Below are positions 1 to 64,000 of a stretch of DNA of 64,000 nucleotides, in pieces. Below the pieces are notes generated by a model. The model did not search any database and had not been told where the DNA came from. It was given only the letters and a program-made list of their open reading frames with translations. Location of the stretch: IMG/VR virus record IMGVR_UViG_3300013114_000208, positions 1-64,000 of that record; one strand, written 5' to 3'. How positions within the stretch are numbered: the stretch's first letter is position 1; every line of letters starts with the position of its first letter. Position numbers and translations under genes: made by a program. The DNA comes from an uncultured virus (IMG/VR IMGVR_UViG_3300013114_000208) (lineage: Duplodnaviria > Heunggongvirae > Uroviricota > Caudoviricetes).

Positions 1-156
1 TGCCCTACAAAAGATATTCCCTCACACGACTCTAGAGTTCTAGGCGCATTACCAAAACGAAAATCATATAAGTCTAATCACACTATTGCGCCGGCCTTTA
101 ATAAAGGTCCATATATGGTGATTAGCGAAGACTGCATCAAGGACATAGGACGATGA
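1..156 (+). CDS. Hypothetical phage protein, 3' end only (5' truncated by window)
   Basis: Frame 1 is open from base 1 to TGA at 154-156 (…HTIAPAFNKGPYMVISEDCIKDIGR*). The stop overlaps the next start (ATGA). Confidence 0.7.
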   Translation, partial: CPTKDIPSHDSRVLGALPKRKSYKSNHTIAPAFNKGPYMVISEDCIKDIGR

Positions 157-641
157 CAAAAGACACAATAGCAAAACCATTAATAAAGGATCGTTTCTGG
201 ATCCTTTCTAAAGATGGTAAAAGTATAGGCATGCTTAACAAATTAGGCGATGCGTTCGTTATAACAGCAAACGGTCGCAAAAGTGCCTTTGAGAATAAGA
301 AAAACTTATTAAAGAAATATCCCTTACGGTTTATTAAATTTAATAAAGAGAATACTCGCGATACAAAAGTAGAAGAAGAAGTATACAACTACCCTATCAA
401 TTCCAAAAATGGATACAATACAATATTTGACCTAGCACGTAAACTACCAATGTTTACTAAACGCAAGGACAGCAAGTGTTGGTTTTGTGCCGGGCACTAT
501 ATTATAAACTTTAATAAGATAGGTTGGACTACTGCATACTGTCCAAAACTTATTACGCTAGATAGATATGGATACAAAGGTCCATACAAGTCAGTAGAGG
601 ATGCAAAGGAAGCATTAAAGTATGTCAAGTCCACAACTTAA
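153..641 (+). CDS. Conserved hypothetical myovirus protein
   Basis: 162 aa ORF coupled to its neighbours; C-terminal FTK..SK.W.CAG.Y…CPKLITL.RY..KGP pattern recalls large-myovirus proteins. Confidence 0.75.
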   Translation: MTKDTIAKPLIKDRFWILSKDGKSIGMLNKLGDAFVITANGRKSAFENKKNLLKKYPLRFIKFNKENTRDTKVEEEVYNYPINSKNGYNTIFDLARKLPMFTKRKDSKCWFCAGHYIINFNKIGWTTAYCPKLITLDRYGYKGPYKSVEDAKEALKYVKSTT

Positions 642-861
642 CCTACGCCCTATTGAAAACTTGCTACACCAAATTGCTGGACTAAAGCATAGTGGGCAAA
701 GTGAATTAAGAATAGGCAAACAACATTGTAATGATTTAGAACACTCGTTAGCGGTCCTTTTGACACATATCGCTACTTGTCAAGAGCAAATCATACAATT
801 ACAAGACCAAATCATACAAAATCAAGTAATAGAAGTAGAGTTTGACGCCGGAGAGTTCTAG
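622..861 (+). CDS. Hypothetical protein (coiled coil, ends DAGEF)
   Basis: 79 aa ORF overlapping the upstream gene. Confidence 0.7.
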   Translation: MSSPQLNLRPIENLLHQIAGLKHSGQSELRIGKQHCNDLEHSLAVLLTHIATCQEQIIQLQDQIIQNQVIEVEFDAGEF

Positions 862-870
862 TTAAGCCAC

Positions 871-899
871 GATAAATAGTTATATACGTATATAACTAT
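871..899 (+). promoter_or_regulatory. Putative late promoter (GATAAATA) overlapping a perfect 24-bp palindrome
   Basis: GATAAATA at 871-878; ATAGTTATATAC|GTATATAACTAT at 876-899; AGGAG RBS at 902-906. Confidence 0.6.
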
Positions 900-918
900 A
901 CAGGAGTGACTTAAACTA

Positions 919-1212
919 ATGAGCAGGCCTAAACCAGAAGTAATTTTAGAGCATACAAATAAAGACACATATAAATCCGACCAAATACTAAAAGTAGAAG
1001 GCATTTGGGCGGTGTTTTATGATGGTCAGCCTATTAATTTAAAAACTAGCAACTTACTTGTCAATTACCCTGGGCCAAAATATAAACGAGTTGTATTTGG
1101 TAATCCAGGACACGCACATAACCTAGCAAAAAAATTAAATCAGCAATTCAGAACTAATAAGTTCGAAGTCTTCTTATTATCAGAAGGTAAGAAAGTAGAA
1201 AAAGGTGAGTAA
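919..1212 (+). CDS. Conserved hypothetical jumbo-phage protein
   Basis: 97 aa with good RBS; MSRPKP…WAVFYDGQPINLK…YPGPKYK…GHAHNLAKKLN. Confidence 0.8.
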   Translation: MSRPKPEVILEHTNKDTYKSDQILKVEGIWAVFYDGQPINLKTSNLLVNYPGPKYKRVVFGNPGHAHNLAKKLNQQFRTNKFEVFLLSEGKKVEKGE

Positions 1213-1624
1213 CAGATTAAATAAAAATGATTATACTATTAAATTTATGGATCTCTTGGATATCCCACGCAACACAGAAAATATACGAAAGTATACTCTG
1301 TTTTGGTGGTATAATGTCAGAGGTTCTAGTGGTCTGCGACTCACAAAACCAGGTTATCTTACATTCACAAAAGAGTTAAAACTAAAAGAATACAGATTTG
1401 ATCTCAGTACTGTATCTGTAACAGGAAAACAACGCCTATATCTGGACTTGGATAAACGCATGCCGAGCCCATATTTCATACATGTCAACAAAATGGGCAG
1501 AATACAGAAATATATGAATATCTCAATATTTGATGAAAAACTGGCTACGATGTTTTATCTGAATGGTCACGACTTGGGAAAATACTTAGAAAGCGCAAAA
1601 ATCGCTGATTCTAGCGATTTCTGA
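1205..1624 (+). CDS. Hypothetical protein
   Basis: 139 aa, GTG start overlapping the upstream stop; WW.N.R..SGLRLT..G motif. Confidence 0.75.
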   Translation: MSNRLNKNDYTIKFMDLLDIPRNTENIRKYTLFWWYNVRGSSGLRLTKPGYLTFTKELKLKEYRFDLSTVSVTGKQRLYLDLDKRMPSPYFIHVNKMGRIQKYMNISIFDEKLATMFYLNGHDLGKYLESAKIADSSDF

Positions 1625-1635
1625 AAACCCTTTAA

Positions 1636-1726
1636 AATCAAGCACTTACAAAAATCTTAAAAATCCAGCAGAATCAAGCACTTACAGCACAAAAATAGTA
1701 GACAATTCGTCTATATTTGCTATAAT
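1636..1726 (+). promoter_or_regulatory. Early sigma70-type promoter with two upstream IHF-consensus boxes
   Basis: AATCAAGCACTTA at 1636-1648 and 1672-1684 (matches WATCAANNNNTTR); TAGACA 1699-1704; TGc-TATAAT 1718-1726. Confidence 0.75.
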
Positions 1727-1759
1727 AGTGGTATGATGCTAATTTACTGGAGCAAATAA

Positions 1760-2050
1760 ATGGCAAGTCGAAAGACAATCGAAGTTGAAAAAGTCAAGGG
1801 TATAGCAAATCGAGCCCTTGAAGCGTCCATGCGTTGGAGCGAAGTAGAAAGCAAATACGTTCCTGTTGATCGCTACTGGCGACAAGGCGTGATGCTGATG
1901 GTTGAGCAAGTCCTTATGGACTCCGGCAATTACAAGGGATTTGGCTACTTGACTGAAAACGAAGTTCCGAAAGGAGCATTGCCCGGTATACGGCGCGACA
2001 AAACGGATATATTCGAAAACACAGATTCCACTCGCGTGAGGTACTTCTAA
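1760..2050 (+). CDS. Hypothetical early protein
   Basis: 96 aa, GGAG RBS, first gene after the promoter; E.VL..SGNYKGF motif. Confidence 0.8.
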   Translation: MASRKTIEVEKVKGIANRALEASMRWSEVESKYVPVDRYWRQGVMLMVEQVLMDSGNYKGFGYLTENEVPKGALPGIRRDKTDIFENTDSTRVRYF

Positions 2051-2211
2051 TGGACCGCGATGCACGTGAACGTCTTTGTGAAGCAGTACAGGAAGGATTA
2101 CTGGATCCTGATAATTTCGTAGTAATGGTCGCCAAGTGGATGACTAACGACGAGATTATCGAGATGTGTGATGCAAATGAAATCAACCTTAAGATACTTA
2201 CGGGGTATTAA
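2050..2211 (+). CDS. Small hypothetical protein (53 aa, not in ORF track)
   Basis: MDRDARERLCEAVQEGLLDPDNFVVMVAKWMTNDEIIEMCDANEINLKILTGY*; TAATG coupling; fills the gap exactly. Confidence 0.7.
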   Translation: MDRDARERLCEAVQEGLLDPDNFVVMVAKWMTNDEIIEMCDANEINLKILTGY

Positions 2212-2212
2212 T

Positions 2213-2536
2213 ATGGAAGGCTTTAACGAACAAGAGAAAAACAAAGAAGCAATCGACGCTCTTCATCGAGTGGACTTTGACGCAATGGACATGGATCAGT
2301 TGAAGGCTGTAAGCAAACTGGTCATGGAGGCACGCCGCCGCAAGGGTAAGGCACGTATTGGTGCTCTACAGCCAGGTGACCGTGTTATGGTAACGAGTGG
2401 TCGTAAGACTAACCGTGGCCGTGTTCCGAAGCAGATGACGGGCGATGTTGTGGAAGTCAAACGGACTCGCGTAGTTGTTGATTGCGGGCAGTATGGCTCA
2501 TGGCGTGTTCCGGGGACGATGCTCGAGAAGATATAA
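2213..2536 (+). CDS. Hypothetical protein with SH3/KOW-like C-terminal domain
   Basis: Start moved to ATG 2213 (GGGG RBS-like); LQPGDRVMV…GDVVEVKRTRVVV…WRVP pattern. Confidence 0.7.
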   Translation: MEGFNEQEKNKEAIDALHRVDFDAMDMDQLKAVSKLVMEARRRKGKARIGALQPGDRVMVTSGRKTNRGRVPKQMTGDVVEVKRTRVVVDCGQYGSWRVPGTMLEKI

Positions 2537-2539
2537 CAA

Positions 2540-2983
2540 ATGGAATTTACTTCCTGCCGGCTACAAGACTTACAAGAGTACGCCTTCCGGCCGGCGGGCA
2601 GTATCTATCTTGATGGAGAAGAAGTCAAATACAAGATAGAGGATCCAGAATTTAAACTATCGCAAGGACAAATATATGCCTGGGTAGTTGGCGATTCAGT
2701 TGTTTACATAGGCATGGCTAGTAAGGGCATCAATAAACGACTAGGTGAACATCGCGGAGGATGGCGTGGAGGAAGTGCCACTGGGATCAATAAAGCGAAA
2801 CTGATAAGAGATACAATCAACAGTGGGCAAGAGATTAAAATATACGGAAGAGTTTGTGATAGTATCAAACAATCGTATATGTTACTTGGAGAACAGGTTA
2901 CACGTGAAATTAATTTAGTGGATCAGGAAGAAGATGCACTACTTAAACGGTTTAAACCTGTGTGGAATATCAATGGGAAATAA
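2540..2983 (+). CDS. GIY-YIG endonuclease, T4 endonuclease II (DenA)-like
   Basis: QIYAW…VVYIG…KRL..H; KAKLI…SGQEIKIYGR.C; EE..LLKRFKPVWN, collinear with the EndoII motif order. Confidence 0.75.
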   Translation: MEFTSCRLQDLQEYAFRPAGSIYLDGEEVKYKIEDPEFKLSQGQIYAWVVGDSVVYIGMASKGINKRLGEHRGGWRGGSATGINKAKLIRDTINSGQEIKIYGRVCDSIKQSYMLLGEQVTREINLVDQEEDALLKRFKPVWNINGK

Positions 2984-2984
2984 T

Positions 2985-3425
2985 ATGGCAGATGTCATCT
3001 TTGATGTGGATGGGACGCTGATGGACATTGACCATCGGCGCCATCATGTTGAGCAAAAACCGAAAGATTGGAAAGCCTTTCGTGCGGACATGATCTGGGA
3101 CACTCCCAACAAGGATGTCGTGATGATGGCCAAATTGCTGAAAGAGGCAGGGCATCGTATTATTATTTCCACAGGGCGGCTTGAGCAAGACAAAGACTTG
3201 ACGCTCAAGCAATTAAAAGATGCTGGTGTTAAGTACGACCTAGCATTGTTCCGAGGTATGTGGGAACAATACCATTCCGATTCTGAGGTTAAAGAAAATA
3301 TGCTTGCGGATATGAAGAAGTTTGGATTCAATCCTACAATGGCATTTGACGACAGAAACAGAGTTGTGGACATGTGGAGACGCAATGGACTCCGCGTATT
3401 TCAAGTCGATAATGGAGACTTTTAA
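2985..3425 (+). CDS. HAD-family 3'-phosphatase (PseT/PNK phosphatase-domain-like, standalone)
   Basis: FDVDGTL, STGR, K, FDDR..VVDMWR..GL.VFQV..GDF. Confidence 0.85.
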   Translation: MADVIFDVDGTLMDIDHRRHHVEQKPKDWKAFRADMIWDTPNKDVVMMAKLLKEAGHRIIISTGRLEQDKDLTLKQLKDAGVKYDLALFRGMWEQYHSDSEVKENMLADMKKFGFNPTMAFDDRNRVVDMWRRNGLRVFQVDNGDF

Positions 3426-3580
3426 TGGATGCTGAACGATTATTTTGGATGACACGCGAGTTTATTAAAGACAAGCTGGCAGAAATGTCCGATGAGGACA
3501 TAGTTGCAATTGAGCATACCCTCCCAGAGGATGCTGTGCTCGCATTTGATATTGACGAAATATTGGAGAGTTTGCAATGA
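3425..3580 (+). CDS. Small acidic hypothetical protein (51 aa, not in ORF track)
   Basis: MDAERLFWMTREFIKDKLAEMSDEDIVAIEHTLPEDAVLAFDIDEILESLQ*; coupled at both ends. Confidence 0.6.
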   Translation: MDAERLFWMTREFIKDKLAEMSDEDIVAIEHTLPEDAVLAFDIDEILESLQ

Positions 3581-3801
3581 CATATAAAGGACCAGGTTTT
3601 TATAACGAGTATGGCGAACGAGTGTGTTCGTTTCATCCACAATCAATGATTGAATATCTTTCTAATCTTGGATTTAAAATGGTTGAAGATACGGATGACT
3701 TCAATTCTGAAGAAGTAGAAGAACAGCAACGCCGGGACGAGAAGAACGAACTCTATGGTCCGCGCAAAGAATTTCAACTTAAATGGAGAGGGACTGATTA
3801 A
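3577..3801 (+). CDS. Hypothetical protein
   Basis: 74 aa, ATGA overlap, GGAG RBS. Confidence 0.6.
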   Translation: MTYKGPGFYNEYGERVCSFHPQSMIEYLSNLGFKMVEDTDDFNSEEVEEQQRRDEKNELYGPRKEFQLKWRGTD

Positions 3802-3802
3802 C

Positions 3803-4381
3803 ATGAAAAAAATACTATTCGCAGTAACATTGCTTTTATCTATGTCAGCAATTGCTGACATAAATGAAATAAAAGCCAAAAACACTCGTCTACATAATTG
3901 CACCGCTGAAAAAGGTGTAACGTGGAGAGGCAAAGCAGAAACAAAATTAAACACGGCCGAGATTGAACAACTTCTATCTGGTAATACTCTCCTATCAGTT
4001 GATAGTTGGGGCACTTTTGCGATCTATTATCCTACAAATAAAAAGACTGTTGGCTGGATGCCTAAATTAAATGGCAAGGACTGGTCAAAAGGAACTGTTA
4101 CTTTTGAAAACGACAAGTATTGCAGGCAGTGGAAGGAATGGAATAGTGGTAAGAAAATAAAATGTTGGGAAATACATCGAGGCGAACAACGAATTGATAT
4201 GCCATCATTTTATTTTGTTTGCGGAAATGGCGTTCCCATTGATACCCAACATATTGTTTTTCCGGGTAATTATCTAAATATTGAATACAGTGGCAATGGT
4301 ATGAAATCAGGGAAATTAACTCAGGACAACGCAAAATCAAAGGAAACTTGGCAGAAATACTTTGCAGATTTTGAAAAATAG
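3803..4381 (+). CDS. Secreted/periplasmic protein, DUF995-like beta domain
   Basis: Signal peptide MKKILFAVTLLLSMSAIA; L…EI..LLSGNT…YY…G…C..W…C pattern. Confidence 0.65.
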   Translation: MKKILFAVTLLLSMSAIADINEIKAKNTRLHNCTAEKGVTWRGKAETKLNTAEIEQLLSGNTLLSVDSWGTFAIYYPTNKKTVGWMPKLNGKDWSKGTVTFENDKYCRQWKEWNSGKKIKCWEIHRGEQRIDMPSFYFVCGNGVPIDTQHIVFPGNYLNIEYSGNGMKSGKLTQDNAKSKETWQKYFADFEK

Positions 4382-4390
4382 GAGAAAATA

Positions 4391-4630
4391 ATGAGTGATT
4401 ATGATACACCAAAATGTACCTACAAGAAATTATTTCCTGTAGATGAGTGGGGTCGACCAGGCGGTTTTTATTCGCTTGCTGACGTGCCCATTACCAATGA
4501 GAAAGTGCTAGTGAGAGAAGGAACTGTAATTGCAGTAGATTACGAAACAGAAGTATATGAAGTTAAGGACAGCAAAAAAGGTTGGACTTTTGTACTTCCG
4601 ATAAAAGACGTCGACATTATCGAAGAATAA
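4391..4630 (+). CDS. Hypothetical protein
   Basis: 79 aa, AGGAG RBS. Confidence 0.7.
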   Translation: MSDYDTPKCTYKKLFPVDEWGRPGGFYSLADVPITNEKVLVREGTVIAVDYETEVYEVKDSKKGWTFVLPIKDVDIIEE

Positions 4631-4640
4631 CACAAAACAC

Positions 4641-4669
4641 TTGACAATATACCTTAGATCGTGTATCAT
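4641..4669 (+). promoter_or_regulatory. Sigma70-type promoter
   Basis: TTGACA 4641-4646, 17-bp spacer, TATCAT 4664-4669. Confidence 0.75.
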
Positions 4670-4751
4670 AGTATATTGTAATAAAGATTTCCACATTATG
4701 TGGGATAGGGAAAGGCGGGCCCTTAATCTGCCATTTTGAAAGGAGTCATAT

Positions 4752-5006
4752 ATGACAACCAAAACAGCAAAGGTGCTTTCAGCACTACAGGAAGGCCAGG
4801 AACTTACCGCGAAGCAGATCTCTGCTCGTTGGAATGTTGGGAACCCAGGCGCTCTGATTCAGAGTCTTCGTTTCCAAGGCCACCCGGTCTATACCAACAC
4901 CCGTGTTGATACGAAAGGACGCACAAGTTCGAAGTATCGAATGGGTACGGCATCTCGTGCCGTAGTTGGCGCCGGTTACCGCGCTATTGCTAACGGTTCT
5001 GCGTAA
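4752..5006 (+). CDS. Small winged helix-turn-helix DNA-binding protein
   Basis: KVLSALQEGQELTAKQI…NPGALIQSLR..G.PVYTN…KYRMG; AAGGAG RBS. Confidence 0.8.
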   Translation: MTTKTAKVLSALQEGQELTAKQISARWNVGNPGALIQSLRFQGHPVYTNTRVDTKGRTSSKYRMGTASRAVVGAGYRAIANGSA

Positions 5007-5015
5007 GCAACAATC

Positions 5016-5052
5016 ATGGGGGGCGCAATGCCCCCCATACTTTTCATATTTT
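5016..5052 (+). terminator. Intrinsic terminator
   Basis: ATGGGGGGC-GCAAT-GCCCCCCAT 9-bp stem (5016-5038), followed by ACTTTTCATATTTT. Confidence 0.8.
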
Positions 5053-5069
5053 AACAACAGGTAATAGTA

Positions 5070-5372
5070 ATGCCAAATAAAAAAGTAGTTTATAAAGTCA
5101 AGAAAATGAAGCCGAGTGATTTTCCTCCGATTAGGGGTCGCTCAAGAGGTAAATGGTCTCGCCAGATGGAGGCGGTTTTTGATAAAGGTCCTGGATATGG
5201 TTTCACAGTTCCAGCAAGTGACCCAAGTTCAAAGAGACGGGATATAGGTGGTGGATGTGCCGCGTATAGTGCCGCTAATTCTTATGCAGTACGGAACGGC
5301 AAAACAATCTCAGTACGAAGAGATGAAAAAGATAACGTCCACATCATGCAAGTTGATCCACGGATAAAATAA
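5070..5372 (+). CDS. Small basic hypothetical protein (possible DNA-binding)
   Basis: 100 aa, K/R rich; P..GR.R.KW…GFTVP…AANSYA.RNGKTISVRR. Confidence 0.65.
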   Translation: MPNKKVVYKVKKMKPSDFPPIRGRSRGKWSRQMEAVFDKGPGYGFTVPASDPSSKRRDIGGGCAAYSAANSYAVRNGKTISVRRDEKDNVHIMQVDPRIK

Positions 5373-5457
5373 TGGAAGCATTGTGTCTCGTAATGTTAGT
5401 AATGGCATTACACGTTTTTCTTTAATAGAAGACAACACGCCACATTAGCGAAATATT

Positions 5458-5952
5458 ATGGCAACAAAAGGCGATGTCCTTCATTTAGAAATTGCCCATT
5501 TTAAAAATTTCATGAAGTATCTACCAAAGTGGCGCAGTTATGATAAGAAAACAGTAAGATTGCTATTAGAAGGCGGTCTATTAGAGGTTAGTACTTGTTT
5601 TGAAAACGCTGTGGCAAAAGTAGGCAAGTATAAAGTTATATCAGAAGATCAGGCAGATTTAAGTGATGGTTCTGATTGTAAAATGGCATCTGCTCGAACA
5701 CATAATTATGGAAGACAATACGGCGCTCCAATAACAAGCGTTTCCGGAAAAACTGGTACACTACGTATTCAAGTTTACGAACGCAAGCAAAATAAATTTT
5801 ACTATTTTGCAATACCACGTGATGCTTATAAACATATTTCGAAAACATCTAATATAGATATTCCTTTTGATAGAGATACTGGTGACCCAAAAAGGGCAAA
5901 TCACTGGTGGGCATGGGAGTGCGAATCATTTAAAGGAATGTGTATTAATTAA
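5458..5952 (+). CDS. Hypothetical protein, possible PD-(D/E)xK nuclease fold
   Basis: 164 aa; E…ADLSDGSDCK motif followed by YYFAIP. Confidence 0.55.
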   Translation: MATKGDVLHLEIAHFKNFMKYLPKWRSYDKKTVRLLLEGGLLEVSTCFENAVAKVGKYKVISEDQADLSDGSDCKMASARTHNYGRQYGAPITSVSGKTGTLRIQVYERKQNKFYYFAIPRDAYKHISKTSNIDIPFDRDTGDPKRANHWWAWECESFKGMCIN

Positions 5953-6667
5953 GAAGATCCCACAAACCCAAATCAGGTAAGAGATACTCTCGGATAGCCG
6001 AGAGTTCACCATCTAAATGGTCAACTAAGATTTTGTGAACACGATCTTCTATAAATTGGCGGTCAGAATCTTCTACACGCTCTGGATCAATAGGTATTAA
6101 TCCATTAGCATGTCCATCAACACGCTCAGCAAAATGTTGGGCGTGTTTTTCTTTAGCTATATTGTGAAAGTTATCTATATCGTCTATCTTTAATACTTCA
6201 TATTCTAAATTAAAACTAGACAATGATGTTAATATACTAATCTGTAATTTAAGATGATAATCACGCATGTACATATCTAAATGTTGAAGAAAATGAAATA
6301 AAAATGCATCTACAGCATCTGTAGGCATTTTATTTAATACTTCCTTAATATTAACATGCTCTGATGCTGGTGATGCTATTATATTGGTAGGATCTCCTGC
6401 TTGTGAACCTACATCATAAGCAGGCCGCAAATTACTAATTAGTTCAGCGAATCCTTTTACGAATCTATCGATAGGATCTTGTATAAAAACATAGGTAGGA
6501 AAATGCTTATAGATATCGTGATTGCCGACAAAATCCCATCGGGCATTTGTAAATTCGTAATGGTTTAGCCACTTGTGTAATCGAGTACTACCATTCTTGC
6601 CTATGGTCTGAACACAGAATGGCAATGCTTCATCGAGCCTGTCGTGAACCCAGATCTGTTGTGTCAT
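5945..6667 (-). CDS. Sulfotransferase family 2-like protein
   Basis: IGKNGSTRL (5'-PSB-like), FIQDPIDRFVKG (3'-PB-like), DYHLKLQ; upstream GGTAAATA motif. Confidence 0.65.
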   Translation of the reverse strand: MTQQIWVHDRLDEALPFCVQTIGKNGSTRLHKWLNHYEFTNARWDFVGNHDIYKHFPTYVFIQDPIDRFVKGFAELISNLRPAYDVGSQAGDPTNIIASPASEHVNIKEVLNKMPTDAVDAFLFHFLQHLDMYMRDYHLKLQISILTSLSSFNLEYEVLKIDDIDNFHNIAKEKHAQHFAERVDGHANGLIPIDPERVEDSDRQFIEDRVHKILVDHLDGELSAIREYLLPDLGLWDLLN

Positions 6668-6704
6668 AACATCAATATTTACCCAGATCGAAAAAAGCCT
6701 TTAA

Positions 6705-6794
6705 AATCAATGACTTAAAAAAATGTGAAAAATCAATGAAATCAAGCACTTATCGGCCCAAAAAGGTAGACTTCTGACAGGAATCTGCTATAAT
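6705..6794 (+). promoter_or_regulatory. Early sigma70-type promoter with two upstream IHF-consensus boxes
   Basis: AATCAATGACTTA 6705-6717; AATCAAGCACTTA 6740-6752; TAGACT 6767-6772; TGc-TATAAT 6786-6794. Confidence 0.75.
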
Positions 6795-6832
6795 AGTAGA
6801 ACAAGTTAAGGAATCAATAGGAACCCAAGTAT

Positions 6833-7243
6833 ATGATACCCGAACGAGAAATGATGGACCGCATAGTTGAATATGTAAGTATGGTCCAAACCATGAATGA
6901 CAATTACTGGAAATTGATGGGATACACCCATGGTCCTTCCAACGAAGTTGACGTCATTTTTGGCAAGAAATACGCGAAAGTCGTTACAATGCACCGTCAC
7001 TGGAAAAATGGCGATCCTGACATTGTTGGCGAAGAGAACACTGGAGTTGAGTACGGCCAGACTACTGTTCACACGTTCGTGAATATGGAGAACGGCGACA
7101 TTTTGAAGGGTAGTTGGAAGGCTCCCGTGAAAAATGGTGTCCGTGGCAATATTTTCGCAGAAGATATTGGTGCCAGTTGTGTAAATGAGTATGGCACCGT
7201 TTATCTCAAAGGCTATTCCGCTGGGCGGAAAGGCATTTTGTAA
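6833..7243 (+). CDS. Conserved hypothetical phage early protein
   Basis: GKKYAKVV…VHTFVNMENGDILK.SWKAP.K.VRGNIF motif. Confidence 0.8.
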   Translation: MIPEREMMDRIVEYVSMVQTMNDNYWKLMGYTHGPSNEVDVIFGKKYAKVVTMHRHWKNGDPDIVGEENTGVEYGQTTVHTFVNMENGDILKGSWKAPVKNGVRGNIFAEDIGASCVNEYGTVYLKGYSAGRKGIL

Positions 7244-7264
7244 ACCCAAGTAAGAGGAAAAACT

Positions 7265-8392
7265 ATGGCACAATCAGCACAAGCCGAAGTTCGCACCGTC
7301 ACCCTGCGTGGAGCGGAGAAGTCAATCCGCCGCGCAATGAAGCGGAAGCGACCAATATTTGTATGGGGGCCGCCAGGCATTGGTAAGAGTGACCTTATGG
7401 AGCAGATTACTGGCTCTTTTAAGAATGGTTGGCTTATCGACCTGCGTATGGCTTTGATGGAACCCACCGACTTGCGTGGTATTCCGTATTACAACCAGGC
7501 CGCGAATACAATGTCCTGGGCACACCCTGTGGATCTTCCCACAGCGGAACAGGCCGCAGAACACGACATCGTCATATTGTTTTTGGACGAGTTAAACTCT
7601 GCTCCGATGGCAACTCAGGCCGCCGCTTATCAGTTGGTGCTCAACGGACGAATTGGTACTTACAAATTGCCCGATAACTGTGTTATCGTAGCGGCAGGGA
7701 ACCGTGAGACTGACCGTGGCGTCACTTACAGAATGCCCTCCCCGTTGGCAAACCGTTTCGTCCATGTTGAAGTGTCCGCAGATTTTGATACGTGGCAGGA
7801 GTGGGCAGTTGAACATCAGATTCATCCCGATGTGTTGGGTTACCTGACCTTCTCAAAGAACGATCTCTACAATTTTGATGCGGGTAGCAACGAACGCTCG
7901 TTTGCCACACCGCGATCCTGGGTGTTTGTGAGTGAGTTACTTCAGGAAGAAGATGGCGATCCGGATATGACGGAGAGCGAAATCACAGACTTGGTTGCTG
8001 GTACGGTTGGTGAAGGCCTGGCTGTCAAGTTTAACGCTCACCGAAAGCATTCAGGCAAATTGCCCAACCCGTCAGATATACTTGACGGCACGGTGACCAA
8101 ACTTGAAGTGAAAGAAGTGTCTGCAATGTACTCGCTAACCATCTCGATGTGTTACGAGTTGCGTGATTCCTACAAGAAGGCCAAGAAGCAGAATCCTGGT
8201 AAGGAATGGCATGCAATGTGCGACAACTTCTTCCGTTTCATGATGGATAACTTCCTTACAGAGGTGACGGTAATGGGCGCGAAAATGGCCCTTACGAACT
8301 ACAACCTGCCGCTAGTGCCTGGTAAACTCAAGTCGTTTGATGAGTTCCACAAGCGGTTTGGAAAATACGTCATTTCGGCAATGGAGGCATAG
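7265..8392 (+). CDS. MoxR-like AAA+ ATPase
   Basis: Walker A GPPGIGKS, Walker B LFLDELN, sensor AAGN, Arg finger LANRF, TPRSW. Confidence 0.92.
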   Translation: MAQSAQAEVRTVTLRGAEKSIRRAMKRKRPIFVWGPPGIGKSDLMEQITGSFKNGWLIDLRMALMEPTDLRGIPYYNQAANTMSWAHPVDLPTAEQAAEHDIVILFLDELNSAPMATQAAAYQLVLNGRIGTYKLPDNCVIVAAGNRETDRGVTYRMPSPLANRFVHVEVSADFDTWQEWAVEHQIHPDVLGYLTFSKNDLYNFDAGSNERSFATPRSWVFVSELLQEEDGDPDMTESEITDLVAGTVGEGLAVKFNAHRKHSGKLPNPSDILDGTVTKLEVKEVSAMYSLTISMCYELRDSYKKAKKQNPGKEWHAMCDNFFRFMMDNFLTEVTVMGAKMALTNYNLPLVPGKLKSFDEFHKRFGKYVISAMEA

Positions 8393-8403
8393 GATACTTG
8401 GGA

Positions 8404-8443
8404 GGCAGGCAGGAACGGGCGCAATGCCTCAGTACTGCCTGCC
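8404..8443 (+). other. GC-rich stem-loop between the AAA and VWA genes (terminator or RNA element)
   Basis: GGCAGGCAG (8404-8412) pairs with CTGCCTGCC (8435-8443); inner GGGCGCAATGCC; no clean U-tract. Confidence 0.55.
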
Positions 8444-8444
8444 A

Positions 8445-8500
8445 ATTCAAGCACTTACAGCACTATTTTCCGTGACAGATTAGCAGATAAATGCTATAAT
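8445..8500 (+). promoter_or_regulatory. Early sigma70-type promoter with one IHF-like box
   Basis: ATTCAAGCACTTA 8445-8457; GTGACA 8472-8477, 17 bp, TGc-TATAAT 8492-8500; 17-mer TCAAGCACTTACAGCAC identical to 1674-1690. Confidence 0.72.
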
Positions 8501-8529
8501 ATAAGTATATTAAATGGTAATATAGACAT

Positions 8530-9819
8530 ATGACCTCCCCAAGTTCAACTACCGCTGATAGCAAATTAGCAAAGAATCCTAATCTAGAGATTGGGTTTGA
8601 AACTGACTGGGATCTTGATAAAGAAATTCGAGAGTCCCTTACTACAGCACGAATTGGGCTGTTGCTCAAAGAGCCGTTTTTCGGTAATTTGGCTACACGC
8701 CTGACACTCGTAAATGCTGATAGATGGTTGCCTACCGCCGCTACAGATGGCCGTAGGTTTTACTATAACACGAAGTTCCTGAAACAATTATCGCCGAAAC
8801 AGATAGAGTTTCTGTTTGGGCACGAAGTCCTTCACGTAGTGTATGATCACATTGGTCGCAGAGGCGAGCGTGATGGGCAGTTATCAAACATTGCCGCAGA
8901 CTACTGCGTAAATGGTGATTTGATACAGCACAAAATTGGTGAGCCAATTGATGTGGTTCCCATTATACACGATTCCAAATACTACGGCCAGTCGTTTGAA
9001 GAAGTATATGACGACTTATACGAAAATGTTGAGAAGATTGACATAGAAGATCTGCTCGACAAAGTCCTTGACGACCACCTTGATGATGATGGTGAGGGTG
9101 GTGGCAGTGGTGATGAGCAGGGCGCAGGTGATCGGCCAGTCCTTTCCGACCAAGAGCGTAAAGAGATTAAGGACGAAATGAAAGAAGCAATTCTCAGTGC
9201 CGCACAGACTGCTGGTGCTGGAAATATTCCTGCTGGTGTTGCTCGGATGATTAAGGAATTAACCGAGCCCAAAATGAACTGGCGGGATTTGTTGGACGTC
9301 CAAATTAAGAGCACCATTAAAAGTGATTTTAGTTGGATGCGACCCAATCGCAAGGCGTGGCATACGGGCGTTATGTTGCCGGGTATGGTTCCAGACGAAA
9401 CGATTGATTTAGTAGTTGCTATTGATGTTAGCGGTAGCATAAGCGAAGACATGGTGCGTGATTTCCTCTCAGAGATTAAAGGCATTATGGACGCCTACAC
9501 TACGTTTAACATTAAGGTCTTCTGCTTTGATACTGAAGTATATAATGAAGCGGATTTTACTGCCGACAACTTACATGACATTCACAGTTATGAAATAGTT
9601 GGTGGCGGTGGAACTTCTTTTGAAGCAGTATACGAGTATCTAAAAGAGAATGCCATTGAACCTAAGAAGTTAGTTATGTTCACAGATGGTTATCCGTGGG
9701 GTTCATGGGGCGATGAGAAGTATTGTGACACTTGTTTTATAATACACACTCACCGCATTGAAGGAGCACCGGTACCGCCGTTTGGTGCCCATGCTTACTA
9801 CGAAACCCACATGTCATAA
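8530..9819 (+). CDS. DUF2201-like metallopeptidase + VWA domain protein (AAA partner)
   Basis: TAATDG, HEVLH (HExxH), N.AAD..VN, MIDAS DVSGS, GGGGTSF, FTDGY. Confidence 0.9.
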   Translation: MTSPSSTTADSKLAKNPNLEIGFETDWDLDKEIRESLTTARIGLLLKEPFFGNLATRLTLVNADRWLPTAATDGRRFYYNTKFLKQLSPKQIEFLFGHEVLHVVYDHIGRRGERDGQLSNIAADYCVNGDLIQHKIGEPIDVVPIIHDSKYYGQSFEEVYDDLYENVEKIDIEDLLDKVLDDHLDDDGEGGGSGDEQGAGDRPVLSDQERKEIKDEMKEAILSAAQTAGAGNIPAGVARMIKELTEPKMNWRDLLDVQIKSTIKSDFSWMRPNRKAWHTGVMLPGMVPDETIDLVVAIDVSGSISEDMVRDFLSEIKGIMDAYTTFNIKVFCFDTEVYNEADFTADNLHDIHSYEIVGGGGTSFEAVYEYLKENAIEPKKLVMFTDGYPWGSWGDEKYCDTCFIIHTHRIEGAPVPPFGAHAYYETHMS

Positions 9820-9839
9820 ACCAAATTGAGTGTAAAGTA

Positions 9840-10058
9840 ATGACAATTCGTAAAAAACGACGCAAAAAAGAACTTGTGATTGATATCACAGGGCCTGATG
9901 GTAATGCATATGCATTAATGGCCTACGCAGAACGTTTTGCAAGACAGTTGGGACTTGATTCTGAAAAGATTATTAAAGAAATGATGTCAAGTGATTATGA
10001 AAACTTGCTTCAGGTCTTTGATAGTAATTTTGGTTCTTTTGTAATTTTAGAAAGATAA
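9840..10058 (+). CDS. Conserved small phage protein
   Basis: IDITGPDGNAYALMAYA…EMMSSDYENLL..FD..FG. Confidence 0.8.
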   Translation: MTIRKKRRKKELVIDITGPDGNAYALMAYAERFARQLGLDSEKIIKEMMSSDYENLLQVFDSNFGSFVILER

Positions 10059-10072
10059 ACGAGGTTAAGGAA

Positions 10073-12166
10073 ATGAAGAAGATTTCATTGTCGATGTTGT
10101 ATTTGTATGCTGTAGGTGTTGTATTGGTGTTAGGGTTGTTTATGCCATTTGATGCACATGCTGGAGGTTTGAGTAACAATTATTCATTCAAAGCAGGGCA
10201 TGGAAACATTCCCAATATATGGAAATATGTGTATGATCATAACAATTACGTTTCACGTGATTGGAATGGTGATGGCAAGAGTGATGTGTTAAATCTACAA
10301 TCTGCTTACTCGTGGAATAGAAATCACAGTGTGAGTCCAATTGTTAGGCCTTTTGTTTTTATGAGTAGGCCTGATGGCTCTTATCATGTGCAATGGAGGG
10401 GTGGATCTATTCGTAATCTTACAACAGAATGGTATGGAGATTACTTTTCTAAACGAGCAATTATTGTAGGGCACGGCAACCCATACACCGATGACGTAAT
10501 GACGCCACTCAATTGCACTAGTAGCAATTGCGTACCGTTCTCTGGTGTCAGGGCAGTAATGCATCATGCACTCGTTGAAGATATAGATAAAGATGGAAAA
10601 CTGGACTTAATTACGTTTAAGGCAGGGACTTCAATATTTTCTAATTTCCAACCAGGAGCATTTGGTAATCATCCAGGTAATGGCATAGCACAAAGTTTAG
10701 GTGTATGGTCAGGAAATACTGGCGCATTTACTGGTGCTTTTCTAGATTTAGATGGTGATGGTTATAAGGAAATGATTACTGTTGGAGAGGCACGACCAAC
10801 TGCTCATCAATTAAGTGGCGGTGGCGTAGTTCCTGGTGGTGGTCTAACTGTATGGAAAAATCATGGCGGGAAAAATTTTACTGTAATACAGAAATTGCCA
10901 GGTGGCCCAGGAGCAATGTACGGCAGGTTAATACTTAAAAACGGTAATGACTTACTTGTATATGGCGAGTGTGGTGATGATTGCACACAGAATAGTTGGA
11001 TGAGAGTATATACCAGAGGTGGCGGTAAATTACACAAAAAACAACAGTTCAATATTGGTGCAATAGTTGGGTCTTGGTCAAAAGGACATCCGCCAAGGTT
11101 GCTAGATATTAATGGTGATGGCCATAAAGACTTATATGTCAATCACTACAGAAATTTTGGAGGTAGTGTAGGAACTCAGCATGGTGGCATTTGGTTAAAC
11201 AATGGCAACGGTACTTTCCGCAGACTTGGAACTCCTATTTTTGCTGGGATACCTAAAGCAGGTATGAATGGAATGCTTATGCCAGTTCATGCTAATGGTG
11301 ATCGCCGATTAGATTGGATTGTTGTATACCAAGATGGCACTTTTGGAACATTATTATCACCAGGTGGTAGTACTGGCCAAATCAAAGTAAAAGTGAACGA
11401 TATTACTGGTAATAAAAAGAACAATAACAATACTGCTCAACGTGAAGCCGGTAGCAGAGGCGATCGTTTTTGGCAGTTGGGTTTTGTTAAGGATCAGTTA
11501 AGTGTCATGAACAATAGCATTATTAATAGCAATAATGTTGGCTTCTCATTTAATGACACAACTATGTTTAAAGCATTTGAGTTTGGTAAAGATAACTCAT
11601 TCAACTTTGGCATAGGACAGCCTGATGAATACGGCCAAGTAGAAGACTTTGTAGCAGGCATGTCGTTTGGTGCTACTGATATAGCAGTCGCTACTGACAA
11701 CACACTACTTGGCTGGGCACCAGGACAGAGTTTGCTTAATATGTCAAATTTAGAGTCTCGATACATTAACATACGGCGCTCTAAGAGTATTAAAGATTGG
11801 ACTTTAAGTGGTAACATGACTTACGCATTGGCACAGGGTGATGCTGGTTATGGATATGTTAAGGGCATGGACGACTTCCATGCTATGGGATTTGGTGTTA
11901 GTGCTGATTATGCCATAGATGAGGATTCAGCCGTTAAATTTGGTGTTTCACAACCCCTCAGGATAGAGCGTGGTGCGTTACACTTTGATGGCGTAATAGC
12001 AGACATGACACCAGACGGTCGAGAAATCGACTACACAATGTCCTACACAACAGCGGTAAGTAAATCTAGCACGTTCAACCTGCAGTTGAGTTACGCTAGT
12101 GATTATAATCATTACCGTGGTGAAGATAATGCCAAAGTAATGGCAATATATAAAGGGACATGGTAA
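10073..12166 (+). CDS. Secreted FG-GAP/VCBS-repeat protein with C-terminal outer-membrane beta-barrel-like domain
   Basis: Signal peptide ending DAHA; repeats DWNGDGKSD, DIDKDGKLD, DLDGDGYKE, DINGDGHKD, HANGDRRLD; amphipathic C-terminal strands, SQPLRIERG…PDGREID, terminal YKGTW. Confidence 0.75.
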   Translation: MKKISLSMLYLYAVGVVLVLGLFMPFDAHAGGLSNNYSFKAGHGNIPNIWKYVYDHNNYVSRDWNGDGKSDVLNLQSAYSWNRNHSVSPIVRPFVFMSRPDGSYHVQWRGGSIRNLTTEWYGDYFSKRAIIVGHGNPYTDDVMTPLNCTSSNCVPFSGVRAVMHHALVEDIDKDGKLDLITFKAGTSIFSNFQPGAFGNHPGNGIAQSLGVWSGNTGAFTGAFLDLDGDGYKEMITVGEARPTAHQLSGGGVVPGGGLTVWKNHGGKNFTVIQKLPGGPGAMYGRLILKNGNDLLVYGECGDDCTQNSWMRVYTRGGGKLHKKQQFNIGAIVGSWSKGHPPRLLDINGDGHKDLYVNHYRNFGGSVGTQHGGIWLNNGNGTFRRLGTPIFAGIPKAGMNGMLMPVHANGDRRLDWIVVYQDGTFGTLLSPGGSTGQIKVKVNDITGNKKNNNNTAQREAGSRGDRFWQLGFVKDQLSVMNNSIINSNNVGFSFNDTTMFKAFEFGKDNSFNFGIGQPDEYGQVEDFVAGMSFGATDIAVATDNTLLGWAPGQSLLNMSNLESRYINIRRSKSIKDWTLSGNMTYALAQGDAGYGYVKGMDDFHAMGFGVSADYAIDEDSAVKFGVSQPLRIERGALHFDGVIADMTPDGREIDYTMSYTTAVSKSSTFNLQLSYASDYNHYRGEDNAKVMAIYKGTW

Positions 12167-13425
12167 AAGAAACCGGCGCAAGATCGGTATTGGAGGAGCG
12201 GGCGACCCCTAGTGGGTTGCCCGTTTTTTCTGCGGACGAGTGGAAAGACTTTAAGAGTAAATTTGAGAAGAGCGAAGCGATAGACGCTCTTGCCAAATAT
12301 ATTGTGGAGAAAGAAGTACCATTTCCATTACAACAAATAACAGAACAAACAGTTACGGATAAATTTCTGAAATTAAGAAGCAGTGACCACAATAAATTCC
12401 TATATGGATACACTACAGATATTACGGATAAGTTTAACGATTATGACTACTCGGTACAACAATACTGTAAGGATGTAGTTGATTTAGGTCATTACTATAA
12501 CGATATCAGTAACTATTTCCATCAGGAAAACAGACTGCAATGTAATGGATGGAAAGACCCCAGTCCAATAGCAGTATGGAACGACGAGGAAAAACTACGC
12601 AAATTTAATTGGACATTTTGGCGTGAAGGTATGGTCAAGTATGTTGATGAAACAAAGTGGCGAGAGGCATTTAGACTCGGTGCGTATGTTGCTACACAAT
12701 TTAAACCTAGTGTAGCAAAGTATGTTTACAACAGGTTTAATGCTAAAACAATATTAGACAGCAGTTGCGGTTGGGGAGATAGGCTTGCTGGGTTTTGGGC
12801 AAGCAATGCTCACACTTATGTTGGATGTGATCCAAATCCGCAAACATTCCAAAATTATATGTCTCAATGTATATTTTATGAAGAAGCATTAGGCAATACT
12901 TGGTCAAACCAAATAGGTGATGACTACTTCCACTTTTCAGGCAGTAAAGAGGTACTAATATATCTCAGAGCCAGTGAAACGATGAATTGGCCACAATTAA
13001 ATTATGATTTAGCATTTACTAGTCCTCCATATTTTTGCACGGAGCGATATGCCGAGGGTATTGCAGAGGAAAATCAGAGTTGGGTTAAGTATGATGACTT
13101 TTATGATTGGTTAAGCGACTATTTGTTTGAGACATTGGATCGTATTAATAAAGTAATAAATCCTAATACTGGAGTAATAGCGGTAAATATTATAGACGCA
13201 AATATTAAAAACAAACGGCATAGAGTATGTGATCCCATGACGAAATATATGGAAACACTTGATATGCCATTACAAGAAGTAATTGGTATGCGGATGAAAC
13301 AACGTCCGAAAAATGAGGAAGGCGGAGACAAAGAGCATATGCAGGACTGTTTTGTAGAGCCTATATGGGTTTATAGTTCTTCAAATGAAAATACACAAAC
13401 ACAATTTGATAGGTTATTCACATGA
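12160..13425 (+). CDS. Amino (N4-C or N6-A) DNA methyltransferase
   Basis: Motif I ILDSSCGWGDRL, GCDPN, motif IV FTSPPYF. Confidence 0.85.
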   Translation: MVKETGARSVLEERATPSGLPVFSADEWKDFKSKFEKSEAIDALAKYIVEKEVPFPLQQITEQTVTDKFLKLRSSDHNKFLYGYTTDITDKFNDYDYSVQQYCKDVVDLGHYYNDISNYFHQENRLQCNGWKDPSPIAVWNDEEKLRKFNWTFWREGMVKYVDETKWREAFRLGAYVATQFKPSVAKYVYNRFNAKTILDSSCGWGDRLAGFWASNAHTYVGCDPNPQTFQNYMSQCIFYEEALGNTWSNQIGDDYFHFSGSKEVLIYLRASETMNWPQLNYDLAFTSPPYFCTERYAEGIAEENQSWVKYDDFYDWLSDYLFETLDRINKVINPNTGVIAVNIIDANIKNKRHRVCDPMTKYMETLDMPLQEVIGMRMKQRPKNEEGGDKEHMQDCFVEPIWVYSSSNENTQTQFDRLFT

Positions 13426-14147
13426 GAGCATTTATTTTTGATGTAGATGGAACATTAACTCCTAGCAGGAGTAAAATTGACCCCACGTTTGAAAAGTGGT
13501 TTATAGACTTTTGTTTAAGCCACGAAGTACATTTAGTTACTGGTAGTGACTATCCTAAAACACTAGAACAAGTAGGAGAGGATATAATCAATGCTATTAA
13601 GCGATGCTATAACTGCTCAGGTAGTAGTGTATGGGAAAATGGTGTAGAAGTATGGCATAATGAGTTTAGGATAACTGATGAGCAAGAGAAATGGTTGTCG
13701 GCACACCTAGCAGTTAGTAATTTTCCGTTACGCACTGGCAATCATTTTGAATACCGCACAGGTATGCTTAACTTTAGCATAGTAGGACGCAATGCGAACA
13801 GTGAAGAACGCAGAGAGTATGTCAAATATGATAAACGAACCCGTGAAAGATATCGCATTGCGGACCAGTTTAATAAACAGTTTGAAGAAGTATATGCAAC
13901 AGTTGGTGGTGAGACTGGTTTAGACATAGCACAACTTGGTATGGATAAGTCACAAATACTACGTGATTTTGACAATACTCCTATCACATTCTTTGGTGAC
14001 AGAATGGAAGAAGGAGGCAATGACTATACATTAGCAGAAGCATTGTGGAGGCGGCGTATGCCCGATCCGTTTAATAGAGATTATGTATACCACATAGAGG
14101 ATTGGGAACATACATGGCGAACACTAGAAAACCTTACCAAGTCTTAG
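13422..14147 (+). CDS. Phosphomannomutase, HAD-IIB (eukaryotic PMM-like)
   Basis: FDVDGTLT, VTGSD, EYRTGMLNFSIVGR, GGETGLDI, FFGDRMEEGGNDY. Confidence 0.85.
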   Translation: MRAFIFDVDGTLTPSRSKIDPTFEKWFIDFCLSHEVHLVTGSDYPKTLEQVGEDIINAIKRCYNCSGSSVWENGVEVWHNEFRITDEQEKWLSAHLAVSNFPLRTGNHFEYRTGMLNFSIVGRNANSEERREYVKYDKRTRERYRIADQFNKQFEEVYATVGGETGLDIAQLGMDKSQILRDFDNTPITFFGDRMEEGGNDYTLAEALWRRRMPDPFNRDYVYHIEDWEHTWRTLENLTKS

Positions 14148-14341
14148 CGTGGACCGCGTCATCAGTATTAGTAATAGGTTCTTTACTGGCGGCGTTTAAT
14201 ATACATCCATTATACATTTATGTATTTCTATTAGCAAACGCTCTGTGGACTATTGTTAGTCTTTTATGGCGAGAACCTAGTCTTTTCCTATTAAATTTTG
14301 GCGTTCTTACTATATACATAGTAGGGTTAATATTCGGATGA
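14114..14341 (+). CDS. Small membrane protein (3 TM)
   Basis: Three hydrophobic segments; start taken at MANTRKP. Confidence 0.7.
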   Translation: MANTRKPYQVLAWTASSVLVIGSLLAAFNIHPLYIYVFLLANALWTIVSLLWREPSLFLLNFGVLTIYIVGLIFG

Positions 14342-14721
14342 GTCTATATAAAACTAAAACTATAAATCCATTAAACGTTACAGACGAGCGCGTAGTTCCT
14401 ACGATCCCACCTTATTTTACTAAAATTATTATTAACAAAAGTACAAAATCTGCGGCGCGATTCAAAGCCAGTGCTAGAGAAAAGAATATTGAACGAATAA
14501 ATCAATGGATATATTTAAATTTGGAAGGACGCTACGGCATACAAAAACAAATAGTAACAACGGATGAACAAGTATATATTAGACCTCCATCTAAACAACG
14601 TGCTGGACGTTTAACACAGGATGAACTATTTGATCTGATTTGGTACATAGAGTGGCAGATTGGATTTGAAATCCCTAATGAAGCGAGTTATTTTGCTTTA
14701 TCCTGTGAGTATCTTAGTTAG
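14338..14721 (+). CDS. Hypothetical protein
   Basis: 127 aa; INPLNV…WIY.NLEGRY…IGFE.P.E.SYF.L. Confidence 0.75.
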   Translation: MSLYKTKTINPLNVTDERVVPTIPPYFTKIIINKSTKSAARFKASAREKNIERINQWIYLNLEGRYGIQKQIVTTDEQVYIRPPSKQRAGRLTQDELFDLIWYIEWQIGFEIPNEASYFALSCEYLS

Positions 14722-15220
14722 GTGCCATCTCACCCATTAAACTTTTTTCCCACCTTCTACACATATTAATATATTCAAAAGTTTCTATAAGATGTTGCTC
14801 TAATAAACCATCTCTATAACCAATTGACTTACGAGTTTCTATTTTAGTATTAGAAAAATTAACCCATTCAACAAACATTTGTTGGATTTCTTCCTCAGTA
14901 AATCTTTCTACATTAATTAATGCTTGAGTTAATCCTGTAACAAATGCTTCAAATAAAACTCTATTTTTCTCTATTTTTTCTTCTATTTTAGCCAATACTT
15001 CTGGTTCAGGCGCTTTTAATACACTATTAATAATTTTATAGTATGTTAAATCTGCCTTAAGGGAGTTATTTGCCATTTGACACTCAACACCTTCTTGAAC
15101 TGTGTTTAAAAGCTCTTGAATTTGCTCTTCAGAGTAGTTAGGACCCACATCACTTTTTTCCTGTGCGGAGACAGGGATAATAAATATTAGTGACAATATT
15201 AAGGATATTAGTATTTTCAT
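14714..15220 (-). CDS. Secreted hypothetical protein
   Basis: Signal peptide MKILISLILSLIFIIPVSA; upstream GATAAGTA late-like motif (15226-15233). Confidence 0.7.
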   Translation of the reverse strand: MKILISLILSLIFIIPVSAQEKSDVGPNYSEEQIQELLNTVQEGVECQMANNSLKADLTYYKIINSVLKAPEPEVLAKIEEKIEKNRVLFEAFVTGLTQALINVERFTEEEIQQMFVEWVNFSNTKIETRKSIGYRDGLLEQHLIETFEYINMCRRWEKSLMGEMAPN

Positions 15221-15244
15221 AACAGTACTTATCAGGAGAACAAA

Positions 15245-15559
15245 ATGTCTGACGAAACAGTAGACCCATTAGAGCATACACACGACGACGGCACAACACA
15301 TTCACATGAGGGTGGTGATCAAGAACACAATCATAATGAAGTACCTGCATTCAATTTAGCAGATTTAGCCGCAGTAAAACAAATTATTGAAGTAAGTTCC
15401 CGTAGGGGTGCTTTCAATGCCGCTGAACTATCGGCAGTTGGTATGACTTATGATAGATTAATAGCATTTTTACAACATCATGTTCCAGCACCAGATACAC
15501 CAGCTGAAGATGATGATACACCAACAGCAGAGATTGAACCACCTGCAGATGAGGAATAG
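15245..15559 (+). CDS. Hypothetical protein with His-rich N-terminal metal-binding tail
   Basis: HTHDDGTTHSHEGGDQEHNH, then DL…QIIEV.S.RGAF.A.EL..VG..YDRL..FL; AGGAG RBS. Confidence 0.8.
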   Translation: MSDETVDPLEHTHDDGTTHSHEGGDQEHNHNEVPAFNLADLAAVKQIIEVSSRRGAFNAAELSAVGMTYDRLIAFLQHHVPAPDTPAEDDDTPTAEIEPPADEE

Positions 15560-15568
15560 GAGAAATAT

Positions 15569-16138
15569 ATGAAACACGTTGGCAAGCAAATATCAACAAG
15601 CGACAAAGTAGTAGTACTTTTCAGGGAAGTTCCCGGCGAGCCAGATAATTGTTTAGTGGTAAAGACAAGATCGTTACCAGAGACAGAACACGACTCTTTA
15701 ATGGCAGTATTAGAGGGCCTTGAAGGGCAACAATCCAATCAATTGGCTGATGTGCTACATCACCATATGAATAAAGAAGGACGTCCTATTTTGGAAACAT
15801 TACATTCTACTCGCAAAATAATGAAACTTCCAACAAACGATGTAGCACTAACGCCTGATTCACAGAATGCAGTTCCATTAAATCAAGTAAATGATGCAAT
15901 TAGAGCAAATGAAGTAAGTAGTGATACTGGCAGTCCCGCCGTAGTTGCACAGCAAAGTCAAACAGAAGATGGAAGTGTAATGAGTGATGCACAAATTGCT
16001 GAAAGTCTTAATAATCAAGCTGCAATGATGGAATCAGAAGCGGCGAGGTTAAGAGAAGAGGCAGATGAGTTGATGCCAAAAACAGTCAAAAAGAAAGCAA
16101 CAACTAAAAAGAAGACTAAGGCTCGTGCCACAGCCTAA
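15569..16138 (+). CDS. Conserved hypothetical phage protein
   Basis: MKHVG…VVLFREVPGEPDNCLVV; coiled-coil, Lys-rich tail; AGGAG RBS. Confidence 0.8.
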   Translation: MKHVGKQISTSDKVVVLFREVPGEPDNCLVVKTRSLPETEHDSLMAVLEGLEGQQSNQLADVLHHHMNKEGRPILETLHSTRKIMKLPTNDVALTPDSQNAVPLNQVNDAIRANEVSSDTGSPAVVAQQSQTEDGSVMSDAQIAESLNNQAAMMESEAARLREEADELMPKTVKKKATTKKKTKARATA

Positions 16139-16448
16139 TGATAGTATTTGTTTAACTAGAGCATTTTTAAATAGGTGGGAGACAATAATAGAGGGGGTTG
16201 ATATAACCAACATACCTGTGGAATATATTGACCATTTAGTAGTACATACTATAGGTAAACAAGAAATTATTGTTAGTGTAGTAGAATTATTACAACAAGG
16301 CATTCCACCAGAAGATTTAGAAATTGCTTTAGAAGAACGAATGGAAGAATTTGAAGATGAAATAGTCTCCGTTGATTATATTTTAAACATCGGAAAAATA
16401 TCAACGGATATTCAATCAACCACAGACGAAACATTGAAAAATTTATGA
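16125..16448 (+). CDS. Hypothetical acidic protein
   Basis: 107 aa, GTG start, coupled to thyX. Confidence 0.7.
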   Translation: MPQPNDSICLTRAFLNRWETIIEGVDITNIPVEYIDHLVVHTIGKQEIIVSVVELLQQGIPPEDLEIALEERMEEFEDEIVSVDYILNIGKISTDIQSTTDETLKNL

Positions 16449-17347
16449 CACAAGTTAATGACATTGATTTTGAAAGCAGTACAAACTATGTAAAGTATTT
16501 GGACCACGGCTTCGTAGGACTCATAGACACTATGGGAACTGATGAGTCGATAGTCCAAGCGGCCCGTGTTTCTTATGGTAAGGGTACCAAAGGAACTAGA
16601 AACGATAGAGCATTAATAAGATATCTAGTTAAGCACAAACATACATCTCCCGTAGAAATGTGCGAAGTTAAGTTCCACTTAAAGATGCCTATCTTCGTTA
16701 TGAGGCAACACGTACGACATAGGACAGCAAACTTAAACGAGTACTCTGGAAGATATAGTGTTATGTCAGACGAATTCTATATCCCAAATAGAGACAATCT
16801 AAAGCCACAGAGTACAAGTAACAAGCAAGGCCGCGGAGGTAAACTACCTCCTATGGAAGAGCAGATGTGCTTTAATACTATTAAACGTATTGGTGCATCA
16901 AACTACGACGATTATTTAAGTCTTTTAGGAGAGCACCCGAACGACAATTATAACTTTGTAGATCGCCAAGGCTTGTCTAGGGAACTGTCTCGTATCGTGT
17001 TGCCACTTAACAACTACACAGAACTATATTGGAAAATAGACTTAAACAACTTTTTCCATTACACCAAACTACGAGCGGATGAACACGCTCAGTGGGAAAT
17101 ACAAGAACTTGCTCGCACAATGTATAGTTTAGTCAAAGAAAAGTTTCCAATTGCCTCTGAAGCATATGAAGATTTTATAGAAAACGCACACACTTTAAGC
17201 AGAATGGAAGTTGATATACTTAAAAGACTAATTGATAAAGAAAAGTGGCTTAACATATTAGAGGATTTTAGAGGCGAAGACGGCGTTGCTAAAAAATATG
17301 GTATAAGTAAAAGGGACCTTAATGAATTTAAATCAACTTGGCTATGA
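16445..17347 (+). CDS. thyX: FAD-dependent thymidylate synthase
   Basis: AARVSY, HTSP.E, signature RHRTANLNEYSGRY, HAQWEI. Confidence 0.95.
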   Translation: MTQVNDIDFESSTNYVKYLDHGFVGLIDTMGTDESIVQAARVSYGKGTKGTRNDRALIRYLVKHKHTSPVEMCEVKFHLKMPIFVMRQHVRHRTANLNEYSGRYSVMSDEFYIPNRDNLKPQSTSNKQGRGGKLPPMEEQMCFNTIKRIGASNYDDYLSLLGEHPNDNYNFVDRQGLSRELSRIVLPLNNYTELYWKIDLNNFFHYTKLRADEHAQWEIQELARTMYSLVKEKFPIASEAYEDFIENAHTLSRMEVDILKRLIDKEKWLNILEDFRGEDGVAKKYGISKRDLNEFKSTWL

Positions 17348-18333
17348 AAATACTAATTGCTGGTGGCGCAGGGTTTATAGGGCATAATTTATCCGTTGCA
17401 CTAGAAACACTTGGCCACTCTATCCTTATTGTAGATATACAGACTGATTACGGCGTAATCCCTCCTAGAGAGTTTTGGATAACGACCTCTAATCGCCAAA
17501 AGTTTATGAGTCAAACTAAACTACGGGCACCTGTACACGAAAATATTAAAAACACTAAAGGTATTGCTAGGGTAATAGAGAAATACGAACCAGACATTAT
17601 AGTTAACCTAGCGGCATTCTCTCGCGTAAAATTAGTACAATATGACCCCGTAATGGCTTGCGACTCCCTTGTTAAAGGCGTATACAATTTATTATATGGT
17701 AGTCAAGGTATCATTAAACGATTTATCCACGTTAGTAGCAGTATGGTATATGGTGATTGGCCATCAGGCGGACATTTTTATGGCATGAGAGAAGATTGGA
17801 ATCAAATGCAACCCAAAAGCGATTATGGTATATTAAAACTAGCGAGTGAAGGCATTGTTAAACGATACTGTAACGAACACAATGTAGAATATACTATTGT
17901 ACGTCCGAGTGCTGTATATGGACCACGTGATATAATAGACAGAGTTGTTCCGAAATTTTTATTGCAGGCCGCAAACAATGAAACTATATATGTTAATGGA
18001 GACTCAAGTATAGACTTTACACACATGGATGACTTTATAAAAGGTATGGTGCAATGTGTATTAAACGATAGGGCCGCTGATGAAACATTCAACATTACAA
18101 GAGAAAGAAGCCGCACTCTAGTTGAAGCGGCAACAGTAGCAATTGAAGTAACTAACAGCAATAGTCAAATAAAAATAGCAGAGCATAACGAAGCGTTTGG
18201 TAAACGTGGCACATGTAGTAATACTAAAGCAAGAAACTTACTCGGATATGATCCCATAATAGACATTGAAGAAGGGTTTGTTGATACTTGGGAATGGTTA
18301 AGAGATAAAGATGATTCCTTTTACAGATCTTAA
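17344..18333 (+). CDS. NAD-dependent nucleotide-sugar epimerase/dehydratase (extended SDR)
   Basis: GGAGFIG, SSSMVYG, YGILK (YxxxK), RPSAVYGP. Confidence 0.92.
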   Translation: MKILIAGGAGFIGHNLSVALETLGHSILIVDIQTDYGVIPPREFWITTSNRQKFMSQTKLRAPVHENIKNTKGIARVIEKYEPDIIVNLAAFSRVKLVQYDPVMACDSLVKGVYNLLYGSQGIIKRFIHVSSSMVYGDWPSGGHFYGMREDWNQMQPKSDYGILKLASEGIVKRYCNEHNVEYTIVRPSAVYGPRDIIDRVVPKFLLQAANNETIYVNGDSSIDFTHMDDFIKGMVQCVLNDRAADETFNITRERSRTLVEAATVAIEVTNSNSQIKIAEHNEAFGKRGTCSNTKARNLLGYDPIIDIEEGFVDTWEWLRDKDDSFYRS

Positions 18334-19444
18334 AAGTCAATATATTGAAGCAAAAGAAGATATAGACGCCGCTATACAATATTGTATAGACGGCAGTCAT
18401 TTTATTACTGGTCCAGTAACAGATAATTTTGAAAACGTTATGGCAGAATACACAGGTGCTGAAGCATGTGCTTCAACAGGTAGTGGATCAACTGCTTTAT
18501 TGTGTGCATTGTTATCACTTCAATTGGACTGGACCGGACAAGAAATAATTACTACACCACATACTTTTGTAAGCACGGCTGAAGCAATTTTACAAGTAGG
18601 TGCTACTCCTGTATTTGTGGATATAGACCATAATTATTTAATTGATGTAAACAAAGTAGAAGAAGCAATAAACACTAAGACTCGAGCAATATTGTTTGTA
18701 GACACTTATGGGCAAACACCAGATATTGATAAACTAAAAGAGATAGTAGATAACCATTCTAGTGACGATTATCATGGCTTGCGGTTAATTGAAGATGCCG
18801 CACAAAGTTTTGGTGCAAAATATAAAGGACAACGTGTTGGTAATTTAGTAGACTTAACTTGTTTTAGTTTTAATCCTGTTAAAAATTTAGGTGCGATGGG
18901 TGACGCTGGTGCTATTACTGGCAAGAAAGGACTAATTGACAAGGCACGAATGTATAGAGATCATGGCAGGAATGATAAGTGGTTATATCACACAATGGGT
19001 TATAATGCTAGAATAGATAACATACAAGCAAAAATTGTAGAGGCAAAATTACCTTATTTGGCCAATTGGCTTGAACGTAAACGTGAAATATGCACAAAAT
19101 ATAATGAAATGCTTGATCAAGATAAGTTTGTAACACCACAAGCACTTCCTGATAATACACATACCTGGTATGTTTACGTTATAATGATGCGGGAAATTCC
19201 TGGATACTTTGGTACATTACTTGAGCAATACAGGGATGATTTTATAAGCTATATGAACAATAACGGCATACAATGTAATGTACATTATCGTGTTCCAATG
19301 ACAAAACAACCTGCTTATGAAAATTATCCGGGTAATTGTCCAAATGCAGAAAGAGTTGCTCATAGCATAGTAAGTCTACCTTGCTATCATAGTTTAACAG
19401 ACGAACAACAAGATTATATTATAGAAACAGCAAATGGCTTTTGA
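18311..19444 (+). CDS. DegT/DnrJ/EryC1/StrS PLP-dependent sugar aminotransferase
   Basis: MIPF.DL..QY, GATPVFVDID, IEDAAQ, FSFNPVKNLGAMGDAG, GYNARID. Confidence 0.93.
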   Translation: MIPFTDLKSQYIEAKEDIDAAIQYCIDGSHFITGPVTDNFENVMAEYTGAEACASTGSGSTALLCALLSLQLDWTGQEIITTPHTFVSTAEAILQVGATPVFVDIDHNYLIDVNKVEEAINTKTRAILFVDTYGQTPDIDKLKEIVDNHSSDDYHGLRLIEDAAQSFGAKYKGQRVGNLVDLTCFSFNPVKNLGAMGDAGAITGKKGLIDKARMYRDHGRNDKWLYHTMGYNARIDNIQAKIVEAKLPYLANWLERKREICTKYNEMLDQDKFVTPQALPDNTHTWYVYVIMMREIPGYFGTLLEQYRDDFISYMNNNGIQCNVHYRVPMTKQPAYENYPGNCPNAERVAHSIVSLPCYHSLTDEQQDYIIETANGF

Positions 19445-20345
19445 TATTAATAAAATTTGGTTAGTTGGCGCAGGCTACTGGGGTACAAAGGTGGCCCATG
19501 CTATTGAAAGGCAGGGCATAGTACCACAAATTATAGACATTAAAAACGGACAAACTATTGATGAAATAGACACGTTAGACCCTGTTATACTTGCTACACC
19601 ATTATGGGATCATTATACATCAGCAAGAAAACTAATACTAAACGGCCATGATGTTTACGTTGAAAAACCGTTAGCAGAAACATTAGAGCAATGTAAAGAG
19701 TTACGCGACATATTACAAGATGATCAAGTTTTAATGGTAGGACATATATTTTTATATCATCCCCATTGTATAACACTAAAACAACTAATAACAGACGGCG
19801 TATTAGGTGAGATAAGACATATTAAAACAGAGCGTCTTAATTGGGGCATATATCAAACTAAAACAACACCATTATTAAGTTTAGCACCACATGACATTAG
19901 TATTATACAGTACCTTATGGATAATTCCATAGTTGTAAAGGACGTTAACGTTTATAATTTAAGTAATAACTATGCTACAACTTATGACAGAATACATTTT
20001 ACTGGGCATTGTTACGGTGTTTCTGTAGAAGTAGATGTTGGTTGGTATAGTCCTATGCGTAAACGAATAGTTACAGTAATAGGCACCAAAGGCTGTGCTA
20101 TATGGGATACTGACGAGGAAACTTTAACTATTACTAATCATAGTAAGTTAGAAAACAATAGGTTGAATAAAGATATACAAACTGAAGTTATTCCTTATAC
20201 AGGAAGAACGCCTTTAGAAAACGAATTAGGACACTTTATAGATTGCGTGGAAACACGCGAAACACCAAAATCAGATGTTACTAATGCTATACAGGTCGCG
20301 AATACCATAGATCAAATTGCTTCCTTAACCACTTCCAGTCAGTAA
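19434..20345 (+). CDS. Gfo/Idh/MocA NAD-dependent (sugar) oxidoreductase
   Basis: VGAGYWG, ATP..H, VEKPLA, MVGH, LAPHD. Confidence 0.9.
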   Translation: MAFDINKIWLVGAGYWGTKVAHAIERQGIVPQIIDIKNGQTIDEIDTLDPVILATPLWDHYTSARKLILNGHDVYVEKPLAETLEQCKELRDILQDDQVLMVGHIFLYHPHCITLKQLITDGVLGEIRHIKTERLNWGIYQTKTTPLLSLAPHDISIIQYLMDNSIVVKDVNVYNLSNNYATTYDRIHFTGHCYGVSVEVDVGWYSPMRKRIVTVIGTKGCAIWDTDEETLTITNHSKLENNRLNKDIQTEVIPYTGRTPLENELGHFIDCVETRETPKSDVTNAIQVANTIDQIASLTTSSQ

Positions 20346-23300
20346 TATTAAAATCATCTTGTATTTTGCTGTAATGTTCTACACCACATAAAGCACCTTG
20401 CTTACTATACTCTCCAAACTCTGTATTGTCTTTTGTAGTCCATAACTTTAATCTATACTTGTCCTCTACAGTATTACTGGCACATAACTTATATGCTTCT
20501 CTAAACGCTGTGCGCCACGCACTATATTCACTGTCAAATACGTTTATACAACTTACCTCAGGTATTACTTCTATTTCGTGTGTAGTTGTAAAATCTATAT
20601 CTAATTCTGCCTCTGTAACATCCTTAAGCCACTCTGCATCGTACATAACAATACTACCGTGTCCATAACTATAGTCTAACACAGGATTATACGCATAAAA
20701 GACATAGTTTTTAGGATTAGATAACCAATCGGGTTGGTAGTTGAATTTAAAGTTTTCATGCAATACTGTTTTAGCAAATACAGCATAAAAGTATGGAGTT
20801 TCACATATACGTGCCGCTTCTTGCATAGCATTAAGCATACCCTCTACGCCATCAACTCGTTTAGCATATGGAAAGGATTTTAATAACACTTCATAGTTTT
20901 CCTGGGCATTCTTTTCATCATATGAAATAAACACTATATCTTGTGGTTTATCGGGCATATAAATGCCTTCGTGGCGCAAGATATAGGGATAGTCATAAAC
21001 TTGCCTTGAAATTTGCTCTTTACAGTCTTTCGGTACTACGGACACAGATCCACTCTGTGAAAGTACGTGTAAAGAGCGATCTTCTGAGCGCCAAACACTT
21101 GGGTCGTAATTTGTTTTATATTCGGCCATTGATCTATGTTTAAAAGCAACATAAGGTGACTCAAATGTGTGTTCTTTTATAGCAGTAACTAAATCTGTGT
21201 CATATATTACTTCAGGCCACTCTGTTCTTGTTACTATTTGCTCATTACAATAGTTTACTTTGTCATACCAGTCCAATAACTTAATATCTTTTAACTGTTC
21301 CTCTGCATGTGCCTTATTAACATAGAAAGTATCACCAAACTTCTGTTCTCCGCTTTGGAATGTGTGTAACATTGTGTCCTGCCACGGCTCCGGTTGCCAA
21401 CTAAAGTCAAATTGGCTATAATCGCATATGCTACTAGTGACCCAAAAATAATCTGTATCGGCTTTGGCCATTATTCTCTTAAATGTATCCAAATAGTTGT
21501 CAAAAAAGCGTATACGTTTAACTCTTGGGTGCTTACTGTATACAGTTTCATATGCTTCTTCAGCATTACTGTTACCAAAGTCCAAAAATATAATATTGTT
21601 TAAATCATCCAGTGTAGTTACTAGTTGATCCTCTACGAAGTTTAAATTATACACATCCTCTATTTTATCTGCCCAATCAAACGTACGAATAAAGTCATCA
21701 GCATTTACAAGGAACGTATTACTCCATTTATTCCATTTTGAACCAAACACATGGAGCATACCATTTTGCCATGGCTCACAATGCCAGTCAAAATTAAAAT
21801 CACCATAACTATTCTCACTTGACACCGCCCAAAAACGCTTTGTCTTGCATTTTTTAGCACAACGCAGTAAAGTATCGCGAGTATTACCAAAGTAGCGTGT
21901 CTTGAGCGTCTGAGAGTGTCTCAGAGCCAGTGAATTGAAGCGTTCCTTACTTCCTTCACCACCTCTGTCCATATAAAATATATCTAGAGTACTATTCGCT
22001 ACTACCTTTTGATCACCCACAAAATTTAAGTGGGTATTACCTTTCAAATAAGCAGGAGCATTAACATAGTATGTTTGACTATGCTTTTGCCACTGAGAAC
22101 CAAACACATGGACATAATCCATTTGACTTAAATCAGGATGCCAACTAAAATCAAACTTGTCATAATCCATCTCTGCATTTAACGCCCAAAAGCGTTCTTC
22201 AGGATGTGATTCTATTAAATCTTCTAGTGTTGTTTCTATTGTGTAACGTGGCAACGCATTACTTTTCATTGTAACACGTTGGTCACTTACGTAATTTACT
22301 TTAGGGTTAGGATCACTTCCGCTATAGTAATATATAGGACTTGTTCTTTGCCATTGTGTACCAAATATGTGTTTATAGTCTTTTTGTGCCTCTTCTGGAT
22401 GCCAACTAAAATCAAATGAACTATAGTCTGTGCCTGTTGGTGTTATATGCCAGTGACGCATTCTACCCGGTACTGCTTTTGCATATTGTTCAGTACAGTA
22501 AGATATTTCAGTAGCACCTTCTACTTTATATATTGGGCCGCCATCCTTTTGCCATTGTGTGCCAAAAACATATATGTATGGAGGATCATCTGGGTCAGGC
22601 ATCCAACTAAAATCAAAACTATCCTCATCTATATTGTCAGGAATTATCCAATCTTTTTTATTAGGTAGTGGACGTATTACTTGATCACTTACATATTTTT
22701 TTGGTGCGTCTGGCATTATACGATACGTTACGCTACTATTACGTTGCCATAATGAAGGAAAAACGTATGTCCATGATCCATGTGCTGGATCAGGATGCCA
22801 ACTAAAGTCAAACGCATCAGTATCTACATCATCTGGTATTGTCCAATATCTTAAATCACTAATGCGTTTTGTTATTTGATCGGATACGTACTTAGGAAAA
22901 GCGAGCCGGTCAACCATATATTGTGTGCCGCCATCACGTTGCCACTGTGATGGGAATATATAATTATACACGCCTTGCGATAAATCTGGATGCCAACTAA
23001 AGTCGAAATTAGTATAGTCAGTATATTTGTTCAGCCTCCAATTATCCTTATTTGGTATTCTTACTGTTACTTGATCAGATACGTATTTAATAGGAGCGTC
23101 AGGCTCTATTACATACCTAGTACCTCCATCACGTTGCCACTGTGATGGGAAGACATAAGTATATACCCCTGTAAATGTATCTGGATGCCAGCTAAAATCA
23201 AAATGGATATAATCAGTATCAGGATCAAGTACCCATTTATCTTTAATGGGAACTCTACTAACTTGCTTTTCTTTATTAAATTTAACATCGCCATTAGGAT

Positions 23301-23508
23301 AGTCTTTGTTTACTAACCTAATACCTCCGTCACGTTGCCATTTACTAGGGAATACGTGAGTAAATCTAGATTCCCATGGAACAGGAGTCCAATTAAAATC
23401 AAAATCACTACAATCAACCCCATTATCAATGTACCAATAATGTCTCGTTTTACATCTTTCGGACGCCTGTTGAATATCATAATCTTTCCTATATATTTTG
23501 TCGTACAT
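20287..23508 (-). CDS. Large tandem-repeat protein ending in a degenerate GT-A-like domain
   Basis: About 9-11 FDFSWxP…VF.SQWQ…YVSDQ repeats; C-terminal DIVFISYDE…DGVEG…YGHG…AWR.AFRE domain homologous to 44074-45000. Confidence 0.8.
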   Translation of the reverse strand: MYDKIYRKDYDIQQASERCKTRHYWYIDNGVDCSDFDFNWTPVPWESRFTHVFPSKWQRDGGIRLVNKDYPNGDVKFNKEKQVSRVPIKDKWVLDPDTDYIHFDFSWHPDTFTGVYTYVFPSQWQRDGGTRYVIEPDAPIKYVSDQVTVRIPNKDNWRLNKYTDYTNFDFSWHPDLSQGVYNYIFPSQWQRDGGTQYMVDRLAFPKYVSDQITKRISDLRYWTIPDDVDTDAFDFSWHPDPAHGSWTYVFPSLWQRNSSVTYRIMPDAPKKYVSDQVIRPLPNKKDWIIPDNIDEDSFDFSWMPDPDDPPYIYVFGTQWQKDGGPIYKVEGATEISYCTEQYAKAVPGRMRHWHITPTGTDYSSFDFSWHPEEAQKDYKHIFGTQWQRTSPIYYYSGSDPNPKVNYVSDQRVTMKSNALPRYTIETTLEDLIESHPEERFWALNAEMDYDKFDFSWHPDLSQMDYVHVFGSQWQKHSQTYYVNAPAYLKGNTHLNFVGDQKVVANSTLDIFYMDRGGEGSKERFNSLALRHSQTLKTRYFGNTRDTLLRCAKKCKTKRFWAVSSENSYGDFNFDWHCEPWQNGMLHVFGSKWNKWSNTFLVNADDFIRTFDWADKIEDVYNLNFVEDQLVTTLDDLNNIIFLDFGNSNAEEAYETVYSKHPRVKRIRFFDNYLDTFKRIMAKADTDYFWVTSSICDYSQFDFSWQPEPWQDTMLHTFQSGEQKFGDTFYVNKAHAEEQLKDIKLLDWYDKVNYCNEQIVTRTEWPEVIYDTDLVTAIKEHTFESPYVAFKHRSMAEYKTNYDPSVWRSEDRSLHVLSQSGSVSVVPKDCKEQISRQVYDYPYILRHEGIYMPDKPQDIVFISYDEKNAQENYEVLLKSFPYAKRVDGVEGMLNAMQEAARICETPYFYAVFAKTVLHENFKFNYQPDWLSNPKNYVFYAYNPVLDYSYGHGSIVMYDAEWLKDVTEAELDIDFTTTHEIEVIPEVSCINVFDSEYSAWRTAFREAYKLCASNTVEDKYRLKLWTTKDNTEFGEYSKQGALCGVEHYSKIQDDFNITDWKWLRKQFDLWYSRPV

Positions 23509-23514
23509 AACTAA

Positions 23515-24696
23515 TTAATTATCTAATGTCCATTTAAGACCTAGCATCGGATGTCTTTCACTGTGGTATGTCCCATCATTTTCATTGTATCCTAGCGGTA
23601 AATAATTCTTGTTTGGGTGTTTGGAATATAATCTCTCATATGTAAATTGGTTTTCTGTATCAATATTAGAAGCAAATATTAAATAATCTCTCCATGAATG
23701 CTGAAGAAGTTGTTCTTTAATTTTATTCCACTCGGAATATAATTCATCTTCAGGTTGATGGATTCTTTGTTTTAAATAAGTTTCGTAATTCCATGTACCC
23801 CAATCATTTATACCTTCATAGTGTCCTATAGCACCATAATGCTCACATAAATCTGCAAAATTAATTACATCATATAAATTGGCTTTTTGGAGGACAAAAT
23901 TAAAAGATAATTGAAAATTATTTTCCCTTAAAAAATCTAAATTTGATCTTAATTTATTCCAGTTAGCCGGAGGTCTTACAACATCATATACTGATTTGCT
24001 CCCAGCATCAATACTGATTGTAAATTCTGAAAGTTTTTGCATAATTGGACTATCTTTAACTCGGTTATCTATAAGAGTTCCATTAGTTTTAATTTTAAAT
24101 CGATGTTTATCATTTGGCTCATAATTATACAAAACATCAGACAAAATTTTAGAACTAAAAATCTCTCCACTACCACCCAAAGCACACGAAACAGGTAGAT
24201 CAAAGTCTTTCATTAACGATGTAATTCTATCAGTATATAATTTTCTTTTTTCGTATATTGGACCTTTATTAAAATGAATCAGATCAGTACGACAACTAGG
24301 GCATCGCAAATTACAACTATCATCTGTACAAATTGCAATTTGATATGGTAACGCTCTTGCTTGTTGATACGATTTTGACCACGGATTACAAATTGAAGTA
24401 TCACAAAATTTAAATGTTGTGCCGGTTTTAGTATTGTTTTGGAGTTTTCTAGCAATATTATTAGTCCAAATGTCGGTAAGATCATCGAATTCTAAAATAT
24501 TTCCAACAGAATAAGGTAACCATGCTTCACATGTACATATATAACATTCTCCTAGTTGATCAATTGTTAGACTACGATGTGGATACCAACATGTATAATC
24601 TTTTTCTAATAAAGGACCTTTACGTTCTCTATATTTTCTTCTTACTTGGAATTTAGTTGCCGTAGTATTTGAGAGAATTTTACGATTTATTAACAT
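23515..24696 (-). CDS. Radical SAM protein with N-terminal Twitch/SPASM-like Cys cluster (#8)
   Basis: CNLRCPSC; GSGE; TNGT; SIDAG; N-terminal C..P…CYICTC…FC…C. Confidence 0.88.
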   Translation of the reverse strand: MLINRKILSNTTATKFQVRRKYRERKGPLLEKDYTCWYPHRSLTIDQLGECYICTCEAWLPYSVGNILEFDDLTDIWTNNIARKLQNNTKTGTTFKFCDTSICNPWSKSYQQARALPYQIAICTDDSCNLRCPSCRTDLIHFNKGPIYEKRKLYTDRITSLMKDFDLPVSCALGGSGEIFSSKILSDVLYNYEPNDKHRFKIKTNGTLIDNRVKDSPIMQKLSEFTISIDAGSKSVYDVVRPPANWNKLRSNLDFLRENNFQLSFNFVLQKANLYDVINFADLCEHYGAIGHYEGINDWGTWNYETYLKQRIHQPEDELYSEWNKIKEQLLQHSWRDYLIFASNIDTENQFTYERLYSKHPNKNYLPLGYNENDGTYHSERHPMLGLKWTLDN

Positions 24697-25372
24697 TTGC
24701 TAATTCTGGATAGTAGACAGTTTGTTGTAAGTTATAAGCACGCCAATGTGTTAAACAATATTCACAAATATCGCTATTTGCTAACATTATTAAAATATCG
24801 TCGTAATTTAATATATAATCTTTATAGTACTGTGGATCACGTTGCGTGTATATACTATTTAATTTATTCTGTATTATGGTATCATACAATACGAATTGAA
24901 ATGGATATGACATAGTTAATGTAATCATAGTGTCTGTGAATTTTTTTAAATATTCACATGCTTGTCCTACTACTTGATAAGGTATAGCCTGGGCAGATAA
25001 ATCTTTTAATGGTCGATCTTTTGTACCAACACCATACCCATCTTTATCAGCATTAAACATACTATAGGTATTAGATATTATCTGGTCTTCTGGATTACGT
25101 ACAAGTATAATTAACTGTTTGCCTTTTGTTAAAAATAACTTTTTAGCATGAGCTGCTTCATGCCTAAACTCACACTTCTCACCAATTGAATGAAAATAAC
25201 TCTGTAAGTAATGATTACCAGCACGTTTAGCACCATAGATAACTATAGTATCTTCTGATTCACGTTCAGGAACCTTCCCTGCAGGGAATGGTGTTCTGTC
25301 TTTACTTTTCTTACTATTTGCTAGTTTTTCAAAATCATGTTTACTAACATCACTCTTTCCGTTTTTAGCCAT
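24680..25372 (-). CDS. Sulfotransferase-like P-loop protein
   Basis: IYGAKRAGNHYL and ILVRNPEDQIIS resemble the two PAPS-binding motifs. Confidence 0.55.
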   Translation of the reverse strand: MAKNGKSDVSKHDFEKLANSKKSKDRTPFPAGKVPERESEDTIVIYGAKRAGNHYLQSYFHSIGEKCEFRHEAAHAKKLFLTKGKQLIILVRNPEDQIISNTYSMFNADKDGYGVGTKDRPLKDLSAQAIPYQVVGQACEYLKKFTDTMITLTMSYPFQFVLYDTIIQNKLNSIYTQRDPQYYKDYILNYDDILIMLANSDICEYCLTHWRAYNLQQTVYYPELANVNKS

Positions 25373-26054
25373 TAAAATAATCTCCCAGTTTTATTTCTTT
25401 AGGATTAAAATTATCATTTTTAATTATATCAATAATTAAATTAGCCATCTTAATATTATTTTCTTCACTCAAATGACATATTCTATCATCTTCTATTTTT
25501 ACATCACTGTATTTTTTCTTAGAAAAACCTTTATTTTTATATTCATTGAAGCTAATTTCTCCTAAGCTAATATCAGCAATTGGTCCACTTTGTGGTATAT
25601 ATTCTTGCATACTATTTTCAAAACAAGGAAACCAAATACATTTTTTTTGTTTTTGAACCATTAATTCATCTATTTGCATTAATATACCTTTTTGTGCCAT
25701 GTTATGATATTCTTCATAAAAAATATGTTTATAATATTTAAGAGCGGATTGTTCGATTGTAGAAGGTGGGCCGCGGTCCCCGGAGCATCCAATCCAGGGC
25801 CTTGGATTGTAAAACATTGGCAATGCTTCTCTATTTGGTAACCTAGCAGGATCTGTAATACAAAATATTACATAATCTGCTTTATCTACCACTGGTAAAA
25901 GCTTTTCATACGAATGAATTAAAGCACAGCCGGCCATACCGTCACATACAATGTTAGCATCATAATGGTGCCATAATAAATTTGGCCATCCCAGATATGG
26001 TTGTTCGTCATATATTTTACAAAAACTATCACCACAAAATGCAATGGAGGTCAT
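25365..26054 (-). CDS. SGNH-like (GDSF…H) hydrolase/acyltransferase
   Basis: FCGDSFC at the N-terminus; DDRICHLSEENN at the C-terminus. Confidence 0.65.
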   Translation of the reverse strand: MTSIAFCGDSFCKIYDEQPYLGWPNLLWHHYDANIVCDGMAGCALIHSYEKLLPVVDKADYVIFCITDPARLPNREALPMFYNPRPWIGCSGDRGPPSTIEQSALKYYKHIFYEEYHNMAQKGILMQIDELMVQKQKKCIWFPCFENSMQEYIPQSGPIADISLGEISFNEYKNKGFSKKKYSDVKIEDDRICHLSEENNIKMANLIIDIIKNDNFNPKEIKLGDYFNG

Positions 26055-26100
26055 GGCCGAGTCACACCCAAATAAACTACCTGGTGTGGCGAAATTTTTA
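26055..26100. repeat. 45-bp element, copy A (inverted relative to 40317-40363)
   Basis: GGCCGAGTCACACCCA-aataaact-ACCTGGTgTGGCGAAATTTTT; fills the whole intergenic gap. Confidence 0.9.
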
Positions 26101-27699
26101 TGTGCATACTTTTACACCGTATAGTTCAGTAAAACGCTTGGCGTCTTCAATGTCATTTACCATTGGCTCGCCTCTAATGTTTAAACTAGTATTTAACAAC
26201 ATTGGACAACCTGTATAATATTCCCACATCTTAAGCAATTTACGTACATTAGGATTATCATTTGGCCCTACCGTCTGCACTCTGCTTGTGCCATCCTTAT
26301 GTACAATCGCCGGAAACTTATCTGGCTGTCTACACCGTCCTACATACTGCATAAACGGACTTGGAATGTGTGTCATTGTAAAATGATGCGGTTGACCTGA
26401 CTTATGTACGGAAAAAGAAGGGCGTGTAGAAGGATGTGCTGGTGTAGTTACTAGTGGCATTTCAAAGTACTCTTCTGATCTCTCTTCGAGTATCATTGGA
26501 GCAAACGGCCTAAACTTTTGCCGACGCTTTATCTCATTTACTTTATCTTTAATGTCTGGCCCGCGTGGATCAGCAAACAATGTCCTATTGCCTAGTGCCC
26601 TTGGACCAAACTCCGCTCTACCGTTGGCAACGCCCACAATTTGACGTGAGGACATTAATTCTTTTATAATTTCTCCATCTGGGTATTCACCTTTTATATC
26701 ATACCCCAGGAACGGCCCTCGCCAGTTTAGTTTCTTACCATATGTTAGGGCGGCCGCGCCTAAACTACTGCCAGCATCACCAGGATTGGGCATAATCCAA
26801 ACATCCTCCCAAATGCGGGAAATATTAGTATTACAAACGCAATTTAACGCAACACCTCCCATGTAAACTAAATTAGGAGACTTGCCAATACGCCGTGCAA
26901 AATTCATTATGTATGTTACAACTTGTTCTAGTGCAACTTGAGCAGAAGCGGCTATATCGTATTGGTCTTGTTCTACCATATCGTCATCTTGTGACGTCCA
27001 TGGCGGGCCACTGTGCCAATCAGTGCCTAAATGTAAGTTTTCTCTTGCACGAAGTATTTTCGGACCGCCAATTTTCCAAAACTTATCTAGTATTTCTCTA
27101 TTATAAATTGGCTCTCCATATGCTGCCATACCCATTAAAATATACTCTTCATCTAACGGCCGCAAGCCAACTTTTTGCGTCATCGCACTGTAAAACAGTC
27201 CTACACTATTAGGATACTTTGCTCCCCAAATTCTTTCATAGCAGGCTTGGCCATTACCATCATAATATGCATTCCATAACGTAATACAATCCCATTCTCC
27301 AATAGCATCTATTACTACTACAGTGGCATCATTAAAAGGACTTGTTTGGAAGCCTGCGGCGGCGTGGCTGTGGTGATGATTATGATAATTAAAACTAGTT
27401 TTGTTCCATCTAAACCCTGTGTTGTATGCTATTTTCTTTTTAATGCTAAACTCTGTAAACAAGTCTTTCCATTGCCCGGAATACAACTGTCTAGTTTTCT
27501 TAAGCCACGGATTTTCATAGTATGAGACAAAATCGGGGTAACCATAATCTAATGCGTTGTTAAGTAACTTGCTGTTTAATTCTTTATCGTGTTTTACTTT
27601 GCTATAACGTTCTGCGTGTCCAGCGAACAATATTTCACCGTCATCTATTAAACTAATTGCCGCATCATGGAAACCGCAACTTACTCCTAATATTTTCAT
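26098..27699 (-). CDS. Carbamoyltransferase (NodU/CmcH/TobZ family)
   Basis: HDAA, ERYS..KHD, HHHSHAA, DAIGE, GGVALNC, PGDAGSSLGAA, EFGPRALGNR, RPFAP, HKDGTSRVQTV, NTSLN. Confidence 0.95.
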   Translation of the reverse strand: MKILGVSCGFHDAAISLIDDGEILFAGHAERYSKVKHDKELNSKLLNNALDYGYPDFVSYYENPWLKKTRQLYSGQWKDLFTEFSIKKKIAYNTGFRWNKTSFNYHNHHHSHAAAGFQTSPFNDATVVVIDAIGEWDCITLWNAYYDGNGQACYERIWGAKYPNSVGLFYSAMTQKVGLRPLDEEYILMGMAAYGEPIYNREILDKFWKIGGPKILRARENLHLGTDWHSGPPWTSQDDDMVEQDQYDIAASAQVALEQVVTYIMNFARRIGKSPNLVYMGGVALNCVCNTNISRIWEDVWIMPNPGDAGSSLGAAALTYGKKLNWRGPFLGYDIKGEYPDGEIIKELMSSRQIVGVANGRAEFGPRALGNRTLFADPRGPDIKDKVNEIKRRQKFRPFAPMILEERSEEYFEMPLVTTPAHPSTRPSFSVHKSGQPHHFTMTHIPSPFMQYVGRCRQPDKFPAIVHKDGTSRVQTVGPNDNPNVRKLLKMWEYYTGCPMLLNTSLNIRGEPMVNDIEDAKRFTELYGVKVCT

Positions 27700-28252
27700 A
27701 GAGTATTTCCGCTATTCTTCTATGGCCTTCTGCTCTTGGGTGGCCTCTAGGACCATGTTCATATTCATATACCCAATTTACTACTGCTTCATCTGGCCAG
27801 CCTATAAAATACTTATCGTCAACTAGTTGCTTAAACTCTGAATCACTATCACTTATGTATTTTTCATTATCAAAACCATTAAACATTATATAAGAAAAAT
27901 TATGCTCTTCAAACCAATCTTGTAAGTCTCTTACATGTACAAAGTATAAATCAAGCAAATATTGCTTGTCTAATTTTTGTAATATTACATCTATTGGGGG
28001 GTTGTCGTTAAATCGTCTGAATGTTGACCACTGTATAATCCAAATTGTAGGCGGGAAGGCTTCAGAAAAACTACCAGTAATAGACCAATAATCTTTTGTT
28101 GTTTGTACTATACCAGCATTATCTTTACCATTTTCACCAAAATTTACTACGTCTAAATTAAGCATCTGTGATAAAATATACGGCCATGCTTCGCTATACG
28201 GTTTATCTAATTCATCTCCGTAAGTAAAACTATCACCATTGGTAAAAATCAT
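27665..28252 (-). CDS. SGNH-like protein (DUF6071-like)
   Basis: NGDSFTYGDEL, N.G..G.DN, IQWS, GHP.AEGH. Confidence 0.75.
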   Translation of the reverse strand: MIFTNGDSFTYGDELDKPYSEAWPYILSQMLNLDVVNFGENGKDNAGIVQTTKDYWSITGSFSEAFPPTIWIIQWSTFRRFNDNPPIDVILQKLDKQYLLDLYFVHVRDLQDWFEEHNFSYIMFNGFDNEKYISDSDSEFKQLVDDKYFIGWPDEAVVNWVYEYEHGPRGHPRAEGHRRIAEILYENIRSKLRFP

Positions 28253-28494
28253 TACATTGTTGGTCGGTATTGATCAGCCATAGTGATGTACCAACAACCT
28301 CCATCATTTGTTGGTTCAAACCTTTTTATATAAGAACTTTTTTCTATCCAAAAAGGGAATTCTTTTGCAATTGCTCCTTTACCAGTAATAACTTTTACTT
28401 TTTTCTCTTTGTCTTTGTGCATATCTCTGAGAAAACTTAATGTTTCGTTGTATGCATCTTGTAAGTTATAACCGTGTAAATCTAATATGTTCAT
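28252..28494 (-). CDS. Standalone Smr/MutS2 C-terminal domain protein
   Basis: LDLHG….A, VITGKG, N.GG. Confidence 0.88.
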   Translation of the reverse strand: MNILDLHGYNLQDAYNETLSFLRDMHKDKEKKVKVITGKGAIAKEFPFWIEKSSYIKRFEPTNDGGCWYITMADQYRPTM

Positions 28495-28697
28495 TTATAT
28501 ATAAATGGATCTTTCTTTTTCAATTCTTTTAAACGTTTACGATATTTAAGTTCTCGTTTAATAGTAAGTATCTTATCCCGTAACCAACGATAACCTTTAC
28601 TAGGTTTGTGTACTATTAAACTTTTTAATTTTTCTTGCACATCACTCTCCGGGTATTGGCCCCACGCTTCCTGTGATAATTTGTTTGGCTTTTTCAT
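28491..28697 (-). CDS. Small basic hypothetical protein
   Basis: C-terminal YRKRLKELKKKDPFIYK; start uncertain, placed at MKKPNK. Confidence 0.6.
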   Translation of the reverse strand: MKKPNKLSQEAWGQYPESDVQEKLKSLIVHKPSKGYRWLRDKILTIKRELKYRKRLKELKKKDPFIYK

Positions 28698-29550
28698 ATA
28701 ACAGTTCCGCGGCATCTTTATGTGCCTGTTCAAGTGGATGTGACGTAGCATATGGATAACCATTTGCTTTTGCCCAATCATCGAACCCCATAAACTCTTT
28801 ATCGCCGGGAAATTTAAACCACTCATCAAATTTTATAAAACTATGTAAGCCATTAGTAAACTTATCTATACTAATAAGGCCTTTCATTACATGTTCATTG
28901 ACATATGTAAACATATATTTAACATTTCTACTCTCTAAAAAGTCTTGTAGCATTAAAATTTTCTGTAGTGATGTATATTTGTCATGCAAATCACTTACAA
29001 CTGTATAATATGATTTTGCATAGTCTACTAACCCTAAATCTTTGTTTATTAAATATCGCTTATGCATATCATCATGTACTTCTTGCCAATTTGGCACACT
29101 TTTGGATACTTTTTTAAACCAATTTGATTTAGTCTCATCCTCACATACATAAGGATCTACAGCAAACCACGGACTATCATACCTTTTTATGTCAAAATTT
29201 ACAGCAATTTCTTGTCTTGCCACAAATGTCCACATTACTTGAACAAATATTTCGTCAGGTTTATAGTTGTGTTCTAATGCTTCATATATTATATTAATAA
29301 TATGCCTAACAATATAGGAATTACTACGGCCACTCTCTCCCGTGTTAATATGTTTTGCATTTAATTTATTTGCTGTTAAATTGGCCCAAGAATGTTTACT
29401 TGCAGCTGCGAATGGCCCTAGCCTTATAGGTTGAGTTGGTCGATGATAGGGTGTGCTGGTGACTACCGGCACGTGCATCGTGCCACAATCATCTGACAAT
29501 TCACTACCAAACGTGAAACTATCACCCCCAGAGATTACTAATGTGATCAT
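28642..29550 (-). CDS. SGNH-like protein (DUF6071-like), paralog 1
   Basis: SGGDSFTFGSEL, RSN, VMWT, HPLEQAH. Confidence 0.8.
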   Translation of the reverse strand: MITLVISGGDSFTFGSELSDDCGTMHVPVVTSTPYHRPTQPIRLGPFAAASKHSWANLTANKLNAKHINTGESGRSNSYIVRHIINIIYEALEHNYKPDEIFVQVMWTFVARQEIAVNFDIKRYDSPWFAVDPYVCEDETKSNWFKKVSKSVPNWQEVHDDMHKRYLINKDLGLVDYAKSYYTVVSDLHDKYTSLQKILMLQDFLESRNVKYMFTYVNEHVMKGLISIDKFTNGLHSFIKFDEWFKFPGDKEFMGFDDWAKANGYPYATSHPLEQAHKDAAELLYEKAKQIITGSVGPIPGE

Positions 29551-30496
29551 ATATTATCTCCGCCGCATCTATATGTGCTTGTTCTAATGGGTGGCCTCCA
29601 GGACCAAATTTATATTTTTTCCTCTTCTTTGTTGGACTTGTGCGTTGTGATCCGGCTGCCCAATTCCAAAAACCAATATAATCTTTTTCTGGGCGTTTAA
29701 ATCCACCATACGATTTTCTATCAAACATTTCCCAAGAAGAAAAACTAAACCACTCATCAAATTTTATTTCTCTACGCAGTTCATCAATAATATCTATAGG
29801 TGTATCTAAATCTGTTGTATATTCATTTTTTACATCTATACCAGTAAGTTGATCTATAACCTCAGAGTGTACATACGTAAACATATATTTAATGTTTCTA
29901 TTCTCTAAAAATTCTTGTAAAAATAAAATTTCTTTAAGAGATATATAATGATCAGTTAACTCTCCAGTAACTTTATAATACTCTTCTATATAATTTGCAA
30001 ACCCTATAAGTTTATTATCAACATCATCTAAAGCACTATGTGGATCTACATTAAACCATGGAGAATCCGGTCTATCATAATATATTGGACCAGTTCCAGG
30101 CTTGCCTGCTTTGCCTCCTCGATCATACTCGTGAAGTAAATTATTAACAAGAACTTCGTGTCTTCCAAGATATGTCCACATTACTTGAACGAATATTTCA
30201 TTAGGTCTATACGGACGAATTCGGCCTGGCCGTCCGAGTATTCCGGAATTAATGTTCTGATTGTAGTGTAATGCTTTAGATACTTCGTGTATGATATGCC
30301 TAGTAATAAAACTATTACTTCGACTAGGCCAAGCAGTATTAATATGTATTGCTTTTAATTTTTGTGCTACTAGATCTGCCCAGGAAAATTTACTTGGCAT
30401 TAGCTGGACAAGCGTCTTTCCAGTTTCATCAATATCTGACAACTCACTGCCAAAGGTAAAACTATCACCACCTGATATTACTAATTTAACAGACAC
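29522..30496 (-). CDS. SGNH-like protein (DUF6071-like), paralog 2
   Basis: SGGDSFTFGSEL, RSN, VMWT, HPLEQAH; DNA-level similarity to paralog 1. Confidence 0.8.
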   Translation of the reverse strand: MSVKLVISGGDSFTFGSELSDIDETGKTLVQLMPSKFSWADLVAQKLKAIHINTAWPSRSNSFITRHIIHEVSKALHYNQNINSGILGRPGRIRPYRPNEIFVQVMWTYLGRHEVLVNNLLHEYDRGGKAGKPGTGPIYYDRPDSPWFNVDPHSALDDVDNKLIGFANYIEEYYKVTGELTDHYISLKEILFLQEFLENRNIKYMFTYVHSEVIDQLTGIDVKNEYTTDLDTPIDIIDELRREIKFDEWFSFSSWEMFDRKSYGGFKRPEKDYIGFWNWAAGSQRTSPTKKRKKYKFGPGGHPLEQAHIDAAEIIYDHISNLWG

Positions 30497-31592
30497 CAGG
30501 CATGGCCTCTATTGACATATTAACAAATTTATCATCATACCAACGATAATTCCATTCTGCATATGCGTCTGATGTTTTTAAACTTTGTACATCTAAAAAG
30601 TTATTTAAAACATACCAAACAATAGGAGTATTCTCCGTATTAAAAGAACGTTCTAAGTCAACTTGTCCTACCTTTGGGTGCCCTAATGTTAATGAAGGAT
30701 CATCTGGATCTAAATTATTACTTCGTAGCCAATCACAAAACTCAATTATTTTTCGTTCTCTCCATTCATGCTCTGAAAAATGTTCATTAGGCGACCAATT
30801 TATATCAAAATCGCCGGCGGCTTTAGTTTGTGTGTATAAAGCAGTTGTTATTTCTCCCAGTGAGCCCGATTCACCTCCTTCGTCATTAAATACTTCCCAA
30901 TGAGTCTTGCCTACTGCTTTATTAACACCTACATATACACCGCCGAAGTTTTTTGTTAGTGCGTGGACACCAAACTCCGTAAAGTCCTCGTCGGAATCTA
31001 AGTTGAATCTAGGAGCGTTTAGCCAACACATTAATTGCGACTTTTGCATCCATTCTGGTGCTTGTACTAACTTACGATTACTTAATGCCCACGTTTCAAA
31101 CTCGTGACATAATAAGTTTAATTGCCTAATATAGTATTTTGTTTCTTTGTCTGCTCTCCAATAATGATACGTCATTGATGTTTTTACGTCACCAGTATCG
31201 TGTCCTTGCAATTCTTCAAACCATCTGTGTAACCAATTAAACCTTTCATGATTAACCATTAGTCCAGGCAAGTCTATACCAACATCTCCATACTGTAAAC
31301 AATTTTCTAAATTGTATTCATCTGTTTCTATTTTATAATCTATATTACTATGTTCGTTTATAAATTTAATTGCGTGATTTATTTCATTTAAAATTACTTC
31401 ACCGTCCCTTTGGCCAAAAATAAATCCCATGAAACAATAGTTTTTTTCTAGTATTAAGTTTTGATTAAGTATGTCGTTTAGTGCAGTTAACCATTTACGT
31501 CCTAAAGGTGTGTCATAAACATCCATGTACACTTCCATAGTGCTAAAATCATCACTACGTAAACGCATTGTTAGTTTATCAAGTATTTTCAT
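30486..31592 (-). CDS. Hypothetical protein associated with the radical SAM cluster
   Basis: 368 aa, coupled on both sides; NWLHRWFEEL, LNLLCHEFE, VGKT.WEVFNDE. Confidence 0.8.
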   Translation of the reverse strand: MKILDKLTMRLRSDDFSTMEVYMDVYDTPLGRKWLTALNDILNQNLILEKNYCFMGFIFGQRDGEVILNEINHAIKFINEHSNIDYKIETDEYNLENCLQYGDVGIDLPGLMVNHERFNWLHRWFEELQGHDTGDVKTSMTYHYWRADKETKYYIRQLNLLCHEFETWALSNRKLVQAPEWMQKSQLMCWLNAPRFNLDSDEDFTEFGVHALTKNFGGVYVGVNKAVGKTHWEVFNDEGGESGSLGEITTALYTQTKAAGDFDINWSPNEHFSEHEWRERKIIEFCDWLRSNNLDPDDPSLTLGHPKVGQVDLERSFNTENTPIVWYVLNNFLDVQSLKTSDAYAEWNYRWYDDKFVNMSIEAMPGVC

Positions 31593-32029
31593 GTTAACCT
31601 TTTTTTAATTTTAGCACTAACAGCACCCATGTCTACCTTTCCTTGCCCTTTGGGTTTTATCCAACCCATTACTTTACCCATCTCTTTAATTGTTTTTGCG
31701 CCAGTTTCCTTAAAGGCTTCGTCTATTAACGCATCTACTTCTGCTTCGCTTAATTGTTTAGGCAAATATTCCTCTATTACTACCAAAGTAGACTCTTCTT
31801 TAGCAACAAGGTCTTGCCTATTACCCTTTGCAAATTGTTCAATGGAGTCTTTGCCTTGTTTTACCATTTTTTCAATGACACTTATTACTCCTGCTTCGTC
31901 TAACTCAGCACGATCATCAACTTCACGTCTTTGAATAGCGGCACGTAGCAAACGGATTGCTTCCAACCTTTGCTTGTCCTTTGAACGCATTGCGTCCTTC
32001 ATGTCTTGCGTAATTTTATCTTTAAGCAT
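31589..32029 (-). CDS. yqeY: GatB/YqeY domain protein
   Basis: DMKDAMRSKDK.RL..IR…KQ.KDSIEQF..GNRQDL..KE…YLP.QLSE…MGKVMG. Confidence 0.92.
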   Translation of the reverse strand: MLKDKITQDMKDAMRSKDKQRLEAIRLLRAAIQRREVDDRAELDEAGVISVIEKMVKQGKDSIEQFAKGNRQDLVAKEESTLVVIEEYLPKQLSEAEVDALIDEAFKETGAKTIKEMGKVMGWIKPKGQGKVDMGAVSAKIKKRLT

Positions 32030-32432
32030 CTAGTAAATCTAGTATTCGTTTTGACAAATACGCGGCATTTATTGCACCTGCTTTGCCAATAGACATACAT
32101 GCAACTGGTACACCCTTTGGCATTTGTGAAATACTTAACAAACTATCCATGCCATTTAGTTCGGACGACATGGGTACGCCAATAACTGGCAGACTTGTGT
32201 ATGCGGCGCATACGCCAGGCAATGCGGCCGCCATACCAGCGGCGGCAATAATTATTCTGTTGCCTCTTTCTTCTGCTTCTTCTACCCATTGTTTAACTTT
32301 CTCCGGATCTCTGTGTGCTGATGCTACAATATAGTCAAAGGGTATATCTTCCTCCTCTAAAATATCAACACAGTTGTTCATGCATTCACTATCGGATGGA
32401 CTTCCCATGATAATTCCTACTAATCCTGCCAT
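32022..32432 (-). CDS. purE: N5-CAIR mutase / AIR carboxylase
   Basis: IIMGS.SD, SAHR.P, AG.AAALPG, LPVIGVP, GMDSLLSI.QMP.GVPVA, NAA. Confidence 0.92.
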   Translation of the reverse strand: MAGLVGIIMGSPSDSECMNNCVDILEEEDIPFDYIVASAHRDPEKVKQWVEEAEERGNRIIIAAAGMAAALPGVCAAYTSLPVIGVPMSSELNGMDSLLSISQMPKGVPVACMSIGKAGAINAAYLSKRILDLLDA

Positions 32433-33151
32433 GCTTCTAGCCTCCTTTTAACTTCCTTGTATCCTGCTAACAAGTCACCTTTGTCAAACCTAAACAAATC
32501 TTTGTCAAAGGACTGCATTGTATTAACATCCCATAGACGCATTGTGTCAGGACAAATTTCATCTGCTAAAACTATGTCACCATATTGGTTAATTCCAAAT
32601 TCTAACTTGAAATCTACTAGCACTAATCCCAAAGTGTAAAAAATTGCCTTGAGATACTTATTAACATCTCTAGTCATTGCAGTCATTGCTTTTAATTCTT
32701 TTTCACGAGAAGGTTCTAATGCTGTAATTGCCTCCCATGCTATAGGTGGATCACCTAAATCATCATCTTTAACACAATACTCTACAATAGCATGATTAAG
32801 TTTAGTTCCATTTTCTAAACCATAACGTTTACAAAATGTTCCTGCGGCAACATTACGTACAATTACCTCTATAGGAATTATAGTCACGTGATCAGCAACA
32901 ATTTCTCTGTCACTAATCTTCTCTACATAGTGTGTCGGTACACCTAAATGTTCCATTGCACGTAAAAGTACGTCACTAATCCAACAATTAAGTTCACCTT
33001 TGCCATCAAACTCGCTTTTCTTTTCCGCGTTAAACGCAGTAGCATCATCTTTAAAGTACATAATGACTTGATTACGAAATTGCAACCCTTCGATTGACCA
33101 AATCTTCTTTGCTTTACCTTCGTATAACATATTATTCTTAACGTATTTCAT
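32420..33151 (-). CDS. purC: SAICAR synthetase
   Basis: [53 protein letters not shown]. Confidence 0.95.
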
Positions 33152-33363
33152 TTTTTTATGTCCTTTCTTCCATACTTTTCTTGGAACTTACTTACTCGTC
33201 CCTCAACTTTTACTTTGCCTGCTCCACCTGTATAGAAAGGGTGACAATTAGAGCATACTTCCACGTATAAATCTTTACATAAGGTGGACCTGGTTTCGAA
33301 TTCATTGCCACAATGGCACTTTACTTTTATTACTTCATACTTTGGATGTATATCTTTCTTCAT
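33148..33363 (-). CDS. rpmE: 50S ribosomal protein bL31 (Zn-ribbon type)
   Basis: MKKDIHPKY…CHCGN…[12 protein letters not shown]…GRV.KF..KY; AAGGAAGGTG RBS. Confidence 0.95.
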
Positions 33364-33374
33364 GTCACCTTCCT

Positions 33375-34430
33375 TTACCTTTCGTCGTATATTGATCCAG
33401 TCTTTTGACCGTTGGTAACACCGTCACATGTATCTGTAATATGTTTAATAATACGATACGGGTCTGCATTACCTGCTGGACGCCTATCTTCCAAGTAACC
33501 GTGCCAATCATTTTGTGTAGTATAAATTGGAATTCGTATACTTGCACCGCGATCACTAACACCATAACTAAATTCATCTATGCTTTGTGTTTCATGTAAC
33601 CCTGTTAAACGTTGGTCGTTGTCTGAACCATACTCTTTGATGCCAATTTCGTGAACCTTTCCTAATGCTTCACACATATTGGTCATTAATTGCTCCGTTC
33701 CATAACTTCTCATGTTATTATTAGAGAAATTTGTATGCATACCTGTGCCATTCCAGTCACCCTTTACAGGTTTAGGTGCAAGGTTAATTGACACGCCATG
33801 TTTTTCAGCAATTTTAATTAAAATATATCTTGCCATCCAAAGGTCATCGCCTGCTTTAACTCCTTTTCCTAAAACTTGGAACTCCCATTGCCCTAAGGCA
33901 ACCTCTGCATTGGTTCCTGTAATGCCAATTTCTGCATTCATACATGCTTCGGTATGTCGGTCAACAATTTCTCTACCAACAACATTGTCACTACCTACAC
34001 CACAGTAGTAATCTCCTTGTGCCCTTGGCTCTCCTTTTTTAGGCCAGCCTAATGGACGTCCATCCTGGTACATAAAGTACTCTTGTTCAAATCCAAACCA
34101 CCAATCGTCACTAACATTCTTAACTGCGTGACGTGTATTACTAGGATGTGCTTTATTTTCTGAGTCTAAAACCTCACACATGACATAAGTTGCACTCATG
34201 TCTTCGCCTGTCATACGTCTTGTTGCATCTGGTCTAATTCTATCAAGCATATAATACTGTGAAACAGGATTTAAAATACAATCTGAACTTCCACCTTCCG
34301 CTTGTTGCGTTGATGAACCATCAAATGACCATCTTACTGCGTTGTTATCAATTTTTACTTTACTTCTTAATGAAGGTTCTGGCGTATAACCATCTAGCCA
34401 GACATACTCAAACTTTTTTCCGTGATTCAT
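33375..34430 (-). CDS. Glutamine synthetase, type II
   Basis: [62 protein letters not shown]; start after the GGAGG RBS. Confidence 0.93.
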
Positions 34431-35743
34431 AATGCCTCCCACCATGATAATAATTGATCCTTAAGTATATCTTCTAAACGAACTTTATCGTTTCGTATTT
34501 TTTCTATTCTTAATACTCTTTTCTTGCCACCCTTTGCACCCTTTACGTATTCTTCGGGCCATTGTTCCTCGAAGTTGGGTCGATTTTTCATGTTCTCTAG
34601 GACATCTATTAAAGGTTTTTGCTTCCATGTATAAGGTTGACAATATTCTAACAGTTCGTCTATAAAACTATTTAGTATTCCCCTAGGTAATGACATGGGA
34701 GACATGATTATGTCAGGGGTAAATGCAAATGTCACCTTGGCCAACAGTGGAGTATCCAATTCTTTACTCAAGTCAAACATATTTTTTACTTCGTAAAGGC
34801 CCGGAAGGGTTAAAGTGAAGTCCAAACGCATTTGGTTTGGAGTTTTTTGGTGTTCCATTCCTAATTTGTAGTATTCCAACCACGTGTCATAGTGTAAACC
34901 ATCCCTAATGTACTCACCAATGACATTAGTTCCGTCAATTGACGCACAAATTTGCCAATCTCTTATGTTGTCAAGGATGTCTTTAAACAAATGACATCCC
35001 TTGTACTCAATTCTTGACAGGTTTGTGTTGTATCTTGCATAAACTTTTGCTCCGTCACCTAGTTCTATAATTTTTTTCATGTAACGCCAGTGTTCTTCCA
35101 TCATTAATGGCTCTCCACCTACCCAATATATCTCTTCCACACGGTGGTCATTAACTGCGTCACTAAATTCTTGCTCAACTACACTACTTTGGAACTCACT
35201 TATCTTTTTTCTTACGTCCGGTCGCATCCAATTATTAGAAATGTCATTGTAATCTACCATGTCATTGACTTTTTCTTCCGATTCCCACGCACTACTTAAC
35301 ATGTCACCACACATTCGGCACTTAAAGTTACACAAATTACTAAATCGGTAGTCCCAGCTGACAGGTTTCATGGTAGTATAACCCGTGTCATCCGTTTTTT
35401 CCCATATGTCATTGTATTTTTCTTTAAACAAATGCCAAAAGTAGTCCCGGTATACGTCGGTATTGAGTAATTTCTCATTACACACTTGGCATTCGGGTAT
35501 GATGTCACCGTTCATGTGCGCCTTTCTTACTCTTTTCATGTGGTCACTGTTCCAATGTTGCTCTAATGTCATTGGTTTATACGTTCCTGTACCGGAATCA
35601 GTGTCGATATACTGCTTAAAAGCGTTGGCCGGCTCTCTAGACGCACAACATAAGCGTCTTTCGGACTGTGGTGAAATGTAGGTATGCACGAAAGGGGCAA
35701 GACAGAGCGATTTTGGTTTTACGGTTGGTTTTTTGCTTTCCAT
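34427..35743 (-). CDS. Twitch-domain radical SAM protein (#7)
   Basis: CLAPF.H…CC…C.VC; CNFKCRMC; GGEP; YNTN; SIDG; EYIR. Confidence 0.9.
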   Translation of the reverse strand: MESKKPTVKPKSLCLAPFVHTYISPQSERRLCCASREPANAFKQYIDTDSGTGTYKPMTLEQHWNSDHMKRVRKAHMNGDIIPECQVCNEKLLNTDVYRDYFWHLFKEKYNDIWEKTDDTGYTTMKPVSWDYRFSNLCNFKCRMCGDMLSSAWESEEKVNDMVDYNDISNNWMRPDVRKKISEFQSSVVEQEFSDAVNDHRVEEIYWVGGEPLMMEEHWRYMKKIIELGDGAKVYARYNTNLSRIEYKGCHLFKDILDNIRDWQICASIDGTNVIGEYIRDGLHYDTWLEYYKLGMEHQKTPNQMRLDFTLTLPGLYEVKNMFDLSKELDTPLLAKVTFAFTPDIIMSPMSLPRGILNSFIDELLEYCQPYTWKQKPLIDVLENMKNRPNFEEQWPEEYVKGAKGGKKRVLRIEKIRNDKVRLEDILKDQLLSWWEAL

Positions 35744-37104
35744 TTTTCTTTCTGCCCTTGGTGCCTGTAACCCAGAAATTCGCACAATCTGGGGTCGACC
35801 TCCACGAGTTTCTGCCCCCGAATCGCGTCTATTTTGTAAATTACGTCATGCAAATACGCACGTTCATGCTCCAAGTCACTGACTTCATGGTAATACATGT
35901 ACTCTACAATACTTTTAATTACCTTCAAGAACTCATCCCGGTGTTTAAACGCAGTGAGCCTGTCAACCGCGTTCCAATTGTAATGGAGGAGTCCGTAAGC
36001 AATCTCGTCCTTGGCCCAATCGGGTAGAATTGAAATGTTAAAGTGCTCTGGCTGGTGCATGAGATTAAGGTACCAAGTGTCTAAGTTTTCAATGTCCCTG
36101 ATCCACTGCTGGAGATGAATTAGAGACGCAATATTAAACAAAGACAGGGTGGTACAAATCTCAGTCTCCATATTTTCTAATTTATTTGCACACAAGTAAT
36201 TAATGTTGTAATTAACCTCGTCCCACTTGGCGCCAGACCGTTGGTACTCAAACTTCTCCCCAACGTCATCCACAGAAAAGGAAGCCTTGACCCCTTTGAA
36301 ATGAGGCCAAATGTTTTCCAAAGCATGGAGAGGCAACTGCGTACCATTTGTGTTGTAATGAAGGTAGATGCGACCTGCAAAACCATCCCGAACGGCCTGC
36401 TCTAACAACTCAAAGTGCTCGTTAATTAACCAAGGCTCTCCTCCAGTAAACTCTAAATGAACCACTCCCGGCAGAATCTCTTCCAAGTTGCGCCAGAAGC
36501 GATCGTTTGTTCGAGGCCACTGCCCTTGCTTTTGCCACTGGTACGCTTTTAAGTCCTTTATTTCACTCTTTTGAACACCTTCAAACTGAACAGCGACATC
36601 TATTTCATCCTGCGCCCACTTTGAACTACTCATCGGCCCACAAATACGACACTTTAAGTTGCAAATGGTTCCTAGTTTTAAGTCTAAATAAACCAGGTTC
36701 GAGTCATTGACTTCATTTGTAAAAACGTAGTCCAACTCTGGGTATTTTAAACTGAATTGCTCTGCCCAAATTAAACGTTTAGAAGTTATTCCTTGAGACT
36801 CTTCATCCCAACACTTCTTACAGTTAGAAGGCTTTTTACCTTGCAGAAAGTCTGCCCTCATTTGTTTCATATGCTGAGAGTTAAACGCCTCCTTCAGAGT
36901 ACAAGTTGATAAGTTATAAGGATTACGATCTTCATCCAGAACAGGACCTTCCGTCATACAACAAGGCTTTACGTCCCCAATTGCAGACGCTTCTAAATGA
37001 ATAAACGGTAAGTAACACAGAGTAGGAATTGCTTTGAACGCAGGGTTTCGAACACGGTTGAGATCATCCTTAATTGACAAAACTAAACTCCGGAAAGGTT
37101 TCAT
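35719..37104 (-). CDS. Twitch-domain radical SAM protein (#6)
   Basis: CYLPFIH…PCC…CKKC; CNLKCRIC; GGEP; YNTN; start uncertain. Confidence 0.9.
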   Translation of the reverse strand: MKPFRSLVLSIKDDLNRVRNPAFKAIPTLCYLPFIHLEASAIGDVKPCCMTEGPVLDEDRNPYNLSTCTLKEAFNSQHMKQMRADFLQGKKPSNCKKCWDEESQGITSKRLIWAEQFSLKYPELDYVFTNEVNDSNLVYLDLKLGTICNLKCRICGPMSSSKWAQDEIDVAVQFEGVQKSEIKDLKAYQWQKQGQWPRTNDRFWRNLEEILPGVVHLEFTGGEPWLINEHFELLEQAVRDGFAGRIYLHYNTNGTQLPLHALENIWPHFKGVKASFSVDDVGEKFEYQRSGAKWDEVNYNINYLCANKLENMETEICTTLSLFNIASLIHLQQWIRDIENLDTWYLNLMHQPEHFNISILPDWAKDEIAYGLLHYNWNAVDRLTAFKHRDEFLKVIKSIVEYMYYHEVSDLEHERAYLHDVIYKIDAIRGQKLVEVDPRLCEFLGYRHQGQKEKWKAKNQP

Positions 37105-38314
37105 TAAACGACTCAGAACGAATCTTATCCATTTTAGCGGTGAGTGCCATAAACTCTAAGAATAGTCTAGCATTGCTCGGTTGTTCAATAAAGTTAATTG
37201 CACTTTGAAAACCATTGGTTGCACGTTGGAGAGGATCGATTGGACTAAGATAGTCGATATGTCGTTTGTATTTTTCTATTACCGCCTCCTTATCTGGCAT
37301 TGGTAAATTGTCTATACGGTAATGCGGAGGATTCATTAGTATATTCACATTGAAGTCAGGTGCTTTAATTAGGCCATAGTTAATCCATTCTTTATGAAAG
37401 TCTGGCATATGATACGAATTCAGTATACTCAACGTGCAACTTATATAGAAATCAACGTTTGGGCATACTCGTAACATCTGTTCTCTATTATCGACTATAT
37501 CTTTCCATACAGTTTCTTTCCTTATATACTCTCCTCGCATACCCGAACCGTCTAATGAAGCACCTATACTAACGGAGTCAAACTCTTTCCACATATCCAG
37601 TATACTCAATTGCTTATATTTGAGTTGCGAAAAATTGGTATTGTATATTAACTTAACGTCGGTTCTATTTTGCTTTAGTAATTCGGCAATAATCTCCCAA
37701 TGTGCGGCCATCATTAGGGGTTCTCCACCAGCGAAATATATCTGTTCTACGTATGGTATATGCCTGATACACTCTTCGATATCCAGATTACACGTAATAA
37801 CCTTACTATTTGTAGGGGAATTTTGGTGTAATTTAACATAATCCTGATACCAATTGCTTGAAAACAGGGGACCACACGTTCGACAGCGAAAATTGCATAG
37901 GTTGCTAAACCGAACATCCCAGTATATTATCTCATAGTCTGGTTCTATACTATTGGCCTTTGCTATATGGTGGCCGAAATGTTTATTCGCTGATACCCGG
38001 CCGCTCATAAAGCCATTTTTATCTTGTTCATAACACTTGACGCATTCTGGATTGTGTAGTCCATCAATCATTCTATTACGTATATTCACCATATGTTCGC
38101 TATGCCAAATTTCCTCCAGCGTGTTATCATTTAGATTACCGACTGGCATATCCATCTCACTCATACAGCATAGATGAACAGAACTATCTGGGTATGCGTG
38201 TAAATGTGTCCAAGGATACATACAGAATGATGGGTTTTCTTCTAATACCAATTGTTGGTATAGTGAAAGATCATTCCAATCAATCTTTAGTGGCTTTTTA
38301 TCATTATAGTCCAT
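37070..38314 (-). CDS. Twitch-domain radical SAM protein (#5)
   Basis: CMYPWTH…CC…CVKC; CNFRCRTC; GGEP; YNTN; SLDG. Confidence 0.9.
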   Translation of the reverse strand: MDYNDKKPLKIDWNDLSLYQQLVLEENPSFCMYPWTHLHAYPDSSVHLCCMSEMDMPVGNLNDNTLEEIWHSEHMVNIRNRMIDGLHNPECVKCYEQDKNGFMSGRVSANKHFGHHIAKANSIEPDYEIIYWDVRFSNLCNFRCRTCGPLFSSNWYQDYVKLHQNSPTNSKVITCNLDIEECIRHIPYVEQIYFAGGEPLMMAAHWEIIAELLKQNRTDVKLIYNTNFSQLKYKQLSILDMWKEFDSVSIGASLDGSGMRGEYIRKETVWKDIVDNREQMLRVCPNVDFYISCTLSILNSYHMPDFHKEWINYGLIKAPDFNVNILMNPPHYRIDNLPMPDKEAVIEKYKRHIDYLSPIDPLQRATNGFQSAINFIEQPSNARLFLEFMALTAKMDKIRSESFNETFPEFSFVN

Positions 38315-38336
38315 CGTTATTCTAGGGCCCTGTCTA

Positions 38337-39665
38337 TTAAGACCTCTCCGGGAAGGTTTTGAATAGTGGTATCAACTCTGGGAATACCGTTTGAAAATCT
38401 TCATTACGGTGGTTATCATACTTGGTAATTTCTTTACGGAACTCTGGTATAAGATCCGTTCTATCTTCACTATACATAAAGTTGATTGCACTCTCGAAAC
38501 CATTGGTGGCTCGCTTAATGTCGTCGGCATCTGCTATACTACTTATGTGTTCTTCGTATAGTGACTTAACTTCTTCCTTCATATAGTCGGGTAGTATACT
38601 GAGTCTATAATAGTCGGGCCCTTGGAGAATGTTTACATGAAAGTCGTATACGCCTATAAGGCCGCGCTCTACCCAATCGTTATGAAAGTCTGGTAGGTGG
38701 TATGCGTTTAATACCTGCAATGTGGCACTGGGAAAAAAGTCTACGTCTGGGCACACATCGAGCATGTCGTAACGATTCCTTACTATAGTATCCCATACCG
38801 TTCCCTTACGTATATACTCTGCTCTATCACCCATTCCATCTAACGATGCTCCTATACTGACATCATCGAATAATCTCCACATGTCGAATACTGAACGCCC
38901 CTTATACTTGACTTCCGAGAAGTTAGTATTGTATACTAACGATACATCTAACTTATCTCGCTTAATCAATTCATCCATTATACGCCAGTGTTCTTCCATC
39001 ATTAAAGGCTCACCTCCTGCCCAGTATATCTTATGGAGATTGTCTATATATGGCTCTATCATTTCCCAGTTTAATTGCTTATTACCCCGTGTATAACTTA
39101 TTTTCTCTATATCCGACTGCCCATACATACTGTTATACTCGTTTACCCAATTAGAACTAAACTGTGGCCCACACATCCTACACTTAAAGTTACACATATT
39201 GGTAAAGCGAACATCCCAATAGATTGGATTAACTGGTGATGAACCATCAGGAGTGGTGGTGATATCCTTTATACTATATGCGAAATTTCTATTACTCTCA
39301 TTACGTAATGAATAAAACCCATTACGCTCCTTCTCATAACACTTATTACACTCCTTACACGGTATGCCATTGAGCATATTGTGTCGCATAGTCCTATAGG
39401 AGGCATTGTTCCATACTTCTTCGAGTGTATAATCTCTAAGATTACCTATAGGTTCATTAGGCTCTGCCATACAGCACGGGTAAGCATTACCATCGGACCA
39501 TCCGTGTATATGGATCCACGGTAGCATACAGAATACATCACTATTACATAATAAGTCACGTTCTTCTATAGTAAAGAAGCTATTAGGCAACGATTGTTTA
39601 TTACGATCCAATAACAGTGTAGTGGTATTGAATGGTGTATCTTTGTTAAGGTAACCTTTATCCAT
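38337..39665 (-). CDS. Twitch-domain radical SAM protein (#4)
   Basis: CMLPWIH…PCC…CNKC; CNFKCRMC; GGEP; YNTN; SLDG; closest to #5. Confidence 0.9.
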   Translation of the reverse strand: MDKGYLNKDTPFNTTTLLLDRNKQSLPNSFFTIEERDLLCNSDVFCMLPWIHIHGWSDGNAYPCCMAEPNEPIGNLRDYTLEEVWNNASYRTMRHNMLNGIPCKECNKCYEKERNGFYSLRNESNRNFAYSIKDITTTPDGSSPVNPIYWDVRFTNMCNFKCRMCGPQFSSNWVNEYNSMYGQSDIEKISYTRGNKQLNWEMIEPYIDNLHKIYWAGGEPLMMEEHWRIMDELIKRDKLDVSLVYNTNFSEVKYKGRSVFDMWRLFDDVSIGASLDGMGDRAEYIRKGTVWDTIVRNRYDMLDVCPDVDFFPSATLQVLNAYHLPDFHNDWVERGLIGVYDFHVNILQGPDYYRLSILPDYMKEEVKSLYEEHISSIADADDIKRATNGFESAINFMYSEDRTDLIPEFRKEITKYDNHRNEDFQTVFPELIPLFKTFPERS

Positions 39666-39850
39666 AATATTTTAAAATAAAAAAAACTTTTTGAAAAAGA
39701 AAAAAGAGTTGGGGCGTAGTGACAATGCATGTGGTAGAAAAAACAAATCGGGCATGTTGTATGTTTCTAATTTTTTTTGTCGCTCGAAATATTCTGCCCT
39801 ATAGGAAAAAATTTTCCCCGTCGTTCGACAACCCGACAGATAACCCGACC
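39666..39850. other. Non-coding A/T-tract-rich region with short repeats
   Basis: Multiple A5-A8/T5-T8 runs; GGAAAA-AA-TTTTCC (39804-39817); AACCCGAC twice (39830, 39842). Confidence 0.6.
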
Positions 39851-40093
39851 CTACCATCTCCAGGGTAACATACTCATACCCAGCAGATTTAATAACAGTT
39901 CCATCACAATAACAAACACCAAACCTCCGCCTAGTTGCCATGCCCACCACTTCCATCCTGTAAGACTACGTGACCAATTAGCCAACTTACTGTTATGTGC
40001 TTTGTCGTACGCACCTGTTTTATTGCCTATCTCACTTGCCCAGTAGTTAGGATCCACTACGTTCTTTATTGTTTTTAATAGTTTTATTATCAT
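39851..40093 (-). CDS. Small membrane protein
   Basis: 80 aa; WKWWAWQLGGG followed by a TM helix. Confidence 0.7.
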   Translation of the reverse strand: MIIKLLKTIKNVVDPNYWASEIGNKTGAYDKAHNSKLANWSRSLTGWKWWAWQLGGGLVFVIVMELLLNLLGMSMLPWRW

Positions 40094-40287
40094 AAGCGTT
40101 TAATTACCATTAGTTGCTCATACCCTAGGAAGTTGTTTACGATTACTTCATGCTCACCCGTACCACATAATAAAGTTAGTGATAACAGTATTCCTATGCA
40201 GATGCCACACACTATTAATAGTAGTGCAGTACCCCAACGTGGTATGTTTTTTAAATAATTCATATATTCAAATCCTCCGCCCTGCAT
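40090..40287 (-). CDS. Small membrane protein
   Basis: One TM helix; real start may be MNYLK after GGAGG. Confidence 0.55.
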   Translation of the reverse strand: MQGGGFEYMNYLKNIPRWGTALLLIVCGICIGILLSLTLLCGTGEHEVIVNNFLGYEQLMVIKRL

Positions 40288-40316
40288 TGTTATGTTCCGA
40301 TATGGTATCTACTGTG

Positions 40317-40363
40317 TAAAAAATTTCGCCAAACCAGGTGTTTCGGCTGGGTGTGACTCGGCC
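40317..40363. repeat. 45-bp element, copy B (inverted relative to 26055-26100)
   Basis: Reverse complement reads GGCCGAGTCACACCCA-gccgaaac-ACCTGGTtTGGCGAAATTTTTT; 38/45 identical to copy A. Confidence 0.9.
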
Positions 40364-40380
40364 CCGCCCACTTTAGCGTA

Positions 40381-41745
40381 TTAGTCATGGGGTAGTTCCT
40401 CATACCATTGTTTTAAGTTAGGGAAAGTCTCTGTAAAGTTCTTGTTTCGTCGTGTGTCGTATTGTTTATAGAAGTGATAAAAGTCGTTCTGTAGTGCTTC
40501 TGGTTCGAACGTATCGCTGTGTGGTTTATCTACTACACTTAAATAATCTAACAGTCGTAGTATGTGATTGCCTTCCATTTCGTGTAGATTGTCTTCGTTT
40601 AAAACAAGCCATTGCTCTAAGTTGTCTCTGTATTGTTGCCGTATTGATTGCGGTAGCACTAGTGGAGATTGGAAGGATGGAAACCTTAATATGTTTAAAG
40701 TAAACGTAGGAAAGTCACGTCCGTACTGTTGTTTAAAACTCATTACGTGATCTAAGAACTTTGGCAAGGAATCCAAGCACAAACTGTTAATAGTACACAT
40801 CATATGGAAGCCTTCTAAATTACCGTCCCTACATACACGATGGCAGTTTTCTACCCATTTATCCCATACTAATCCGTCTCTAATATACTCTGCTTGTGCG
40901 CCGAATGCTTCACAAGATGTATATAGATGTAAGTGTGGAATATGTTGTGCGTTCTCTATAAAGCGATCTATTAGTTCGTCTTTAGCACCTAAGTTAGAAT
41001 TGATAGCGAGCCTCATATCGGACTTTTTGTCTGTTAGTTTGAACCATTCAAATAACTTCCATATTTCGCCCGACATTAAGGGTTCGCCACCAGTTATCCT
41101 AAACTCATCTAGTGTTTCGTGTAGTTCTTCTTGCCACCATTGCCAAAAGGCTTCTGTAAATGGATTTGTTTCGTCGTGCTTATATAACTGTGCTTCGTTG
41201 TGTTGATGTGTGAAATGGTTACGGCCGTCTGACTTTAATTTCTCGTAGGAACCATTGTTCTTTATATCCTTTACCCAGGTACTACTAAAAGCAGGATTGC
41301 AATAAGAACAAGCAAAATTGCAAGTCCTATCAAAGGCGGCCTCGAGAGTGCGTAATGCAAAGTTTTCTTCGGCATCTTTTTGTCTAACATAATGTACGTC
41401 CTCCTCATCATATATGACGCTTTTATGGACACGATCGGATATAGCATCGGGCCCAATATCTTCTATTTTCCAACAGTATTCACAACCGGGTGGCCTTTCG
41501 CCTGCAAGCATTTGTTCTCTATCTTGCTTTTTTTGTTTTGTATTATGAATAGCTGATGAATTATTTAGTAGTTCTTTAATATCTATTTTGTGTGCCGGCG
41601 GGTGGTGACAACTAGTAGTCATACCACTTCCAAGCCATATAGTAGCGTTTCGCCACTTGGCCATACAAAATGATGGACTTACTGTCTCGTTAAGCCATCG
41701 TTTAATTTTTAAATCTGATTCTCTACCTGGTGTTCTTAATGTCAT
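40381..41745 (-). CDS. Twitch-domain radical SAM protein (#3)
   Basis: FCMAKW…SCHHP…CEYCW; CNFACSYC; GGEP; AEYIR. Confidence 0.9.
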   Translation of the reverse strand: MTLRTPGRESDLKIKRWLNETVSPSFCMAKWRNATIWLGSGMTTSCHHPPAHKIDIKELLNNSSAIHNTKQKKQDREQMLAGERPPGCEYCWKIEDIGPDAISDRVHKSVIYDEEDVHYVRQKDAEENFALRTLEAAFDRTCNFACSYCNPAFSSTWVKDIKNNGSYEKLKSDGRNHFTHQHNEAQLYKHDETNPFTEAFWQWWQEELHETLDEFRITGGEPLMSGEIWKLFEWFKLTDKKSDMRLAINSNLGAKDELIDRFIENAQHIPHLHLYTSCEAFGAQAEYIRDGLVWDKWVENCHRVCRDGNLEGFHMMCTINSLCLDSLPKFLDHVMSFKQQYGRDFPTFTLNILRFPSFQSPLVLPQSIRQQYRDNLEQWLVLNEDNLHEMEGNHILRLLDYLSVVDKPHSDTFEPEALQNDFYHFYKQYDTRRNKNFTETFPNLKQWYEELPHD

Positions 41746-42650
41746 GAGAAGTATTGCTCAGTTGTCCATTGACCGCTAAATGCTGTTGTAGCACACGCTC
41801 TATGGCATACTTTATCTAAATGTTTAGATAGTATGTTCTTTTCTAAATTATACCATTTCGTTGATCTATCATTGATATTTACTATAGGATCACCCCACTG
41901 GTCATCTTTTTGTGCATGTGCTACGTGTGTCCAACAACATGGATACCATAATCCTTCTGCACTTAAATAAACACTTTTCTGTTTTTCCACGTGGCATGCA
42001 AACTCTTTATCTTTCATTTCAAATGAATGATTGGTAGGCGGCTCCAATCCAGTGTTGGGGTTATGTGCAAATCTGCTAGTTGCTTTAGTTTTAAATGCTT
42101 TAAATCCCATATCCTTTGCTAATTGTTTTGCTTCGTCTATCTGGTGTTCGTTGTGTTTAAATACAATCATGTCCACTTGCCCTACACCTCCTGCATTGAT
42201 AAATGTTTTAGCATTTTTCATTAAGGTTTTCCATACAACATTTTTTCTATATAAATGATTAGTATCTTCTAATCCATCAATAGCAAATATAACACGACTA
42301 GCAGGGTTGCTTCTTGTTAGATAAGCAATATGAGTCCATAATTTTGTGCTTCCTATCCCACCATTTGTGTGTATTGAAACATGCGTTTGTTGATTCATTT
42401 GTCCAATCCATAACATCATTATGCGTAAATCTTTACACGCGATAGGATCTCCAAATGAACCACAAAATTGTACATGGTCTAAGTTGTGTATTAATGGTTT
42501 TACTAATGTTTTAAATTGATTAAATGATAATTCTTTATTTTCCATAGTCCTATGATAACCCTGTAGAGTTCTAATACACATAGGACACTCTGCCTGGCAT
42601 ACTGTAGTGGGTTCTACATGTAATTTTTTAATATCCGCTACAAAAGTCAA
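41742..42650 (-). CDS. Radical SAM protein with C-terminal SPASM/Twitch-like cluster (#2)
   Basis: CQAECPMC at the N-terminus; GDP; HTNG; IDGL; C-terminal C…PCC…C…C. Confidence 0.9.
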   Translation of the reverse strand: MTFVADIKKLHVEPTTVCQAECPMCIRTLQGYHRTMENKELSFNQFKTLVKPLIHNLDHVQFCGSFGDPIACKDLRIMMLWIGQMNQQTHVSIHTNGGIGSTKLWTHIAYLTRSNPASRVIFAIDGLEDTNHLYRKNVVWKTLMKNAKTFINAGGVGQVDMIVFKHNEHQIDEAKQLAKDMGFKAFKTKATSRFAHNPNTGLEPPTNHSFEMKDKEFACHVEKQKSVYLSAEGLWYPCCWTHVAHAQKDDQWGDPIVNINDRSTKWYNLEKNILSKHLDKVCHRACATTAFSGQWTTEQYFS

Positions 42651-44074
42651 CGTGCTAACCTCTCACATTCTTCCCACCAATATATCATTTCAGGGAATGT
42701 TTTTATAAAATTAGTGCCACGACGTTTGTCGTGCTCAGTAAAAAAGCGATAAAAGTCTGCTTTACAGTTGTCTATATACTCTGGATCTAACTTATCACTC
42801 TCTTGCCACCACGCCAAGTCGCGTTGCATACGTTGGACTTCATAATCCTTAAAGCCTTTAAAGCGAGTTTTCTCATCTTCCATGTTATCCAACATCCAAC
42901 ATATGTTCTCATCGTGTATATCTTGATATGGTTCAGGCAATAACTGTATGCTTTGCCAAGCAGGCTGTCGCAATAACGGCGTATCAAACCATACACGTTG
43001 ATAAGTTTCGCTGTATGCTTGTCGCAAACCGTGTATATAGGCTAATAACTTATCCATTCCTGAAACACTTAAATTATTATATGTTATAATAAACGTTAAA
43101 GAGTTTCTATACGGAACTTCCGTTAAGTATGTGTTGATGTTATCACACATCTTATTAAAATCTAACCCATTACGTATATACTCTGCTTGTTCCATCCAAC
43201 TATCTACACTAACGTATTGCATAAAGTGTTCTACCTTCTCATCTAAACATATACGTTTAACTTTATCTAAATACTTGTCAAACAATTTGTTGTCTACAGG
43301 ACTAAAGTTACTTGTAACGTTTAAATGTAAGTCGCTTTTGGGGTTGTCTATAATGTAATCAAATACTTTATGCGTATTTTTATCCATCATAGGTTCACCA
43401 CCAGTCATACGGAAATGCTTTAAGTCTTTATATAAGTCAGGCCACCATTCCCAAAACGCATGTACATAAGGATTATATTTGCTGTGTGGTATGCAAGGAT
43501 TAATCTCAAAGTGTTCAGGTGCGTTATGTGGTTTAGATGTAGGCCATGCACCGTGTTGTTTCATTTCCTTTTCCCACGCAGTACTAAACTGTGGACTACA
43601 GTAACTACATTTTAAGTTACAGTTATGATTAAAGTTTACTTCTACATAACGCGGGTTCTTATCTGCATCCCACGGAGCATTAACTATATTATCAAAGTCC
43701 ATCTGTGCCCACGGCTCACCACTTCTGTAATGTCTATCACTCATATGCCCAGTATCTTCTATGTTCCAACAGTACTGGCACTCGCTAGGACGTTCGCCTT
43801 CTAGCATAAGTTTACGCATTTCTTTCTTATGTTGTGTATTATGTAATGCAGATGGAGTGTCTAACTCCATTTTATGCAGTGGTGGATGATAGCAACTGTT
43901 GTTTAAGCCTGTAGGTAAATGTAAACTAACTTGATTCCATTTAGCAAGACAAAAGGATGGAGACACTGAGTCTAACTGTACTTTAATATCCTCAGCACTT
44001 CTATAGAAATCTGACTTAAACTTTCCATCCTTAACTTCTATTTTGTCGCCCTTATTATCTTTATAAAGTTCCAT
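42647..44074 (-). CDS. Twitch-domain radical SAM protein (#1)
   Basis: FCLAKW…SCYHP…CQYCW; CNLKCSYC; GGEP; AEYIR; closest to #3. Confidence 0.9.
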   Translation of the reverse strand: MELYKDNKGDKIEVKDGKFKSDFYRSAEDIKVQLDSVSPSFCLAKWNQVSLHLPTGLNNSCYHPPLHKMELDTPSALHNTQHKKEMRKLMLEGERPSECQYCWNIEDTGHMSDRHYRSGEPWAQMDFDNIVNAPWDADKNPRYVEVNFNHNCNLKCSYCSPQFSTAWEKEMKQHGAWPTSKPHNAPEHFEINPCIPHSKYNPYVHAFWEWWPDLYKDLKHFRMTGGEPMMDKNTHKVFDYIIDNPKSDLHLNVTSNFSPVDNKLFDKYLDKVKRICLDEKVEHFMQYVSVDSWMEQAEYIRNGLDFNKMCDNINTYLTEVPYRNSLTFIITYNNLSVSGMDKLLAYIHGLRQAYSETYQRVWFDTPLLRQPAWQSIQLLPEPYQDIHDENICWMLDNMEDEKTRFKGFKDYEVQRMQRDLAWWQESDKLDPEYIDNCKADFYRFFTEHDKRRGTNFIKTFPEMIYWWEECERLAR

Positions 44075-45000
44075 TACCAACCTTCAATGCCGCGTATTAC
44101 ATCTAATTCTTGTATCATTATATCGTAGTTTGTATGCTTGCTGTAATGTGCTTTAAAGAACACACTTGCCTCAGCACTCATCTCACATATAGGCATGTTT
44201 AGTTTGTTTTGTAATATTTCACCTATTACTTGTGATTCTATTTCAGGATCCTTATCTTTATATTCTGCATTAAACATTTCATTTAAATATTTGAAGTCCC
44301 TTACATTAACATGCTCCCAATCAGTAAGCATTGTTAAAAATGTCCCTAAACGTGCGCCGTATATACTCCATATGCCATGCTCAACATCACGCCCAACAGT
44401 TTGCCATATGCATAAGTTATCGAAGTTGCGAGCATGTACTTGCTCTTCAAATGTTTTTAAATCAGGTTTAGTTCCTTTGTTTAAAACCATTTTAACACCT
44501 TCTCTAAACCCAGCACGCCATGCGTGTAATGCTGAGCCATTTGGGTATGTTGTACTATAGCAGTTATGCATTGGTCTGTAATTATCGTCAAAACAAAACT
44601 CTACTAATGTTTCATCAGAACCATCAGTGTTTTCATGTGTAGTCATGTTTAAAACAAAGTCTACAGGCCAGCAACTTAAACCACCATTGCCATACATTAG
44701 TCCGTTAATAACATTACGACCCTTCCATCTAAACACACAATGTTTAGTAACATCATCTAGTGTTAGTTGTAAGTTAAAAAACTCTGGATCAGGTAAATTA
44801 TCACCATCTATTAAAACAAATCGCTCAGTATCACAAGCATTGGCAGCCGCTTTATGGGCGGCATCCGAACCATATACACCATCAATGTGTATTGCCCAAG
44901 GTACCATGTTTAGTATCTTGGCCCAAAACTCATCTTTTTGTGGCTCGTCGTATGTTAAGTATACGCAATCTAAGTCAGCAATGTCAACTATTTCAGTCAT
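44074..45000 (-). CDS. GT-A fold glycosyltransferase-like protein
   Basis: DCVYLTYDEP, DGV.G.DAAH, DxD motif IDGDN, NGLMYGNGG, AWRAGFRE; start at MTEIV (AAGGA RBS). Confidence 0.75.
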   Translation of the reverse strand: MTEIVDIADLDCVYLTYDEPQKDEFWAKILNMVPWAIHIDGVYGSDAAHKAAANACDTERFVLIDGDNLPDPEFFNLQLTLDDVTKHCVFRWKGRNVINGLMYGNGGLSCWPVDFVLNMTTHENTDGSDETLVEFCFDDNYRPMHNCYSTTYPNGSALHAWRAGFREGVKMVLNKGTKPDLKTFEEQVHARNFDNLCIWQTVGRDVEHGIWSIYGARLGTFLTMLTDWEHVNVRDFKYLNEMFNAEYKDKDPEIESQVIGEILQNKLNMPICEMSAEASVFFKAHYSKHTNYDIMIQELDVIRGIEGW

Positions 45001-45292
45001 ATTCTTTTTTAAACATGTCAAGACATTGACGATAATTAATACATTTTGGAAAATTTGAGTTTGTTTGATTGTATGTTCCTGCAAGTAATTCTTTTCTACA
45101 TATAACATCCATATGTAAAGTAGGATTGAGGTGCTGGAATATACGATGTGTTCTCATCATATCTCTTGCCGCTTGTCGGCATTCTCCTTCTGAATGCATT
45201 CGTATATTATACCAAATATCATTCTCACCATTGTATTGTCCATTAAATGGACCCACACTTAACATTATCATTAATAACCATGGTTCCCACAT
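44993..45292 (-). CDS. Hypothetical protein with N-terminal hydrophobic segment
   Basis: 99 aa, GAGG RBS. Confidence 0.6.
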   Translation of the reverse strand: MWEPWLLMIMLSVGPFNGQYNGENDIWYNIRMHSEGECRQAARDMMRTHRIFQHLNPTLHMDVICRKELLAGTYNQTNSNFPKCINYRQCLDMFKKEYD

Positions 45293-45301
45293 TGTATTTC
45301 C

Positions 45302-45529
45302 TCATGTATTGAATTCCTTTTCAAATTTATTGGCTTCCGCCTTTTTCTCGAATGACACTTTTACACCTAAGGCGTAGACAGTATCATCTAATATATATTC
45401 ATTCTTACAATTTTCTTCACACCACGACTTAACGCTTCTGTAAATTTTAATTGCTTTTTTAAAATCTTTATTTTTGATAATTTCCCCCTTCTTTACTTCC
45501 CAAGGGAATTTAGCATGTTTTACAATCAT
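45302..45529 (-). CDS. Hypothetical protein
   Basis: 75 aa; WCEENC…F….A..F pattern. Confidence 0.7.
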   Translation of the reverse strand: MIVKHAKFPWEVKKGEIIKNKDFKKAIKIYRSVKSWCEENCKNEYILDDTVYALGVKVSFEKKAEANKFEKEFNT

Positions 45530-45963
45530 CTTTTCTCCTGTTGTAATTGATAATAATTTTCATCTCTATTGAATACTACTTCATCAGCAGTAATGACTTT
45601 TTTGATAATTCTATGATCTTTTTCTGTTACATACACAGGCAAGTCAGGATCTAATTCTGTTGCGTGTGTTACTTTAGTATATTTTCTTAAACGGTCATGT
45701 ACATCATGTTTAACTGGTTCTAACTTGCCTTTAACTATTACCCAGTCAGTAATGTGATTAGTATCTAACCATTTAGAAGGAACCTTGATATGTGTTCTTA
45801 TATCTTCTTCTGGCGATGCTTCATATATTATACCTTGATCAGTATAATATAAACAATAGTCAGGCTTTTCATATTCTAATTCAACATGAGTTTCAATTGC
45901 TTCAATTAAATCATCAATGCCTTTTATAGCAGAACTTTTGTTTAATGGCTTAATTCCTTTCAT
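45526..45963 (-). CDS. Hypothetical protein
   Basis: 145 aa, coupled to its neighbours. Confidence 0.7.
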   Translation of the reverse strand: MKGIKPLNKSSAIKGIDDLIEAIETHVELEYEKPDYCLYYTDQGIIYEASPEEDIRTHIKVPSKWLDTNHITDWVIVKGKLEPVKHDVHDRLRKYTKVTHATELDPDLPVYVTEKDHRIIKKVITADEVVFNRDENYYQLQQEKR

Positions 45964-46813
45964 AGTATTCTATTGTTTTATCTGCTAGGTATTCTTTACA
46001 CTCTGCGCCATGTACAGGATATATTTGTGGCTCTACACCTAATATTAATCCAACATCATCACTATACTCTATATTAATAATATCTTCTATCTTATGCGAT
46101 TCTGGCCAACCTAGTATGCTATTTTTCATATGCACAAATGTTGGATAATCTAATACATTGTTTGTATGTGTATACTCTGCTTCTTGTAACACTAATGCTA
46201 TTGCCAACGCAACATCAGTTGTAGGCTTTTCATCCCTACAATTCTTTAATTGTTGTGATACTTCATCCCAATTTTTATAAACCCATTTTAATGTTTTAAA
46301 TAGTTTTAGACTATTTTCACCATACCTGAAGTACATAAACCCACTATAAGTGTTAGGTAAGTTATTGATATCAAAGAGTTTTCTGTACTTGCGTGAGTTA
46401 GATATAGAACCGTCTAGTTTGCGAACATTTGTCGCAATCATTACTTCCTGCTCACGCATAAATGTCCACCAATGATCTATATTGCGTGTAAACACAATAT
46501 CACAATCTAACTTAACTGTCTCTTTAAATGGTGTTATTGACCATGCTTTCCATTCATTGCCTAATTTCCATGCGTCATCCTCACTATCATCACCCCACGG
46601 AATGTCTATTACATAGTCAAATACTTTGTAATGTTTCTCTGTTAATTGTTGTTTAGTATTGTTGTCTACAGCAATAGCAAACTTGTTTATGGTTTGTGTT
46701 GCTTTTAAACTTAATCCACAGGCGTATGCTAGTTTTAAATAATCAGTATCGTCGTTATTCTGAACAAATGTAAAATACCCAATTTGTTCATCATGTTCCT
46801 TGATTCGCTTCAT
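45950..46813 (-). CDS. Glycosyltransferase-like (GT8/mannosyltransferase-type, DxD)
   Basis: TPFKETVKLDCD, YSGFMYF, TDVALAIA, FVHMK. Confidence 0.75.
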   Translation of the reverse strand: MKRIKEHDEQIGYFTFVQNNDDTDYLKLAYACGLSLKATQTINKFAIAVDNNTKQQLTEKHYKVFDYVIDIPWGDDSEDDAWKLGNEWKAWSITPFKETVKLDCDIVFTRNIDHWWTFMREQEVMIATNVRKLDGSISNSRKYRKLFDINNLPNTYSGFMYFRYGENSLKLFKTLKWVYKNWDEVSQQLKNCRDEKPTTDVALAIALVLQEAEYTHTNNVLDYPTFVHMKNSILGWPESHKIEDIINIEYSDDVGLILGVEPQIYPVHGAECKEYLADKTIEYYERN

Positions 46814-47630
46814 GTGTAAGTGTTGGTTGTGTTGCGTATCTTAATATTTCATCTACATGTTCTATAATACTATGTTTGTTCATAATATGCACATTAGTAT
46901 TTTTTATGTATGCTATCTCTCCATCAGCGTTATACACAAGAGTTCCATCTTCTCGAACATTTTCAAGTGTAAATTGTGAGGGGAGGGTAAAGAGTGGATC
47001 TAAGATATAATGTTCCAAACTTAATAAATTATATGCAATACTTATAGCATAGTCATTCCTGTATGGACCCATCTTGAAATTATATAAGTTATAATAGTAT
47101 TGATAGTTGTCTTGTACTAATTTAACTAGATTAAAAAATTCTTTTGCTGTATTATTTTTAGTAAAGTATAATACAGTTGCCCATAACATTGGAATACTAC
47201 TCCAATGTAGCATTTTTTCGTCTATAAGACTTTCTTTTCCTGTAATATCATAAGCGGTATTGTGGCATATTAACTCTTTATCAGATTGAAATAGCCACTG
47301 CAATGAGTTATTAAACATTAGATAGTCTACATCTAGCAGTAATGTTTTTTCATACGGAGTTAAATCGTATGCTTGTGGGCGAGTTTTATTATGCCAAGTG
47401 ACTTCTTCTGTCTCTCCATTAGGGTTTCTAAATGTTCTACGTCCACTGTTACCTGTCTCGACCAATATAACATCATCAAAAGGACCATCGATAGAGTTAT
47501 CAGTGACTAATGTAACTCCTGTATTAGGTAAGTGTTTGCGTACAAGTAACGCACAGAGTTTGGCAAGTTCTGTATATTTTATAGATTCGTTATCGTATGC
47601 AAATAATAGTACGCCATTTTCGGTAGGCAT
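46791..47630 (-). CDS. Glycosyltransferase-like (GT8/mannosyltransferase-type, DxD)
   Basis: TPYEKTLLLDVDY, WATVLYF, RNDYAISIA, HIMNK. Confidence 0.75.
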   Translation of the reverse strand: MPTENGVLLFAYDNESIKYTELAKLCALLVRKHLPNTGVTLVTDNSIDGPFDDVILVETGNSGRRTFRNPNGETEEVTWHNKTRPQAYDLTPYEKTLLLDVDYLMFNNSLQWLFQSDKELICHNTAYDITGKESLIDEKMLHWSSIPMLWATVLYFTKNNTAKEFFNLVKLVQDNYQYYYNLYNFKMGPYRNDYAISIAYNLLSLEHYILDPLFTLPSQFTLENVREDGTLVYNADGEIAYIKNTNVHIMNKHSIIEHVDEILRYATQPTLTHEANQGT

Positions 47631-47980
47631 TAGATTTGTTCGGGTTTTCTTGTTGCCCTAATAGTTTTGATATCTTCGAGATATTCGTTATTGACTTCAT
47701 AGTATCGTTGCCACAGTTTCTCAGTAAAGTCTCGTGGATTTTCTATTAATATAGGATTATCATATGAATCTAATACTACTGTGGGATTTGCTTTTAAGTC
47801 TGCCGACTCTGCTATCGCGGAACGTAGCGACATTAATTCGGCAAAATTAATTAATTCTCTTGTTATTTTAAATAAACCGCTGTTATAAGGGAGGGATAGT
47901 AAACCTAAAGTGGTCTCACGCTTTGTTGCGTGAGCCACTTTTTGGTTAAATTTCTTTTTTACTGTATCTTTCACACTCAT
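47630..47980 (-). CDS. Conserved hypothetical protein, first gene of the modification operon
   Basis: 116 aa; YNSGLFKIT.ELI.F…VVLDSYDNPI. Confidence 0.8.
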   Translation of the reverse strand: MSVKDTVKKKFNQKVAHATKRETTLGLLSLPYNSGLFKITRELINFAELMSLRSAIAESADLKANPTVVLDSYDNPILIENPRDFTEKLWQRYYEVNNEYLEDIKTIRATRKPEQI

Positions 47981-47987
47981 ATAAAAT

Positions 47988-48016
47988 ATTATACATTAGA
48001 TACAACAAATTGTCAA
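47988..48016 (-). promoter_or_regulatory. Perfect-consensus sigma70 promoter, probably giving a leaderless mRNA
   Basis: Minus strand TTGACA (48016-48011), 17 bp, TATAAT (47993-47988); ATG at 47980. Confidence 0.85.
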
Positions 48017-48019
48017 CTA

Positions 48020-48934
48020 TTATGACTGACTAAAACTTGTATTACTATATGAAGGTGCCGCACTCCAACTTGCATTATTTAATGAACTTGTGTTTGGTGT
48101 TCTATGTGTAATAGTATCTGTTACTGTACCATCTACAGTATCATTAAATGTATCACCAGCCGCATCAGACCATGTAACTACAAATGTTAGTATGTGTCCA
48201 TTATCACCATTGCCGCCACTATCAACAGCATTAGTTTTTGCTTCTATCTGAATAAAGTTAGCAGTATAAGGGTTATCACCTTCCATCTGTTTAAACAATG
48301 TTTGGTTTGATGTTGTCATATCTTGATAACCAATAGTTGTTGCCAAGGTTGTTGTTGATCCAGAACCACCTGACTTGGTTGTGCCTTGTACAGCAAAAAT
48401 AACTGTACCACACGCTGTTGCCAAATTCGACCATTCTGTATTCTTTGTATGTGAAGTACCGCCTGATCTACTAAAACTAAAGCGGGTTGAACCGCCACAA
48501 TTGTAATAATATCTTGCCGCATCAGCACTGGCAAAAGTTAATGTAAAAGTATGTACTGTACTTGTTGTCCAACTTCCTGAACCACTCTCTGTGCTTGTGG
48601 TATCAGCATATTTTCCACTGTCAATATTGTGTCTATTTGTGTTAATCAATGCTGTATTTGCAGCTAATGCTGTAAATGCACTAATTGTATCGCCTGCGTT
48701 TGGTGAGGTAATCGACGTTAGAGTAGTGCCTTGGTGTGCCGCGGCGCTTGTCTCTCTTGCTAAAAGTGTAGACCATTGGGTGGCAGTTACAGTATCACCA
48801 GCTGAGACCGAGGAAAGTGTATTTGATTGGCCGTAGCCTTGATCACCACTTCCTGTCCCCCAGTTAGTATTAAAATCAGATACGAAACTGTTATAGTGAG
48901 CTGCTAGAATCGTATCACCTGATGTATATGCCAT
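48020..48934 (-). CDS. Virion structural protein (Ser/Thr/Gly-rich)
   Basis: MAYTSGDTI.A..YN…G.GD.GYGQ…VTATQW…F.S…ARYYYN.GG; AGGAG RBS. Confidence 0.75.
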   Translation of the reverse strand: MAYTSGDTILAAHYNSFVSDFNTNWGTGSGDQGYGQSNTLSSVSAGDTVTATQWSTLLARETSAAAHQGTTLTSITSPNAGDTISAFTALAANTALINTNRHNIDSGKYADTTSTESGSGSWTTSTVHTFTLTFASADAARYYYNCGGSTRFSFSRSGGTSHTKNTEWSNLATACGTVIFAVQGTTKSGGSGSTTTLATTIGYQDMTTSNQTLFKQMEGDNPYTANFIQIEAKTNAVDSGGNGDNGHILTFVVTWSDAAGDTFNDTVDGTVTDTITHRTPNTSSLNNASWSAAPSYSNTSFSQS

Positions 48935-49003
48935 ATTCGATTTCTCCTAGGATAAATTATCGTTTTTTCTTTCTCGAGAATAACGTATATCGTTATGTAT
49001 CTA

Positions 49004-49010
49004 TATTTAG
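49004..49010 (-). promoter_or_regulatory. Putative late promoter CTAAATA
   Basis: TAAATA core in the intergenic gap upstream of a structural gene. Confidence 0.5.
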
Positions 49011-49026
49011 CAAAAGCAAATAGTTT

Positions 49027-50571
49027 TTAAACTACTTTAACAATGCACATAACTAATGTAATATGTGTTTCCTCTTTATCAATATCGCTTTCTAAGGCCC
49101 GCCCAATAACATTCCATGGAGTGCATTCTTCTTTAGAAGCTTTTCTTGCTGTGCCATTACCTGCTGAAACTAATCTATCACCCTTAGTAACTGGGCCTGA
49201 TACTTTAACTGGTACACGACCTGCAATTGCTACTGTGACGCCGTCTTCTTCACTGTTCATTAAGTATGCTGGATATGAACTAACAACACCTAGCACATCT
49301 TCTGAAGCATCAGTTTCACACATAGTAACTTCATGCTCACCACCAATTTGCAATACTGTTCCTGGATCATATGCATAATCTGCTGTAAAGTTTTCCGCCA
49401 AGTCAGCATATTTCGCTTGTGTTGAAATACCCGTCATTGTAGCACATTGTATGTTTGCGTATGAATCAATTGCTACATTGCCTGCTGTTGAACCTGTTTC
49501 AGTTGTATTAACTGCGGCCCATTGGTCTTGAGATTCATCCCAAATCCAACCTGTGTTAGGCTGAGTGCCACGCTCTACTATTAAACCAGAATCAAATGAT
49601 GGTGCGCCGGTTACATTCTTAGCAAGAACAATTAATGGATCTTCTACAAGTAAGTTGTTTGTATTAAGTGTAGTAGTTGTGCCACTAACTGTTAAGTCAC
49701 CTGCGATAGTTACTGAGTTTGTTGAACCACTAATAGTAATAGCAGTTGCTGGTGAACCACCTTGGTTAATACCAAATAGTAAATTACCGTTGCTTGTAAC
49801 GTTCTTAATTGTTACATCATTACCAGATACACTCATTGATAAATCAGAGTCGACACCAATGGTCATACCATTATCATTGACAACGCCAAGTGTTCCACTT
49901 GTTGTATCGTTAGCATTTGAACGCAAATAATTTGCGGCCGCAACACCACCCAACTTATCGGAGTCTGTTGCTGTGCCTGTATATTTTGCGCCTGTTACAT
50001 TTGTACTTAAATTATATCCTGGACTTACTGTTGCAAATCCTGATATAGCAACGTTTGGTGTAAAAACACTATCTTTAGAAACAATTCCTACTAATGTATT
50101 AGCAACATACATTTTTACTACTGTGTGTGTTCCTGATGCATTATCTACTATTGTATCTACTATTGCTCCACTTAATACACCACCCGAATAACTTGGTCCA
50201 ATAACAATCCACGCTGAACCATTCCATGCTTTTAATTGATCATTTGTAGTATCAAACCATAAATCACCTTCTACTGGGCTCGAAGGTGCTGAAGATGCGG
50301 ATGTAACACCACCTGATTCTACCCAAGCTGTTCCGGTATATACTTTGAGTGCGGTATTTGTTGTGTCCCACCAGAGCTGGCCAGCGAGTGGTGAGGACGG
50401 TTGGGAGGAGTTAGCAAAGTTTTCTAGTAGTTTTACGAAGTTTTCATTTTGAACTTCACCATAACCGGAATAGTTTTTACCAATTAAGGTTAAATTCGTT
50501 GTAGTGTCTAATGTTCCATCCGCAATTACGGATAAAACTGCACCACTCGTTTTGTTAACTGTATATGCCAC
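49027..50571 (-). CDS. Tail fibre/spike-like virion protein with C-terminal intramolecular chaperone (peptidase G2-like)
   Basis: N-terminal LIGKNYSGYGE.QNENF..LLENFA…GQLWWD; C-terminal YADLAE…GVVS..PAYLMN…GRVPVKV.G.V.KGD.LVS…IGRALE. Confidence 0.8.
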   Translation of the reverse strand: MAYTVNKTSGAVLSVIADGTLDTTTNLTLIGKNYSGYGEVQNENFVKLLENFANSSQPSSPLAGQLWWDTTNTALKVYTGTAWVESGGVTSASSAPSSPVEGDLWFDTTNDQLKAWNGSAWIVIGPSYSGGVLSGAIVDTIVDNASGTHTVVKMYVANTLVGIVSKDSVFTPNVAISGFATVSPGYNLSTNVTGAKYTGTATDSDKLGGVAAANYLRSNANDTTSGTLGVVNDNGMTIGVDSDLSMSVSGNDVTIKNVTSNGNLLFGINQGGSPATAITISGSTNSVTIAGDLTVSGTTTTLNTNNLLVEDPLIVLAKNVTGAPSFDSGLIVERGTQPNTGWIWDESQDQWAAVNTTETGSTAGNVAIDSYANIQCATMTGISTQAKYADLAENFTADYAYDPGTVLQIGGEHEVTMCETDASEDVLGVVSSYPAYLMNSEEDGVTVAIAGRVPVKVSGPVTKGDRLVSAGNGTARKASKEECTPWNVIGRALESDIDKEETHITLVMCIVKVV

Positions 50572-50601
50572 TTTTTATCTCTCCTGAGTCGACTTTTTAA
50601 A

Positions 50602-50622
50602 ATACGTATATTTCTATTTATC
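50602..50622 (-). promoter_or_regulatory. Putative late promoter with downstream ATATACGTAT box
   Basis: Minus strand GATAAATAGAAATATACGTAT; 19/21 identical to 871-891 (+). Confidence 0.65.
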
Positions 50623-50624
50623 TA

Positions 50625-51299
50625 TTATGTTGCACTACTTAGATTCGTTAATGTTTGTATCCTTATCGTATAATCTATTTGAATTAACCGATTAAGTGAT
50701 TTTTGTACTGGGTGAAATACTACATGTGTTAATAAATTACCTGTAGCAATACCACCTGATTCCCAACTTTTTAACCCTAATTCATCAAAAACATATGACC
50801 CATCTAGTGCTGATGAGTTATCAAATGCCTCTTGCCCTGCAGGCTCTCCATAATCAAGCAAACAAGTTACTAAAATATCAGTATAAATTGTACCACTTGT
50901 GTGGCTTATAGTCATTTTATTTCTTGTAGGATCTGTATTTGAGGAACTAGTTCCATCAACAACTTTGTAATAAGTTTTATTATACAAATCCGAAGACGCA
51001 CCTGAATTGTTAGCAGGTAGATATGTTATAATGCCTGTAGTAGACACGGATGTGCCACCATTACCGAAGTGCATTTCGTGTATAAAGCCAGTAGTCTGAT
51101 TAGAAATACTGTCTGCTAATGCTTTGGAAAAGTTTTCATAATGAATAGCGTTACGTTGTTCTACAAATACTTCTTCCGAATCTGGATCAAATATTTTAAT
51201 AAAACCCTCGACGTTTACGCCTGGAATTTCGTTAGGTTGTTTCTCTTGCATTTCTTCTTGCTCTTCACTGGTTTCTTGCTTGATTTCATTGTTTTCCAT
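50625..51299 (-). CDS. Virion structural protein (baseplate/tail-associated)
   Basis: GFIKIFDP…NAIHYEN…FGNGG…LDYGEP…FDELGL…THVVFHPVQKSLNRLIQIDYT.RIQ; lies among structural genes. Confidence 0.7.
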   Translation of the reverse strand: MENNEIKQETSEEQEEMQEKQPNEIPGVNVEGFIKIFDPDSEEVFVEQRNAIHYENFSKALADSISNQTTGFIHEMHFGNGGTSVSTTGIITYLPANNSGASSDLYNKTYYKVVDGTSSSNTDPTRNKMTISHTSGTIYTDILVTCLLDYGEPAGQEAFDNSSALDGSYVFDELGLKSWESGGIATGNLLTHVVFHPVQKSLNRLIQIDYTIRIQTLTNLSSAT

Positions 51300-51305
51300 C
51301 TGAAG

Positions 51306-51313
51306 TATTTATC
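51306..51313 (-). promoter_or_regulatory. Putative late promoter GATAAATA
   Basis: Lies 6 nt upstream of the ATG at 51299. Confidence 0.55.
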
Positions 51314-51316
51314 CTA

Positions 51317-54300
51317 TTATATTACCTTGGGAGTTGATAGCGGTGCCTCTTTAAGGAACGTTACTTCCTTACCAGTTGCCATACCCAAACCTAAGCCGTT
51401 TGTAGCCGCGGCTGGTGTTGTTCCTTGATCATACCAAACTTTAGTATGTACTGTTGATCCTGGAATTAATTGTTGTTTACTGCCATCTACTACTTCACTT
51501 GCTGAAGCATGTGTAGCATGAGCACCTGTGCCCCATGTGCCACGACGTATTCTTTTTAGTTTATTACCATCTATTTCCCAATATTCTATACGCTCGCCAT
51601 TAATGAATATCACACCTGGCGTTGCTGTTGTTGGAACAGGTGTCAACAATTTAGTTGCGTCTGTTACATTAATTTCTATATCTGTCATTGCTAATGCTGT
51701 AGACAGTGTTGTTGTATTTGCTGATGCAATTCTATAGTAAGATGTCTTGTCAAACATATCTTTCCAAATTCTAAAAGCAATACCAGGTCGTTGTTCTGCT
51801 TGTCTCATACCACTAACAGTAATCATATCTGACGCTAATATGCTACCACTTAATGGAGTCATTACTAGTTTAGTTCCAGTTATATAGTAATCGTGGTTAG
51901 CAATTTGTGGTACACCATTTAACCATACCCATACATAATTTGAATTATTTTCTAATGCGGATATATCATATATTGGTGTTGAGATTGATACACTTACATC
52001 ACCAGCATAACCAGACGAATCATAAATTACTGCATCATATTTTTCTAGTGAAGTAGCCGTTGCAACTGATGTGCCTTTTATTACAATTGTTTTGCCTTTG
52101 CTATATCTCTGATTAGCAAATGACTGTATAAACAATTTATCACCTGTAGCAATTGTTCCAGCAGTAACAGATACACCGCTACCATTTTCAAGTATAATTT
52201 GATAATCATTTGGAATCCAATACTGCCCGTTTCTAACTGTAATTGCTATTTCTGCACCTGCCGCTGGTACTTTACCAACAGCAAATGTTATTTCATCACG
52301 TGGTGGTGTTCCACCAGTAAATGTATAATCTGTTGTAAGTGTTTTTAATACACCATCTACGTGTACCTGAACCATTGCATCAGTTACTGAAGCATATGCA
52401 ATAGTTGGATTAGACGGACAGGCATATACAGCAGTTGACCCATCACCAGTATAGTATTCTGTATCTGGTGGATTCAATCGTTCATTATTTAAATACACAA
52501 ACACTTTTGCGGCGTCAGGACCAAAATCAAAGAAGTTATCCTGACCATATGTATAAGTGTAACTTGCAGGCCATGTTGGACTGCCGGGAACAGTAATTGT
52601 TTGTTCTTCACTTTCAACCTTAACAAATGGTCTAATTGCTTCTATTTTACCATCAGTTACAGTAGCAGTTGCGGTTGCTGTGCCTGCAATTGTAACAGTT
52701 GGTGCTGATGTATATCCAGTACCTGCATTTGTTACAATTAATCCACTTACTTTGCCTTCAGCATTGATAACTGCTGTAGCAGCTGCCGCACTACCTCCAC
52801 CTCCACTAAATGTTACTGCTGGAGCCGATGTGTAGCCACTGCCTGCATTTGTAAGTGTTAATCCTGACTTATTGAATGTATGTACTCGTATGCGGCCGCC
52901 ACTTGGAGGTGCTGACGCAAAAGTTAATTTTGTTTTTTTATAATAACTGGTTGCTGTCCATGTTGGATTATTTTCTACACCGTTTACAGTCACATACAAA
53001 TATTGTGCATATTCATATGGAACATTCACAACATATTGTGTTGTTGAACCGTCCCCATAAAAATCTTGTTTAGTTGATGTAACAGTATCACCACCTGTTT
53101 CAATTAATACAAAATGTATTAATTGTCCTGTTGGCACAGGAGAAACCATTGTTATATCATTACTTCTAATAGAAACAGTATAATCGGTTGTTAGTTTCTT
53201 TAATGAATTATTTACATATACTTCAATACCTTCAAGATTTGTAGGCAGTCCGCCCTTGCCAGTAAAATCATATGTTACAGTTGAACCATTACCTTCAAAT
53301 GTATGTTTTTTAATAGTAACGCCTGATTCACGTGGTGAAGGCATTTCATATACTTTAATATCCAATGTATCAAATACACGACCGGGTACTTGTTCTTCTG
53401 GTGCATGTGATGTATATTCTGTTACAAAGCCGTCACCATCTACTACAACATCAGCAGGATCTATACCACCAGTTGTACTAAAGTCACCACCGCCTAAATC
53501 AGTATCTACACTTGAGATAACTGCTATACCTTCTGGACTAATTTCAGAATCATCAAATGCCGAAGATGAGAATGATGCTCTATCATAACCAGGTTCCATA
53601 TCAAATGTAGCACCTGTTACTTTGTTTGCTTTATATTGTAATCCTGAGTCTGCTATAACTGCATCATAGGTTAAAATGTCAGCTGTCTTATTATCCCATG
53701 TTTTTGTACTACCTGTGCCTGCTTGTCCACCAGCATAATATAATGTTAAACGATCGCTGTGCTTTTTAGCGGCCGCCTCATGTGCTGTTTCTAACTTATT
53801 ATAGGATGAGTATGAAACTGTTGCTGTTGCTGTAGCACTACTGCCACCACCACCAGTAAAACTAATTGTTGGTGCGGCAGTATAACCTGTGCCTTCTTGT
53901 TCTACAATAACCGCTGTTACTGCTCCACCGGTAATAACCGCTTTGGCACTTGCACCAACGCCTGTTGTATCTCCTGAGGCATTTGTTATTGTTACCGTAG
54001 GTGCTGAGGTATATCCACTGCCTCCAGCAGTTACGGCAATTGTTTTAACATGTGATGGTGCATCAACACGATCAAATTTAATTGTTTCTTTAAGGTCTCT
54101 TACTTTATAGTTTTCTAAATTAGCATAACCAGTTGCACCACTACCACTACCGCCTGATATAGTTACTATTGGAGTGGTTACATAACCTGTACCACCGTTG
54201 GTTACTGTAATAGAATCAACACTTGCTAAACCAGGTGTTTTCATTACAGGAACAGCAGTTGCGCCAGAGCCATCTCTATGTGTGCCATCTTCTATTGCCG

Positions 54301-57300
54301 AGAACCTAAAGAACCCGTAACCTAGATTGCTTACGTCTGTTTGTGTGAATGTGTATGTTGACCCCCTGTACAAAATAAGGTTAGGTCGTTCTGTGCCATC
54401 TATATAAAAATCTGGTTTGCCTGTGCCATCCAATACTACAGTTACAGCAAACGTTTTACTTTCATTAGTTGCTAATTTAGGTTTTATTGTAACTTTCCAA
54501 CCCATATCTTTCCATTGAGTTGTGCCTTGTTCTGTACCACTATAGTACCATAATGTATCTGGACTGTGTTCTGGTACTACAAGAACTGCCTGTGCGCCTG
54601 CGGCGCCAGGTATTTTGGTTTCATCATAAGTATAACCTAATTTCCATTGTGCGCCACTTGAAATAGTAACTATTGGTGGAGATGCTGTAGTTGCACTGTG
54701 ATCATATCCAGTAATATCATAACCAACTGCATCATATGTTGATGTTGCAGTAGTTGCATAACCACTGCCGGCAGTTAAAACATTAACACTAACTACTTTC
54801 TTTGTATAATGATTTTTCCAATCAACCCAAGGTGCTGTAAGCATACGAGCATCGTCGTCTGCTTCATATACATTAGGTGATCTAAATAATTTGTCTGTTG
54901 TATCATAGTAGCCTGGCAAATCAAAATCAGTATTTCCTATTTGTGGTAATTCAGTGTAATCATAACGGTATACATATTCTCTAATATTTGTTCTGTATGG
55001 TTTTGCTTCATTAATAAAATCTCTAACACTATCTTGCACATCATAACTATAATTTACTAATTCAGATAGTTTACGTACAGTTTGATTGATTGTTACAAAA
55101 CTAGTTTTAAATGCCCAGTCTACTTGTAAGTTTTGATCATACAAGATAAAATGTATTAATTCAAACCATAATTTATTAAATTCAACTTCTAAGTCACTGA
55201 CAAATAATTGTGTGTTTAATGCATCAATAATATAACGCAACTCTGCCAACGGCGTAGTTGTTGTATATAATGTTGTTTTAAATTTAATTGTAGCATTTTC
55301 TTGACCAATTATATCGTATACATCAGTAGTTGAGGCACTAGTATTTTTATATAATATCCATTTGCTTTGTCCATCATTTAATACTTTAACAACATCGTTA
55401 AGTTTAGTGTCTAATTTTGCGCGGTCATTTTCTGTTGCGACCGTATAATCAATAATAGTATTAGAGTCATAACCAGTAGCATACCAGTCAATATAATCCC
55501 AATATTTTGTTGTATCATATTTTTGTTTTTTCTCTAAATTCCATCTATTATCACTAACACTCCATTGATATGTTACCCAATAATTGCCTCTTGTTTCATC
55601 ACTTGCAACAATTACTTTATAACCATCTGTAATTGTATTTGTATTAATATAAGTTAGTTCAGTATATGTTGCTACAGTTTCACCATATCCATATGTTGGT
55701 GCTTTATCTGCTGATGAAATTTTTATTAAACTATAATCTAATGCCATTCTGTGTTTAGTAAATACAGAATTACAGAAGTTTACTAATACTTTAATAGCAC
55801 CCAATCTATCAATAAACATACTTTGACGTGGGTATTCCATTATACCATACCGTGATCCAACATGTACGTTTGTATCTGGTACAAGATTTTCACTTACATC
55901 TTTTCCTGCTAAACTATCACCTAGTTTAGTAATTAAATAATTGTTTGGTTTTGATAGTGGATTATTCTTTTGTACTAGTTGCCATTCTGTATGTAACGGT
56001 ATATCATTTTTAACAGTATCATATTCAATACTTAAAATAATATTCTCACCAGTTAGTCCTGTTTGTAGATTATATCCAATAAATGCATTCTGTGCGGCAA
56101 TACCAATGTATTTTAATCCATATGCAGTAGGATTTGTTAGTATTGTTGCGACAGTTTTTGCTGGCAATTTTCTCGTAGCGGCTGGTATAAAACTCTTTAA
56201 CTCAAGTTCCTTACCATGCGCCGCAAATTTAATTTGTCCATTAGCGTCCAAATATGCGTTGGAAACTTCTGGCACAGATGTTTTGTTTTTAACCCAATAG
56301 TAATAAATTGGCTCCAACGTATTTGTAGATGTATTATACTTTTGATACTCTACATATGCTGAATCATCAGCAAATTTTGGAGTGCCGTCACCTCCTAATG
56401 ATACATATGTTGAGGGTAATGAGTCACTCTCTATCCACTCATATATATTAATTTGTGTACCAGGGAACAATTTGCCCCAGTTAAGACGTTTATACTCTAG
56501 TTCACCTTGTTCATACTCAATATATTTTGTATTAGTTAAATCCCACCATAGTACCCCAACTTCATTAGGACCCCAATGATTTTTTAAGTCATTAACTACT
56601 GTTGCATTAAAAGTAACATTGTATACTGCTGGATCATAAATTGTTTTAAAACTAATTTCTTCATCAGCAACGCCTGGTATTTTGCCTTTAATTGGATCAT
56701 GATAGTCAATATAATCGATAAATTTATTAGTTGATTTATCATACGTAATGACTTTATTAATAGCACCAATATCAATTTTATCGGATTGAGTGCGTTTACT
56801 ATTCCATGCAACTTTATTATTTGTATTAGTTGCTTCTAATACAGAACCAGTATTTTGTGTGTATTTTTTAAACACTATTGCTGATGTTGCAACTGGTGCT
56901 GTTGTAAATGTAACAGTACTATTTGGTGATGCGTTGTCACTACTAAATTCTGCTTGTAACATTGTTCGACCATTCATACTAATTTCTAAATTATCAGTAG
57001 TAAATTGCCCTGTTATAGCATACGCAGTTGCCACACCGTCAGCAGTTTTTAGTTCCTCCACAAAATAATCATCACCAGGAGCACCAATTAATGCTGTATT
57101 ACCAATCATTGCAAGGCCTGTACCAAATTTGTCATTCTTTTTACGGTTTGCCCAATCTACTCGCTGTATTAATGAATATGTTAAGTCAGTATTAATATCA
57201 TATATTAAAGCAGAACCAGAATCAGGTTGAACGTCAGTGATTATAGTGTTTTGCTGGTCAAATTTTGTCAAGTTACCATCTAACGTTAATTCAAATTCAC

Positions 57301-60300
57301 TTGAGCTTGAAGGTGATCCAATTGTAATCATTGTCGCAGTATTATTAAATTTAATATGCTCACCATAAAAAGCATTTTGCGGACCATCTGGATGGCGCAA
57401 TGCTGATTTATATGTGTATAGTGTTAAGCCTAATGCTGTAAACACTGTCCCGCCGTTTGTTGTGCCTGCACGTATTGTAAGTTTTGCGTTAGCATCTGTT
57501 TTTGTGCTAACAATTTTTAACTTGTTATCACTTGTTGCGGATGCTGTTATATGTGGTATTGCTTTAGCAGTAATATCACTTACTACATTAGATAGTGCTG
57601 TACCAGTAAATGTTACTTCTTGATCATTAATAACAAGTTTATCACCAATGCTTACAGTTGGATTAGCAACTGTGCCAGTTATTGTACCAGTATGTTTTGT
57701 ATTGTCGATCCAGCATTCAACTTGGCCGGCGTTGATAGCATCCGTAGTTATTTCTTTTATTACTAGAAAGTCAGTGCCTGGTGAACCAATAGCAACTATA
57801 TGACCATCTACACCACATTCTACTTCCTTACCAAAATTTTCATTAGTACTAGATATATTACTTTTAATATCTTGTATTTTAAAATATGTGTCTGTTGGTG
57901 TTTTACTCCAAACTTCAGTTGCACCTGCAGATAATGCTGTACCATCTGCTTTGTTTGGTTGACCAATAAATGCAATAGTACCATCGTCACTTAATGCAAC
58001 ACTACGGCCAAAGTCTGTACCTGATGCGCCAGTAAATGTTTTGATTGCACTATAATAATTTCCTTTTCTTACATGGATATTATTAGTACCACTTGGTGGT
58101 ATTGAAGCGGCTACAAATGTAATTTGTGTAGCACTTAATGTATAGTCTAATGTTTCAATTTTAATTTGGCCATCTACAATTACAGTTAGTTCATTACTAT
58201 TACTAAATGATGTTGAAGAGAAAGTAAAAACATTAGTTGAACCATCGCCATTGAAGTATTCATTACTTGCTGTAACACCTGTTCCTAATTTATACATATA
58301 TGCTTTTAGTTCACCTGGAGCTCCTACTAATACATACGTGCCGCTTTTACTTACAGCAATATCATAACCAAAATACCCATTTGTTGTGGGACTTGGTGAA
58401 CGCATAATGTCAAATGGTTCATATGTTTTGTCTGTTTTCTTTTTAAGCACAATAGCATAACCTTGTCCGCTATTACTATTTGGCGCACTTGTTACTACAT
58501 AGTCATCGTCAACTGCCATATCAAATTGCCAGCCTGCCCAACCACTATTCTTTAATTTACTACCATCCACAACAGTATTGCTATATGTGAACTCTCCAGG
58601 CGTTAATGCAATTGTTTGTGCATTACTACCACCTGGATCTACTGGCACTGTGTCTGTTTCTAATGTTGGTATCTCTTTAAATGTTGGTCCAATAATGTAA
58701 GGATATACTGGAACGCCAGCACTAGTAATTGTTAAGAAGTAAGCATAAGTTCCATCAGGATAATCTGGCGTTACACAGTAACGACCATTGTGCTTGTCTA
58801 ATGTTCCTACAGCAGAATTAAACTGATAGTCATTTATAAATGTACCTGCAGGGTATTCTGTGTATGTATAACCACGTCCAGATACTGGATCTGTGTGTTT
58901 TTGGTATGCTGATGTCATACGCAGTGGCGTGGTTGTTGAATCAGTGGCAGTTTGGTAGCCGAATGGGCCATAGATTGGATAACCATCATATGCATAGCCT
59001 AGGATTTTGGAATGACCGTCAGTGTGCCTCCAGTGATCACCACTATAATTGGTGCCTTGATAATATGTATTTGCTTGATATACATGGTAATCCCATTGGC
59101 TTAAAAATTTGCCGCTGTGGTAATGGTACTGATTATCTTCTTGTGGATGCCCATGTGATGCATCCATACCAACTGCCGTTGCGTTCTCTACAGCGTTCCA
59201 TTCAAATCCTGTTGGGGCAACGCCCTTGGCTGGACCATTGTCGTTTGGTAATGTTGCTGTTGCTGAAGGACTTGCTATTACAACACCGTTAGCCATTATG
59301 CCAATACCACCGAGTGGTACTGCTACTTGTGGTGCCGCTGTAGTATTTGTTCCTACACGAGTTTTAAATGTATGTTTATAGTTGCGTGTTACAACTCTAT
59401 TTGGATTCTTTCCGTCTGTTGTAGGAAATGTTCCAAATGGTGCTGGGTGTGGTAAACCATCACTTTCTACTGTTAGTAAGTAACCTGAAGTATTTAATGT
59501 GCCTGCTGTCTTTGAAGTGATATCACTTACAAATATACTTTTAACATCAAACACTGTAGCAACATCACGTGTCCATTGCTCAATGCTACCTGCTGATGTT
59601 GTATCATATACTGACCCAACTAATATTGTTGACAAGTCTTTATTGCCTGCAACGCCTTGTCCAAATCCTGTATTGGTTGCTTTACCGTTAGGATATAATT
59701 CTTTTCCTAATGTATAAGGATCTTTCTTTTCAAGTACTGCCCATTTGTTAGTGCTATTATGATTATCAATCCAAGCATAATCACCATCTTCCCACCCGTG
59801 CGTTGGTTCTGTTCTATTAACTAGTGCCGAAGTAGTTGCATACCTAGCACTTTCTAGCTTTAAAAATTCACCACGTGTACTAGTTTCATTTAAAGATAAA
59901 GTTTCAAATGATGCAGATAGATCCAAATCGGCATATAATTCTAATACATTGAGTCCATCGCTAGTAAAATTAGTTTTAACTTTGTAAACCCCGCTCCAGT
60001 CTATTGCAGGGATAGTACTATCAACAAATCTTCGTAAAATTATAATCTCATTTACTAATATAGAATCTACAGGATTTTTAAATGTTACTTTAATAGTATT
60101 TGCAATCGTATCTCCTGTTATAGATATAGGATTATTTTTAGTACTTGTTATTCTATATACATTCCAGTCATTTGAATTTTCTGCGTATGTTGGTGGATAT
60201 GTAGCAGAATTTGCAACCCACATTTTATCACCTACATTTAGAGAATTTAAATACTCGCTTTTTTCAGTAAGTTTTATAGATTCATCAACACCAGTTACTA

Positions 60301-63300
60301 TCCAAGTACCAGTTTTATATGAGGTAGGAATAGTATTAATTCCAGTAAATTTAACTACCATACCATTTGTTAGTGTTGTGATTATACCTTCTGTTGAAGT
60401 ATAAGAAGTTTTACCTATTAGTTGTGTATCAATATTGATATTTTCAGTAATGTCTACCGTATTGTTAGGTACCCAATTTTCTAGACTTAATACTTTGTGC
60501 TGTACGTCATCTAAACGTGCGTAACCAGCATCAGGCAAATAATCTCTTGTGCTAATATCCTCTGCTAAATTTTTAAATACATTTTTGTTAAACTGTCTTG
60601 GTTCAAGTGGTTTTTGATATAAGTCACTTGGCCTATGTGTAATATTTGTATTTTTATATTGTTCAGCAGTATTAATAATCTCAATTAGTTCTGGATTATC
60701 TGTAAATTCATTTTCTTTTAGTTTAAATTCAATTACTTGTGAACTTGCTACAGAACCGTACTCACCAACTCTAAATGCCCACTCTTCGTATAAGTTAAGT
60801 GTGCTATCTATTGCTGGTAGTTTTGCTCTTAATAATTTATTAGTAATAGATGATGTGCCTTTCTCTTTAATAAATCCTTGATAGAATTTCTTTTGAGCTA
60901 TATCACCAATTTGTAAATTTTCTAAATATTTTCTATTTTGAAAACCTATCAAATTAGATGCCAATGTATCAGTTTCTATAATTCTTCCATCATCTTCAAT
61001 TTCATAATAACCTCTAAAGTTGTCTGCTTTAGAGTCTAGGTTAGTTAATAAGCCACCATTAACCCGATCTAATAATTTCCATTTACTAAAGTCAAATTTT
61101 CCAAGTTCTGTTAAATCATTTGGGTCATGATTAAATTTACTAGCATAAAATTTATCTTTAAATTTTACTATTTCTCCAATTGGATAACTTTTATTAATGT
61201 CCCAATCATCAACGGTATCATCTAATAATACATAACCTGGTAACTGTTGTGTACCATCCCATAGTTCAGTTTTATAACCAACTAGTTTAATTCTATTTTG
61301 TCTACTACCAGTAAATAATGACCAAATAACATCCTTAAACACTGTTTCATTTTCAAGTATTAATAAATGTTCTGTTTGTATAGGATTAAATGTAGCCGCG
61401 TATATACCGTCAGTATTATCACTAACGGATAGTTGAAAATTATTGTCTATTCTACTATAAAATAAATTGTTTACTGAAATTCTATCTCTATTTTGATCTA
61501 TAACACTCGATGGTAACATATTATTTGACATTGTATCAATTTGTGCTGATACTAAATTCAATTTAATAGTATTTGCTCCAGCACTACACGTAATCATTGA
61601 TCCTATAGAAAAGTTATGCAAAGTCCAGAATAAAAATTCTTTTGCAGTATTTTTCCAATCTTCAATATAGTCAAACCCATTTGTTACATTATCAAATACA
61701 AAGCCAACACTTTCTAAATATCTTCCATAACTAATTAAAAAGTCATATACTTCTTGAACTGTTGTGTATTCTTTACCATATGGTATAGTTGCAACTGTTG
61801 TGCTATAGTCATCATATTGAGTTGCTGACACGCCACCAATTGTGGGTAATTTGGCAATGCGAGTAAGATTAGCCAAGTCATCACCGTCACCTGCTATAAA
61901 CGCAGTTTTAACTTGATAATAGATATCACCAGATTTAATATATTCATTAACAGAGTAAGATCGCCCAGTGATTAATTCTGAGCATTTAGGAGCATATCCT
62001 CCAACACTTACAGTTCGTCGTCTATTACTAGTAATAATACTTGGTAAAATTTTAAATGTTGGTTGTTTTTTATTATAACCATCTATTTTCCAACCACCCG
62101 TGCTTCTTGTAATAATTACGCCACTATAATTGATACTTTGGATAGGACTACTTTCCATTAAATGAAAATTGTAATCTTCTTGTGGTATAAAAATATCTGT
62201 TGTGGATTTAGAAGGAGATATTTGTTCTAGTATGATTTTTAATTTATCTTTATCAGCAAACCCCGACATCTTATATGCTAAATTAATACCCAAAGCATTT
62301 AATTGTTTATAAAATGTTGTTGTATTAAGACCTAAATATTTTGAATAATCTACTACCCAATTGTTATAACCTAATGTATAATCAACTGTTGAATCTGTAT
62401 TAATGTATGAATGTATCTTAGATACATTTGGTTTAATAGGTAAAGTAGTCGTTTTATCAACATAATGCCCCAACATGTTAGTGGTTATTTTACTTGTATC
62501 AAACATAAATTCACAATATTTTGCTGGTTTTGTTAAGGCTAGTAATATTTGAATTGCAAAAGGATAATAACTGCTTCGGCGCCATGCTGTTTCAACAGGG
62601 CCTTGGTGCCCAACTGAAAAGTTTCCTTGAATTTCTCCAGTCACAAGTCCAACTATACCAATACTTGTTGGTGATTTTAAATCGCCGGCCGCGTCAGTTG
62701 GTATAAAAGTAGCCACCAATCCAGGACGAGCATATTCAATATATGTGCCTGCTCTATCACCACTTACAATTTTACCTGCTTCTATATCTGTCCACAGCAC
62801 CAAGTTGTCTTTAGTGTATGGAGCAGGGCCGTAAGTTGTTTCCCACCAACTTGGTTTAATGCTAAATCCAAGCATTTCCCACGGATGAGTGTGTGGGCGA
62901 TCAGTATCATAAAAGTATTTGTAAATTGCTCTCCAATAACCTGGTAAAAATTCCGCATCACTTAAGGTATCTTTTATGTTTTTATAATTGTAAGTCCAAT
63001 CAGAACCAGAAACATAATAACTATTTTTAGTATAATCAACATTATTATTATTCGCCCATTGTGCTAATTCTATGGCTAATATGTTGTTTACAGTGTCTGT
63101 TGAGTATTGTGTTTTTCTAAAACGAGATGGTATTACACTATTAATATCTACTAGCTTAAAGTTATATACTGCTTTTATATTATTATAAATTCGTCTTTCT
63201 AACTCTAATAATAAATCATCTCTATAATCACTATATGCTGGTGTAATAGATCCATCATGTCCCTGTATTACGTCAATAGTAGTTGTGTATGTGTCATCAG

Positions 63301-64000
63301 AATATTTGCTTGGAACATATTTAGGATACAATCCTAATTTAGTTGGTGTTGGTGGAATAAAGTTACCACCAGTATTAGTGTATTCAACAAGTTTAATAAC
63401 ATCGTTTTCTGCCAATGTAATGTTACTTGTTAAAGTAACAAACGGTGTGGTAGTAGAAAAAGTATAGTCTTGATCTTTTAACAACATTACATCATTTTTA
63501 TAAACTAATACCGCTGTTTGTCCAGGGATTGTGTCATTATATGTTGTATTAAGTTCAAATTGTTTATTGTCAATATCAAATACTGTATATGATAATGTCG
63601 TAATGTCTGTTGAAAATGCTACCATATCACTATCAAAATATGGCATTGTGCTATTTTTTTCAGCTGCCATTGCTCGTAGTGTTTTGTCTAATCTATCTGA
63701 AGTGCTTGTAAAGTCTCCAATAGTTTTTGCTTTATTTAAAAATTGATTTTTAAATCTATTATATTCATTCGAAGCATGAGTTATTGAGTCAATTAAATTA
63801 TATGTTCCATTAGTTAACATATAACCTGCTTTGAGCAAACTGCCAGTATTTTGTATAATTTTAGTACCAAGTGTAGCAATATCGCCAATGTCTCGAATAT
63901 TATTACTACCTAACGTAGCACCGGAAAAGTCTAAACTATTTTCAATACAACTACTGATATGATCTCTAACTTGTCCTAATGTAAAATTAGTAGTAGTTGT
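51317..64000 (-). CDS. Giant multidomain virion protein (>4200 aa, baseplate wedge/hub-like), 5' truncated by window
   Basis: Frame stays open from 63838 to the window edge (checked codon by codon). Contains FG-GAP blades, a YHYH domain, GSGYTSAPTVTI repeats, GDGST..F/Y modules and a C-terminal GVIFINGERIEY…RRGTWGT. Confidence 0.88.
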   Translation of the reverse strand, partial: TTTTNFTLGQVRDHISSCIENSLDFSGATLGSNNIRDIGDIATLGTKIIQNTGSLLKAGYMLTNGTYNLIDSITHASNEYNRFKNQFLNKAKTIGDFTSTSDRLDKTLRAMAAEKNSTMPYFDSDMVAFSTDITTLSYTVFDIDNKQFELNTTYNDTIPGQTAVLVYKNDVMLLKDQDYTFSTTTPFVTLTSNITLAENDVIKLVEYTNTGGNFIPPTPTKLGLYPKYVPSKYSDDTYTTTIDVIQGHDGSITPAYSDYRDDLLLELERRIYNNIKAVYNFKLVDINSVIPSRFRKTQYSTDTVNNILAIELAQWANNNNVDYTKNSYYVSGSDWTYNYKNIKDTLSDAEFLPGYWRAIYKYFYDTDRPHTHPWEMLGFSIKPSWWETTYGPAPYTKDNLVLWTDIEAGKIVSGDRAGTYIEYARPGLVATFIPTDAAGDLKSPTSIGIVGLVTGEIQGNFSVGHQGPVETAWRRSSYYPFAIQILLALTKPAKYCEFMFDTSKITTNMLGHYVDKTTTLPIKPNVSKIHSYINTDSTVDYTLGYNNWVVDYSKYLGLNTTTFYKQLNALGINLAYKMSGFADKDKLKIILEQISPSKSTTDIFIPQEDYNFHLMESSPIQSINYSGVIITRSTGGWKIDGYNKKQPTFKILPSIITSNRRRTVSVGGYAPKCSELITGRSYSVNEYIKSGDIYYQVKTAFIAGDGDDLANLTRIAKLPTIGGVSATQYDDYSTTVATIPYGKEYTTVQEVYDFLISYGRYLESVGFVFDNVTNGFDYIEDWKNTAKEFLFWTLHNFSIGSMITCSAGANTIKLNLVSAQIDTMSNNMLPSSVIDQNRDRISVNNLFYSRIDNNFQLSVSDNTDGIYAATFNPIQTEHLLILENETVFKDVIWSLFTGSRQNRIKLVGYKTELWDGTQQLPGYVLLDDTVDDWDINKSYPIGEIVKFKDKFYASKFNHDPNDLTELGKFDFSKWKLLDRVNGGLLTNLDSKADNFRGYYEIEDDGRIIETDTLASNLIGFQNRKYLENLQIGDIAQKKFYQGFIKEKGTSSITNKLLRAKLPAIDSTLNLYEEWAFRVGEYGSVASSQVIEFKLKENEFTDNPELIEIINTAEQYKNTNITHRPSDLYQKPLEPRQFNKNVFKNLAEDISTRDYLPDAGYARLDDVQHKVLSLENWVPNNTVDITENINIDTQLIGKTSYTSTEGIITTLTNGMVVKFTGINTIPTSYKTGTWIVTGVDESIKLTEKSEYLNSLNVGDKMWVANSATYPPTYAENSNDWNVYRITSTKNNPISITGDTIANTIKVTFKNPVDSILVNEIIILRRFVDSTIPAIDWSGVYKVKTNFTSDGLNVLELYADLDLSASFETLSLNETSTRGEFLKLESARYATTSALVNRTEPTHGWEDGDYAWIDNHNSTNKWAVLEKKDPYTLGKELYPNGKATNTGFGQGVAGNKDLSTILVGSVYDTTSAGSIEQWTRDVATVFDVKSIFVSDITSKTAGTLNTSGYLLTVESDGLPHPAPFGTFPTTDGKNPNRVVTRNYKHTFKTRVGTNTTAAPQVAVPLGGIGIMANGVVIASPSATATLPNDNGPAKGVAPTGFEWNAVENATAVGMDASHGHPQEDNQYHYHSGKFLSQWDYHVYQANTYYQGTNYSGDHWRHTDGHSKILGYAYDGYPIYGPFGYQTATDSTTTPLRMTSAYQKHTDPVSGRGYTYTEYPAGTFINDYQFNSAVGTLDKHNGRYCVTPDYPDGTYAYFLTITSAGVPVYPYIIGPTFKEIPTLETDTVPVDPGGSNAQTIALTPGEFTYSNTVVDGSKLKNSGWAGWQFDMAVDDDYVVTSAPNSNSGQGYAIVLKKKTDKTYEPFDIMRSPSPTTNGYFGYDIAVSKSGTYVLVGAPGELKAYMYKLGTGVTASNEYFNGDGSTNVFTFSSTSFSNSNELTVIVDGQIKIETLDYTLSATQITFVAASIPPSGTNNIHVRKGNYYSAIKTFTGASGTDFGRSVALSDDGTIAFIGQPNKADGTALSAGATEVWSKTPTDTYFKIQDIKSNISSTNENFGKEVECGVDGHIVAIGSPGTDFLVIKEITTDAINAGQVECWIDNTKHTGTITGTVANPTVSIGDKLVINDQEVTFTGTALSNVVSDITAKAIPHITASATSDNKLKIVSTKTDANAKLTIRAGTTNGGTVFTALGLTLYTYKSALRHPDGPQNAFYGEHIKFNNTATMITIGSPSSSSEFELTLDGNLTKFDQQNTIITDVQPDSGSALIYDINTDLTYSLIQRVDWANRKKNDKFGTGLAMIGNTALIGAPGDDYFVEELKTADGVATAYAITGQFTTDNLEISMNGRTMLQAEFSSDNASPNSTVTFTTAPVATSAIVFKKYTQNTGSVLEATNTNNKVAWNSKRTQSDKIDIGAINKVITYDKSTNKFIDYIDYHDPIKGKIPGVADEEISFKTIYDPAVYNVTFNATVVNDLKNHWGPNEVGVLWWDLTNTKYIEYEQGELEYKRLNWGKLFPGTQINIYEWIESDSLPSTYVSLGGDGTPKFADDSAYVEYQKYNTSTNTLEPIYYYWVKNKTSVPEVSNAYLDANGQIKFAAHGKELELKSFIPAATRKLPAKTVATILTNPTAYGLKYIGIAAQNAFIGYNLQTGLTGENIILSIEYDTVKNDIPLHTEWQLVQKNNPLSKPNNYLITKLGDSLAGKDVSENLVPDTNVHVGSRYGIMEYPRQSMFIDRLGAIKVLVNFCNSVFTKHRMALDYSLIKISSADKAPTYGYGETVATYTELTYINTNTITDGYKVIVASDETRGNYWVTYQWSVSDNRWNLEKKQKYDTTKYWDYIDWYATGYDSNTIIDYTVATENDRAKLDTKLNDVVKVLNDGQSKWILYKNTSASTTDVYDIIGQENATIKFKTTLYTTTTPLAELRYIIDALNTQLFVSDLEVEFNKLWFELIHFILYDQNLQVDWAFKTSFVTINQTVRKLSELVNYSYDVQDSVRDFINEAKPYRTNIREYVYRYDYTELPQIGNTDFDLPGYYDTTDKLFRSPNVYEADDDARMLTAPWVDWKNHYTKKVVSVNVLTAGSGYATTATSTYDAVGYDITGYDHSATTASPPIVTISSGAQWKLGYTYDETKIPGAAGAQAVLVVPEHSPDTLWYYSGTEQGTTQWKDMGWKVTIKPKLATNESKTFAVTVVLDGTGKPDFYIDGTERPNLILYRGSTYTFTQTDVSNLGYGFFRFSAIEDGTHRDGSGATAVPVMKTPGLASVDSITVTNGGTGYVTTPIVTISGGSGSGATGYANLENYKVRDLKETIKFDRVDAPSHVKTIAVTAGGSGYTSAPTVTITNASGDTTGVGASAKAVITGGAVTAVIVEQEGTGYTAAPTISFTGGGGSSATATATVSYSSYNKLETAHEAAAKKHSDRLTLYYAGGQAGTGSTKTWDNKTADILTYDAVIADSGLQYKANKVTGATFDMEPGYDRASFSSSAFDDSEISPEGIAVISSVDTDLGGGDFSTTGGIDPADVVVDGDGFVTEYTSHAPEEQVPGRVFDTLDIKVYEMPSPRESGVTIKKHTFEGNGSTVTYDFTGKGGLPTNLEGIEVYVNNSLKKLTTDYTVSIRSNDITMVSPVPTGQLIHFVLIETGGDTVTSTKQDFYGDGSTTQYVVNVPYEYAQYLYVTVNGVENNPTWTATSYYKKTKLTFASAPPSGGRIRVHTFNKSGLTLTNAGSGYTSAPAVTFSGGGGSAAAATAVINAEGKVSGLIVTNAGTGYTSAPTVTIAGTATATATVTDGKIEAIRPFVKVESEEQTITVPGSPTWPASYTYTYGQDNFFDFGPDAAKVFVYLNNERLNPPDTEYYTGDGSTAVYACPSNPTIAYASVTDAMVQVHVDGVLKTLTTDYTFTGGTPPRDEITFAVGKVPAAGAEIAITVRNGQYWIPNDYQIILENGSGVSVTAGTIATGDKLFIQSFANQRYSKGKTIVIKGTSVATATSLEKYDAVIYDSSGYAGDVSVSISTPIYDISALENNSNYVWVWLNGVPQIANHDYYITGTKLVMTPLSGSILASDMITVSGMRQAEQRPGIAFRIWKDMFDKTSYYRIASANTTTLSTALAMTDIEINVTDATKLLTPVPTTATPGVIFINGERIEYWEIDGNKLKRIRRGTWGTGAHATHASASEVVDGSKQQLIPGSTVHTKVWYDQGTTPAAATNGLGLGMATGKEVTFLKEAPLSTPKVI

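Follow-up and report, generated by a model that had tools for sequence, protein, structure and literature searches.

A 45-bp element occurs twice in the 64,000-nt stretch of DNA analysed here (the window), which belongs to a marine phage of about 350 kb, and it is best read as an element of accessory-gene junctions in one clade of marine jumbo phages. More specifically, and tentatively, it may be a sequence-constrained boundary element of plastic junctions, similar to the PeSLs of T4-type phages and possibly active as an attenuator, in which case the 14-kb interval bracketed by its two copies would be incidental. The positions of the copies, the replacement of the adjacent cargo and the shifts of position between relatives are established, and so are the presence of two copies per genome and an arm conservation that exceeds that of coding DNA.

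The inverted pair

The two copies, e1 and e2, are located as follows:

26055..26099, + strand: e1, solo copy, antisense to every gene around it (+ strand reading GGCC...TTTTT)
40319..40363, - strand: e2, sense-orientation copy, between radical SAM gene B and a small ORF

The inverted arrangement and the letters quoted for it in the initial annotation were borne out, and direct sequence comparison confirmed that the arms match at 16/16 and 20/21 positions around a variable 8-nt centre. Overall, 38 of the 45 positions are identical, while the centres (AATAAACT in e1 and GCCGAAAC in e2) agree at 2/8. This resemblance is far beyond chance. With up to three mismatches allowed, the 16-mer is found in the window at the e1 and e2 sites only, and shuffled sequences gave a mean of 0.13 matches, two being reached in 1/100 shuffles; for the 37 arm positions with at most one mismatch, about 1e-16 matches are expected by chance in the window. 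The pair (I1) is also the longest of the 194 inverted-repeat pairs reported for the window.

Both copies are intergenic with respect to table-11 ORFs, and all the surrounding genes lie on the minus strand, as had been stated. The copies had also been described as GC-rich in an AT-rich genome; their GC content does exceed that of the window (37%), but moderately (47% for e1, 53% for e2). The genes next to them are:

25365..26054, - strand: SGNH-like gene abutting e1, with the N-terminal motif IAFCGDSF, read from the sequence
26098..27699, - strand: conserved carbamoyltransferase upstream of e1 (Pfam Carbam_trans_N, Carbam_trans_C)
38337..39665, - strand: radical SAM/SPASM gene C (Pfam), downstream of the small-ORF cassette in the window
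40381..41745, - strand: conserved radical SAM gene B upstream of e2 (Pfam Radical_SAM)

The carbamoyltransferase ends with a stop codon at 26098-26100, the variable SGNH-like gene that follows it starts with an ATG at 26052-26054, and e1 takes up the whole gap between the two; e2 lies 18 nt past the stop of radical SAM gene B (40381-41745), and the small ORF has its first ATG 31 nt beyond e2, at 40287. Each copy has a conserved gene on one side and a hypervariable slot on the other, the slot being the SGNH-like gene in the case of e1 and the small-ORF cassette in the case of e2.

Copies in related genomes

Further copies were searched for with nhmmer --max, as the initial annotation had proposed, in 235 kb of the same phage (G001, 67% complete) and in a 322-kb relative (G003, 90% complete). 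Each contained two, and the element is therefore not a general signal. Many scattered copies, always oriented along transcription, had been named as part of a pattern that would speak against a DNA-level role; there are only two copies per genome, one of them antisense. The pair in G003 is likewise inverted and inward-facing, with its copies about 15 kb apart (14-15 kb across both species), and both copies are older than the split of the two species. An Rfam search of the element gave no match.

The e1 orthologue lies at the same junction in G003 (37/45 identical) and, in both species, is antisense to every neighbouring gene. It is missing from the orthologous junction of G004/L017, where stop and start overlap as ATGA. 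G004 is closer to G003 than the window is (carbamoyltransferase 91% identical, versus 80-81%; the window enzyme is 80% identical to that of G003 at the amino acid level). The SGNH-like gene, for which no Pfam match was found, shows 33-36% amino acid identity when the window, G003 and G004 are compared, against 80-91% for its neighbours on either side; the place next to e1 is a hypervariable slot.

The e2-type copies vary in position. In the window, the element follows radical SAM gene B, whose product is 81% identical to that of G003 145348-146706; in G003 and in the metagenome fragment L227 it follows gene C, which in these two stands upstream of the cassette. In L217 and L224 it is found at the end of an extra gene, gene X, and in L218 inside gene X, in frame, where it has taken the place of 15-30 nt in a variable loop rather than being inserted cleanly. 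All six distinct contexts share the sense orientation and the same radical SAM/cassette neighbourhood (about 3 kb), and in 5/6 of them a small ORF starts shortly downstream. In the window, the cassette consists of:

40293..40369, - strand: extended 5' boundary block (e2 and flanks), 65/78 (83%) identical to G003 148024-148100
40090..40287, - strand: small ORF 1, of 65 aa if it starts at the first ATG or 57 aa if at the ATG of position 40263
39851..40093, - strand: small ORF 2, 80 aa, matching phrog_31764 (function unknown; E 9e-13)
39666..39850, - strand: 3' end of the cassette, non-coding and conserved (core at 39770-39827), lying upstream of radical SAM gene C

The extended 5' block, which in G003 follows a different radical SAM gene than in the window, is also present in L217, L218, L224 and L227, and homologues of small ORF 1 lie downstream of the element in these same four fragments. 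Small ORF 1 has one hydrophobic segment, and family searches with it gave no match. Small ORF 2 is 97.5% identical to an ORF of L227, where the cassette occupies another junction; this fragment carries window-type cargo at a G003-type junction. The 3' end can be aligned in five contexts, shows no covariation in that alignment, and is present in a single copy per genome; its core is 53/58 (91%) identical to that of G003. From the window to G003, the small ORFs after e2 change, while the blocks on their 5' side (65/78) and 3' side (53/58) persist.

These shifts of position could also be accounted for by a miniature non-autonomous mobile element, copying into new sites in either orientation, ORFs included, and comparable to the GC clusters of yeast mitochondria, the Rickettsia palindromic elements (RPEs) and the pneumococcal SPRITE in being small, GC-richer and imperfectly palindromic. 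GC clusters are palindromic and GC-richer, and reportedly propagate in a genome that is AT-rich (PMC4478555); insertion in frame is described for RPEs, and a likeness to terminators for SPRITE (PMC10969869). Such analogues, which lend the idea some weight, share with our element the small size, the higher GC content and partial palindromy in an AT-rich genome, and the sporadic distribution; tolerance in frame within a gene recalls RPEs, and the terminator-like look recalls SPRITE. Presence or absence at an orthologous junction (e1 in G004), the occurrence of both orientations, at least five different placements among close relatives and the replacement of a variable loop by the in-frame copy of gene X all fit mobility, as do the three frames open across the element in sense orientation (our own reading of the sequences) and the lack of any copy in the bacterial genomes searched. 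However, the families named are multi-copy and dispersed, whereas the present element has two copies per genome, and the concentration of 6/6 e2-type placements in one neighbourhood of about 3 kb means that there was no genome-wide spread. Neither a target-site duplication nor a direct repeat was found at the flanks, and the in-gene site is not a clean insertion. The arms have remained near-identical since the species split, which constraint on the phage explains as well as mobility does. Profiles of the Y1 (PF01797) and TnpB (PF07282) types matched 0/3 records, a search for GIY-YIG nuclease genes found none, and over 70 kb separate the HNH genes from the element. All considered, a mobile element seems to us a somewhat unlikely explanation.

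Sequence constraint and terminator-like character

Only 1-3 of the 37 arm positions differ among the two window copies and e2 of G003. Arm identity between paralogous copies is 92-97%, compared with 70-86% for neighbouring coding DNA, and across the aligned copies (n=8) the T-tract is invariant and the non-palindromic flanks are conserved too. A conserved RNA fold was sought across the copies and none was found. In 6/8 copies the central position of the 8-bp dyad is unpaired, no compensatory change in this dyad occurs among the eight, an alternative helix has 75% of its cells paired, and the folding energies of the element are no better than those of shuffled sequences.

The initial annotation had inferred a DNA-level element, because the same sequence occurs in both orientations among co-directional genes. 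Given an arm identity above that of coding DNA and the lack of a conserved RNA fold among the copies, it stays reasonable to suppose that the element acts at the DNA level and is not an ordinary terminator or promoter. This part of the earlier interpretation can be retained, while its packaging (terminal-repeat) and invertase options are not supported (see below). As for promoters, a sigma-70-like scan of 40290-40370 and 26040-26110 listed no site overlapping e1 or e2, and inspection of the eight copies revealed no consistent promoter hexamers.

The relation to intrinsic (Rho-independent) terminators is less simple. Like these, the element has a GC-containing dyad followed by a T-tract, and e2 stands in sense orientation after a stop codon; a terminator-like scan listed e2 with 6 pairs, a loop of 8 and the tail GAAATTTTTT. 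Unlike them, it has a spacer of 3-4 nt (GAAA) between stem and T-run, loops of 8-14 nt and a central mismatch in 6/8 copies, and one copy is antisense (e1) and another within an ORF (L218). It also differs from the clear terminators of the phage itself, which are perfect short-loop stems immediately before the T-run.

The geometry of the pair suggests another explanation, in which e1 and e2 are putative polar protein-binding or polar stop sites, facing inwards and delimiting a domain. In one version, they are two transcription stops blocking read-in from both sides, e2 stopping sense transcription and e1 the antisense transcription coming from the convergent + strand block (1-20 kb); in the other, they are replication-fork trap or regulator sites. 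The inverted, inward-facing arrangement 14-15 kb apart has been kept in both species even though e2 has moved by one gene, and the arms, with their non-palindromic flanks and invariant T-tract, are conserved as sequence and not as a fold. The two helix substitutions in e1 of G003 both keep G-U pairs only on the GGCC-to-TTTTT strand. The + and minus strand gene blocks are indeed convergent, overlapping at 20287-20345, the terminator-like scan of 19000-27000 was empty, and e1 and e2 both passed a lenient scan for a hairpin plus T-run, as 2 of the 14 intergenic candidates in 235 kb. Nevertheless, the pair is carried by two lineages only, its left boundary is not fixed, one relative has no e1, and one copy lies within a gene (L218). 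The hairpins are weak and do not resemble the clear terminators of the phage, and the cumulative GC skew of the window turns at about 20 kb, outside the e1-e2 interval. Polar sites of this kind are in our view unlikely. Quite improbable is the stronger proposition that the inverted pair is itself functional, as two polar sites (recognised as DNA, or polar stops) that insulate an island of about 14-15 kb and thereby would shield the host-derived metabolic and radical SAM genes from incoming transcription or replication. If true, such an insulating pair would bound a domain in a way that is not described for phages.

A possible boundary element of plastic junctions

PeSLs are small terminator/promoter motifs located 5' of ORFans in hyperplastic regions, where they mediate indels and replacements (PMC2839356; PMC4122927), and T4-type phages have about 50 of them per genome (PMC2839356). 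The element resembles a PeSL in being a short conserved intergenic motif that is placed between one gene's stop and the start of a small ORFan, in lying in a plastic region where it borders insertions, deletions and replacements between close relatives, and in combining a GC-containing dyad with AT-rich tracts. In contrast, the sigma-70 consensus promoter, the strong stem-loop terminator and the roughly 50 copies of PeSLs have no counterpart here: the element has two copies per genome, one of them antisense, no promoter consensus, a weak, non-conserved hairpin and no demonstrated mini-circles or breakpoints.

In the boundary reading, the conserved block would act in recombinational exchange, as a patch of homology or of recognition. 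The sense copy, e2, would head a swappable small-ORF cassette with a conserved 3' end and, having a weak GC dyad and a T-tract, would probably attenuate transcription that reads through from the radical SAM genes upstream; the antisense e1 would be a solo copy bordering the swappable SGNH-like gene. The 14-kb bracket would then be a by-product of two adjacent plastic junctions and not a functional unit. Against this reading, no recombination intermediate was seen and no breakpoint was mapped within the element, and the inward-facing inverted geometry kept in both species means that the pair itself could be functional.

Some further observations also count against the boundary reading. It leaves the inverted orientation of e1 without account; the number of copies, two per genome, is far from the approximately 50 PeSLs given in PMC2839356; and, with its weak dyad, shuffle-like energies and a copy within an ORF, the element makes a poor terminator.

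If the boundary reading holds, the idea that short conserved motifs at junctions drive or mark the exchange of accessory genes, so far documented for T4-type phages, would extend to uncultured marine jumbo phages of about 350 kb, and the motif would be of a different build, without a promoter, present in two copies, found in either orientation and tolerated within a gene. In searches for swappable cassettes among metagenomic relatives, the element and the conserved 3' block would also be useful anchors.

The 14.2-kb segment

The copies had initially been described as bracketing a 14.2-kb segment as a unit, which did not hold up: in a relative one copy lies one gene further in, and the gene order is present without the element in more distant relatives. 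The analysis as a whole also removes an unsupported reading in which a 14-kb island of auxiliary metabolic genes is invertible or terminally repeated.

As regards inversion by an invertase, the near-identical arms, the inverted orientation and the partial dyad are what would be expected, and short inverted repeats flanking a multi-kb segment are shared with the invertible G and C segments of Mu and P1 (gix/cix sites). However, sites of the Gin/Cin/Hin type share an identical crossover core at their centre, and the initial annotation was right that the differing spacers, agreeing at only 2/8 positions, argue against a classical invertase pair. Unlike in Mu and P1, no invertase gene was found, only a single arrangement was observed, and the segment does not enclose alternative tail-fibre genes. 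Neither the Resolvase (PF00239) nor the Phage_integrase (PF00589) profile matched any of three records (G000, G001 and G003), while 12/14 and 14/14 control genomes, respectively, gave matches. Among the assembled instances (four of e1 and three of e2), the flanks are the same in 7/7, without any recombinant, at the level of contigs, where rare forms can be missed. In two runs, Logan contigs span e1 and its flanks in the reference order, with no strand-changing joint listed, and in both species the genes inside the segment run in the same direction as those flanking it. Inversion of the segment is disfavoured as very improbable.

Disfavoured too, as hardly credible, is the proposal that a long terminal repeat was collapsed in the assembly and that the copies mark its edges as terminase or end-processing signals; the existence of two copies favours it, and nothing further does. 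The copies are internal, in the middle of contigs of 235 kb and 322 kb, and they are inverted, while terminal repeats are direct. The twofold coverage suggested as a check was not seen: summed contig depth in run X1 was 5.5-9.9 inside and 6.3-10 outside, with no step (contig-level only). In addition, the segment carries ordinary metabolic and modification genes. Its annotated contents were recovered with Pfam (carbamoyltransferase, YqeY, PurE, PurC, L31, a glutamine-synthetase-like gene and four radical SAM/SPASM genes), while the three SGNH genes assigned to it rest on one weak GDSL match in Pfam and on a shared DNA block (repeat families D15, D17 and D18), which we read as a G-D-S-F motif.

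Sequence and distribution of the element

The two 45-bp sequences described in the initial annotation are present as claimed, one (e1) on the plus strand at 26055-26099 and the other (e2) on the minus strand at 40319-40363. They are identical at 38/45 positions overall, with arms matching at 16/16 and 20/21 positions and 8-nt centres at 2/8, and none of the other inverted-repeat pairs of the window (194 in all) is as long. About 1e-16 matches to the 37 arm positions at no more than one mismatch are expected by chance, and the 16-mer, searched with up to three mismatches, was found in the window at the e1 and e2 sites only (shuffle expectation 0.13; two matches in 1 of 100 shuffles). The GC content is 47% and 53% in the two copies versus 37% in the whole window. 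Every gene neighbouring e1 and e2 lies on the minus strand, and e1 occupies precisely the space separating the carbamoyltransferase stop codon from the ATG of the SGNH-like gene.

Features bordering the two copies and the insert headed by e2
26098-27699, minus strand: carbamoyltransferase gene, whose stop codon borders e1
25365-26054, minus strand: SGNH-like gene, whose ATG borders e1
40381-41745, minus strand: radical SAM gene B; e2 lies after its stop codon and before a small ORF
39666-39850 (core 39770-39827), minus strand: 3' non-coding block of about 185 nt, upstream of radical SAM gene C

The window is taken from a 77.8-kb IMG/VR virus record, of which it is the first 64 kb and which has a completeness rating of 14%; the same phage is also represented by G001, a contig of 235 kb with a completeness rating of 67%. 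Sequencing runs containing the stretch carry marine or seawater metagenome labels. Exactly two copies were found in G001, both with the full-length pattern and with nhmmer --max using a four-sequence profile; a third might lie in the roughly one third of this phage that the contig does not cover. The related phage G003 (322 kb, 90% complete), whose carbamoyltransferase is 80% identical to that of the window, also has exactly two, at 148030 (plus strand, sense) and 163055-163099 (minus strand, antisense), inverted and with their T-tracts pointing inwards. An inward-facing pair of polar sites, functional as a pair, would be the sole reading to make use of this conserved inverted geometry; we consider it distinctly unlikely.

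Profile searches covered 76 viral loci with relatives of the carbamoyltransferase and 80 with relatives of the radical SAM gene, and among these the element was confined to the species of the window and that of G003; nhmmer with the four-sequence profile revealed no copy in any other relative among 171 loci. Exact and degenerate pattern scans of the viral collection, where 3 of 8 stretches in one scan and 2 of 11 in another were chance matches, added no further lineage. Scanning of metagenomes returned 23 stretches (7 genuine, 16 chance), with four further copies of the e2 type, each on a short marine contig (L217, L218, L224 and L227) that offers local context only. Both copies together occur in two lineages only. 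A bacterial or archaeal origin was rejected: the nine pattern matches in 185,579 prokaryote genomes included no genuine copy, all being devoid of the flanking GGCCGAG or GGCGAAATTTT.

Junctions of the element in related phages

The window and G003 are syntenic gene for gene, yet e2 occupies a different junction in each, after gene B in the window and after radical SAM gene C in G003. In both phages it stands at the start of an insert, roughly 0.7-0.9 kb long, whose 5' block (65/78) and 3' non-coding block (53/58) are conserved, while the internal ORFs are unrelated. Contig L227 combines the G003-type junction with window-type cargo, including an 80-aa ORF that is 97.5% identical. In L217 an extra gene, X, separates gene B from the element; in L224 the final codons of gene X are supplied by the element, and in L218 the element sits mid-gene within X, in frame, in place of a variable loop of 15-30 nt.

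At the other junction, the G003 orthologue of e1 is present and 37/45 identical. In a further related phage, G004 (L017), e1 is missing, and the stop codon of the carbamoyltransferase overlaps the following start codon in the sequence ATGA; its carbamoyltransferase is 91% identical to that of G003 and 81% to that of the window, so that G004 is nearer to G003. The SGNH-like gene beside e1 shows 33-36% amino acid identity in all three pairs of window, G003 and G004, against 80-91% for the flanking genes. With a variable insert at e2 and a variable SGNH-like gene at e1, each copy therefore has a conserved gene on one side and a slot of replaced content on the other.

Our preferred, though tentative, reading, which we hold at somewhat short of even confidence, is that the element acts in the manner of a boundary motif at hyperplastic junctions, where the conserved block would serve recombination and e2 would attenuate transcription. 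Its nearest described analogue is the PeSLs of T4-type phages, which are described as short composite terminator/promoter motifs upstream of ORFans, mediating indels and replacements between relatives (PMC2839356; PMC4122927). The element falls outside that family: a sigma-70 consensus is missing, its hairpin is weak, one of its copies is antisense, and it is present in two copies versus about fifty PeSLs.

A miniature mobile element, comparable to the yeast mitochondrial GC clusters (PMC4478555) or to the Rickettsia palindromic elements and SPRITE (PMC10969869), would account for the pattern of presence and absence, for the occurrence of both orientations and for the in-frame copy. However, it leaves unexplained why there are two copies in one neighbourhood and why target duplications are lacking; we regard this origin as rather unlikely.

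The 58-nt core of the 3' block, 91% identical to that of G003, includes two palindromes, GGAAAATTTTTTCC and CCTATAGG. A CRISPR repeat, an integron attC site and a T7-type promoter (CCTATAGGG in the 3' block) were considered and set aside. Each genome has a single copy of the 3' motif, with two downstream subtypes over five contexts. A GGGCA...TGCCC pairing, about 40 nt apart, is conserved, its changes being wobble only, and a structured RNA was also rejected (11 predicted pairs, 0 compensatory changes). The block might act as a promoter/leader or as a small RNA. The shared G(C/G)GAAA(A)TTTTT piece is not a genome-wide motif.

Gene X homologues are 317-371 aa long, with further members in G003 at 304212-305267 and 286456-287415, and have no Pfam or PHROG assignment; the L218 gene carries the 48-nt element in frame (AAPSHTQPNTWSGEIF), and another family member ends in the same peptide. 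In the SGNH-like gene, the first ~30 nt of the coding sequence (the IAFCGDSF block) remain near-identical at the DNA level and are common to the other SGNH paralogues (repeat families D15, D17 and D18); being so shared, the block is likely a paralogue recombination patch.

Tests for inversion, terminal repeats and transposition

The initial annotation had also considered an invertase pair, which now appears highly improbable. No gene of the Resolvase or Phage_integrase families was found in G000, G001 or G003, in searches that were positive in 12/14 and 14/14 control genomes; the central 8 nt differ between e1 and e2, which argues against inversion, and the four assembled instances of e1 and three of e2 all have the same flanks. 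In two runs (X1, 25037-27602; X4, 25555-26288) Logan contigs span e1 in the reference arrangement, without any strand-changing joint among those listed at this contig level, at which rare forms could escape. Short joints near e2 in X5 and X6 (skips of 48 and 14 nt, sides of <30 or ~50, 90% likeness) could derive from related strains and were left out of the evidence; the X5 and X6 tables are nearly identical and possibly represent one data set.

Another of its proposals, of signals delimiting a terminal repeat, is exceedingly improbable, considering that the copies are inverted and internal to long contigs, and that contig depths in X1 add up to 5.5-9.9 within the segment versus 6.3-10 outside. 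Nor is the 14-kb segment a transposon, since more distant relatives without the element keep the same gene neighbourhood, with the carbamoyltransferase and gene B about 10-13 kb apart. Y1, TnpB-type and GIY-YIG genes were not found; HNH genes are present, >70 kb from the element.

Sequence and RNA structure

The arms of the two window copies and of e2 from G003 differ at 1-3 of 37 positions, whereas neighbouring coding DNA is 70-86% identical between species; the sequence of the element is therefore constrained. In contrast, its RNA structure appears to be under no visible constraint. Folding of both copies on both strands was no better than that of shuffles (z -0.41 to +1.09), and the minimum free energy structures of eight copies are mutually inconsistent on either strand. 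The 8-bp dyad (GTCACACC/GGTGTGGC) is paired in 58/64 cells, with its central pair unpaired in 6/8 copies and a compensatory change at no pair in the eight copies; for an alternative, e2-specific helix, pairing reaches 75% of cells. In e1 of G003, both helix substitutions give G-U pairs on the GGCC-to-TTTTT strand, and these two events may weakly hint, as the sole such sign, at strand specificity.

The dyad is followed by a T-tract (four invariant T's, usually 5-7) after a GAAA-type spacer. A scan of G001 for hairpins adjoining T-runs gave 14 intergenic candidates (122 genome-wide), two of them being e1 and e2, which look different from the clear terminators of that contig (23001+, 46326- and 230913-), which have perfect stems, short loops and a T-run immediately after. 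A terminator scan of the window scored e2 as terminator-like and gave no site in 19000-27000. No Rfam family reached gathering score anywhere in the window, and around e2 there were two chance-level matches only (E 4.8).

Gene content of the window

The contents of the segment listed in the initial annotation were borne out by Pfam, which identified around e1 and e2 a radical SAM/SPASM paralogue array, the carbamoyltransferase, YqeY, PurE, PurC, ribosomal protein L31 and a glutamine-synthetase-like gene; for the window it also gave sugar-modification genes, ThyX and a fibre-like protein of 4173 aa. The radical SAM array (minus strand, 23515-24696 and 34427-44080) comprises at least eight paralogues, in five of which, contrary to the usual arrangement, Pfam puts SPASM on the N-terminal side of the radical SAM core. 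The host-like block at 31589-34445 (minus strand), made up of the YqeY, PurE, PurC, L31 and glutamine-synthetase-like genes, is syntenic in G003 at 77-88% amino acid identity and is therefore an old resident of the phage clade and no recent capture.

The fibre-like ORF (51317-63838, minus strand) has YHYH, FG-GAP and T7 tail-fibre N-terminal domains and internal DNA repeats (D5, D9 and D20). Another ORF on the minus strand (20287-23508, 1073 aa), without family matches, includes 5-8 tandem units of ~195 nt at 21388-23415 (D1, D3 and D4), and it convergently overlaps the end of the plus-strand gene 19434-20345 by 59 nt. The window contains no tRNA or tmRNA. Finally, a repeated motif of ~27 nt ending in AATCAAGCACTTA (families D10 and D19) occurs in the plus-strand gene block at 1622-1690, 6691-6752 and 8438-8463, in pairs spaced 35-36 nt and with a fifth related copy, and is a candidate phage regulatory motif.
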